A stretch of DNA of 32,000 bases. Origin: Telmatocola sphagniphila. GTDB lineage: Bacteria > Planctomycetota > Planctomycetia > Gemmatales > Gemmataceae. A model generated the notes under the pieces. That model was given only the letters and a program-made list of their open reading frames with translations. It was not told the origin of the DNA and did no database searches. Each line of letters begins with the position of its first letter. Positions within the stretch are counted from its first letter, which is position 1. A program made the position numbers and the translations under genes. The DNA lies in the NCBI RefSeq assembly GCF_018398935.1, contig NZ_CP074694.1, positions 360,001 to 392,000 on the forward strand, read 5' to 3'. This document shows, piece by piece, positions 1 to 32,000 of this stretch.

Positions 1-145
1 GTCGGTCAAAATGGTAATGTCATCGGCCAAATTGACTTCGTTTTGCCGGTGATGGCTCATTCCGACTATTAGGTCGATTTTTCCTATTGGAAAAAACGGC
101 GAAAAAGGTCAGTATGGAGATAGATGCCTTGGATGGGGATCTATC

Positions 146-1084
146 ATGATCAAGATCGCAGTGACTGCGGATTTACATTTTGGTACGCGGCATACCTCGG
201 GGTATCAGGCGACACTCGATCTCTATTCAGATCTGGCCGATAACACCCCCGATATTCTGATTCTGGCCGGAGATATCGGTGCGGGAGAAGAATTCGAACG
301 CTGCCTGTCGCTATTCCAGGCTCTGGAATGTCAAAAGCTCGTCGTACCCGGAAATCACGATATCTGGGTGCGCCAGGGCGATGAGCGGGGCGATTCATTT
401 CAGGTCTACGATCGCTATATTCCCGAACTGTGCGATCGCTACGGCTTTCATTACCTGGATCATGCACCTTATCTATTTTCCCACGAAGGCCTCGCAATCA
501 TCGGCTCGATGAACTGGTACGATGGCAGCTGGGGAGCGGAGCAATTGCGGTTACGCGTGCCCGACTGGCAGGAACGCCTGTCGAGCAAGCGCTTCAGCCG
601 CGGCATGCATAACGACGCCAACTTCATCCGCTGGGACTTTACCGATCAAACGTTCTGCGAGTGGATTGTCCGTCGCTTTGAAGGCCAGTTGAACCGCGCA
701 CTCGATGCCGGGTATCAGAGTCTGGTGGTCACCCATCATCCGCCGCTTCAGGAACTGATGTATCCCACCGCGGAGCCGCGCACCTTGGATGAACTCCTCT
801 GGCCGGCGTTTTCGGGGAACCTCCAGCTGGAAGAGCTGAGCAAGAAGAATCTATCCTCGATTCCCTTCGTGTTCTGCGGGCACACCCACTATGCCCGGAA
901 GTGCCAGCTGGAATCTTTGCAGGGAATTAACGTCGGGGGCGACTATCACTTCAAAAGGCTGGTTCGGTTGAATTGGCCGACGGGCGAACTATCGGAACAG
1001 ACCTTCGGAGATGCCGCCCTGAATAAAAAAAGACCTGGACGATCGCACTCGCCCAAGTCTCAAGTCCCTCTCGAAAATCGCTGA
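146..1084 (+). CDS. Metallophosphoesterase (calcineurin-like phosphoesterase family)
   Basis: 312-aa ORF with an ATG start. The metallophosphoesterase motifs occur in order in the translation: TADLHFG (DxH), ILAGDIG (GD), VPGNHD (GNHD), VTHHPP, CGHTHYA (GHTH). Confidence 0.8.
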   Translation: MIKIAVTADLHFGTRHTSGYQATLDLYSDLADNTPDILILAGDIGAGEEFERCLSLFQALECQKLVVPGNHDIWVRQGDERGDSFQVYDRYIPELCDRYGFHYLDHAPYLFSHEGLAIIGSMNWYDGSWGAEQLRLRVPDWQERLSSKRFSRGMHNDANFIRWDFTDQTFCEWIVRRFEGQLNRALDAGYQSLVVTHHPPLQELMYPTAEPRTLDELLWPAFSGNLQLEELSKKNLSSIPFVFCGHTHYARKCQLESLQGINVGGDYHFKRLVRLNWPTGELSEQTFGDAALNKKRPGRSHSPKSQVPLENR

Positions 1085-1089
1085 TCGCT

Positions 1090-1818
1090 TTACTTCTTGT
1101 CGTTTTCTTTCTTTTCGGGTTCCTTCTTCTCGGCCTTGGCCGAAGCCCGATAACGCCACTCCGGATTATCTACCCAGCGGATATCCGACTGATTTTCATC
1201 GCCCAGTTTCTGGAAGTTCAGTTGCAGCGTCTTGCGCCGAATCACCTTGTCGTCATCCATGGTCCAGCCGTTGGATAAACCGGTGACGAATATGCTGAAG
1301 CGGTTGGTGTCCTTGGCCCGGTCGTAAACGTCGGACCAGATCGCCACACCCGTAACGGCCCGGGGGAACGAATCGGCCTTGGTGACGGGAATATCGTCCT
1401 TGGAGATTGTGACCGAATTCTTGATATCGAGTCTATTCGTCGGGTCTTCGCGCCGTTTGATGGCGTCTTCGACCGACGGCAAGATTTCGTCGGAATGGAC
1501 GGTATGCTTGTCCAGCGTCACCAATTCGAAGTCGGGATAGAACTTCTGCCCGGCATTCGTGCGGTTGATCACCTTGTAGAGCAGGTACCAGACCACCTTG
1601 GTTCCCCGGCCCGGTACATCGACCGTGATCACTCGGGGATCCTTGAAGTTGAAGTGCAGCGTCCAGATATCGCTTTTATCTTCGCGGTGGATGCGGGGTT
1701 CAATGGCTCGCTCGTTGAAATCGCCGCCCTGTTGAGCCAGAAGCGACGAACCAAAATAGAGGCCACCGACCTGGGCCCCAGCCAAATTCAGCCATTGACG
1801 ACGATTCATGCGTTCCAT
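1090..1818 (-). CDS. Hypothetical exported protein, unknown function
   Basis: The ORF spans 1090..1869. I prefer the internal ATG at 1818 (MERMNRRQWLNLAGAQVGGLYFGSSLLAQ) because GGGGGA lies about 9 nt upstream and the N-terminus then reads as an RR-containing signal-like peptide. The C-terminal tail is Lys/Glu-rich. I recognised no catalytic motif. Confidence 0.5.
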   Translation of the reverse strand: MERMNRRQWLNLAGAQVGGLYFGSSLLAQQGGDFNERAIEPRIHREDKSDIWTLHFNFKDPRVITVDVPGRGTKVVWYLLYKVINRTNAGQKFYPDFELVTLDKHTVHSDEILPSVEDAIKRREDPTNRLDIKNSVTISKDDIPVTKADSFPRAVTGVAIWSDVYDRAKDTNRFSIFVTGLSNGWTMDDDKVIRRKTLQLNFQKLGDENQSDIRWVDNPEWRYRASAKAEKKEPEKKENDKK

Positions 1819-2046
1819 GATTTTTATTCCCCCGACGGATATTCCCTCATTTACCAGAATATCCGACAAAGCGGGACCATAACCAGCACTATTGCAGGAA
1901 TCAATAGAAGATTAATAGTTCCCTTAAGGCGCTTCCGATCCATACGGTATATTTTGACCGGCGTCGGGGCACTTGTCGATTGTAAAAATTGCCAATTGCG
2001 TATCCCTGAAAAGACGGATAGTCTGGATTCTATAGGAGAAATATCC

Positions 2047-3066
2047 ATGAGTGCCACCGTCGAAGCCGCCAAAACAGAAGTGGAACCGCCCGATCCGAAG
2101 TTCTGGCAGCACTACTCTCCCCGGTTTGAATTTTCGATTTCCGGTCTGGCCTCCCTGACCGTTCACATCATACTTTTCGGGCTGTTTTTTCTCATCGTGG
2201 CCCGGCTGATGAATCTCAAGACCCCCAAGGCGGAAGTTCCTTTCCGATCGGTTACCATCTCCAATGACTCGGGCGATGATGAGGAGGGCAGCAAGGGTTC
2301 GGGCGGAGGTTCCAAAACGGAGAATAGCGATACCACGAATCTGCCTTCGGTGAGTTCTCCGGAGATTCCCGCCGTCGAGTTGGAAAAAGTGAAGGTCTCG
2401 GTGAGTCAGTGGGTTCCCGATCTGAAATCGGATAATGAAATCATCGATATCGTGGCGAACTCGGCCGCTCGGGAGAAACTCGAGAAGATGGATCAGGGGT
2501 TGCGGGATGAATTGCTGAAAGGTATCGGCGATAAAAAGGGGAAAGGGAACGAGGCGGGGGCGGGCAATTCCGGGCAGACTGGGAGAGGCGAGGGGGGCGA
2601 CAGCGACCGAGCCAAATCCAAGAAACGAGCGCTGGGCTGGATCATTCAGTTTCAGACGGACGATGCCCGAAACTACCTCGATCAACTTGCGGCCATGAAA
2701 GCGACCATCCTATTCCAGAAACCGGGAAGCAAAGGGCTGAACGATGCGATCGTTTTCACCGATCTCAGCAAAGGTTCTAAACCGAAGAAGTATACCGATG
2801 ACATGAATTTGAGTGCGCTGTTTTTCGTCGATGAGGATTGGTCTTCGATAAGAGGGGTGATTTCGGAATTGGGAGTGGACTTCAGACCGGAGCAGATGGT
2901 GGCGTTCTTCCCGCACGATGTTGAGGAAGAACTGGCCCAAAAATCGATGGCCTTCCACAACCGCAAGGAAGAAGATATCCGTCAGACCACCTTTAAAGTT
3001 CTGGTGGTCAACGGTAAGTATGCGATCAAAGTGGTCTCCCAGGTGGCTAAACCGGGAAAGCGCTAA
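2047..3066 (+). CDS. Hypothetical single-pass membrane-anchored protein
   Basis: The track ORF 1495..3066 runs antisense through the neighbouring gene for its 5-prime part. From ATG 2047 (MSATVEAAKTE) the protein has one hydrophobic helix (LASLTVHIILFGLFFLIVARL), a Gly/Ser/Glu/Lys low-complexity linker and a C-terminal globular part. Function is unknown. Confidence 0.5.
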   Translation: MSATVEAAKTEVEPPDPKFWQHYSPRFEFSISGLASLTVHIILFGLFFLIVARLMNLKTPKAEVPFRSVTISNDSGDDEEGSKGSGGGSKTENSDTTNLPSVSSPEIPAVELEKVKVSVSQWVPDLKSDNEIIDIVANSAAREKLEKMDQGLRDELLKGIGDKKGKGNEAGAGNSGQTGRGEGGDSDRAKSKKRALGWIIQFQTDDARNYLDQLAAMKATILFQKPGSKGLNDAIVFTDLSKGSKPKKYTDDMNLSALFFVDEDWSSIRGVISELGVDFRPEQMVAFFPHDVEEELAQKSMAFHNRKEEDIRQTTFKVLVVNGKYAIKVVSQVAKPGKR

Positions 3067-3068
3067 CT

Positions 3069-4634
3069 TTATAAGCTGGCGGCTGAGAGTTCCTTGATCG
3101 GTTTTGGGTCGCCCATCCGAGCGTCCTGATCGACTACGTCTCCGGCGATCCAACCCGACATCAGGGCCATCGGCATGCCGGGACCGGGATGAGCCGAACC
3201 GCCGGCAAAATACAAACCTTCCAGATCGGGACTGCGATTGGCGGGTTTGAAAGCTCCCGCCCATTTCCCGTGGCTAGCCAACCCGTAGATGGCCCCATTC
3301 AGCACCCGATAGCGATCGTGAATGCTTTGCGGCGTCAGGGCCGATTCGTAAACGATGTGCTTTTCGATGTCCTTCATGCCCGCGCAAGTTTCGAGTTTCT
3401 TCAGGATAACCTGACGATACTCCGGTAGCATTTTCGTCCAGTTGTGTCCGGGCCGCAAATAGGGAGTGTGGACCAGGATGTATAACGCTTCACCGCCCGG
3501 GATGGCCACTTCCGGTTCCGAGATCGCCGGAGCACAGAGATAGGCCGTGGGATCTTCCGCGGGTTTGCCTTCGCGGTAGATCTGTTCGAATTCCACATGG
3601 GGATCTCTGGAGAAAACGAAGTTGTGGTGCAGAAGTTGTTCGTAGCGTCTATCCAGACCGAGATAGAGAACCACGCCGGAGCAGGCCGGTTCGTAACTGC
3701 GGCGGTTCTCGAACTTCTTGGCTGCCGGCACATCCTCCAGTAATTCGCGATGCGTGCGAACCGTATCGGAGTTCGAGACGACGACGTCGAAATCGTACTT
3801 CTCACCGGTGGAGGTCACCACGCCGGTCACTTTTTTATTTCGGGAATCGGTTGTTAAGCGAGTGATCTCCACTTTGTTGCGGTAATCGACCCCCAGTTCA
3901 CCGCCCAGCTTGGTTAAGGCTACCGGGACTTCTCGGGTGCCGCCTCGCGGATACCAGATGCCATCCTGGGTCTGCATGTGTGCAATGCCGCAAAGCACCG
4001 CCGGAGACATATCGGGGGCGCTGCCGACGTACTGGGTAAAGTGATCAAGCATCTGGGAAACATTTGGATTCGGCACATATTTTCGCACGGTGCCGGCCAC
4101 CGAGAATCCCATGCGCATGGAGAGCACATCGCCGAGCACTTTGGGCTGGAAGCTGCTCTTGAATTGGAACATGTCCTTAATGCCGCCGATCGATTTCCAG
4201 AAGTAGAATCTTTCGGAGATGGCGTGCATCCGCTTGGCAAAGTCGATGAAGCGACCGTAGTTTTCGCCGACGTTCTGCCCGGGAGCGTACTGGTCGAGAC
4301 GCTTCATCATCTGAGGAACGTTGGCTTCGAGATCGAGAACGCTTTGATCTTCGAAGAAGCAGCGCCACTGCGGATCGAGGTGAATGAGGTCGAGATAATC
4401 TTCGAGCTTCTTTTTGGCTTCGCCGAAAATCCGGCGCAGAACTTCGGGGATGGTCAGAATGGTCGGGCCCATATCAAAGCGGAAGCCTTTTTCCTCGAGC
4501 ACAGCCGCTTTACCGCCAAACCATTCGTTCTTTTCGAACAGTGTGACTTTATGTCCTCGAGCGGCCAGTACGCAGGCTGAGGCCAACCCCCCTAAGCCGC
4601 CGCCGACGATTGCCACTTTCAAAGTTTCCGCCAT
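3069..4634 (-). CDS. Phytoene desaturase family FAD-dependent oxidoreductase (CrtI/CrtN/CrtP-like)
   Basis: N-terminal Rossmann FAD motif VAIVGGGLGGLASACVLAARGHKVTLFEKNEWFGGKA, ~520 aa length, and a C-terminal GGSAHPGPGMPMA motif typical of CrtI-family enzymes. The track start at 4658 is TTG. I prefer ATG 4634, which is preceded by AAGGA 6 nt upstream. Confidence 0.85.
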   Translation of the reverse strand: MAETLKVAIVGGGLGGLASACVLAARGHKVTLFEKNEWFGGKAAVLEEKGFRFDMGPTILTIPEVLRRIFGEAKKKLEDYLDLIHLDPQWRCFFEDQSVLDLEANVPQMMKRLDQYAPGQNVGENYGRFIDFAKRMHAISERFYFWKSIGGIKDMFQFKSSFQPKVLGDVLSMRMGFSVAGTVRKYVPNPNVSQMLDHFTQYVGSAPDMSPAVLCGIAHMQTQDGIWYPRGGTREVPVALTKLGGELGVDYRNKVEITRLTTDSRNKKVTGVVTSTGEKYDFDVVVSNSDTVRTHRELLEDVPAAKKFENRRSYEPACSGVVLYLGLDRRYEQLLHHNFVFSRDPHVEFEQIYREGKPAEDPTAYLCAPAISEPEVAIPGGEALYILVHTPYLRPGHNWTKMLPEYRQVILKKLETCAGMKDIEKHIVYESALTPQSIHDRYRVLNGAIYGLASHGKWAGAFKPANRSPDLEGLYFAGGSAHPGPGMPMALMSGWIAGDVVDQDARMGDPKPIKELSAASL

Positions 4635-4669
4635 GTCGAGTCCTTCAGGTGTTGCCAATCCAGGGGCTG

Positions 4670-6217
4670 TCAGGAGATCGTCAGTTTCGCTCGAGGATCC
4701 GCTTTAGCCTCATCCAGCCAGGTCGAATCCAGCTCGAAATCATTCAGGAGAATTCGGCTGGTGATCCGGGCCGATTCGTAAATGACCGGCAGACCGCTGC
4801 CAGGGTGCGTTCCACCACCGACGAGATAGACGGAATCGAGATCTTCGAAGCGATTTCGCGGCCGCAGGTGCAGCATCTGCTTCAAGTTATGAGCGAGATT
4901 AAAAGTCGCCCCTTTGTAGACCTCGTAGCCCTGTTCCCAGTCGGCGGGGGTGATGATCTTTTCGAAACGAATGCGTTTTTCCAGATCGGTGATGCCGATT
5001 TTAGGCAATTGCTTCAGCACTTTCTCGCGGAAAGCGGGGAGTTCCTTCGACCAATCGACATTGGGATGCTTGTGCGTGACCGGGGCCAGGACATAGAGAG
5101 TACTGTGCCCTTGGGGAGCGAGGGTGGAATCGGTGACCCCCGCGTTCTGCACATAGATGGAAGGATCTTCGCCGAGAACGTGGTTGAACTCGATGTCGCG
5201 CAGATTCTGCTCGTAGGTTTTCGAGGTATAGATCGTGTGGTGGGCCACCCGGTCGTACAGACCTTCGATGCCCAGATACATCATGAAGGTGGAACAGGAG
5301 TAACGCTTCTTTTCCAGCTTTTCATCGGTCCAGCGAGTTCGCAAATTGTTCGGAACGAGTTTCGTCATGGACTGGGCGAAATCGGCATTGATGACCAGAG
5401 CATCCCCGCGAATTTCTCGCTCCCGAGTTTTAACGCCCACGGCTTTTTTGCCTTCGAAGAGAATGCGCTCCACCGCTTCGCCCAGATGGAAATTCACACC
5501 CATCGATCGGGCGACAGTTTCCATCATTTCCGAAACGGCCGCACAACCGCCGATAGGGTGATGAACGCCATGTTCGTATTCGAGGAACGACAGAATCGAA
5601 AACAGGCTCGGGCACTGGAACGGCGACATGCCGAGGTACTTCGACTGGAAAGAAAACGCCAGCCGGACGCGCGGGTCGCTGAAGTATCGCTTGAGCTCGG
5701 AATCGAGCGATTTCCAGGGCTTCAGCACCGGCAAAAGCTTCATCAGGTCCCATTTGAAGAGCCGCTTCCAGTTCAGAAATGCGCTTTCCAGGGCGGGGCG
5801 AAACAGTTCCAGCTTGGTGCGATTATCGCTCAAGTATCGCTTCAGGGAACCGGCGTCGGCCTCGCAGATTTTGGCGATCTCGGCTTCCATCGGTTCGATT
5901 TTCGGCGTGCAGCGCATGTCGCCGCCCGAACCGAAAATCAGGTGGTATTGCGGATCGAGACGGATCATCTCGATATCTTCGCGGAGATTACGGCCGATCA
6001 GCTGAAAAATGCGTTCGAGAACCAGCGGATAGAGGAAGAAGGTCGGGCCGACGTCGAAGCGATAGCCTTCCGCTTCGATTGCGGAGCAGCGGCCACCGAC
6101 GCGCGGAAGTCTTTCCACCACATCGACTTGTATTCCCGCGTGAGCCAGCATCAGTGCGGAGGCGAGTCCGCCCGGACCAGCGCCGATGATCACTACACTC
6201 GGTTTGCGTCGCGACAT
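4670..6217 (-). CDS. Phytoene desaturase family FAD-dependent oxidoreductase (CrtI/CrtN/CrtP-like), second paralogue
   Basis: Rossmann motif VVIIGAGPGGLASALMLAHAGIQVDVVERLPRVGGR and C-terminal GGGTHPGSGLPV. The stop lies only 11-35 nt upstream of the next desaturase, so the two are probably operonic. The track start 6223 is TTG; an ATG lies at 6217. Confidence 0.85.
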   Translation of the reverse strand: MSRRKPSVVIIGAGPGGLASALMLAHAGIQVDVVERLPRVGGRCSAIEAEGYRFDVGPTFFLYPLVLERIFQLIGRNLREDIEMIRLDPQYHLIFGSGGDMRCTPKIEPMEAEIAKICEADAGSLKRYLSDNRTKLELFRPALESAFLNWKRLFKWDLMKLLPVLKPWKSLDSELKRYFSDPRVRLAFSFQSKYLGMSPFQCPSLFSILSFLEYEHGVHHPIGGCAAVSEMMETVARSMGVNFHLGEAVERILFEGKKAVGVKTREREIRGDALVINADFAQSMTKLVPNNLRTRWTDEKLEKKRYSCSTFMMYLGIEGLYDRVAHHTIYTSKTYEQNLRDIEFNHVLGEDPSIYVQNAGVTDSTLAPQGHSTLYVLAPVTHKHPNVDWSKELPAFREKVLKQLPKIGITDLEKRIRFEKIITPADWEQGYEVYKGATFNLAHNLKQMLHLRPRNRFEDLDSVYLVGGGTHPGSGLPVIYESARITSRILLNDFELDSTWLDEAKADPRAKLTIS

Positions 6218-6321
6218 AGTCAACCCATTCCATTAGTAATTCGAACTATGCAGCCATCCATAGTCTATGAACCACTCCCTTTCCACAAAAGGACTTTAAG
6301 ACGCTCTTTATCGAGTTCCGC

Positions 6322-7110
6322 TCAACCCATGGGCAAGTGATCTTTCCCGGGTTGAATATTGGCCGACAGCAGGCTTTTGGAACCGTTCACCAGTGTGAAG
6401 AGATCGGTGGAGCCTACCGAAGTCGGCAGCGCGAACTGCTCGCCGTACATGTAGCCGCAACGGGCCCCGGTGGCTCCGTTGACACAGCGGATGAAATGCG
6501 CGACCTTCTCAAACCGGCCCAGATCGAACTGCGATTCATAGGTTTGAATTGCCTGCATTTTCTGTTCGAAGGTGTCCGAAATATCGATGATGAACGTCCC
6601 TTGCCAGCTACGCTGCTCGGCTTCAAAGGGAAAAGGAGCATAAACCAGGTGTGGCACTCGATAGGGTGCGGTTCCTTCGAACTGGTCGTCCCATTTGGTT
6701 AACTGGGAATAAAAGCGCGCTGCTTCGATCAGCAAGTGTCCCTGATGATGATCGGGCGATGCTGCCGGGGTTCGGCCGGCCGATCCGATGACGATCTGCG
6801 GCCGATATCGGCGGAATAACGTAGCCAATTTGAATCGATTGGCCGGTTCATCCATCAAGATGCGATTGGGCAGATCCAGATTGATTCGCATCGGCACGTT
6901 AAGGATTTCGCGAGCTTTTTCCGCTTCGCGGGCCCGAATCTCCAGGCTACCGCGCGGCGTCGGCTCACCGGAAGTCAGGTCGATGATGCCGACCTTATAT
7001 CCCTGTTTGACCAGTTTTGCCAGCGTTCCTCCGCAGAGGATTTCCAGATCGTCCGGGTGCGGGGCGACCGCAAGAACATCGTAGCTGTCAGGCTTTGCCG
7101 AATCGCTCAT
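6322..7110 (-). CDS. PIG-L (LmbE) family N-acetylglucosaminyl deacetylase, BshB1-like
   Basis: Signature VLAVAPHPDDLEILCGGTLAKLVKQGYKVGIIDLTSGE, followed by the PDHHQGH metal/active-site motif. Same strand as the two desaturase genes and upstream of them. Confidence 0.8.
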   Translation of the reverse strand: MSDSAKPDSYDVLAVAPHPDDLEILCGGTLAKLVKQGYKVGIIDLTSGEPTPRGSLEIRAREAEKAREILNVPMRINLDLPNRILMDEPANRFKLATLFRRYRPQIVIGSAGRTPAASPDHHQGHLLIEAARFYSQLTKWDDQFEGTAPYRVPHLVYAPFPFEAEQRSWQGTFIIDISDTFEQKMQAIQTYESQFDLGRFEKVAHFIRCVNGATGARCGYMYGEQFALPTSVGSTDLFTLVNGSKSLLSANIQPGKDHLPMG

Positions 7111-7200
7111 AGACGCTTTCCAGATAATTCCGATTTTTGAGTTGGGGGCCTACCCATATCCCGATTAGACTATGGCCCGTTATACCGGAGGCGATCTTTG

Positions 7201-8649
7201 ATGAAGCAAGATTCCGCGGAACCGCACCAACTCCATCGAGTACTCGGGCCCTGGATGGCGACGGCCATCGTCATTGGAACCGTCATCGGTTCGGGGGTCT
7301 TCAAAAAGGCGCAACCGATCTCTCAGGGCATTCCCCAGGTGGGTTTGGCTCTTTGCGCTTGGGTGCTGGTGGGCTTTCTGACGCTGATGGGGGCGCTGGC
7401 CCTGGCCGAAGTCGCCATCGTTCATCCCAAAGCAGGCGGCAATTACGTTTTCCTTCGCGAAAGCTACGGCCGAATGTTCGGCTTCCTCTGGGGCTGGGTC
7501 GAACTCTGGTTCATCCGGGCCGCTTCGGTGGCAGCATTGGCCTGGATTTTCGCGGAATCGTGCAGCGATGTCATCGATGCCTTGTTTCGCGTTTCCCCAG
7601 AACCGGTGGTCGGCATCCTCGGTAAGTATGCCATCACTATTGGAGTAATCGTTTTACTCGGAGCGCTGAATGCGCGAGGCACGTTATTAGGAGGTCGCAT
7701 TCAAGTAATCATCACGGCAGTCAAAGTGTTTTCGCTCGTCGGGATCGCGGTGATTCCACTAATATTGTTTCTCATCGGCTACCAGGGCGAAGGAGCTCCC
7801 AAGCTGGATCGCTTGTATCCCCTTTTTCCGGAGTCTTTCTCCTGGGCCCAACTCAGCGGCTTTGGGGCGGCCATGGTCGGCATTCTCTGGGCGTACGACG
7901 GCTGGATGAATATTGCACCCATTGCCGGGGAAGTCACCAATCCGAGCCGAAATCTGCCGCGGGCCGCGGTGGCGGGCGTGCTGACTCTTATCGCTCTCTA
8001 CGTCACTGTGAATCTGGCTTACTACCTCACCATTCCTGTCATGGATATTGTGAATCTCCCCAAGGACCGCATGACGGCCGGTGAGTATGCCATGCGAATA
8101 TTCGGCTCAGTCGGATTGATGCTCGCCTCGATCTGCCTGATGATTTCCGTGCTCGGTGCCTTGAACGGCAACCAACTCGTCGGACCCAGACTGCTCTTTG
8201 CCATGGGTCAGGATGAACTGGTGCCGGGGATTTTGTGCCGGATTCATCCGCGCTACAATACTCCAGCCAATGCAGGCGTGACGCTCAGTGTCATTTCGAT
8301 TGTGATAGTTCTGGCAGGCAGCTACATCAAGCCGAATGGCAAGGCGCTCTTCGATGTGATCACCGATTTTTCGATGTTCGGGGCGATCTCGTTCGGTTGC
8401 CTGGCCGTCGGTTCCATCTTCGTGGTACGGAAAAGATTTCCGGTGGCCACGCATCCGTTGCCCTACCGCTGCCCAGGCTATCCGTTACCCCCCGTGCTTT
8501 ACATCGTGTTTATGATTGGCGTGATCGCGAATATGTTTGTAACGCAGCAAAATGAGGCCGTCGCAGGAGTGATTCTCATCGCGGTGGGCGGGTTGATTTA
8601 CTTTGCAATATTTCGAAATAAGCCGGTCGCCGTGCAACGACCGGCTTAA
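7201..8649 (+). CDS. APC-superfamily amino acid permease
   Basis: ~480 aa and highly hydrophobic throughout (about 12 predicted helices by eye). N-terminal GTVIGSGVFKK motif typical of amino acid/polyamine/organocation transporters. ATG 7201 is preceded by GGAGG; the track start 7198 is TTG. Confidence 0.85.
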   Translation: MKQDSAEPHQLHRVLGPWMATAIVIGTVIGSGVFKKAQPISQGIPQVGLALCAWVLVGFLTLMGALALAEVAIVHPKAGGNYVFLRESYGRMFGFLWGWVELWFIRAASVAALAWIFAESCSDVIDALFRVSPEPVVGILGKYAITIGVIVLLGALNARGTLLGGRIQVIITAVKVFSLVGIAVIPLILFLIGYQGEGAPKLDRLYPLFPESFSWAQLSGFGAAMVGILWAYDGWMNIAPIAGEVTNPSRNLPRAAVAGVLTLIALYVTVNLAYYLTIPVMDIVNLPKDRMTAGEYAMRIFGSVGLMLASICLMISVLGALNGNQLVGPRLLFAMGQDELVPGILCRIHPRYNTPANAGVTLSVISIVIVLAGSYIKPNGKALFDVITDFSMFGAISFGCLAVGSIFVVRKRFPVATHPLPYRCPGYPLPPVLYIVFMIGVIANMFVTQQNEAVAGVILIAVGGLIYFAIFRNKPVAVQRPA

Positions 8650-8663
8650 GAATTCATTGTCGA

Positions 8664-11600
8664 TCAAGGCGTTTCGACGGTCACAGCCACCACGATCGGG
8701 GCCGTTTCGTCCCGGCCTTTTACCAGCTCGATATTCTCGATGACCGCATTCGATTTCGGCGTCACCGAGAGGTATCGAATCTGTTGGCTGGGAACTTTAA
8801 ATGCCAGTTTGGAGTTGGGGACATCCACCACGCGGATGTAGTCGGCCATTTCCTCGCCGTTCTTCAACGGATGATCTTCGACTTTGCCATCTTTGTAGTG
8901 CAGCCGAACGATCATCGAAGTTGAACCCTTCGCGCCATACGGGTAACCCCAGCCGCTGATACCGCCGAGGATGTGAATGCTTCGAGCGGCGGTGTTACAG
9001 GCCAAAGAGACCGACTTGGGCATGTTCGGCGTCTTGAGTCCGTTGGGGCTATTGAGTAGCACGATGTTTCTCTTGCCGTCGGTGGGATCGACCAGCACGA
9101 ACGGTACACCGTTGAAGGTTTTCGGTTTCCAGTCGCTGAAGGTTAAGCGCTCGGCCATACCGGCATCGTCAAAGAACATGCCTTTGATGCTGCAAGCGGT
9201 GGCCACACGATCCAGCGGCAGCGGGACGAATTTTCCTTTTTCCGTCAGGAACTCGAGCAGATTGGCGAATTCGTCGGCGTTCATCTGCTTTTCGAACCCT
9301 TCGGGCATCAGCGATTTATTCGAAGTCGTGATCTCTTCGATGTCTTCGCGAAGGATTGTCTGCTTCTTGGCCTGGGCATCGATCAATTCGACCGAGGTCT
9401 TGGTTTCCGAAGCCAACAAACCATTCAGCACCGTTCCCGCCGCGGTCTTCACCGTGTACATGCGGTAGTTGCCTTCGACGCTTCGACTCGGATCGAGGAT
9501 GTGGACGATCAGTTCTTCCTTCGGATGGACCGACATACCGGTCAGATCGGGTCCGACCATGTTTCCTTCACCGTTGATGCGGTGGCAGATGGCACAATGT
9601 TTGGTGAACATCTGCTTACCTATCTTGGAGTCGCCGGCTTTCTTGGTGGTGAACATCCACTCGTCGATGACTTTCTGCCGGTCGGCGTTGGGGATGCCGC
9701 CGCCGGAGGCCAGCAGTTTCTTCGCGCGTTCGGCAATCCGCCGATCCGCATTGTTTGCCAAATTCTGCTTCTGATCCAAGCTGAGTTCGGAGATGGAGAT
9801 TTGCTGTTTCTCCATGGCGGTCAACAGATCGAGTGTCAGATTCTTGCGAGCGATGATTTCCCGAAGAGCCGCCCCCTTGAGGTTGGGCGACCAGGAATTG
9901 AACATTTTCAGAACCGTGCCAGTCGCTTCCGAGGAATTCTGCAGCACCGATTCCACCACGGCTTGCGAAACCACCGGAGGAGTCCGCGGCGTAATCAAAC
10001 CCAGCAGTTTTTCGATCGATTTCGCATCCGAGCGAGTCAATTGCACCAGTTGACGAACGGCGGCCACGCGCTGGTTGTCCGGGGCTTTTTCGTCTCCGGC
10101 GATTTTGAAACCGGCCTCCGTAATCTCCGCGGATTCCTTGTCGAAAATCGTCGATTCGCAAAGCTGGGCGACCTGCAACAATTGCCCTTTGGTCTGGAAG
10201 TTAACCTTCTGGTAGAGCTGCTTCAGGCTCTTCACCTGAACCTCGCTCAAAGTCACTCTGCCCTTCTTCGTCCAACCTTTAATCGCGGCCTGCAGATAGC
10301 TGTTGACCAGTTCGGAAACCTTCGGCCAGGTCTTTTCGTCGATCTTGGACTCCAGCGAAGAGAGCGCGTCCAGAACTGAACTCCCCTTTCCACTGCGGGC
10401 CATATGTTCGGTGACAATACCCAGGATTTCCGTGGGGGAGAAATTCAGAGGTTGCTTGGCCGCTGCGTCGAACAGAGCCGTTACGAAATGAGGAGCGTGA
10501 GTCGCGGCGGCCGCCGTGCTGGCGTCCCGCAACCAGCGATCACCCGAATTGAGCGGATTCTCAAGGAACTGTACAAGGGCCTTGCCCGCCGCGGCGGAGG
10601 GAGGCATTTCGCTGAGGGTCAGCAAAGCGGCCAGACGGACCTGAGCATCCGAGTCTTCCAGAACATTGCTTTCAAGCAGTTTGTTCAGGCCGGCTTCCGT
10701 GCGGGGTAACAACTGAACTGCTGCCCGGCGGACACCCGCGGCGGGGGAAGTCAAAGCCGCGAAAACCGCTTGCTGGGTTTCAGCGGTGTCGAGGGCGTTC
10801 AAGCCTTCTAAAGTCCACAGAGCGTGCATGGAGCCGGCATCAATCCCGATTTCATCCGGCTTGGGTGATTTCAAAAGTGCCATCAGTTGAGGAACGACGT
10901 CCTTCTGGCCCCGTTCCACCAGAAGTCGCTGAGCGTGATTTCGCCAGAACATGTTGGAATTTCGCAGCGTTTCGACCAGCTTCTCCGGAGTTGCACCTTT
11001 CAGGGTGAAGGCTACTTCTGACTTGGCATTTTTTGGAACCACGCGATAGATGCGGCCCAGCTTCTTGTCGCGCAGGTCTGTCTCATAAGCGCCGCCTTTA
11101 CCGGTCGTCCAACCGACTGGCGTAGGGTTGTGCTGAACGATGAAGTTGTACCAGTCGATGTACCAGACGCTTCCATCCGGGCCGACCTCGGCCATGATCG
11201 GGGCCGTCCACTCATCGTTGCTGGCAATCAGATTCCAGGAGTTCTTGGAAACGTAATCGCTTCCCTTGGGGGAGATCTGGAAGGTGGAGATCACGTGGCC
11301 GGTCGGTTCGGTGACGAAAGCGACTTTATCCCAGTAGTAGCTGGGGTAATTGCGGGCCGTGTAGAGCGCGTGCCCGGCGGCGGCGGTATGACCGCCGTGC
11401 CAGTCGACCTGGCGGACATTTTCCGTGATGGGATGGATTGGGGCATTACCAGCAATCCCGCTGAGAACGCTGGAAGACCAGCCGAGTACCCGTTCGTAGT
11501 AGCGATTGGCAATCGGCATGTAAACGCTGGGATTGCCGTTCGCGGTCGAGCCGAAAAGAACCCCTTCTTCGGAGAGACCGATACCCCACGAGTTGTTATT

Positions 11601-13016
11601 CGTGCTGCGCAGAAACTCGAATTGATTGGTGTCAGGCTTGTAGCGATAGAAGCCCTGGCCGAAACGGAAATTTTCGCTGCCGATGGTGCCGTTGAAGCCC
11701 GAGTAACCGACCATGCCGTAGATCCAGTTGTCCAACCCGTAGTGCAGGTTGCTGGGCCCGGCGTGGGTGTCGTTAGTATGCCAACCGGTAAAGAGCACTC
11801 GGCGTTCATCGGCGTGTCCGCTTCCAGTGTTATCCTTCAGGAAAAGGGTATCGGGTGCCTGATGCACGATCACACCGCCCCGATGGAAAATCAGGCTGGT
11901 GGGAATACTCAATTTATCGGCAAAAACGGTGATCTTGTCGGCCACTCCCTTACCGGTGGTGTCCTCACAAATCACGATCTTATCACGGCCCTGTCCCTTG
12001 GGTTGCAACTCGTTCGGGTAATCGTAAGTCAGTGCCACCCAGAGTCGGCCCTGTTCATCCCAGTTCATGCAGATCGGCTTGCCGCCGAGCTTTTCTTCGG
12101 AGACGAAGAGCTTGATGTCGAAATCATCGGGATGAACGACGTGCTTCACCGATTCTTCGGGAGAAAGCGGCTTCTGCATCTTGTTCAAAGGTTCGCGTTT
12201 TTCGCCGGCTTTTTTGCCGGGAGGATAAAAGGCCACTTTGGCCGGTACGTATTCAAATGGTTTGAGATCGTTGGGAAGTTCGGTAATTTTGGGTTTTGCA
12301 TCGGCTTTGGGAAGGGTCGCGGGATCGAGACCGACGGCCCAGTAAACGCCTCGGGCCACCAGTTGCTGGAAGCCTTCATTGCTCCAGGTACGGTCGTCAT
12401 GGCCCCAGGCGGTATAAAACACGCGGCCTTTGCCTTGAGTACGAGTCCAAGTCCAGGGTTCCTTGCCAGAACCTTCGGGGTGATATTCCAGAACCGTCCG
12501 ATTTTTTTCGTTGTGTTTGTGGTGAACGTAGGTTTCATCCCAGCTTTCGAAGGGCTGGAAGCCTTTCATGATGGGATGGTCGGGCAGGGCGATTTCGGTC
12601 TTCAATATCCCGGTACCGTGTCGTTGGAATTGAGCCCCAACGAGTTCAATGTACTTCGGTGAATTGAGGAAGCAGTAGGAACCGCAGTGCAGGCAGATCA
12701 GGGCTTTGCCATTCTCGACATAGTTGATCAGGGCCGATTCCTGTTCCTTGCTGATCTTCTCCTGATTGGCATAGATCATGATCGCATCGTACCGGCTCAA
12801 CGTCTTTTCATTCAAAGAATCGACGGAATCGGTGTACACCAATTCGATTCCCATCTTTTCCAGGACCGGAGCCAGCGTTCGATAGCGCTCGGCCGGTTGG
12901 TGATGGCCGTTGTCACCCAGGAAAAGGAGGGTGAGTTTTTTCGGCGGTGCGGCTTGGCCGCTGAATCCTATCGCCAGGGCAGCGATGCAGAGACAAGAGA
13001 GTAAACGCTTGATCAT
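8664..13016 (-). CDS. Giant multidomain PVC-type heme-binding CxxCH protein (ThuA-like domain + membrane-bound-dehydrogenase-like beta-propeller + HEAT repeats + cytochrome c domain + C-terminal domain of unknown function)
   Basis: Signal peptide MIKRLLSCLCIAALAIGFSG. ThuA-like block (LLFLGDNGHH ... LICLHCGSYCF ... FYTAWGHDD). Dehydrogenase-like block (PLSPEESVKHVVHPDDFDIKLFVSEE ... NWDEQGRLWV). Ala/Leu-rich HEAT-like repeats. Heme c site KHCAICHRINGEGNMVGPDLTG. The track start 13031 is TTG; I use ATG 13016. Confidence 0.85.
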   Translation of the reverse strand: MIKRLLSCLCIAALAIGFSGQAAPPKKLTLLFLGDNGHHQPAERYRTLAPVLEKMGIELVYTDSVDSLNEKTLSRYDAIMIYANQEKISKEQESALINYVENGKALICLHCGSYCFLNSPKYIELVGAQFQRHGTGILKTEIALPDHPIMKGFQPFESWDETYVHHKHNEKNRTVLEYHPEGSGKEPWTWTRTQGKGRVFYTAWGHDDRTWSNEGFQQLVARGVYWAVGLDPATLPKADAKPKITELPNDLKPFEYVPAKVAFYPPGKKAGEKREPLNKMQKPLSPEESVKHVVHPDDFDIKLFVSEEKLGGKPICMNWDEQGRLWVALTYDYPNELQPKGQGRDKIVICEDTTGKGVADKITVFADKLSIPTSLIFHRGGVIVHQAPDTLFLKDNTGSGHADERRVLFTGWHTNDTHAGPSNLHYGLDNWIYGMVGYSGFNGTIGSENFRFGQGFYRYKPDTNQFEFLRSTNNNSWGIGLSEEGVLFGSTANGNPSVYMPIANRYYERVLGWSSSVLSGIAGNAPIHPITENVRQVDWHGGHTAAAGHALYTARNYPSYYWDKVAFVTEPTGHVISTFQISPKGSDYVSKNSWNLIASNDEWTAPIMAEVGPDGSVWYIDWYNFIVQHNPTPVGWTTGKGGAYETDLRDKKLGRIYRVVPKNAKSEVAFTLKGATPEKLVETLRNSNMFWRNHAQRLLVERGQKDVVPQLMALLKSPKPDEIGIDAGSMHALWTLEGLNALDTAETQQAVFAALTSPAAGVRRAAVQLLPRTEAGLNKLLESNVLEDSDAQVRLAALLTLSEMPPSAAAGKALVQFLENPLNSGDRWLRDASTAAAATHAPHFVTALFDAAAKQPLNFSPTEILGIVTEHMARSGKGSSVLDALSSLESKIDEKTWPKVSELVNSYLQAAIKGWTKKGRVTLSEVQVKSLKQLYQKVNFQTKGQLLQVAQLCESTIFDKESAEITEAGFKIAGDEKAPDNQRVAAVRQLVQLTRSDAKSIEKLLGLITPRTPPVVSQAVVESVLQNSSEATGTVLKMFNSWSPNLKGAALREIIARKNLTLDLLTAMEKQQISISELSLDQKQNLANNADRRIAERAKKLLASGGGIPNADRQKVIDEWMFTTKKAGDSKIGKQMFTKHCAICHRINGEGNMVGPDLTGMSVHPKEELIVHILDPSRSVEGNYRMYTVKTAAGTVLNGLLASETKTSVELIDAQAKKQTILREDIEEITTSNKSLMPEGFEKQMNADEFANLLEFLTEKGKFVPLPLDRVATACSIKGMFFDDAGMAERLTFSDWKPKTFNGVPFVLVDPTDGKRNIVLLNSPNGLKTPNMPKSVSLACNTAARSIHILGGISGWGYPYGAKGSTSMIVRLHYKDGKVEDHPLKNGEEMADYIRVVDVPNSKLAFKVPSQQIRYLSVTPKSNAVIENIELVKGRDETAPIVVAVTVETP

Positions 13017-13207
13017 TTCTTTTGCTCGCAACAGAATATCCTTGCGTATTCAGTATCGCAAAGACAGAGTAGACAATTGATAACTATAGTACAGTAAAGC
13101 AGTCAAACTTTACATTGCATGCAGATGAAAAATTTAGGAATGTTTCCGTTTTGAACGCTTGCATGCGATAACCGCAGTCCGAATCCTTCGATCACCGAGG
13201 TAGAAAC

Positions 13208-16186
13208 TTGTCCGCTTGCAAATCCTCTCTTTTCGCCTTCCTATTGTCCACGATAGCAGTACTGCTCTGCAACAAGAATGTTTCGCAGGTTACGGCGGCG
13301 GAACCCAAGTTCGTTAAAGAAGATCGCCTGGTGCTTCAGCTAGTCGCCAGTGATCCCGACATTGTGACCCCGACTGGTATCGCGGTCGATTCTCAGGGAC
13401 GAATCTGGGTCATCGAAAATCATACTCATCAGCGCCCATCGAACTACAAAGGGCCGGCCACGGATCGCATCCGGCTCCTGGAAGATTTCGAACCGAAGAC
13501 GGGAAAAGCCAAGAAAATCACAACGGTCTATGAGGGTTTCAAGAATTCGATGGGGCTGGCTTTCAGTCCGGAAGGCCGGTTATTCCTGGCTACTCGCGCG
13601 GCCATTTTGGAACTCGTTCTGTCCAAGGAAGGTAATTCGGTAGTTGAGAAAAAAGAGATTCTTCGCCTGGAAACCAAGGGCGACTATCCGCATAACGGCC
13701 TCAGCGGTTTTGCATTCGATAGCGTTGGCCACATGATTTTCGGACTGGGAGAAAATCTCGGCGAGAACTACTCCATCGTCGGCAGCGACGGCAAGAAATG
13801 GAACGGCGGTGGCGAAGGAGGATCCGTTTTTCGCTGTAAGCCGGATGGTTCGAATTTGGAACGAGTCGCCACCGGTTTCTGGAATCCCTTCGCCCAAGCA
13901 TACGATACCGCCGGGCATCTCTTCATTGTGGATAACGATCCGGATGCTCGCGGCCCCTGTCGATTGGTGCATGTCATCGACGGAGGAGATTACGGTTATC
14001 GCTTCCGTTATGGACGCAAAGGTTTGCATCCGTTCGTTTGTTGGAATGGGGAACTCCCCGGCTGCCTGCCGATGGCGGCCGGCACGCTGGAAGCCCCATC
14101 CGGTCTTTTGTGTTATCAGCATGGGTTGTTACCGCAGGATTATTACGGCAAACTTTTCTCGACCTCCTGGGGCGATCACGTCATTGAAGTGTTTGAAACC
14201 AAACCCAAAGGATCGAGTTTCGAGGCAACTTCGCGAATTCTGGTGAAAGGGGATGAGAACTTCCGACCGGTGGGAATTGTGCAATGTCCCGATGGTACGC
14301 TGGTGTTTTCCGATTGGGTCGATAAGTCCTATCCAGTGCACGGCAAAGGAAAGATCTGGCGCCTGGCCCCGAAATCGGAGAGTCGTTTTTCACCGAAAAT
14401 TATCAACGATCAGACCAATAATCTGGTGTTGAAGCGGCTGATGAACGATGAGGACAAGGTCGTTCGGGAACTGGCCGCTCGGGAGATGGTGAAGAGAGGT
14501 GGTGCGGATCGCGATGTGGTCATTAAAGCGCTTTCGGACAAAACCCGTCCGCGCGCGGCCACGGCCAGCCTCCACGCTTTGTTTAGTTCCACGCAGAAGG
14601 AGCGAACCGAAATTCTGGGGGCGATGCTGACCAACACCCCGGTTCAGGCGGAAGCTCTTCGGCTCTTGCAATTCGATCCTAAATTAAGCGAAGCCATGCG
14701 GCCCTCGCTGATGCCGTTGTTGGTCGCCAAGCCGAACCCGGAAGTCAGCCGGGAAATCCTCGCGGCGTTAACGGATAATTTTGACCTGCTGGTTGCACTC
14801 GAAGAGAGTCGCAGCGAGGATCCCTTCGTACGTGCAACCGTCATTGATCTTTTGGACCGATTAATGCCGATGCCCCAGCTGGAGTCGCTCGTCACATCCA
14901 GCACCACCGCCCAGGACCCGAAAAGATTGACGGCCGCTCTAGTTGCTTTCCAGCGAAAATTGGCCAAGGGAGCAGAAACCCAGGCAGATCTCTCGGCCTT
15001 GTTGACGCATGCCGATCCTGTCGTTCGGCAGACGCTGGTTCGCATTATTGCGGAGCAGAAACTATCGGCCTATTATCCCAAGCTCAGCGATGTGTTGAGT
15101 GTCCAGCCGGTGACGCGCGAACTGGTGGAGACTTTTGTCGCCGCAGAGAATTGGATCGCGTTCAAAGAGCCGGTGATGCGAAATGAATTCGATGCTTCCG
15201 AAGGTGTGATTCGCTATCTCGAGGACACTAAATATCCGGAGAATATTCGGGCCCAATTTCTGAAACTGGCTGATCCTAATGCACCCAAACTGAAAACTGC
15301 TACTCTCGTGAAATGGGCCGGTTCCTCGAAGCCGGATATTCGATTACAGGCTGTGAAACTGCTCGCCATCAGGCAAGATCACGAAGCCAAAGCTTATTTT
15401 CGAACACTCTATACCGATGCCCAACTCTCAAAAGATTTAAGGAGTTGGATGGCCCTGGGCTTGGCGAATGCGAATAAGCCGGAGGATGTTGGTTGGCTTT
15501 TGAACCAGTCGCAATCGGACATTTCGCTCGAGGCCGTGCGTTCGCTGCAATCTTTGAAACTCGATACCAAACAAAAAGCATCGGTGCTGGCCGATCTCAG
15601 CAAATCGACCGCAAAAGATGTGGAGTATGCTGAAGCACTCGTCCGTTTCGCCAAGCATCAGGGCCTGTCGGAAAAGGTCGATGGATCCGTACTCGAAAAA
15701 GTCCCAGGTCGGCCGAAAGCCGTCACCGATCAGTCCGGTTGGGAGAAAATTCTGGCCGGGTCGGGAGATCCCGCGGCCGGGGAACGCCTATTCTTCCATC
15801 CCAACGGGCCGAAATGCTATAGCTGCCATCGGGTTCAAGGCCGGGGCGCCATGATCGGACCTGAACTCTCACAGATCGGTGGAGCGTTGAAGCGGGAAAA
15901 ATTGATCGAATCGATTCTGCAGCCGAGCAAGGAAATTGCCCCTTTGTTCACGGCCTGGCAGATCACCACGGTCGATGGCAAATCGCGTTTGGGACTGATT
16001 ATCAGCGAGAATTTTGACAGCACCGTCAGCATCGCGGATGGTAACGGCAAGATCGAGCGGATCCCGAAGCTGGATATCGAAGATCGTAAAGCTTCCACGA
16101 AATCGCTGATGCCGGATGGACTGGAGCAGTTGATGACCCTGAAGGAGTTTCGGGATCTGATTGCCTATCTGGAGTCGTTGAAATAG
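13208..16186 (+). CDS. PVC-type heme-binding CxxCH protein (beta-propeller dehydrogenase-like + HEAT repeats + cytochrome c domain)
   Basis: TTG start with GAGG 8 nt upstream and an N-terminal signal peptide. Propeller-like N-terminal half (DSQGRIWVIENH, GHLFIVDNDPD). HEAT-like repeats. C-terminal heme site PKCYSCHRVQGRGAMIGPELSQIG followed by SLMPDGLE, the same architecture as the C-terminal part of the divergent neighbour. Confidence 0.8.
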   Translation: MSACKSSLFAFLLSTIAVLLCNKNVSQVTAAEPKFVKEDRLVLQLVASDPDIVTPTGIAVDSQGRIWVIENHTHQRPSNYKGPATDRIRLLEDFEPKTGKAKKITTVYEGFKNSMGLAFSPEGRLFLATRAAILELVLSKEGNSVVEKKEILRLETKGDYPHNGLSGFAFDSVGHMIFGLGENLGENYSIVGSDGKKWNGGGEGGSVFRCKPDGSNLERVATGFWNPFAQAYDTAGHLFIVDNDPDARGPCRLVHVIDGGDYGYRFRYGRKGLHPFVCWNGELPGCLPMAAGTLEAPSGLLCYQHGLLPQDYYGKLFSTSWGDHVIEVFETKPKGSSFEATSRILVKGDENFRPVGIVQCPDGTLVFSDWVDKSYPVHGKGKIWRLAPKSESRFSPKIINDQTNNLVLKRLMNDEDKVVRELAAREMVKRGGADRDVVIKALSDKTRPRAATASLHALFSSTQKERTEILGAMLTNTPVQAEALRLLQFDPKLSEAMRPSLMPLLVAKPNPEVSREILAALTDNFDLLVALEESRSEDPFVRATVIDLLDRLMPMPQLESLVTSSTTAQDPKRLTAALVAFQRKLAKGAETQADLSALLTHADPVVRQTLVRIIAEQKLSAYYPKLSDVLSVQPVTRELVETFVAAENWIAFKEPVMRNEFDASEGVIRYLEDTKYPENIRAQFLKLADPNAPKLKTATLVKWAGSSKPDIRLQAVKLLAIRQDHEAKAYFRTLYTDAQLSKDLRSWMALGLANANKPEDVGWLLNQSQSDISLEAVRSLQSLKLDTKQKASVLADLSKSTAKDVEYAEALVRFAKHQGLSEKVDGSVLEKVPGRPKAVTDQSGWEKILAGSGDPAAGERLFFHPNGPKCYSCHRVQGRGAMIGPELSQIGGALKREKLIESILQPSKEIAPLFTAWQITTVDGKSRLGLIISENFDSTVSIADGNGKIERIPKLDIEDRKASTKSLMPDGLEQLMTLKEFRDLIAYLESLK

Positions 16187-16210
16187 CTATCAGCTATCAG
16201 CTATCAGCTA
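16185..16210. repeat. Heptanucleotide tandem repeat (AGCTATC) x ~3.7
   Basis: Read directly: agctatc agctatc agctatc agcta, starting inside the TAG stop codon of the 13208..16186 gene. Confidence 0.85.
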
Positions 16211-16295
16211 ATGAAATGGTTGGCATTTGTCACAACGATCATTGAAAATTACTTGGCTGAGCGTTGAATCTGAAAGCTGCGACTACATTATCTTA

Positions 16296-16314
16296 GCTGA
16301 CCGCTGACCGCTGA
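16296..16314. repeat. Heptanucleotide tandem repeat (GCTGACC) x ~2.7
   Basis: Read directly: gctgacc gctgacc gctga, located 14 nt upstream of ATG 16328. Confidence 0.8.
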
Positions 16315-16327
16315 AAAGGTTTCTCTA

Positions 16328-17956
16328 ATGAGTTCGGTACCTCTCAAAAATATTCTGAAGCTCGTAGATCCCAAACAAACCACGGAGATTCGAAGATCGG
16401 CGATTGTCGTGCTGGGAGAATTGGGCCAACGGGAAGGAGATACTTCCGAGGCCATCCATGAATGCCTACGAGATACGGATCAGGGGATTCGCCTCGCCAG
16501 CATCGTCGCGATTGGCCAGCTTAAGATCGATGCCGCGTTGCCTGAATTGCTCGAAAAAATCAAGCATGGCGGACTCGAGAGCGAACTGGCGGCGGACGCC
16601 GTGGCCAAACTCGGTGTCAAGGGGCGGAAGGCCTTGCAGGACTTGATGGGGAAGGTGGCACCGGGTCTGAGGAAGTATATTGCTTCTTCTCTGGCCGCAA
16701 GTGGGGCGGATCGAGCTGATGCGGATGCGTTGAAAATCCTTCAGGATAAAGACCCGGCCGTAGTGGAAGCGGCTCTGGGTTCGATGATGGGAAGTATTCC
16801 TAACCTGGGAGCTTCACAAAGGAAAGCTCTGGCCGATCAACTGATCGAATTGGTTTCCAACAAAAAGCAGCCGATCGCGACGAGTATGGAAGCGGCGGCA
16901 TTGAAATTGTTGGCGGTTTTCGACGATCCGCGAATCGGCAAAATCTTGTGGGAGCGCGTACAGCCTGGGCGTAACCCCGACATTCGCATGGCGGCCTTGC
17001 AATCGATCGGCAAATTCACCACTTCACCGAACAAAGAACAGTTGGCGATATTGTTTGGCTGTGCCTGCGAACCTGATTTTCGCATGGCGGCCCCGGCCTT
17101 GATGATGCTGAAAAATGTCAAAGTCACTGACAAATCGCTGAACGATTGGCTGGTACTGTTCAAGGCGGTCGATTCGGCCACCCGGCAATTTGCGATGGAT
17201 AAGCTCGAGGGATTCGATACGCCTGAGTTGGCCGGGGCTTTGCTTCCGTTAATTCGCAGTTCGGATCGCAAGTTCGCGGAAGCGGCGACCCGGAAACTAA
17301 CCGAGCTGGAAAGCGGGCGAAAGCTTCTTTCCGAAGCTCTGCTGGAAGCGGAAACGCCCGATCAATACTGGCAATATGCCCGCATGCTGGTGCCGATTGC
17401 CAAACAGTACCCGGCCAGATGGCGGGATACGGTTTTCAAGAAGCTCACTAAGTATATCGAGGAGAATGATCGCCGGGCCGATTCGCTTGTATTTCTGATG
17501 GGCGAGACCGATGCGGGCGATCTGCGCGAGCGACTGGAAACTTTTGCCGTCGAACTGCGCAAGAAAAAAGCCTACGAGCGAGCTTATCCTTTCCTGAGAA
17601 CGCTAGCCCGCGATCCCGCTTGCGGCATGTCGGCCCGCTTTGAACTGGCGACGGTTGGTTTGAAGCTTTCCGCGAAAGATTTCAGTGAAGATAGTCGCGC
17701 CAAAGATACCTGTCTCCACAGCTTTTCCACACTTTTGCAGCATCAGCAGAATGACGAGGAAATTTTCCAGCAACTCGAAAAAGTGAAATGGCTGGAACCG
17801 GAAGATCTGTACTATCTGGGCTTCCATTTTGCGGATCACGAAGCCCGGCACAAAAAGTTCGCCAGCCTGGTGCTGAAACTGGTCGTCAAGCGATCGCCCA
17901 AATCGAAGCTGGGGCAGAACGCCAAAGCCAAACTGAAAACTTCCGGCTTACAATGA
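16328..17956 (+). CDS. HEAT-repeat domain protein
   Basis: 542 aa, all-helical and Ala/Leu-rich. Recurrent HEAT/PBS-lyase-like units (RRSAIVVLGELG, IRLASIVAIGQL, IRMAALQSIGKF). Same strand as the heme-binding protein and downstream of it. Confidence 0.7.
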   Translation: MSSVPLKNILKLVDPKQTTEIRRSAIVVLGELGQREGDTSEAIHECLRDTDQGIRLASIVAIGQLKIDAALPELLEKIKHGGLESELAADAVAKLGVKGRKALQDLMGKVAPGLRKYIASSLAASGADRADADALKILQDKDPAVVEAALGSMMGSIPNLGASQRKALADQLIELVSNKKQPIATSMEAAALKLLAVFDDPRIGKILWERVQPGRNPDIRMAALQSIGKFTTSPNKEQLAILFGCACEPDFRMAAPALMMLKNVKVTDKSLNDWLVLFKAVDSATRQFAMDKLEGFDTPELAGALLPLIRSSDRKFAEAATRKLTELESGRKLLSEALLEAETPDQYWQYARMLVPIAKQYPARWRDTVFKKLTKYIEENDRRADSLVFLMGETDAGDLRERLETFAVELRKKKAYERAYPFLRTLARDPACGMSARFELATVGLKLSAKDFSEDSRAKDTCLHSFSTLLQHQQNDEEIFQQLEKVKWLEPEDLYYLGFHFADHEARHKKFASLVLKLVVKRSPKSKLGQNAKAKLKTSGLQ

Positions 17957-18038
17957 CGCCTGGTAGCCAAACTCGGTTAAAATGAATTGGGATTAGCAAT
18001 CCCGTTGACTCGCGAACGAAATCCCATGAACTATTAGC

Positions 18039-18932
18039 ATGGCTTCTGATAAATATCTCCGGCCCGAAGTGATTCGGCAGGTCAGCCGTCTCGACCTGCG
18101 TGCCAAGTTCATTGTTGAAGGCTTCCTCAGCGGGTTGCACGGCAGTCCGTTCCAGGGCTTTTCGGTCGAATTCAGCGAGCATCGCAAGTACGTCCCCGGC
18201 GATGACATCAAGGATCTCGACTGGACCGTCTATGCGAAAACCGACAAGTACTATCTGAAGAAATTCCAGGCTGAGACGAACATGACCGGCTACCTGGTCA
18301 TGGATCTTTCGGCCTCCATGGCTTTTACCTATCGGCAGGAGTTGACCAAGTTCGATTATGCGATCTGTCTGGCGGCCGCGCTGGGTTATCTGATGATTTA
18401 CCAGCAGGACCCGGTCGGGCTGGTGACATTCGACAAGAAAATACAGACCATTCTGCCGCCCAAAAGCAAGCGCACTCAGTTGGGCACGATTCTTTCCGTG
18501 TTGTCGAATCTGAAACCCAGTGGTGAGACCGATATTGCGGGTTCACTGCATCAACTCGCCAGTCTGATCAAAACCAAGAGCCTGATCATGATCTTCAGCG
18601 ATCTGCTGACCGATCAGGACGCGGTGATGAAGAGTCTCTATCGTTTCCGGCACTCCGGCCATGAAATCATTCTCTTTCATATCCTGGATGAGGCGGAGGT
18701 GCATTTCCCTTTCGAAGGATTGACCGAGTTCGAAGACGTGGAATCCTCAGAGAAACTGGTGATCGACGCCCGGGGAATGAAATCGGACTATCAGGCCGCG
18801 ATCAAGGAATTCCAGGCGGGCTACAAGGAAGAGTGCAATAAGGCGAATATCGACTATGTGCCGATAGATACGAGCATCAGTTTCGACAAAGCGCTGTTGG
18901 AATATCTTATTCAGCGAACGAGAAGGTTCTAG
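18039..18932 (+). CDS. DUF58 domain protein (vWA-like, MoxR-associated family)
   Basis: Characteristic N-terminal block LRAKFIVEGFLSGLHGSPFQGFSVEFSEHRKYVPGDDIKDLDW, followed by a vWA-like fold region (YLVMDLSASM). Confidence 0.8.
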   Translation: MASDKYLRPEVIRQVSRLDLRAKFIVEGFLSGLHGSPFQGFSVEFSEHRKYVPGDDIKDLDWTVYAKTDKYYLKKFQAETNMTGYLVMDLSASMAFTYRQELTKFDYAICLAAALGYLMIYQQDPVGLVTFDKKIQTILPPKSKRTQLGTILSVLSNLKPSGETDIAGSLHQLASLIKTKSLIMIFSDLLTDQDAVMKSLYRFRHSGHEIILFHILDEAEVHFPFEGLTEFEDVESSEKLVIDARGMKSDYQAAIKEFQAGYKEECNKANIDYVPIDTSISFDKALLEYLIQRTRRF

Positions 18933-19074
18933 AACTCCTCGATTCCTGGGTTATGATAATTTCCTTCGTAGCATTGCGGACCTTCCCACTTTCTCCGTGA
19001 CTTCCCGAACCTGTCGAACTAGAAATAAACTAACCTACCGAATCGCCCGAATCGCACGACGAGGTGAGTGATCC

Positions 19075-20241
<1,167 letters not shown>

Positions 20242-20252
20242 AAGTGAGACTC

Positions 20253-20284
20253 GAAGCTTGCCAGAAATCTATCTGGCGAGCTTC
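20253..20284. terminator. Stem-loop between convergent genes (possible bidirectional terminator)
   Basis: gaagcttgccaga (20253-20265) pairs with tctggcgagcttc (20272-20284), giving a 13-bp stem with one G-U position and a 6-nt loop. No clean U-tract follows on either strand. Confidence 0.4.
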
Positions 20285-20297
20285 CTTCGCCGTTTGA

Positions 20298-20624
20298 CTA
20301 TTCCTTCTGTTTTTCCAGTTCCACCATTTCGATGATTTCTTCCACAGGGATCCAGACCAGCATCTTGGGGAAGGTTTCCTTGGTCACGTTGTAACCCACA
20401 ACTTCCCGTCCTACTAAAAATACCCGACCCGCAATTATCTTCATGTCAATTTGATTCAAGGTGGTCATAACGTTCTTAGAATGAACGTACACGACTTTGT
20501 CGATGAACGGATTGGCAGGCTGCGCTGCCTGCGGAGGAGCCTGTCCCCCGGCAGGTAGGATCAGAAAGCCGCCGGCGGCCACCAGGGCCAGGACCGAAAA
20601 CACTACGATATTACGTTTGCTCAT
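20298..20624 (-). CDS. Small signal-anchored hypothetical protein
   Basis: 108 aa with GAGGTG 6 nt upstream of the ATG. Hydrophobic N-terminus (IVVFSVLALVAAGGFLILPAGG), then a Pro/Ala/Gln linker and a small domain. Confidence 0.55.
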   Translation of the reverse strand: MSKRNIVVFSVLALVAAGGFLILPAGGQAPPQAAQPANPFIDKVVYVHSKNVMTTLNQIDMKIIAGRVFLVGREVVGYNVTKETFPKMLVWIPVEEIIEMVELEKQKE

Positions 20625-20737
20625 GACTACACCTCGCTTGGGTCTATTAGCGGATAATACCCAGGGAGGCTTTGTTCTGTCAATCGTGAGATGATTGGTT
20701 AAACTAGTCTCATACTTCGAGCCCCGGAGACTTGTTG

Positions 20738-21883
20738 ATGTCGTCGCTGCTTTACTTCCTGGTTTTCATTCAGTCTCAGCCCGAAGAGCCCGGCGTCCAG
20801 AAAGCTGAAGCTCTAGTCCGGCAACTGGCCGATCCTTCGTTTCTGAAGCGGGAAGCGGCCTCGCGCGAACTGATTGCGCTGGGGAGTTTGGCAAAACAGG
20901 CGGTGCAAAAAGGGGGGCTGAGTCGGGATGCCGAGGTGCGTGATCGCTGCCGTATCATTTTCCCGCAGATACTGAGTCTGGATATCAAGCAGAGATTGAA
21001 TCGCCTGGAAAAACTTGAGGGAAATGTTGCTCAGATCGATTTGCCGGGTTGGAAGAGACTGACGCGATTGGGAGGTTTGGACGACAAGGCCCGAGCCAAG
21101 TATTTGGCGGTTCTCCGTCAGCATATCCCGGAAATCATCTTGCTCGAAAGCGATCCCCGGGCATTCGTCAACCACTACGAATCTCGCCTGATGTCCCTGC
21201 ACGATTTTAATGGAGAAGCCATCCGGGGATTCCGCGAAGCGGCCTATCAGGTCGAATTGAATTTTGCCACCGATGAGTTGATGTTCTGGCTGATCACCCT
21301 CTCGGACGAACGGGCGCTGAAGCAAACGGAGCGGCAGGACGATAAGCGGTATGGTCATCTGAAACTGCTTCTGAAGCAATTAACCTTCATGCGGCACTGG
21401 ATCGACAAGGATCGCAACACTCTGACCGAAGCTCTGCTGGTCGCCACACTGGAAGAATTCGTCTCGGACTCCGCCGATTCTGGAATTCTGTTTTTCGGCT
21501 TCGATTTGCTACAAAAGCGGCCACTCTCGCGCATGGCCGATCTCTCCGCCAGCATTTTGAAGCGACACATCAAGAATAGCGACCTGAACTTAAAAGCCCT
21601 GAGTACTCTGGGTCGATTCGGACACCCCGATCACCTTCAGGTTCTCGAAAAATTCCTGCTGGATAGTTCCACGCTCGCAAGCGGCTACTATCCCGGTTAC
21701 ATCACGCAGTATCGCGACTTCGCACTGGCCATGGCCTTGCGCATTCAGAAACAGCGCCCCCAGCATTTTGGCTTCGCTCTGGATGTCAATTCGCCAGAGC
21801 CTAAAGCGATGTCTTACGGCTTTAAGGAGGAAGCGCAGCGGCAGAAAGCCTTCGAAATGTATGGCGACTTTCTTCGAAAATGA
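20738..21883 (+). CDS. Hypothetical protein (helical-repeat-like)
   Basis: ATG 20738 is preceded by GGAGA 8 nt upstream (the track start 20732 is TTG). Host-like codon usage. I recognised no motif. Confidence 0.5.
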   Translation: MSSLLYFLVFIQSQPEEPGVQKAEALVRQLADPSFLKREAASRELIALGSLAKQAVQKGGLSRDAEVRDRCRIIFPQILSLDIKQRLNRLEKLEGNVAQIDLPGWKRLTRLGGLDDKARAKYLAVLRQHIPEIILLESDPRAFVNHYESRLMSLHDFNGEAIRGFREAAYQVELNFATDELMFWLITLSDERALKQTERQDDKRYGHLKLLLKQLTFMRHWIDKDRNTLTEALLVATLEEFVSDSADSGILFFGFDLLQKRPLSRMADLSASILKRHIKNSDLNLKALSTLGRFGHPDHLQVLEKFLLDSSTLASGYYPGYITQYRDFALAMALRIQKQRPQHFGFALDVNSPEPKAMSYGFKEEAQRQKAFEMYGDFLRK

Positions 21884-21886
21884 CAA

Positions 21887-22312
21887 TCAGGATTTCCGCG
21901 ACACGACTACCAGTCCGGCTAAGATTAACGCCGTGCCGATGGCTACCCGCAAAGTGATTTTTTCGCCCAGGAGCAACCAGGCCAGCAGCACGGCCACGAC
22001 GAAGCTTCCCTTGTCGATTAAGGCAATCGTTGAAACCTCTCCCAGTTGTAGCGCTTTGTAATAAAAGATCCAGGAAATGACCGTGGTGGCCGCAGAAAGG
22101 CCGAGCCACAGGTAATTTCCTTTGGTGAGTTGATCGAATTCTGATCGGGAAACCGTGAGTGCTGCAAAACCGAGAACGAAAACGCAGACGAACGCCGTGC
22201 GGACCGAAAGCCCGAGTTCGCTGCCGATACCCGAGAGGCCTTGTTTGGCGATTACCGAAGTAAAACCGGCGAAAATCATGGAGATGATCGCATAAAGAAT
22301 CCATCGTTCCAT
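21887..22312 (-). CDS. Half-size EamA-domain (DMT superfamily) transporter
   Basis: I start at ATG 22312 (MERWILYAIISMIFAGFTSVIAKQGL), which is preceded by AGGAAG. ~141 aa with 4-5 hydrophobic helices and a C-terminal ALILAGLVVV typical of a single EamA domain. Divergent from the encapsulin operon. Confidence 0.7.
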   Translation of the reverse strand: MERWILYAIISMIFAGFTSVIAKQGLSGIGSELGLSVRTAFVCVFVLGFAALTVSRSEFDQLTKGNYLWLGLSAATTVISWIFYYKALQLGEVSTIALIDKGSFVVAVLLAWLLLGEKITLRVAIGTALILAGLVVVSRKS

Positions 22313-22549
22313 CGCTGCTTCCTTTATCCCTGGCCAGGTCACGGACGAACTGCTTCTGATTATAGCCAACAAAATTGGTCCACTTGGTAAGGTTGACAAA
22401 GTGGGTAGAGCGGGAGATTCTCTTTGGCCGACAGGCTATCGAGCTTTTATCCTACTACTAATAAATTTCAACGATTGATTGTACATCCCAGACGCAGGAA
22501 TTAGGACATGTCGGACAATCTGTTACAGCGGAGTGTCACCACTGCAGTA

Positions 22550-23921
22550 GCCCGTAACCTGGCGAACACGACGAAGACATCGCCGAAGATGACGTCGATC
22601 ACGCCGCGTTGGCTGTTGAGTTTATTGCCGTGGGTTCAGGTGGACGGGGGCACGTACCGTGTGAATCGTACGAAGGTGGAGTTATCGAAGGCGGCGCGTA
22701 TAGGAGTGGATGTGTCTGGGGGAGTGGCGTCGTTTGCTCCGGAGTCGTTGCGGGGTGTTCCGTTGTTTTCGGGTTTGCCGGACGGTGTGGTGAGTCGTAT
22801 GGCGAGTCGATTCAAGACGGAAGAGGTATCGTTGGGTAACAAGTTGATAGTGGAGGGTGAGGACCGGAGCAAGTTTTTCATAATAGCGCAGGGTCAGGTG
22901 GAGGTATTGAGCAAGGGTATTCACGGGAGTGACTTGCGAATCGCGTTATTGTCGGATGGGGAGTATTTTGGGGAGAGCGATTTGGTGTTGGACAATCGTC
23001 CGTCGGATGTGACGGTACGTACGACGACGCCGTGTGTGTTGGTGACGTTATCGCGTAAGGATTTGGATGGGGTGTTGGAGGAGTCGGGGAATTTGCGGGA
23101 GGATTTTAATCGTGCGATCAAGGAGCATATGGATTTGCGTTCGACGGTGAATCGTTATGGGGAGCGGAACATAGATTTGGTGAGTGGATTTGCGGAGAAC
23201 GTGGAGATACCTGAGACGTTTGTGGATTATTCATCGAGTCCGCGGGAGTATTCGTTATCGTCGGTTCAGACGGTGGTGCGTGTTCATACGCGGGTGTCGG
23301 ATTTGTACAACGGTCCGTTCAATCAGTTAGAAGAGCAGATGCGTTTGACGATCGAGGGTATTAAGGAGCGTCAGGAGTGGGAGTTGATCAACAACAAGAA
23401 GTTTGGATTGATCAATTCGGTGGATCCGGCGATGCGTATCAGTACGCGATATGGGGCACCGACGCCGGACGATTTGGATGAGTTGTTGGCGTTGGTGTGG
23501 AAGAAGCCGGCTTTTTTTCTGGCTCATCCGAAGGCGATAGCGGCGTTTGAGCGGGAGTGTACGTGGCGGGGTGTTCCCCGGTGACGATGAATTTGTTTGG
23601 GACTCCGGTGATCAGTTGGCGGGGTGTGCCGTTGGTTCCGTGCGACAAGTTGGAGATGAAGAGTCGTTATCAGTCGAATCAGTGGTTTGGTACGACGAGT
23701 ATATTGTTGGTGCGGGTGGGTGAGGCGGACCAGGGTGTGGTGGGTCTTCATCAGGCGGGGATACCCGGGGAGATCATGCCGAGTCTGTCGGCTCGATTGA
23801 TGGGTTTGGACAGTTTGGGAGTGGCATCGTATCTGTTGACGCTGTACTTTTCGTGTGCGGTGCTGACCGACGATGCGTTGGGCGTTCTCGAAAACGTCGA
23901 AGTCGGATACTACCACGATTA
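22550..23921 (+). repeat. Direct repeat copy A (1372 nt) of tandem shell-gene duplication, period 1506 bp
   Basis: I compared it by eye against 24056..25428. Only two differences were found: C22593 versus T24099, and the C4/C5 indel. Confidence 0.9.
22751..23101 (+). other. Cyclic-nucleotide-binding (CAP effector-type) domain inside shell copy A
   Basis: Same sequence as in copy B: [19 protein letters not shown] ... [22 protein letters not shown]. Confidence 0.7.
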
Positions 23922-24013
23922 CGAACATCGCAAAAATGGATTCGAACACGGGCTGGGAATCTAATTTCCCCTTATTCTTCTCAAAGCGAACACAACTCTA
24001 GAGGTGCATGCAT

Positions 24014-25456
24014 ATGTCTGATGGTCTTCTGCAACGGAGTGTCACTACTTCCGTGGCCCGTAACCTGGCGAACACGACGAAGACATCGCCGAAGATGATG
24101 TCGATCACGCCGCGTTGGCTGTTGAGTTTATTGCCGTGGGTTCAGGTGGACGGGGGCACGTACCGTGTGAATCGTACGAAGGTGGAGTTATCGAAGGCGG
24201 CGCGTATAGGAGTGGATGTGTCTGGGGGAGTGGCGTCGTTTGCTCCGGAGTCGTTGCGGGGTGTTCCGTTGTTTTCGGGTTTGCCGGACGGTGTGGTGAG
24301 TCGTATGGCGAGTCGATTCAAGACGGAAGAGGTATCGTTGGGTAACAAGTTGATAGTGGAGGGTGAGGACCGGAGCAAGTTTTTCATAATAGCGCAGGGT
24401 CAGGTGGAGGTATTGAGCAAGGGTATTCACGGGAGTGACTTGCGAATCGCGTTATTGTCGGATGGGGAGTATTTTGGGGAGAGCGATTTGGTGTTGGACA
24501 ATCGTCCGTCGGATGTGACGGTACGTACGACGACGCCGTGTGTGTTGGTGACGTTATCGCGTAAGGATTTGGATGGGGTGTTGGAGGAGTCGGGGAATTT
24601 GCGGGAGGATTTTAATCGTGCGATCAAGGAGCATATGGATTTGCGTTCGACGGTGAATCGTTATGGGGAGCGGAACATAGATTTGGTGAGTGGATTTGCG
24701 GAGAACGTGGAGATACCTGAGACGTTTGTGGATTATTCATCGAGTCCGCGGGAGTATTCGTTATCGTCGGTTCAGACGGTGGTGCGTGTTCATACGCGGG
24801 TGTCGGATTTGTACAACGGTCCGTTCAATCAGTTAGAAGAGCAGATGCGTTTGACGATCGAGGGTATTAAGGAGCGTCAGGAGTGGGAGTTGATCAACAA
24901 CAAGAAGTTTGGATTGATCAATTCGGTGGATCCGGCGATGCGTATCAGTACGCGATATGGGGCACCGACGCCGGACGATTTGGATGAGTTGTTGGCGTTG
25001 GTGTGGAAGAAGCCGGCTTTTTTTCTGGCTCATCCGAAGGCGATAGCGGCGTTTGAGCGGGAGTGTACGTGGCGGGGTGTTCCCCCGGTGACGATGAATT
25101 TGTTTGGGACTCCGGTGATCAGTTGGCGGGGTGTGCCGTTGGTTCCGTGCGACAAGTTGGAGATGAAGAGTCGTTATCAGTCGAATCAGTGGTTTGGTAC
25201 GACGAGTATATTGTTGGTGCGGGTGGGTGAGGCGGACCAGGGTGTGGTGGGTCTTCATCAGGCGGGGATACCCGGGGAGATCATGCCGAGTCTGTCGGCT
25301 CGATTGATGGGTTTGGACAGTTTGGGAGTGGCATCGTATCTGTTGACGCTGTACTTTTCGTGTGCGGTGCTGACCGACGATGCGTTGGGCGTTCTCGAAA
25401 ACGTCGAAGTCGGATACTACCACGATTATCAGCACCGGATGTCTACTCCAAAATAA
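24014..25456 (+). CDS. Family 2B encapsulin nanocompartment shell protein (HK97-fold with cNMP-binding domain), intact copy
   Basis: 480 aa. ATG 24014 aligns with the copy A start and has AGAGG 10 nt upstream (an alternative ATG lies at 24008). The N-terminal block [40 protein letters not shown] matches, from memory, the conserved N-arm of family 2 encapsulins such as SrpI. A cNMP-binding domain follows, then ~280 further residues with no helix-turn-helix. The downstream gene is an N-terminally extended cysteine desulfurase. The HK97 fold itself cannot be verified by eye. Confidence 0.7.
   Translation: MSDGLLQRSVTTSVARNLANTTKTSPKMMSITPRWLLSLLPWVQVDGGTYRVNRTKVELSKAARIGVDVSGGVASFAPESLRGVPLFSGLPDGVVSRMASRFKTEEVSLGNKLIVEGEDRSKFFIIAQGQVEVLSKGIHGSDLRIALLSDGEYFGESDLVLDNRPSDVTVRTTTPCVLVTLSRKDLDGVLEESGNLREDFNRAIKEHMDLRSTVNRYGERNIDLVSGFAENVEIPETFVDYSSSPREYSLSSVQTVVRVHTRVSDLYNGPFNQLEEQMRLTIEGIKERQEWELINNKKFGLINSVDPAMRISTRYGAPTPDDLDELLALVWKKPAFFLAHPKAIAAFERECTWRGVPPVTMNLFGTPVISWRGVPLVPCDKLEMKSRYQSNQWFGTTSILLVRVGEADQGVVGLHQAGIPGEIMPSLSARLMGLDSLGVASYLLTLYFSCAVLTDDALGVLENVEVGYYHDYQHRMSTPK
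24056..25428 (+). repeat. Direct repeat copy B (1373 nt) of tandem shell-gene duplication
   Basis: See copy A. The flanks are diverged: the first 42 nt of the two genes differ at 12 positions, and the 3-prime tails encode different C-termini (EHRKNGFEHGLGI versus QHRMSTPK). Confidence 0.9.
24257..24607 (+). other. Cyclic-nucleotide-binding (CAP effector-type) domain inside shell copy B
   Basis: [51 protein letters not shown] ... [40 protein letters not shown]. The FGE and downstream Arg of the phosphate-binding cassette are present. Confidence 0.75.
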
Positions 25457-25480
25457 TTCACCCCAACTGAGAGCGGCACC

Positions 25481-27130
25481 ATGAACGAAATCACTCCGGA
25501 TTTGATTGCTTCGATTGCCAGCCGGCTTTACAACGAGTTGCCGGGGGCGAATACTGTCCCCAAAACCGAGTCGGATCTGCAGGGAATCGCTTCTCAGGGA
25601 GCGTTACCCACATCTCCTGTGGGCGATTTGAAAGCGCCCCCGACCATGCCCGCATCGATCCTGCCAGCCATGCAGATGCCGCAATCTCCGAACCTGCCGA
25701 GTCTTCTTGAGGCGTTCCGTCCGATGCCGGAAAGCTATGCAATGCCGGTTCCGGAAGTGCAGCATGCCCCCAAAAATCCCGAAGGTTTGAAGGCCTTCGT
25801 TCAACGCGTTCAAATGACCGGAGTGCGCAAAGATTCGGGCCAGTGCAATTCCGACCTGGGAGATGGAATTGTTGCCAAGCTCTTCGATCCCCGAGTCCTC
25901 AATACCGGTTCGAGCCGGCCGTTGGATGTGGTGGCCATTCGCAAGGATTTCCCGGTCTTGCATCAGAAGATCCACGGCAAACCGCTGGCCTGGCTGGATA
26001 ACGCCGCGACGACTCAGAAACCCCAGAGCGTCATCGATGCCATCTCCCGTTTTTATGCCAACGACAACTCGAACATTCACCGGGGAGCCCATACCCTCGC
26101 CGCCCGGGCTACCGACGCTTACGAACAGGCCCGCCAGAAGGTGCAGACTTTCCTGGGAGCTTCCAGCGCAAAAGAAATCGTTTTCGTTCGGGGCACGACT
26201 GAGGGAGTGAACTTAATCGCTCAAACCTACGGCAAGAAATTTTTGCAGCCGGGCGATGAAATCGTTTTATCCACGCTCGAGCACCACGCGAACATCGTTC
26301 CCTGGCAGATGATCGCCAAGGAAAAAGGGGCGATCATTCGAGTCATTCCGGTCAACGACCGCGGCGAAATCATGCTCGAGCAGTATCAAGCGATTCTCGG
26401 GCCGAAAACCAAATTGGTGGCTCTCACTCACGCTTCCAATAGCCTCGGAACGATCCTGCCGGTGTCGGAAATGACGCAACTGGCCAAGCGCTATAACGCT
26501 CGGGTGCTGATCGATGGAGCCCAATCGGTTTCGCACATGCCGGTCGATATGCAGCAACTGAACTGCGATTTCTTCGTATTCTCCGGCCACAAGATTTTTG
26601 GTCCAACAGGTATCGGTGCGGTGTACATCAAGGAAGAATTGCACGAGATGCTGCCGCCCTGGCAAGGGGGCGGCAATATGATTCGCAACGTGACGTTCGA
26701 AGAAACCACCTACAGCGATGCCCCGGCCAAATTCGAAGCGGGTACGCCGAATATCGCGGACGCGGTCGGACTGGGGGCGGCTCTCGATTACGTCAATCGC
26801 ATCGGCCTGGTCAACATCGGCCAGTACGAACACAAACTTCTGGAATACGCGACCGAAAAATTGTCGCACATTCCCGGCCTGCGATTACTGGGCACCGCCA
26901 AGGACAAAGTGAGTGTGATCTCTTTCGTGTTGAAGGATCGCAAGACGGAAGAGGTAGGCCGAATGCTCGATCAGGAAGGAATTGCCGTGCGGGCGGGGCA
27001 CCACTGTGCCCAGCCTTCGCTGCGCCGATTTGGTGTGGAAAGCACCGTACGGCCTTCGTTCTCTCTTTATAATACGATGGAAGAGGTCGATCGATTGGTC
27101 GATGCGGTGCGGCGAATTCAACGAGTTTAA
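25481..27130 (+). CDS. SufS/CsdA-type cysteine desulfurase (class V aminotransferase) with ~147-aa disordered N-terminal extension
   Basis: Core motifs: RKDFPVLHQKIHGKPLAWLDNAATTQKP, NIHRGAHTLA, SGHKIFGPTGIGAVY (PLP lysine), RAGHHCAQP (catalytic Cys loop). Residues 1-147 are Pro/Ala/Met/Ser-rich with no counterpart in canonical SufS, which starts near the xxVRxDFPVL block. Confidence 0.9.
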   Translation: MNEITPDLIASIASRLYNELPGANTVPKTESDLQGIASQGALPTSPVGDLKAPPTMPASILPAMQMPQSPNLPSLLEAFRPMPESYAMPVPEVQHAPKNPEGLKAFVQRVQMTGVRKDSGQCNSDLGDGIVAKLFDPRVLNTGSSRPLDVVAIRKDFPVLHQKIHGKPLAWLDNAATTQKPQSVIDAISRFYANDNSNIHRGAHTLAARATDAYEQARQKVQTFLGASSAKEIVFVRGTTEGVNLIAQTYGKKFLQPGDEIVLSTLEHHANIVPWQMIAKEKGAIIRVIPVNDRGEIMLEQYQAILGPKTKLVALTHASNSLGTILPVSEMTQLAKRYNARVLIDGAQSVSHMPVDMQQLNCDFFVFSGHKIFGPTGIGAVYIKEELHEMLPPWQGGGNMIRNVTFEETTYSDAPAKFEAGTPNIADAVGLGAALDYVNRIGLVNIGQYEHKLLEYATEKLSHIPGLRLLGTAKDKVSVISFVLKDRKTEEVGRMLDQEGIAVRAGHHCAQPSLRRFGVESTVRPSFSLYNTMEEVDRLVDAVRRIQRV

Positions 27131-27154
27131 CTCAAGCTGAATGGAGTCCCAGTT

Positions 27155-27700
27155 ATGTCTCTGATGGTGCTACCGCCCTCCGAAGTTCTGCAAAAATTGA
27201 AATCGAAATCCGGCAAGCTCATCGATGTGCGAACTCCCGCCGAGTACGAATCGCTTCATGCCGAAGGGGCGGTGTTGATGCCGCTCGACAAGCTGGATCC
27301 GCTAGCTCTGAAAACCAACTATCCCGATAACGATTTCTACGTGATTTGCCGTTCGGGAGGACGGGGCAAACAGGCTTGCGAAAAGTTGCAGGCCGCCGGG
27401 ATTGATCGGGTCATCAACGTTGAAGGCGGAACCCTGGCCTGGGAAAAAGAGGGATTGCCCGTTATTCGCGGTCGCCAGACCATGTCCCTCGAACGTCAGG
27501 TTCGCATTGCCGCGGGAAGTCTGGTCGTGATGGGATTAAGCCTGGGTTACTTCATTCATCAGGCGTTTTTTGGCATCTCGGCTTTCGTCGGTTGCGGGCT
27601 CGTGTTCGCGGGACTTACCGATACCTGCGGAATGGGTATGATTCTCGCCAAAATGCCCTGGAATAATCGAAAGCCCGTAGCCAGTTGTCAGGTAAGTTGA
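27155..27700 (+). CDS. Rhodanese-domain sulfurtransferase fused to DUF2892 (YgaP-like) membrane segment
   Basis: Rhodanese active-site loop VICRSGGRGKQA. The C-terminal hydrophobic region AAGSLVVMGLSLGYF ... GCGLVFAGLTDTCGMG is typical of DUF2892. GGAG lies 9 nt upstream of the ATG, and the gene starts 24 nt after the desulfurase stop. Confidence 0.85.
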   Translation: MSLMVLPPSEVLQKLKSKSGKLIDVRTPAEYESLHAEGAVLMPLDKLDPLALKTNYPDNDFYVICRSGGRGKQACEKLQAAGIDRVINVEGGTLAWEKEGLPVIRGRQTMSLERQVRIAAGSLVVMGLSLGYFIHQAFFGISAFVGCGLVFAGLTDTCGMGMILAKMPWNNRKPVASCQVS

Positions 27701-27720
27701 ATCTGCGACAGAACTTCAAG

Positions 27721-27766
27721 AAATGAAAAAACCCCGCTGAGTTTGGTGTTCCACTCTCAGACGGGG
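27721..27766 (-). terminator. Rho-independent-type terminator read on the minus strand (hairpin + U-tract), possibly also acting for the plus-strand operon
   Basis: ccccgctgag (27732-27741) pairs with ctcagacgggg (27756-27766) with one bulge. On the minus strand the hairpin is followed by ttttttcattt (complement of 27721-27731). It lies downstream of the minus-strand aminotransferase stop (27936) and 21 nt after the rhodanese stop. Confidence 0.5.
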
Positions 27767-27935
27767 CCGGAACAGAGAAGAGGCTGTTTGTAAAAGTAAC
27801 TAAGCGTTGTAAATATGTCAATCTCAGCTTGTAAATATTTCCAAGATAACCACTTACTGCTTTTCTAAATACATTCCATTTCGCCTAAATTACCATTTCG
27901 TGTAGATATTATACGCTACATTATGGGTTCCCGAT

Positions 27936-29111
27936 TTATTTGCTGGCAGCGGGCATCTTCTGTCGGAGCTTAACGAGCTTCTCACCGGCTTTGTGCAGCG
28001 TCTCATCCTTCTTGGCGAACATAAAGCGAACTTTAGTACGGCCCAACTCCTTCGGCTCGTAGAAACTGCTGCCCGGTACGCCGGCGACCCCGACTTTTTC
28101 GATCATCGTGCGGACGAATTCGACGTCGTTGTTCCAGCCCATTTTGGAGAAATCGCACATGACATAATAGGCCCCGTCGGGGGCATGAAATTCGAAACCG
28201 GCTTCCTGAAGGTAAGGCAGAAAGATCTGTCGGCGATGGAGATAATCGGACTTCAATTTGGCGTAGTAGGCTTCACCGAAGCCGATGGCCGCGGTGCCGG
28301 CGACCTGTAATGGATGCGGGGCGCCCACCGTCAGAAAATCGTGAGCCTTTCGGATGCCGGAAGTGATCTCGGGCGGTGCCACACAATATCCCAGTCTCCA
28401 ACCGGTGACACTGAAAGTTTTCGACAAACCGCTGATCGTCACTGTGCGATTGGCCATGCCAGGCAGCGAAGCAATGCTGATGTGCGGACGGTCGGTGTAC
28501 TGAATGTATTCGTAGATCTCATCGGAGAGGGCAAAGGCGTTATGTTCCTGGCAGAGTTGAGCAATGAATTCCAGTTCCTCGCGATTGAAAACCTTCCCAG
28601 TTGGGTTATTGGGCGTGTTAATGATGATTGCTTTGGTTTTGGAATTGAAGGCTTTACGCAACTCGTCCCGGTCGAAGCTCCAATCCGGGGCCCGCAAGGT
28701 GACAAAGACTCGCTTGGCTCCCGTTAAGAGGGCATCCGGGCCGTAGTTCTCGTAGAAGGGCTGGAAGATAATCACTTCATCGCCGGGATTGATGAGCGCC
28801 AGCATGGTGGCCATCATGCATTCGGTGGCTCCGCAGCACACCGTGATATGGGCATCGGCATCGCACCACTCGAGCTTGTTGAAAGTGCGCATCTTCCCGG
28901 CGATGGCCTGCCGCAAGCTGGCGATTCCCCAGGTCACGGCGTACTGGTTGTAGCCATCCCGGATCGCTTTGCAGGCGGCCTCTTTCAGATCGGGGTGCGG
29001 ATCGAAATCGGGCATTCCCTGTCCCAGATTCAATGCCTGAAATTGATTCGCCAGCCGGGTCGTTTCTCGAATCACCGATTCTGTGAAATAGCTGACGCGA
29101 TCGGAAAGCAT
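27936..29111 (-). CDS. PLP-dependent aminotransferase class I/II (YbdL / kynurenine aminotransferase / glutamine transaminase K-like)
   Basis: LNLGQGMPDF, YNQYAVTWGIASLRQAIAGK, INTPNNPTGKVF and SGLSKTFSVTGWRLGY (PLP lysine) motifs. I use ATG 29111, with AAGGAG 9 nt upstream (the track start 29120 is TTG). It starts 16 nt after the cysW stop. Confidence 0.85.
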   Translation of the reverse strand: MLSDRVSYFTESVIRETTRLANQFQALNLGQGMPDFDPHPDLKEAACKAIRDGYNQYAVTWGIASLRQAIAGKMRTFNKLEWCDADAHITVCCGATECMMATMLALINPGDEVIIFQPFYENYGPDALLTGAKRVFVTLRAPDWSFDRDELRKAFNSKTKAIIINTPNNPTGKVFNREELEFIAQLCQEHNAFALSDEIYEYIQYTDRPHISIASLPGMANRTVTISGLSKTFSVTGWRLGYCVAPPEITSGIRKAHDFLTVGAPHPLQVAGTAAIGFGEAYYAKLKSDYLHRRQIFLPYLQEAGFEFHAPDGAYYVMCDFSKMGWNNDVEFVRTMIEKVGVAGVPGSSFYEPKELGRTKVRFMFAKKDETLHKAGEKLVKLRQKMPAASK

Positions 29112-29127
29112 AAACTTCAACTCCTTG

Positions 29128-30024
29128 CTAAGCCTTGAGCGCGAGATTACTGTTACGGGATTTCTCCTGCCGTAATTTTCGTTCCACGCCGACTTTAATC
29201 AACAGGGTGACCAGAGAAAGCATGGTCAGAACGCTGGCCACGGCGAAGGCCGCCGGAGTGTTATATTCCTGGAAGAGCTTTTCTATGCGTAAAGGCATGG
29301 TATCCGTCTGCGAAGCGATTCGCCCCGATACGACATAGACCGCCCCAAATTCTCCCATCGCTCGTGCGTTGCAGAGAATTACTCCATAAAGCAAGCCCCA
29401 TTTGATATTCGGCAGAGTGATGCGAAAGAACATTTCCCAACCTGAAGCCCCAAGGCTACGGGCGGCGATTTCTTCCTCGCTTCCCACGGCCTCCAGGACC
29501 GGGATCAATTCCCGGGCGATGAAAGGAAAAGTCACAAACGCGGTGGTGAGAACTAAAGCGGGGGGAGCGAAAATAATCTGATAGCCATGCTCGCGGAGCC
29601 AGGCCCCCATCGGCGTCTGCAAACCGAACAGCAGCACAAAAACCAGCCCTGCCACTACGGGTGAGACCGAGAAGGGCAGGTCGATGAGTGTGGTGAGAAT
29701 CGTTCGGCCGGGGAAACGAAAGCGGGCGATGGTCCAGGCCGCGGCCACACCGAATATCAGGTTCATGGCCACGGCCACGGGAACCACCATCAGCGTCAGA
29801 AAAATGGCATGGCGGGTATCGGGATCGGCGGTGATATTTTTCCAGTAGACCAGCATACCCCGGCTAAAGGCTTGCACGAACACGCTGATCAACGGCACCA
29901 CCACCAGAATGCCGACGATGCCGAAGGTTAGTCCGATAAGGACAATTCGGACAAGCAGGGGATCACTCGATCGCCGCTTGGCATACGGCACAATATCGCG
30001 GACATCTTGAGCTTTAGCTTCCAT
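29128..30024 (-). CDS. cysW: Sulfate/thiosulfate ABC transporter permease CysW
   Basis: 298-aa polytopic permease with an ABC permease EAA-type loop (EEIAARSLGASGWEMFFRITLPNIKWGL). It is second in the sbp-cysT-cysW order and overlaps the cysT stop by 11 nt. Confidence 0.8.
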   Translation of the reverse strand: MEAKAQDVRDIVPYAKRRSSDPLLVRIVLIGLTFGIVGILVVVPLISVFVQAFSRGMLVYWKNITADPDTRHAIFLTLMVVPVAVAMNLIFGVAAAWTIARFRFPGRTILTTLIDLPFSVSPVVAGLVFVLLFGLQTPMGAWLREHGYQIIFAPPALVLTTAFVTFPFIARELIPVLEAVGSEEEIAARSLGASGWEMFFRITLPNIKWGLLYGVILCNARAMGEFGAVYVVSGRIASQTDTMPLRIEKLFQEYNTPAAFAVASVLTMLSLVTLLIKVGVERKLRQEKSRNSNLALKA

Positions 30025-30838
30025 GCCGTTTGCTCCAGCGTTCCAGAAGATTGATCGTGACCAGCAAAAGAAACGAGAAACTCAACAGCACGACGGCGAT
30101 GGCTGCCGCTTCCCGGTAGGAGAATTCTTCGAGCCGAGCCACGATGAGGGATGGGGCAATCTCCGTTTTGGAAGGGATGTTGCTGGAAATGAACACCACC
30201 GAGCCATATTCCCCAATAGACCGGGCGAAGGCGAGCGTGAAACCGGTCAGAGCAGGGGGGATCAGAGTTGGCAGGAGCACCCGCCGGAAGCTCTGCCAGC
30301 GGTCCGCGCCGAGAATGCCCGCCGCTTCTTCCACTTCGCTGTCGATTTCTTCGAGCACCGGTTGCACCGTTCGCACGACGAAAGGAAAGCCGGTGAATAT
30401 CAAAACCAGCACGATGCCGAATTGAGAATACGCTCCTTCAATTCCCAGTGGAACTAAAAACTGACCAAACCAGCCATCCTTCACATACAGGCTGGCGTAG
30501 ACCAGGCCCGCCACGGCGGTCGGCAGGGCGAAGGGCACATCCACCAGGGCATCGATCACGCGTTTTAATGGAAATTCATACCGCACGAGAGACCAGGCGA
30601 CAATCAGACCCAAGACCGTGTTGACCAGTGCGGCAATCAGAGACAGGCTGAAGGTCAGCTTGTAAGCAGCAATCGCTCGGGGAGTCCAGACCGCCGCGAT
30701 GAAATCTCGAACTCCCAATTCCGAAGCTTTGAGAAAGCAGGCCAGCAAAGGAATGAGGACTAACAGACTGAGATAGGAAACCGTGTAACCCAGGCCGAGC
30801 GAGTAGCCGGGCAGTATATTTCGATTGGCTGAACTCAA
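30014..30838 (-). CDS. cysT: Sulfate/thiosulfate ABC transporter permease CysT
   Basis: 274 aa. N-terminus NRNILPGYSLGLGYTVSYLSLLVLIPL resembles the E. coli CysT N-terminus (RRVLPGF...). EAA loop EEAAGILGADRWQSFRRVLLP. TTG start with GGAG 6 nt upstream. Confidence 0.8.
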   Translation of the reverse strand: MSSANRNILPGYSLGLGYTVSYLSLLVLIPLLACFLKASELGVRDFIAAVWTPRAIAAYKLTFSLSLIAALVNTVLGLIVAWSLVRYEFPLKRVIDALVDVPFALPTAVAGLVYASLYVKDGWFGQFLVPLGIEGAYSQFGIVLVLIFTGFPFVVRTVQPVLEEIDSEVEEAAGILGADRWQSFRRVLLPTLIPPALTGFTLAFARSIGEYGSVVFISSNIPSKTEIAPSLIVARLEEFSYREAAAIAVVLLSFSFLLLVTINLLERWSKRHGS

Positions 30839-30888
30839 ATTTTACTCCGCAAAAGCATCCAAGCCGAGGATCCTTCACACTGTCTTGA

Positions 30889-31908
30889 TCAGGGCCGGGC
30901 ATAGATTCCATCGAACACGCCGTTCTCGGCAAAGAACTTCTTCTGAATCGCATCCCAGTTTGGGGCGATCAGGGTGGAAGGAAAAAGGTCGATTGGCGGG
31001 AAGCGATCGGTATAGCGCTTCCAGATTTTCTCGTTGGTCGGCCGATAGAAGTGCTGGGCAATCACTTCCTGGGCCTCTTCCGTGTAGAGGAATTTCAAAT
31101 ATTCCTCGGCCACCACTTTGGTCTTTTTTCGAATCACGTTAGCATCCACAACGGCCACATGCGGTTCGGCCAGAATGCTGGTTTTCGGATAGATGATTTC
31201 CAGTTCGCCCTTCGCTTCCTGCGCTTCCAGATACGCTTCGTTTTCCCAGGTGAGATGGACATCGCCGATCTTTTTGGTCGCAAACGTCATCGTCGCTCCA
31301 CGCGCGGCGGCGTCCAGAACAGGTACATTTTTGTAGAGTCGGGTGACGAAATCGAGAGCATCGTTTTCCGTGCCCCCCTGTTTGAGAATCGCCCCCCAGG
31401 CAGCCAGAAAGCTCCATTTGCCATTCCCGGAAGTCTTGGGATTGGGAGTGATGACGCTGATGTCCGACTTCGTCAGGTCCGACCAGTCTTTGATGCCTTT
31501 GGGATTCCCTTTTCGCACCACAAAAACGATCGTCGAAACATAGGGAAGCGATCGATTCGGCAGCCGATCCTCCCAGCCCGGTTCGATCAGACCGGCCTTG
31601 CGAACGGCATCGGTATCCGACCACAAGGCGAGTGTAATCACGTCGGCATCGAGGCCGTCGATCACGGCACGGGCCTGGCTGCCCGAACCGCCGTGCGACT
31701 GGCGGATCGAGACTTTTTGCCCTTTTTCCTCGGCGAATTTACGGATAAACCGCTCGTTGATGTCTTTCCACAATTCCCGGGTGGGATCGCAGGCGACATT
31801 CAGCAGTTGAATTTCCGACGTGGTTCGAACCACCCCGGAAGCGAGGATCCACAGAGTGGACCCGAGGAGGTAGAGCGCCAGTAGGCCGAGGATAATTTTG
31901 CGTGTCAT
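30889..31908 (-). CDS. sbp: Sulfate ABC transporter periplasmic substrate-binding protein (Sbp/CysP family)
   Basis: Signal anchor, then LLNVACDPTRELWKDINERF ... SIRQSHGGSGSQARAVIDGLDADVITLALWSDTD, which closely matches the conserved Sbp/CysP blocks. Confidence 0.88.
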   Translation of the reverse strand: MTRKIILGLLALYLLGSTLWILASGVVRTTSEIQLLNVACDPTRELWKDINERFIRKFAEEKGQKVSIRQSHGGSGSQARAVIDGLDADVITLALWSDTDAVRKAGLIEPGWEDRLPNRSLPYVSTIVFVVRKGNPKGIKDWSDLTKSDISVITPNPKTSGNGKWSFLAAWGAILKQGGTENDALDFVTRLYKNVPVLDAAARGATMTFATKKIGDVHLTWENEAYLEAQEAKGELEIIYPKTSILAEPHVAVVDANVIRKKTKVVAEEYLKFLYTEEAQEVIAQHFYRPTNEKIWKRYTDRFPPIDLFPSTLIAPNWDAIQKKFFAENGVFDGIYARP

Positions 31909-31945
31909 GGGAATTCACTTTTCTTCGTATGTGTACAATCTACGA

Positions 31946-32000
31946 ATGGAATCGAAATACGACGAAGCCACGGCGTACCACGAGGCCGGTCATGCGGTCG
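31946..32000 (+). CDS. 5-prime fragment of an HEXXH metalloprotease-like gene (FtsH/M41-type motif), runs off the window
   Basis: ATG 31946 gives MESKYDEATAYHEAGHAV. AYHEAGHA is the zinc-binding motif context of M41 peptidases. Only 18 codons are visible. Confidence 0.3.
   Translation, partial: MESKYDEATAYHEAGHAV

Follow-up and report, generated by a model that had tools for sequence, protein, structure and literature searches.

A family 2B encapsulin operon with two shell genes and a candidate cysteine desulfurase cargo in the planctomycete Telmatocola sphagniphila

Two tandem genes with a cyclic-nucleotide-binding (cNMP) domain, directly ahead of a cysteine desulfurase gene in Telmatocola sphagniphila, raise the question whether they build the shell of a protein nanocompartment, and if so what it holds and for what use. 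The original prediction, made from the sequence alone, was a family 2B encapsulin with the desulfurase as cargo. We analysed the window, i.e. the whole stretch of 32,000 nucleotides from contig NZ_CP074694.1, in which positions 22508-27700 encode two shell proteins (Enc1 and Enc2), an extended SufS-type cysteine desulfurase and a YgaP-like membrane rhodanese, all on one strand and with intergenic gaps of 49, 24 and 24 nt. Every element of the operon was found where it had been predicted, the short same-strand gaps included, and the locus is confirmed as a real protein-shell nanocompartment operon. Its features and neighbours are the following:

21887..22399, minus strand: half-size EamA-family membrane protein, 170 aa, divergent from the operon (PF00892, E 1.3e-19)
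22508..23964, plus strand: Enc1 shell gene (Pfam SrpI-like and cNMP_binding match both ORF fragments)
22594..23921, plus strand: repeated core, copy 1 (same as 24100-25428 apart from a 1-nt indel)
23572..23575, plus strand: C4 homopolymer of Enc1, the frameshift site (copy-to-copy comparison; C5 in Enc2 at 25078-25082)
24014..25456, plus strand: Enc2 shell gene (NF041163, PDB sequence matches, AlphaFold2 and Foldseek)
24100..25428, plus strand: repeated core, copy 2 (copy comparison; boundary matched by an independent short-read contig)
24251..24613, plus strand: cyclic-nucleotide-binding-fold insertion domain of Enc2, residues ~80-200 (PF00027, Foldseek matches to CNB domains, CRP/shell alignment)
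24650..25420, plus strand: HK97-fold (SrpI-like) domain of Enc2, residues 213-469 (PF19307, E 3.5e-115)
25481..27130, plus strand: SufS-type (group II) cysteine desulfurase, 549 aa, candidate cargo (TIGR01979)
25481..25939, plus strand: desulfurase N-terminal extension, residues 1-153, putative cargo-loading domain (conserved motifs)
27155..27700, plus strand: membrane-anchored rhodanese, 181 aa (PF00581, E 1.3e-14; PF11127, E 1e-7)
29128..31908, minus strand: sulfate ABC transporter, with sbp 30889-31908, cysT 30014-30838 and cysW 29128-30024 (TIGR02139, TIGR02140 and NF008022 above cutoffs)

Enc2 is an intact protein of 480 aa with a short basic tail (...HRMSTPK). It starts at the ATG of 24014, from which MSDGLLQRS is read in agreement with the orthologues, and GAGGTG lies 7 nt ahead of this codon. 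In each shell gene a cNMP_binding domain (PF00027, E 7e-14, residues 111-194) is followed by the SrpI-like HK97 domain (PF19307, E 3.5e-115, residues 213-469), and the domain search found no helix-turn-helix in either protein, as had been expected. The profile search proposed for 24014..25456 places Enc2 well above the cutoff of the NCBIfam family 2B encapsulin equivalog (NF041163, encap_f2b; 601.6 bits, cutoff 400), and also above that of the family 2A shell equivalog (433 bits vs 380). Residues 7-467 align to the solved family 2B shells, with 9bje first (E 3.4e-123) and then 9bix and 9bhu, and the sequence match to SrpI (6x8m) has an E value of 2e-106. The proposed structure comparison gave the same picture: the top Foldseek matches of an AlphaFold2 model (pLDDT 78.3) are all family 2 encapsulin shells (9bhu, 8t6r, 6x8m, 8wol, 9bje, 8won, 9bix), with a target TM-score of 0.91 and an rmsd of 2.8 A against 6x8m. 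The assignment to family 2B, an HK97-fold SrpI-like capsid protein with an inserted cyclic-nucleotide-binding-fold domain, is thus supported by the family model, by full-length alignments and by the predicted fold.

Some database homologues are labelled "Crp/Fnr family transcriptional regulator" or "CRP-like cAMP-binding protein", and the HK97-like fold, with the capsid of phage SPO1 far down the Foldseek list, could suggest the major capsid protein of a prophage. There is next to no chance that either is what the shell genes encode, and the domain, equivalog, neighbourhood and viral-contig tests refute both. The proteins are not Crp/Fnr regulators, because they reach only 31.7 bits against the CRP equivalog (cutoff 266); moreover no DNA-binding domain was detected in them, and the PDB structures filed as "Crp/Fnr", 9bje and 9bix, show encapsulin shells solved by cryo-EM. 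As for a prophage, there are no phage genes near the operon and no relative of the shell was found in 2.9 million viral contigs.

The order of the genes is conserved across the phylum: Enc1 (485 aa, tail ...GFxxG[L/S]GI), Enc2 (479-480 aa, short basic tail) and then the desulfurase. Of the 80 planctomycete genome loci, 53 have a full-length Enc1-then-Enc2 pair, and the Enc1-type tail G-F-x-x-G-[LS]-G-I occurs in 53/53 of these paired loci. The survey of neighbourhoods for cargo type, which had been suggested as a check, found the desulfurase 3' of the shell gene or genes in 73/80 genome loci, while the other 7 end at or shortly after the shell genes; among metagenome loci (n=80) there are two shells in 37 and a desulfurase in 52.

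In our window the cores of the two genes (22594-23921 and 24100-25428, 1.33 kb) are identical apart from one 1-nt indel. Outside the core there are 12 differences in the first ~45 nt and a single SNP more (22593/24099), and divergence over the final ~30 nt gives different C-terminal tails (...HRKNGFEHGLGI vs ...HRMSTPK). Core identity between Enc1 and Enc2 inside single genomes ranges from 77.6% to 100%, with exact DNA runs of 1343, 1399, 766, 752, 740 and 596 nt in other genomes. The identical 1.33-kb cores point to homogenisation by gene conversion, and the two proteins therefore differ only in three N-terminal residues and in their tails. Exact tandem repeats of 1.3 kb are error-prone in assembly, and a frameshift in Enc1 hints at consensus trouble, but it is highly improbable that the genome has a single shell gene and that the near-identical copies are an assembly artefact. 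The copies differ in their 5' ends, 3' tails and flanks, in agreement with the Enc1 and Enc2 types of 53 other genomes, and other assemblies also contain pairs that are nearly identical (NODE_ contigs in L010 and L045, contig_ in L026). Furthermore, a contig assembled independently from short reads (L081, SRR14506984) agrees at 100% identity with window positions 25399-32000 and ends 30 nt inside the core; it stops k-1 bases into the repeat, as expected in a de Bruijn graph for a core with two continuations, and the repeat is therefore real.

Two tandem shell genes of about 480 codons had been predicted; two genes there are, and Enc2 is intact, but Enc1 as assembled is not an intact ORF. One C is deleted from a homopolymer (CCCC at 23572-23575 vs CCCCC at 25078-25082 in Enc2), which leaves two ORFs, one of 358 aa (22508-23584) and one of 135 aa (23557-23964); with the C restored, the gene encodes 485 aa with the tail ...GFEHGLGI. 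Either a sequencing error in the exact repeat escaped polishing, or a mutation inactivated the gene very recently. With Enc1 frameshifted as assembled the genome may make only Enc2, and a genuine, recently inactivated pseudogene, with a one-component shell of Enc2 alone, is a possibility that we take seriously but do not favour. The frameshift is present in the given sequence, about 20 related loci have a single shell gene beside the desulfurase (many of these at contig ends), and Sl-Enc1 and Sl-Enc2 of Streptomyces lydicus differed in assembly behaviour when expressed singly (PMC12407261). Against this, the indel is a one-base change of homopolymer length and the sole difference in 1,328 nt of otherwise identical core, it is surrounded by 1.3 kb of exactly repeated sequence, in which a long-read consensus cannot be corrected with short reads, no other long ORF of the window appears split, and Enc1 is intact in 53/53 paired loci. 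We find an uncorrected sequencing error somewhat more likely than a real pseudogene.

The identical core also has a very unusual codon usage, in which C is avoided and G favoured, giving a C-poor tract with high G and T. This tract roughly matches the repeated core: it starts about 26 nt upstream of it and falls short of its 3' end by about 50-70 nt, corresponding to Enc2 codons ~21 to ~455. A codon bias of equal degree is absent from the neighbour genes and from 246 orthologous shell genes. The recoding is unexplained, and could point to a history of the locus that we have not reconstructed.

The compartment had also been proposed to be possibly ligand-gated; taken literally, cAMP or cGMP at the inserted domain would open or close the pores. 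The domain does score above the Pfam cNMP_binding cutoff (52 bits vs 27.5), Foldseek matches it to CNB domains, and in an alignment of CRP with 28 shells the phosphate-binding cassette of Enc2 keeps its Gly-Glu, with a conserved Arg or Lys two residues before the position of E. coli CRP R82; some other 2B shells even retain the canonical P-R-x-A-T cassette. At the R82 position itself, however, there is a Ser (in R-P-S-D), both in the window shell and in all 8 aligned planctomycete homologues, and the 2B binding-fold domains of S. griseus and M. xanthus show no cAMP binding; a ligand has been identified for no 2B shell (PMC11550324; bioRxiv 10.64898/2026.07.21.739788). Because of the lost phosphate-binding Arg and the absence of cAMP binding in both studied 2B shells, gating by cyclic nucleotides is doubtful, and we regard it as very unlikely. 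The domain probably does not sense cAMP or cGMP in the canonical manner, and the claim is left without support.

The desulfurase passes the sufS model TIGR01979 (575.6 bits, cutoff 475), and its motifs are intact: SGHK (residues 368-371) holds the PLP lysine, and RAGHHC (residues 504-509) the catalytic cysteine. The catalytic domain begins near residue 150-170, after a proline-rich extension (residues 1-153, 13% proline) that is probably disordered, in agreement with the ~147-aa disordered extension first described. The extension is a putative cargo-loading domain and has two conserved motifs, MNEITPDLIASIASRLYNELPG (25481-25546), present in 53/69 planctomycete cargo proteins, and EGLKAFVQRVQ (about 25781-25813), present in 21/69. 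The first has an R-L-x-N-E core in common with the family 2A motif LARLANEFFS (PMC8049743). Reading the extension turned up no AASPYYFLDG, the second of the family 2A cargo motifs. With 789 bits the desulfurase stays slightly below the cutoff of the family 2A cargo model NF041166 (800), which it matches at profile positions 219-623 only, with the N-terminal domain unaligned. By analogy with the relatives of this system, the desulfurase is probably packed inside the shell.

The literature background of the prediction, in which the characterised desulfurase encapsulins belong to family 2A (PMC8049743, PMC10836720) and the characterised 2B encapsulins carry terpene cyclases (PMC11550324; bioRxiv 10.64898/2026.07.21.739788), proved right. 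The system had further been called essentially uncharacterised, which holds in so far as we found no bench work in the literature on any family 2B desulfurase operon. The operon class is however not new: a bioinformatic survey has catalogued 199 such operons, which are spread over 9 phyla and make up about 9% of family 2B (Andreas & Giessen 2021, PMC8346489), the desulfurase is listed as the rarest two-component 2B operon type (Dutcher et al. 2025, PMC12407261), NCBI names these proteins automatically, and our locus is an instance of the same type. Features specific to planctomycetes are described in neither survey, and Planctomycetes are nowhere named in the text of PMC12407261. Neither survey reports the conserved tails of Enc1 and Enc2, their concerted evolution, the replacement of the cassette Arg by Ser, or the motif at the N-terminus of the cargo.

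With the terpene-cyclase 2B systems (Streptomyces lydicus Sl-Enc1/Sl-Enc2, 9bje/9bix; S. griseus Sg Enc/EshA, 9bhu; Myxococcus xanthus MxEnc1/2 with GeoA) the locus shares the architecture of N-arm, binding-fold insertion, linker and HK97 domain, the two tandem shell genes ahead of the cargo gene, and the missing canonical cNMP-binding Arg. It differs from them in its cargo, in the Ser where actinobacterial 2B shells have Trp, and in a longer, 2A-like C-terminal extension (YYHDY...) with type-specific tails. These tails are the sole consistent diagnostic difference between Enc1 and Enc2 here, and the A-domain motifs that distinguish the Streptomyces proteins (PMC12407261) are absent, both copies having LVWKK, the Enc1-like form. 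Enc1 and Enc2 here evolve in concert within each genome, whereas Enc1s group with other Enc1s in PMC12407261. With the family 2A desulfurase encapsulins (Synechococcus elongatus SrpI, 6x8m/6x8t; Acinetobacter baumannii 118362, 8t6r; mycobacterial MMP-I, 8wol/9ksl) it has in common a SufS-like desulfurase with a long disordered and, here, putative loading domain, the R-L-x-N-E core, and a rhodanese in an operon of sulfur assimilation context. The HK97 domain is also nearest to the 2A shells, whose equivalog is passed; taken alone it gives 319 and 304 bits to desulfurase-loaded 2A shells vs 286-261 to terpene-associated 2B shells. Unlike family 2A, the shell has a ~120-residue binding-fold insertion and an Enc1/Enc2 pair, and the cargo N-terminal domain has ~150 residues instead of ~225 and cannot be aligned with the 2A cargo model. 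Two further differences are the YgaP-like membrane anchor of the rhodanese and the absence of a serine O-acetyltransferase gene from the window. The HK97 domain of Enc2 also holds an 8-residue insertion, SRYQSNQW (residues 386-393), opposite a gap in all solved family 2 shells (6x8m, 8t6r, 9ksl, 8won, 8wol, 9bje, 9bix).

The probable function, judged from the family 2A systems, is storage or hand-off of sulfur under sulfur limitation. About 60 subunits would form a T=1 icosahedral shell of mixed Enc1 and Enc2, as mixed two-component shells are documented (PMC12407261), with the binding-fold domains on the outside around the two-fold axes and the C-terminal tails at the five-fold vertices; 2B shells have external binding-fold domains and a C-terminal extension at these vertices (PMC11550324). 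The desulfurase would be tethered within by its N-terminal motifs, and would convert L-cysteine to alanine and persulfide sulfur that accumulates as a store, with the membrane-anchored rhodanese as the likely acceptor remobilising it. Sulfur limitation would probably induce the operon along with the adjacent sulfate transporter. In family 2A, loading takes place via the N-terminal domain and sulfur starvation is the inducer (PMC8049743), and the encapsulated desulfurase stores elemental sulfur, with a proposed role for rhodanese (PMC10836720). A different use would be a protected persulfide generator, which channels sulfur via the membrane rhodanese to particular acceptors such as thio-cofactors or Fe-S assembly, or a compartment that detoxifies excess cysteine. 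Exactly such channelling has been proposed (PMC8346489), the rhodanese is encoded only 24 nt downstream of the desulfurase, and the characterised 2B shells have large two-fold pores (PMC11550324), so that small sulfur species would be poorly retained. We consider it rather unlikely, as the sole biochemical data on encapsulated desulfurases show accumulation of elemental sulfur (PMC10836720) and the HK97 domain is nearest to those sulfur-accumulating 2A shells. Taken as a whole, we think it quite probable that this is a two-shell family 2B encapsulin with homogenised Enc1 and Enc2 and a packaged desulfurase, storing sulfur with a membrane rhodanese as acceptor.

The predicted rhodanese/DUF2892 protein was recovered as PF00581 and PF11127 (formerly DUF2892), and its active-site loop C65-RSGGR precedes a YgaP-like membrane anchor of two helices. 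The context of sulfate uptake holds as well, with sbp, cysT and cysW, like the desulfurase and the rhodanese, above curated cutoffs and the three transporter genes convergent with the operon. A rhodanese homologue is near the operon in 30/80 genome loci, and rhodanese and sulfate transporter adjoin it in only a minority of the related loci. A link of the EamA-family protein to export of cysteine or O-acetylserine is speculation, and its gene is context only. CysT and Sbp are both very poor in Met and Cys.

The locus is made up of four co-directional genes separated by intergenic gaps of 49, 24 and 24 nt (ORF listing and domain scans), with a small membrane protein gene divergent from the first of them:

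22508-23964, plus strand: Enc1, shell copy 1, frameshifted as assembled
24014-25456, plus strand: Enc2, shell copy 2, 480 aa (Pfam PF19307 and PF00027, NF041163)
25481-27130, plus strand: desulfurase, 549 aa, class-V aminotransferase fold (ORF listing, domain scans)
27155-27700, plus strand: rhodanese, 181 aa, with a YgaP-like (formerly DUF2892) membrane anchor (domain scans)
21887-22399, minus strand: half-size EamA-domain membrane protein, 170 aa, divergent from Enc1

The original prediction was that the shell proteins belong to encapsulin family 2B, with an inserted cyclic-nucleotide-binding-fold (cNMP) domain and no helix-turn-helix (HTH), and both profiles and structure bear this out. In the Pfam scan Enc2 has a SrpI-like domain (PF19307, E 3.5e-115) at residues 213-469, and ahead of this HK97 domain a cNMP_binding domain (PF00027, E 7e-14, residues 111-194), and it scores 601.6 bits against the equivalog NF041163, 'family 2B encapsulin nanocompartment shell protein', with a cutoff of 400. 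A sequence search aligned residues 7-467 to the 2B shells solved by cryo-EM, 9bje (E 3.4e-123) followed by 9bix and 9bhu, and the HK97 part to SrpI (6x8m, E 2e-106) and the A. baumannii shell 8t6r. An AlphaFold2 model of Enc2 was made from 37 sequences (mean pLDDT 78.3), and its first seven Foldseek matches in the PDB are without exception family 2 encapsulin shells, with target TM-scores of 0.91 for 6x8m, 0.91 for 9bje and 0.92 for 8won; the next matches are the CNB domains of CRP, PKG, HCN and SthK (E ~1e-10). The model has short strands at residues 42-75, which is the expected place of the calcium-binding subdomain (MBD) that 2B shells carry on the N-terminal side of the inserted domain (PMC11550324, a text that leaves out the coordinating residues).

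A Crp/Fnr regulator and a phage capsid were considered as other identities. No HTH DNA-binding family was found in the Pfam and NCBIfam scans of the shell proteins, the CRP equivalog gives 31.7 bits against a cutoff of 266 with the match confined to the nucleotide-binding part, and no relatives of the shell were found among 2.9 million viral contigs, so both candidates are rejected. The profile, structure and HTH results thus leave neither of the outcomes named beforehand as speaking against an encapsulin, the lack of an HK97 fold or an ordinary Crp/Fnr regulator. The locus is almost certainly a family 2B desulfurase encapsulin system, and as the shell is about 50% identical to shells solved by cryo-EM, we infer that it would self-assemble into a closed icosahedral particle.

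Taken alone, the HK97 domain reaches higher scores with the 2A desulfurase shells (SrpI 319 bits, A. baumannii 304, mycobacterial MMP-I ~291) than with the terpene-associated 2B shells (286-261 bits); it also passes the 2A equivalog (433 bits, cutoff 380), and a 2A-like C-terminal YHDY extension is present. The most fitting name for the protein is a desulfurase-type family 2 shell with the 2B insertion. That the system is essentially uncharacterised, as had been supposed, is right in so far as full-text literature searches up to mid-2026 returned no experimental study of any 2B desulfurase system, but the class as such has been catalogued, with 199 family 2B desulfurase operons in nine phyla (PMC8346489). 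Desulfurase operons make up about 9% of family 2B (PMC11550324) and are the rarest two-component operon type (PMC12407261), and in NCBI records homologues already bear the name 'family 2B encapsulin nanocompartment shell protein'. The locus is thus a member of an operon kind that is catalogued yet without experimental study. Some of the more distant homologues of the shell are much enlarged at the C-terminus: in P0141 (997 aa) a 2A-type shell is joined to three Laminin_G_3/ConA-like lectin domains, and the 2B shells P0123 (848 aa) and P0128 (617 aa) have long C-terminal stretches without a Pfam match. Such large additions would fit a C-terminus that serves for exterior display.

The two shell genes are the same base for base from 22594-23921 to 24100-25428 in the DNA alignment, a repeat we call the core, apart from one missing C in a run that is CCCC at 23572-23575 in Enc1 and CCCCC at 25078-25082 in Enc2. 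Of the two tandem genes of about 480 aa that were predicted, Enc2 is intact as described, but in Enc1 this 1-nt deletion leaves two ORFs, one of 358 and one of 135 aa. The genes diverge over their first ~45 nt and last ~30 nt, so that the repaired Enc1, of 485 aa, ends in ...HRKNGFEHGLGI and Enc2 in ...HRMSTPK. With two 2B shell genes within 10 kb, Enc1 upstream of Enc2 and the cargo gene adjacent, the arrangement is that of a two-component system according to Dutcher et al. 2025, with Enc1 frameshifted as assembled. We compared it with 80 related genome loci, all from Planctomycetota (Schlesneria, Planctomicrobium, Pirellulales and relatives) and not including the source genome, the best of which are 88-89% identical. 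A full-length pair is found in 53 of them, always with Enc1 (484-487 aa) before Enc2 (478-479 aa), the former ending in G-F-x-x-G-[L/S]-G-I and the latter in a short basic tail with K as the last residue. Because the ends differ and 53 loci keep the same paired types, Enc1 and Enc2 are not plain duplicates.

A column-by-column comparison of the 53 planctomycete pairs found no core column that separates Enc1 from Enc2, and the C-terminal tail is the sole discriminator. In the Streptomyces two-component shells, by contrast, Enc1 and Enc2 can be told apart by two motifs of the A-domain (PMC12407261). These diagnostic motifs 1 and 2 (Dutcher et al. 2025) do not separate the window copies, as the A-domain is identical in both and reads LVWKK, the Enc1-like form. 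In family 2 shells the C-terminal extension forms a turret at the five-fold vertex (PMC11550324), so by analogy both tails would decorate the vertices. In a loop of the A-domain both copies have an eight-residue insertion, SRYQSNQW (Enc2 residues 386-393, 25172-25192, with its counterpart in Enc1), which none of the solved family 2A and 2B shells has. It is modelled with pLDDT below 50 at residues 388-392, often differs between Enc1 and Enc2 of other genomes (e.g. RFRSNKWL and RYQSNQWF), and may be a pore or vertex loop.

Within one genome the cores of the two genes are 77.6-100% identical (median 88.5%), and in at least 11 genomes the partners are nearer to each other than to any orthologue. 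Exact DNA runs between partners reach 1343 nt in locus L010, 1399 nt in L045 and 596 nt in L026, and runs of ~750 nt cover the HK97 half only in L054, L037 and L072. These runs, which end short of the tails, show recurrent gene conversion. The pair in the window is among those homogenised in full, and the binding-fold domains of its Enc1 and Enc2 are therefore identical. The independent short-read contig L081 (Logan, SRR14506984) is 100% identical to 25399-32000 and ends exactly 30 nt inside the repeat; since it stops at the branching repeat boundary the tandem arrangement is real, and an assembly artefact is rejected on this contig break, the type-specific ends and the conservation in 53 genomes.

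The frameshift in Enc1 could be either an unpolished sequencing error or the mark of a fresh pseudogene. It is a change in homopolymer length, nothing else differs within 1,328 nt, and the other long ORFs of the window all appear unsplit, for which reasons we think a sequencing error the somewhat more probable of the two. Exact-protein look-ups gave no record for Enc1 (358 aa), for Enc2 with the ATG at 24008 as its start (482 aa) or for the EamA protein. In three other loci (L014, L018 and L029, long contig_ records of MFD MAGs) the desulfurase gene gives partial tblastn matches only; it is possible that it has been broken up by indel errors, which, if so, would bear on how the Enc1 frameshift is read.

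Downstream of the shell, starting 24 nt past Enc2, the predicted SufS-type desulfurase with a long N-terminal extension is confirmed. It scores 575.6 bits against the SufS subfamily model (cutoff 475) and has the PLP-lysine motif SGHK at residues 368-371 and the catalytic-cysteine motif RAGHHC at residues 504-509. Against NF041166, the model of family 2 cargo desulfurases built on 2A systems, it reaches 789 bits and falls narrowly under the cutoff of 800 because the N-terminal domain is unaligned, the alignment being limited to profile positions 219-623 of the catalytic part. The extension (residues 1-153, 13% Pro) opens with MNEITPDLIASIASRLYNELPG, a motif that stands at the extreme N-terminus in 53 of 69 related cargo proteins, and a second N-terminal motif, (D/E)GL(K/R)AFVQ, occurs in 21 of the same 69. 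The first has R-L-x-N-E in common with LARLANEFFS, the conserved motif of the SrpI cargo (PMC8049743); the second family 2A cargo motif, AASPYYFLDG, was not seen on reading the extension. A desulfurase gene follows the shell gene or genes in 73 of the 80 genome loci, the other seven stopping at or shortly past the shell genes, and this neighbourhood together with the targeting-type extension makes the desulfurase a candidate for the dedicated cargo of the shell.

The rhodanese/DUF2892 protein is also found as predicted, next in line on the same strand after a short gap, and has the active-site loop CRSGGR; a homologue lies near the operon in 30 of the 80 genome loci. On the minus strand, convergent with the operon, are genes for a class I/II aminotransferase and for the sulfate transporter (cysW, cysT and sbp, all three above their NCBIfam cutoffs), and about a dozen of the genome loci have sulfate-transporter genes no more than 8 kb away. 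CysT, encoded together with Sbp at 30014-31908 on the minus strand, has no Met beyond the initiator and one Cys. The Met and Cys content is 0.36% in CysT and 0.88% in Sbp against 2.4-7% in the other proteins of the window, and such a composition is classic sulfur sparing in proteins induced by sulfur starvation; the shell, at 3.3%, is not depleted. The EamA family has cysteine and O-acetylserine exporters among its members, and a functional tie of the EamA-family gene to the operon is possible.

The shell had also been thought possibly ligand-gated, which taken as cyclic-nucleotide gating does not hold up well. The phosphate-binding cassette was aligned for the window domain, 28 shells and E. 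coli CRP. Gly-Glu is retained in the window shell, and the equivalent of CRP R82 is Ser, as in all eight planctomycete homologues aligned, so that the invariant Arg of the canonical cAMP/cGMP cassette (Gly-Glu and Arg) is missing. Actinobacterial-type shells have Trp at this position, and according to a published generalisation essentially all 2B shells do. This needs qualifying, as seven 2B representatives (P0124, P0126, P0131, P0134, P0137, P0200 and P0228) keep the canonical cassette FGE...P-R-x-A-T and might genuinely bind cyclic nucleotides. Neither Sg Enc nor MxEnc binds cAMP, and 2B shells as a group have no known ligand (PMC11550324; bioRxiv 10.64898/2026.07.21.739788). The Ser in the cassette and the lack of cAMP binding in these two shells make cyclic-nucleotide gating of the window shell unlikely.

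The core also has a codon usage of its own. Measured per 100 nt, GC skew runs from +0.3 to +0.57 within the core and is about 0 outside; at the third positions of the core G makes up 54-56%, T 25%, C 10-11% and A 8%, compared with C 26-41% and G 28-36% in 11 other window genes and C 37% and G 35% in the pooled orthologous shell genes. GCC is used in 0 of 23 codons and CGC in 0 of 30, TTG makes up 72% of Leu and ATA 45% of Ile, and AAG and CAG are used to 100%. Among 246 orthologous shell genes the anomaly is found only in L099, in a milder form. Its borders lie within a few tens of nt of the ends of the identical tract, and it overlaps approximately with the gene-conversion tract.

Several causes were considered. 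C-to-T deamination is rejected, since of the 16 four-fold sites with C in the orthologues 14 are G in the window, two are A and none is T, and a transitions-only bias is rejected on the rise of third-position purines from ~47% to ~63%. Generic C-avoidance is weakened as a cause by the AGR codons for Arg, 0 of 30. Selection for unstructured mRNA is rejected on a mean folding energy of -33.9 kcal/mol per 120 nt versus -34.6 in orthologues of equal GC, and a G-quadruplex on the lack of any G3 motif in the core. A recent foreign donor was not found among the 246 shell genes, where the best DNA identity is 78%; for the neighbouring desulfurase gene it is likewise 78%. The codons AAG, GAG and CAG avoid tRNAs that need 2-thiouridine, which would suit sulfur starvation, but this adaptation fits Lys, Glu and Gln only and leaves the C-avoidance over, and such a pattern is absent in the orthologues and in the other sulfur genes of the window.

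We hypothesize that Enc1 and Enc2 would be co-assembled in one T=1 shell, by analogy with described systems (PMC8049743, PMC10836720). The desulfurase would be held inside via short motifs in its disordered N-terminal domain, cysteine would pass into the shell and persulfide sulfur build up there as a store, the stored sulfur would be recovered by the membrane rhodanese, and expression of the operon would go up under sulfur limitation. We lean slightly towards such sulfur storage as the function; that the shell serves for channelling only, with no storage, seems rather unlikely. A more far-reaching reading, quite improbable when its two parts are taken jointly, is that the planctomycete 2B desulfurase shells are a sulfur-organelle subtype of their own and that, in this genome, the conversion tract has been recoded. 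In such a subtype the shell proteins would be kept distinct only at their five-fold-vertex tails, hydrophobic and GLGI-ended in one and short and basic in the other, which could set the vertex or pore chemistry or dock the membrane rhodanese, and the outward-facing, Ser-bearing binding-fold domain would sense a sulfur-status metabolite and not a cyclic nucleotide. The recoding would have shifted the conversion tract to C-avoiding, G-ending codons, through selection acting on the DNA or the RNA, or through a bias linked to recombination.

To our knowledge, no protein-bounded sulfur stores other than encapsulated desulfurases have been described, and the bench work on them that we know of is on family 2A shells throughout. 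Whether the external 2B binding-fold domain could regulate a small-substrate enzyme such as a desulfurase is a question not known to have been asked before. The planctomycete clade would be a good experimental entry, with thousands of database homologues at 85-90% identity across orders, many of them still annotated as Crp/Fnr regulators or hypothetical proteins, and tail swaps would be simple, the Enc1/Enc2 difference being down to a short tail. Should the codon anomaly be real, it would offer a clean natural example of local recoding tied to a gene-conversion tract.

The remaining genes of the window (DUF7133/ThuA/HEAT/cytochrome c proteins, DUF58, an amino-acid permease) are typical for planctomycetes. 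Two large adjacent DUF7133 genes lie on opposite strands at 8664-16186, first a minus-strand gene whose 1455-aa product has ThuA, HEAT and cytochrome c domains as well, then a plus-strand gene whose 992-aa product has HEAT repeats in addition; they are typical planctomycete putative membrane-bound dehydrogenases and have no relation to the encapsulin finding.

Follow-up and report, generated by a model that had tools for sequence, protein, structure and literature searches.

The two adjacent encapsulin shell genes of Telmatocola sphagniphila are best explained as a whole by an ancient Enc1/Enc2 pair in which a recent gene conversion of approx. 1.37 kb very probably made the cores nearly identical. 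New here is a 1.3-kb block with one-strand-biased codon usage inside both copies. The block is foreign in composition to its host and may have been imported from a strongly skewed, unsampled donor or have arisen by a strand-biased process in place. All positions refer to the window, i.e. the whole stretch of 32,000 nucleotides that was analysed.

The shell genes and their operon

By their predicted cNMP-binding and SrpI-like domains, both genes (Table 1) are Family 2B encapsulin shell genes. The product of gene 2 carries a cNMP-binding domain (PF00027, residues 109-192, E 7e-14) and an SrpI-like HK97 domain (PF19307, residues 211-467, E 3.5e-115) in Pfam, and homologues are recorded as 'family 2B encapsulin nanocompartment shell protein'. 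An internal cyclic-nucleotide-binding domain separates Family 2B from Family 2A (PMC8346489). Homology places the start of gene 2 at 24014 and not at the upstream ATG at 24008. A small hairpin is located at 23955-23970, around the end of shell gene 1.

The shell pair sits upstream of a cysteine desulfurase cargo gene and a rhodanese gene. The desulfurase (549 aa) starts with an extension of approx. 170 residues without any Pfam domain, a layout that recurs in related loci, and its codon usage is normal for the host. The operon is assigned to sulfur metabolism (PMC10836720). Its shell proteins would assemble around the cargo.

Copy 1 as written is frameshifted at a short C-run (ORFs 22508-23584 and 23557-23964), which may reflect a sequencing error or a very recent inactivation. 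If the frameshift is true, the locus would encode one functional shell protein alone. Frameshifts of a similar kind are present in the ONT-derived locus L080.

Table 1. Features of the shell locus in window coordinates.
Feature	Position	Strand	Remarks
Shell gene 1 (Enc1 type)	22508..23964	+	485 aa once one C is restored; tail and ORF listing
Diverged 5′ tip, gene 1	22508..22549	+	pairs with 24014-24055
Identical tract, copy 1	22550..23921	+	1 substitution and 1-nt indel versus copy 2
Strand-biased codon-usage block, copy 1	22562..23862	+	transferred from gene 2 coordinates
C4 homopolymer, frameshift site	23576..23579	+	CCCC; copy 2 has CCCCC at 25082-25086
Paralogue-specific C-terminal tail, gene 1 (Enc1 type, ends GLGI)	23922..23964	+	
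Intergenic spacer between shell genes	23965..24013	+	not homogenised
Shell gene 2 (Enc2 type)	24014..25456	+	intact, 480 aa; Pfam and tail type
Diverged 5′ tip, gene 2	24014..24055	+	pairs with 22508-22549
Identical tract, copy 2	24056..25428	+	global alignment
Strand-biased codon-usage block, copy 2	24068..25369	+	gene 2 codons 19-452; inside identical tract
Paralogue-specific C-terminal tail, gene 2 (Enc2 type, ends TPK)	25429..25456	+	
Cargo gene, cysteine desulfurase	25481..27130	+	PF00266 at residues 171-539 (Pfam)
Rhodanese with YgaP-like membrane domain, operon accessory gene	27155..27700	+	Pfam

An identical core between diverged ends

The sole substitution between the two tracts in a global alignment is C22593/T24099 (ACG for Thr versus ATG for Met), and the offset between the copies is 1506 nt 5′ and 1507 nt 3′ of the indel. 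Inside the genes, identity jumps from 71% over the first 42 nt to 99.9% over 1372 nt. The 5′ tips differ at 12 of 42 nt in nine codons, seven of them changed synonymously and two not (N4G and A13S). Past 23921/25428, the codons TAC/TAT, GAA/CAG, CAT/CAC and CGC/CGG differ and are followed by the unrelated ends KNGFEHGLGI and MSTPK. Were the 14 differences scattered over the approx. 1415 aligned positions, the chance of 1329 nt in a row without any of them would be 15 x (86/1415)^14 or approx. 1e-16. Thus, chance cannot account for the identity pattern. The preliminary description of the locus had reported the same counts for tracts and 5′ tips, the synonymous changes ahead of unrelated tails and the abrupt switch from approx. 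71 to 99.9% within one ORF, and global alignment and codon comparison reproduced all of them, with GAA/CAG as an additional difference.

The two genes lie side by side on the same strand with 99.9% identity over 1.37 kb, as expected if one shell gene had recently been duplicated in tandem and its ends had then diverged rapidly. We give this explanation practically no credence: a core with 0.07% divergence adjoins unrelated tails and a 5′ end of 42 nt that is 29% diverged, the spacer between the copies belongs to no repeat unit and at least 53 genomes share the two tail types in a conserved order. A diversity-generating retroelement or other templated mutagenesis was also considered and rejected, as the two copies differ at just two sites. 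No reverse transcriptase or mobile-element domain was found by Pfam among the window ORFs scanned.

An independent short-read assembly (k=31) bears on the reality of the repeat. Logan contigs of run SRR14506984 match positions 13075-22579 and 25399-32000 with 100% identity and end exactly 30 nt (k-1) inside each repeat border, because a k=31 graph must break where a repeat has two alternative flanks on either side. This argues against a single copy doubled by assembly, a concern of the preliminary description. More generally, the identity or the skewed block might be an assembly or polishing artefact (chimera, repeat collapse or consensus homogenisation) or an engineered recoded insert. The single-C homopolymer difference does resemble a long-read error left unpolished in a repeat, and the protein collection searched has no entry for the exact window shell protein. 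Against such an origin, which we regard as highly improbable, stand the flanks matching the branching short-read assembly, a source contig that is a chromosome-scale sequence of 6.59 Mb, and the same homogenisation in an isolate genome and in long-read MAGs. Moreover, the block keeps the reading frame, passes without a break into host-like tips in both copies and has a product with 90% identity to natural homologues, substitutions of its own and one insertion. Being rich in ATA and TTG, its codon usage fits no common optimisation scheme that we know of, which counts against an engineered insert.

Shell pairs of related planctomycetes

A tandem shell pair in the same order and with the same two tail types was present in 53 fetched planctomycete loci. 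A 485-aa type ending in G(L/S)GI is followed by a 479-aa type ending in xPK/xVK. The tail of window gene 1, YEHRKNGFEHGLGI, fits the upstream-gene type (...GFxxG(L/S)GI) found in 67 genes, and that of gene 2, YQHRMSTPK, the downstream-gene type. DNA identity between the Enc1 and Enc2 paralogues ranged from 0.70 to 0.995 among the 53 loci and was mostly 70-85%; the 5′ tips of the window genes are diverged as much as ordinary unconverted paralogues.

Independent lineages carry exact tracts with differing endpoints. In the complete isolate genome L054, an exact tract of 766 nt covers codon-alignment columns 177-435. Exact tracts of approx. 750 nt were found in L037 (columns 214-465) and L072 (columns 204-474). 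In short-read MAGs, bubble popping may inflate exact identity; otherwise little speaks against conversion. In L014, near-identity extends over approximately the last 1000 nt from about column 121, with a longest exact run of 359 nt and a tract at columns 187-441 of the codon alignment by a strict run criterion, whereas L010, L045 and L026 are homogenised over nearly the full gene length. Family-wide, fixed differences between Enc1 and Enc2 are confined to the C-terminal tail and absent from the core. At deep divergence, orthologues are 0.827 and cross-paralogue pairs 0.823 identical; between sister genomes, orthologues are by far the more similar. In many genomes the two genes of a pair are mutually closest, for instance in L064 with 0.94 versus at most 0.88 elsewhere.

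These comparisons support episodic concerted evolution of the cores in planctomycete shell pairs, with type-specific tails. They likewise support the proposal of the preliminary description that the window genes are probably old paralogues and that gene conversion has recently overwritten their cores: both tail types are conserved in the 53 loci, the paralogues are diverged in most relatives, partial tracts occur in several lineages, and a simple duplication with identical termini was seen in no related genome examined. The assignment to Family 2B with two shell paralogues stands as well, given both Pfam domains and the conserved gene order. Of the distinct N- and C-terminal tips pointed out there, the C-terminal tail alone differs consistently at the protein level, and the N-terminal tip is no functionally distinct part. 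As seven of its nine codon changes are silent, the latter merely lies outside the last conversion tract.

The two genes represent the ancient tandem pair of planctomycete desulfurase operons, in which Enc1 has a 14-residue GLGI tail and Enc2 a 9-residue PK tail. Recent non-reciprocal homologous recombination between the direct repeats very probably copied approx. 1.37 kb of one gene over the other, from codon 15 to the last codon preceding the tails, where homology ends; later changes amount to one substitution and one homopolymer indel. This event is probably one episode of a long-running process in planctomycete shell pairs. The tails presumably stay type-specific through selection and because homology stops there, so that the window shell would effectively have one core sequence with two alternative C-terminal tails.

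A strand-biased block inside both copies

The borders of the skewed block were set as the maximum-likelihood segment against host codon usage (8195 host codons; log-likelihood ratio, LLR, 244 nats). Its third positions are G.58, T.26, A.08 and C.09, with a GC skew of +0.41. Third-position C amounts to 0.09-0.11 in the block versus 0.26-0.41 in 19 host genes and 0.23-0.65 in 136 homologous genes, and no block-like skew was found among these genes. Within the block the skew stays level, and it stops sharply at codon 452, with approx. 59 nt of the identical tract still to follow. The 19 final codons of this tract are unaffected, and codons 453-471 of gene 2 use GTC, GAA, CTC, GGC and ACC, which are virtually missing from the core. 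Idiosyncratic codons of the block are ATA, TTA, TTG, GGT, CGT and AGT. For instance, ATA accounts for 9 of 20 Ile codons and for only 1% in the family.

Our tentative explanation, to which we give somewhat less than even odds, is that the sequence spread by conversion is a discrete imported block of 1.3 kb that was later copied to the second paralogue. The block would not have been shaped by the mutational regime of the host. Its source would be a relative, so far unsampled, whose leading strand is extremely rich in G+T, and homologous replacement would have placed the block in one paralogue before it was copied into the other. The compositional deviation from the host, with its sharp borders, points in this direction. 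A natural source of such codon usage exists in the phylum, as L050 displays a strand-wide skew with G3 of.58-.60 and C3 of.21 in genes on the G-rich strand. The host is without a close relative (next CyD 70-78% identical). Against import, a donor was not found, the closest proteins being 90% identical with normal codon usage, and metagenome, viral DNA-pattern, viral protein-based, plasmid and phage searches returned no skewed relative of the block. Three further observations speak against import. First, P0001 and P0002, the closest protein relatives of the block, also have the most similar tails, which fits vertical descent. Second, the C/T ratio in the block is 0.11 at four-fold and 0.67 at two-fold sites versus 1.7 and 1.8 in the G-strand genes of L050; thus, the block does not look like a simple equilibrium composition. 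Third, the converted tracts of L054, L072 and L014 lean to G-ending codons compared with the rest of the same genes, which hints at a process tied to conversion itself.

Such a process would have produced the skew in place, strand-specifically and coupled to repeated homogenisation, while purifying selection kept the protein. We consider this less likely than import. Candidates are heteroduplex mismatch resolution biased to G, then T, A and C on the coding strand, and repeated single-strand exposure of the coding strand by recombination or R-loop formation. Either would progressively strip C (and A) from this strand, and the window would stand at the far end of this removal. In support of this, coding-strand GC3 skew is +0.24 in the identical tract of L054 versus -0.04 and -0.14 in the unconverted rest, +0.23 versus +0.06 and -0.03 in L072, and +0.16 versus -0.06 and -0.11 in L014. 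With the same partition, none of 114 unconverted genes reaches the difference of L054 or L072 and one reaches that of L014. A single round of 'pick G>T>A>C' on real unconverted pairs yielded G.45, T.21, A.10 and C.24, close to the composition of these three tracts. The loss of C in the block at 94 of 98 four-fold and 35 of 70 two-fold sites is in line with a non-equilibrium process in which C-to-G changes predominate. The window-specific residue changes A94G, S162L, L180V, P195G and T371S also lose C, both post-homogenisation differences remove a coding-strand C, and there is a weak correlation between paralogue identity and the Enc-minus-CyD skew (rho 0.30, p 0.048).

Other features are difficult to reconcile with an origin in place. 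The skew shows no fading at the block edges, and the idiosyncratic codons of the block are not enriched in other converted tracts. As ATA is so rare in the family, the window codons cannot stem from a choice between existing alleles, and a simple C-loss rate model does not fit Ile. L081 and L082 are fully homogenised yet C3-rich, and an allele test in sister genomes was weakly G-biased (G>C 59, C>G 37) with confounded, non-independent counts. Furthermore, we know of no repair bias with a G>T>A>C hierarchy. In the form of a ratchet, homogenisation coupled to a strand-asymmetric bias in mismatch resolution or exposed-strand mutation would drive out C and, to a lesser extent, A, a model to which we assign a rather low probability. 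L054, L072 and L014 would then represent early stages and the window block the extreme end state. To our knowledge, strand-specific biased gene conversion has not been described in bacteria.

A third explanation is adaptive, selection on synonymous sites of the shell mRNA having recoded the gene. Its targets might be weak secondary structure, a C-containing nuclease or toxin site to be avoided, or codons that depend on thiolated tRNAs and would be avoided under sulfur starvation. The A-ending codons served by s2U34 tRNAs are tied to sulfur starvation, and the block avoids them (AAG 18/18, GAG 28/30, CAG 11/11). The operon itself belongs to sulfur metabolism (Pfam; PMC10836720). We consider this explanation very unlikely. 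The co-transcribed cargo and rhodanese genes have ordinary codon usage, the skew occurs in 0 of 136 homologues from the same kind of operon and the last codons of the identical tract are spared. C is not avoided wherever avoidance is possible, since the C-free AGR codons make up 0 of 31 Arg codons and AGY is not raised for Ser. In addition, the enrichment of the rare codons ATA and TTA is unlike translational optimisation.

Implications

In planctomycete desulfurase systems, the 'two-component shell' would be one concertedly evolving core with two alternative C-terminal tails, and the functional difference between the two subunits would lie in the tails. For planctomycetes, the idea of two distinct cNMP-binding domains tuning the shell falls away. 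Across dozens of genomes, one of them a cultivable isolate, the locus offers a clean natural gradation in which conversion tracts range from absent to full-length. The skewed block is a sharply bounded compositional anomaly of unusual size. An imported block would document that part of a highly conserved structural gene was replaced by the corresponding allele of an as yet unsampled donor lineage, and an origin in place would bring to light a bias in conversion or mutation that is specific to one strand.

Comparison with known systems

Two-component (Enc1/Enc2) Family 2B operons are described in the main text of a survey as two shell genes within 10 kb in conserved order, with cysteine desulfurase as one of five cargo types (PMC12407261). 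Likewise, the window has two adjacent cNMP-domain shell genes (22508-23964 and 24014-25456, in the order found in the 53 loci) and an adjoining cargo gene. According to the same text, in which 'Planctomycet' does not occur, the pair is not a recent duplication, Enc1s cluster apart from the Enc2s of their own operons, and two diagnostic A-domain motifs, e.g. TVWK versus RRRK, distinguish the types (PMC12407261). In contrast to this picture of separately evolving lineages, planctomycete cores evolve in concert. Enc1 is closer to Enc1 solely between sister genomes, both genes carry VWKK at motif 1, no core position separates the types and the window cores are identical.

Family 2A encapsulins (SrpI of Synechococcus elongatus and the sulfur-storage compartment of Acinetobacter baumannii, PMC10836720) share with the window the PF19307 shell domain, a cysteine desulfurase cargo with a long N-terminal loading domain (disordered in 2A) and a rhodanese in the operon. 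The DNA of srpI is 68.6% identical to the window over 446 nt. Unlike the window, Family 2A has a single shell gene without the cNMP-binding insertion, which leaves no paralogues to homogenise.

Duplicated bacterial genes are known to evolve in concert by RecA-dependent gene conversion, for example tufA/tufB in Salmonella and the rRNA operons. As in these cases, paralogues within a genome are closer than orthologues between species, tracts are mosaic and the flanks are unaffected. In contrast to them, the window partners are tandem direct repeats for predicted co-assembling shell subunits, a short stretch at the end stays distinct throughout the phylum sample and the converted block has an alien composition. 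Replication-strand asymmetry with G+T-rich leading strands, represented in the phylum by L050, resembles the block in an excess of G over C and T over A on one strand that affects third positions most. Unlike this strand-wide asymmetry, the window skew is confined to 1.3 kb present twice in a nearly unskewed chromosome region, and it is stronger than in L050 (GC3 skew +0.73 versus about +0.5). Finally, G-rich non-template strands target recombination in the G4-dependent gene conversion of Neisseria pilE and in immunoglobulin switch regions. Here, too, a G-rich non-template strand coincides with frequent non-reciprocal recombination. The window differs from both systems in that the block has no canonical G4 motif and there is no array of silent donor cassettes, and no deaminase or dedicated recombination machinery was found by Pfam among the window ORFs scanned. 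The outcome in the window is identity, not diversification.

Results

Gene content of the shell locus

Both tandem shell genes encode a cNMP-binding domain and, C-terminal to it, an SrpI-like HK97 shell domain, the architecture that defines Family 2B encapsulins (PMC8346489). Together with the downstream desulfurase and rhodanese genes they constitute the already known desulfurase-type encapsulin operon. Pfam searches revealed no reverse transcriptase, transposase or phage genes in the window, the remainder of which is ordinary planctomycete chromosome on a source contig of 6.59 Mb. In the absence of such genes, a diversity-generating retroelement (DGR) or other retroelement, phage or mobile-element context was rejected. 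For neither possible start did the protein collection contain an exact match to the shell protein, and a promoter and terminator scan gave no signal above shuffled controls. Elsewhere in the window, a long ORF lacks a Pfam match, and two divergent giant genes encode typical planctomycete proteins without bearing on the shell genes.

Features of the shell locus and its surroundings (window positions)
Feature	Position	Strand	Remarks
ORF of 523 aa	1495-3066	+	no Pfam match
Skewed segment within this ORF	2401-2800		GC skew +0.20, AT skew +0.27 (AT skew maximum of the window's first half)
Divergent giant genes	8664-13031; 13208-16186	-; +	DUF7133, HEAT repeats, cytochrome c domains; ThuA in one
Shell gene 1 (Enc1, upstream type)	22508-23964	+	cNMP-binding domain, then SrpI-like HK97 shell domain (Pfam)
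Shell gene 2 (Enc2, downstream type)	24014-25456	+	cNMP-binding domain, then SrpI-like HK97 shell domain (Pfam)
Near-identical core	22550-23921; 24056-25428		copy 1; copy 2
Substitution	22593; 24099		C in copy 1; T in copy 2
C-run	23576-23579; 25082-25086		CCCC in copy 1; CCCCC in copy 2
Strand-biased block	22562-23862; 24068-25369		gene 1; gene 2 (codons 19-452)
Enc1-type tail	23922-23964	+	
Antisense ORFs	23524-23949; 24833-25435	-; -	others in the core; up to 200 aa
Cysteine desulfurase (class-V aminotransferase)	25481-27130	+	N-terminal extension of ~170 residues (Pfam)
Rhodanese	27155-27700	+	YgaP-type membrane segment (Pfam)

The two copies and the reality of the repeat

The preliminary description had reported cores that are almost identical between diverged ends, and global alignment reproduced it in every detail. 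The cores differ solely by one substitution and by one C in a C-run. Over the first 42 nt of the two genes there are 12 differences, which fall in 9 codons and are silent in 7 of these, and 3′ of positions 23921 and 25428 a few synonymous differences precede unrelated tails. With 14 differences in approx. 1415 positions, the arithmetic probability that a difference-free run of 1329 nt arises by chance is about 1e-16. Both differences that arose after homogenisation take one C off the coding strand: the shortening of C5 to C4 is a frameshift, and ACG became ATG at 22593/24099, where Thr is the family state. As n = 2, this shared loss of C may be coincidental. Gene 1 is frameshifted because of the one-C indel, which in turn may be a sequencing error, since short reads cannot polish long-read homopolymer errors within an identical repeat. 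Homopolymer-type errors in ONT-derived assemblies, similar to the frameshift in the window, are illustrated by the ONT-derived bin L080, where frameshifts break the downstream shell gene (6559-7997) into three tblastn pieces. The long antisense ORFs in the core are a by-product and no evidence of genes, because the C-poor sense strand leaves the antisense strand few stop codons.

The desulfurase and one upstream protein of the window are also encoded on Logan short-read contigs of run SRR14506984, which are 100% identical to window positions 13075-22579 and 25399-32000. One of these contigs stops exactly 30 nt past the last 5′ difference (22549), and the other begins exactly 30 nt ahead of the first 3′ difference (25429). 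Such ends are expected of a k = 31 de Bruijn graph wherever a repeat with two different left and two different right flanks begins or stops, whereas a single-copy locus would give no branch. Judged from these contig ends, the repeat is supported by an independent assembly, and any arrangement other than tandem appears unlikely because synteny is conserved across the planctomycete loci.

An ancient pair with repeatedly homogenised cores

The shell protein is 85-90% identical across the Planctomycetota and occurs in two length classes. A scan of species-representative genomes yielded 80 loci, 53 of which carry both genes complete and in the same order as in the window. Among the strains with the pair is Schlesneria sp. 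T3-172 (L027). In these, the upstream gene encodes 484-487 aa ending in ...GFxxG(L/S)GI, and the downstream gene, which is followed by the desulfurase, encodes 478-480 aa ending in ...HR(K)xxPK or similar. The tails of the window, YEHRKNGFEHGLGI in gene 1 and YQHRMSTPK in gene 2, match these two types. Throughout the compared loci (L001-L083), Enc1-type tails always show a GF(E/D)x motif that precedes a terminal G(L/S)GI, while Enc2-type products terminate in a short basic PK/VK tail. We take the terminal GLGI of the Enc1 tail to resemble encapsulin cargo-loading peptide motifs, which is a lead and not evidence.

Another 15 of the 80 loci gave a single shell-gene match (L019, L024, L025, L038, L039, L044, L050, L051, L059, L063, L066, L069, L070, L074, L079), with an Enc1-type tail in some and an Enc2-type tail in others. 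In L019, L044 and L074 the gene lies near a contig or locus end, so that a second gene is possible. One paralogue seems to be dispensable, or to have been lost in different ways, at single-gene loci; long direct repeats of identical sequence would make deletions of this kind more likely.

Comparison of orthologous loci supports the earlier proposal that old paralogues had their cores recently overwritten by gene conversion. DNA identity within a genome ranges from 0.70 to 0.995, with most pairs between 0.70 and 0.85, and the same two tail types are kept. Family-wide, the C-terminal tail is the only region with positions that consistently separate the Enc1 and Enc2 types. At deep divergence, orthologous identity (0.827) hardly differs from cross-paralogue identity (0.823); sister genomes have orthologues that are much more alike than cross pairs, and in many genomes the two shell genes are each other's closest match. 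Long exact tracts with differing limits occur in unrelated genomes, namely 1399 nt in L045, 1343 nt in L010, 766 nt in L054 (complete genome of the isolate Planctomicrobium sp. SH664), approx. 750 nt each in L037 and L072, and 596 nt in L026, a long-read MAG with ~99% overall identity. In L014, the genes are near-identical from about position 400 to 1400, and the longest exact run measures 359 nt. The closest proteins to those of the window, P0001 (Enc2 type) and P0002 (Enc1 type), are encoded on contigs of 1.9 and 1.6 kb from different samples (L081, 359-1798, and L082, 136-1590), and the first 1380 nt of their genes are 100% identical. They probably represent a further fully homogenised pair that broke short-read assemblies.

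The family pattern is that of classical episodic concerted evolution, and the window represents one recent, nearly full-length episode. A fresh duplication, against which the preliminary description had argued, is excluded, since the tips have diverged, the spacer is unrelated and both tail types are conserved. Together, the loci show that the pair is ancient, that its cores have been homogenised repeatedly, that the tails are the only conserved difference and that the cores reached their present identity very recently. One core is probably copied over the other by RecA-type recombination between the direct repeats, and tracts would end at the tails because homology stops there and because selection would keep the two tail types. 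In this organism, the shell would have a single core sequence that carries either of two C-terminal tails, and since the cNMP-binding domains are identical, they could not provide two regulatory inputs.

A strand-biased block inside the identical tract

GC skew is +0.25 to +0.50 across the shell genes and -0.11 to +0.21 elsewhere in the window (400-nt windows). Third-position C amounts to 0.11 in the core as opposed to 0.26-0.41 in 19 other host genes, third-position G to 0.56 (0.26-0.36 in the other genes) and the TTG share of Leu codons to 71% (10-27%), whereas GC3 is similar (0.67). A core-like composition was found in none of 136 homologous genes, the GC skew of homologues being -0.24 to +0.11. 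Of the 98 four-fold sites where C is the family majority, 4 are C in the window, 64 are G, 20 are T and 10 are A. Two-fold pyrimidine sites retain half of their C. A-ending Lys, Glu and Gln codons are nearly absent from the core, and ATA accounts for 9 of 20 Ile codons, whereas its family share is 1%. Codon positions 1 and 2 are likewise poor in C (z = -5.8), chiefly through CTG to TTG, and C is lost in several window-specific amino-acid changes. A part played by G-quadruplexes was rejected, since the block has no canonical motif, although it has 33 runs of at least three G (family mean 15).

A likelihood scan against host usage delimited the block with a log-likelihood ratio of 244 nats. It is contained within the identical tract. 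In the final 59 nt of that tract, the codons used include GTC, GAA, CTC, GGC and ACC, family-consensus codons that are absent or nearly so from the block. Nucleotide-level constraint was rejected as the cause of this unskewed end, as synonymous-codon identity in the family is ordinary there (0.44-0.63). All homologues prefer C- or A-ending codons in alignment columns 457-474 (window region 25382-25428), which cover roughly the last 20 codons ahead of the tails, such as GTC, GAA, TAC (119/132) and CAC (127/132), even where the genome prefers otherwise.

Discussion

The origin of the block can be considered in several ways. Homologous replacement from a skewed donor, followed by conversion of the second paralogue, is one explanation that we put forward tentatively. 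That its borders are sharp and its profile flat speaks for a discrete block, and a very strong strand-wide asymmetry does exist in the phylum. In L050 (1-11413; MAG STL-PLA47, JAXMBX010000032.1), GC skew of the plus strand is -0.08 to -0.38, mostly -0.2 to -0.38, in all 400-nt windows but one and in either gene orientation. Plus-strand genes there have a third-position C of.60-.65, and the genes on the G-rich minus strand, FabH-like (8827-9951) and FloA (10601-11407), a third-position G of.58-.60 and C of.21. This asymmetry is of the replication type and unusually strong for a planctomycete. The block could stem from a donor of this kind whose GC is lower and which has a T>A bias in addition. 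However, searches of metagenomes, viruses, plasmids and phages found no donor or skewed relative: two degenerate DNA patterns of marker codons had no match in JGI metagenomes, one DNA pattern and a protein-based scan had none in viral contigs, and blastn retrieved only distant family 2A/2B genes from plasmids and nothing from phages. Moreover, the block and the host-like tails share the same nearest protein relatives, and the C/T ratio is six-fold apart between four-fold and two-fold sites, a gap not seen in L050. In a segment-wise nearest-neighbour comparison for foreign tracts (L054, L072, L014, L037 and the window), all neighbours were too distant for such tracts to show.

A strand-biased process acting in place appears rather doubtful, albeit not without support. 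The identical tracts of the four genomes with partial conversion contain more G-ending codons than the parts of these genes that escaped conversion. In three of these genomes, none or hardly any of 114 unconverted controls reach the excess, and its size fits one round of choice between paralogues in the order G > T > A > C. Yet these tracts lack the enrichment of ATA, TTA, TTG, GGT and AGT seen in the window, and the L081/L082 pair is fully homogenised but C-rich. Confounded sister-genome tests of allele winners gave an unpolarised outcome with two genomes, and with three genomes scattered single sites, mostly homoplasy and shared between sisters, with a weak G-over-C excess to which we give no weight.

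Synonymous selection on the shell genes is improbable because the co-transcribed cargo gene is normal in usage and C-free Arg codons are unused. A hypothesis invoking tRNA thiolation and codon choice under sulfur starvation was rejected, as the cargo gene and all homologues are ordinary in usage. That the block is an artefact or an engineered insert is very improbable, because the repeat is backed by an independent assembly and the block has natural-looking substitutions and an insertion of its own.

Gene conversion itself is a well-known process. What sets the case apart from routine is the odd strand-biased block. Homogenisation of the shell genes generalises phylum-wide and is at odds with the view of two-component encapsulins in the literature, in which Enc1 and Enc2 evolve as separate lineages. 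In the searchable literature, we found no paper linking encapsulins with gene conversion in this sense, and none that mentions run SRR14506984. Family 2B operons with two shell genes are known, and their authors argued against recent duplication (PMC8346489). In a 2025 study of the Streptomyces lydicus system, Enc1s formed clusters separate from the Enc2s encoded in the same operons, and two diagnostic A-domain motifs were defined (PMC12407261). In the planctomycete desulfurase pairs, by comparison, both genes carry VWKK at motif 1 and, unlike the Enc1/Enc2 clustering reported there, the planctomycete cores form no type-specific groups.
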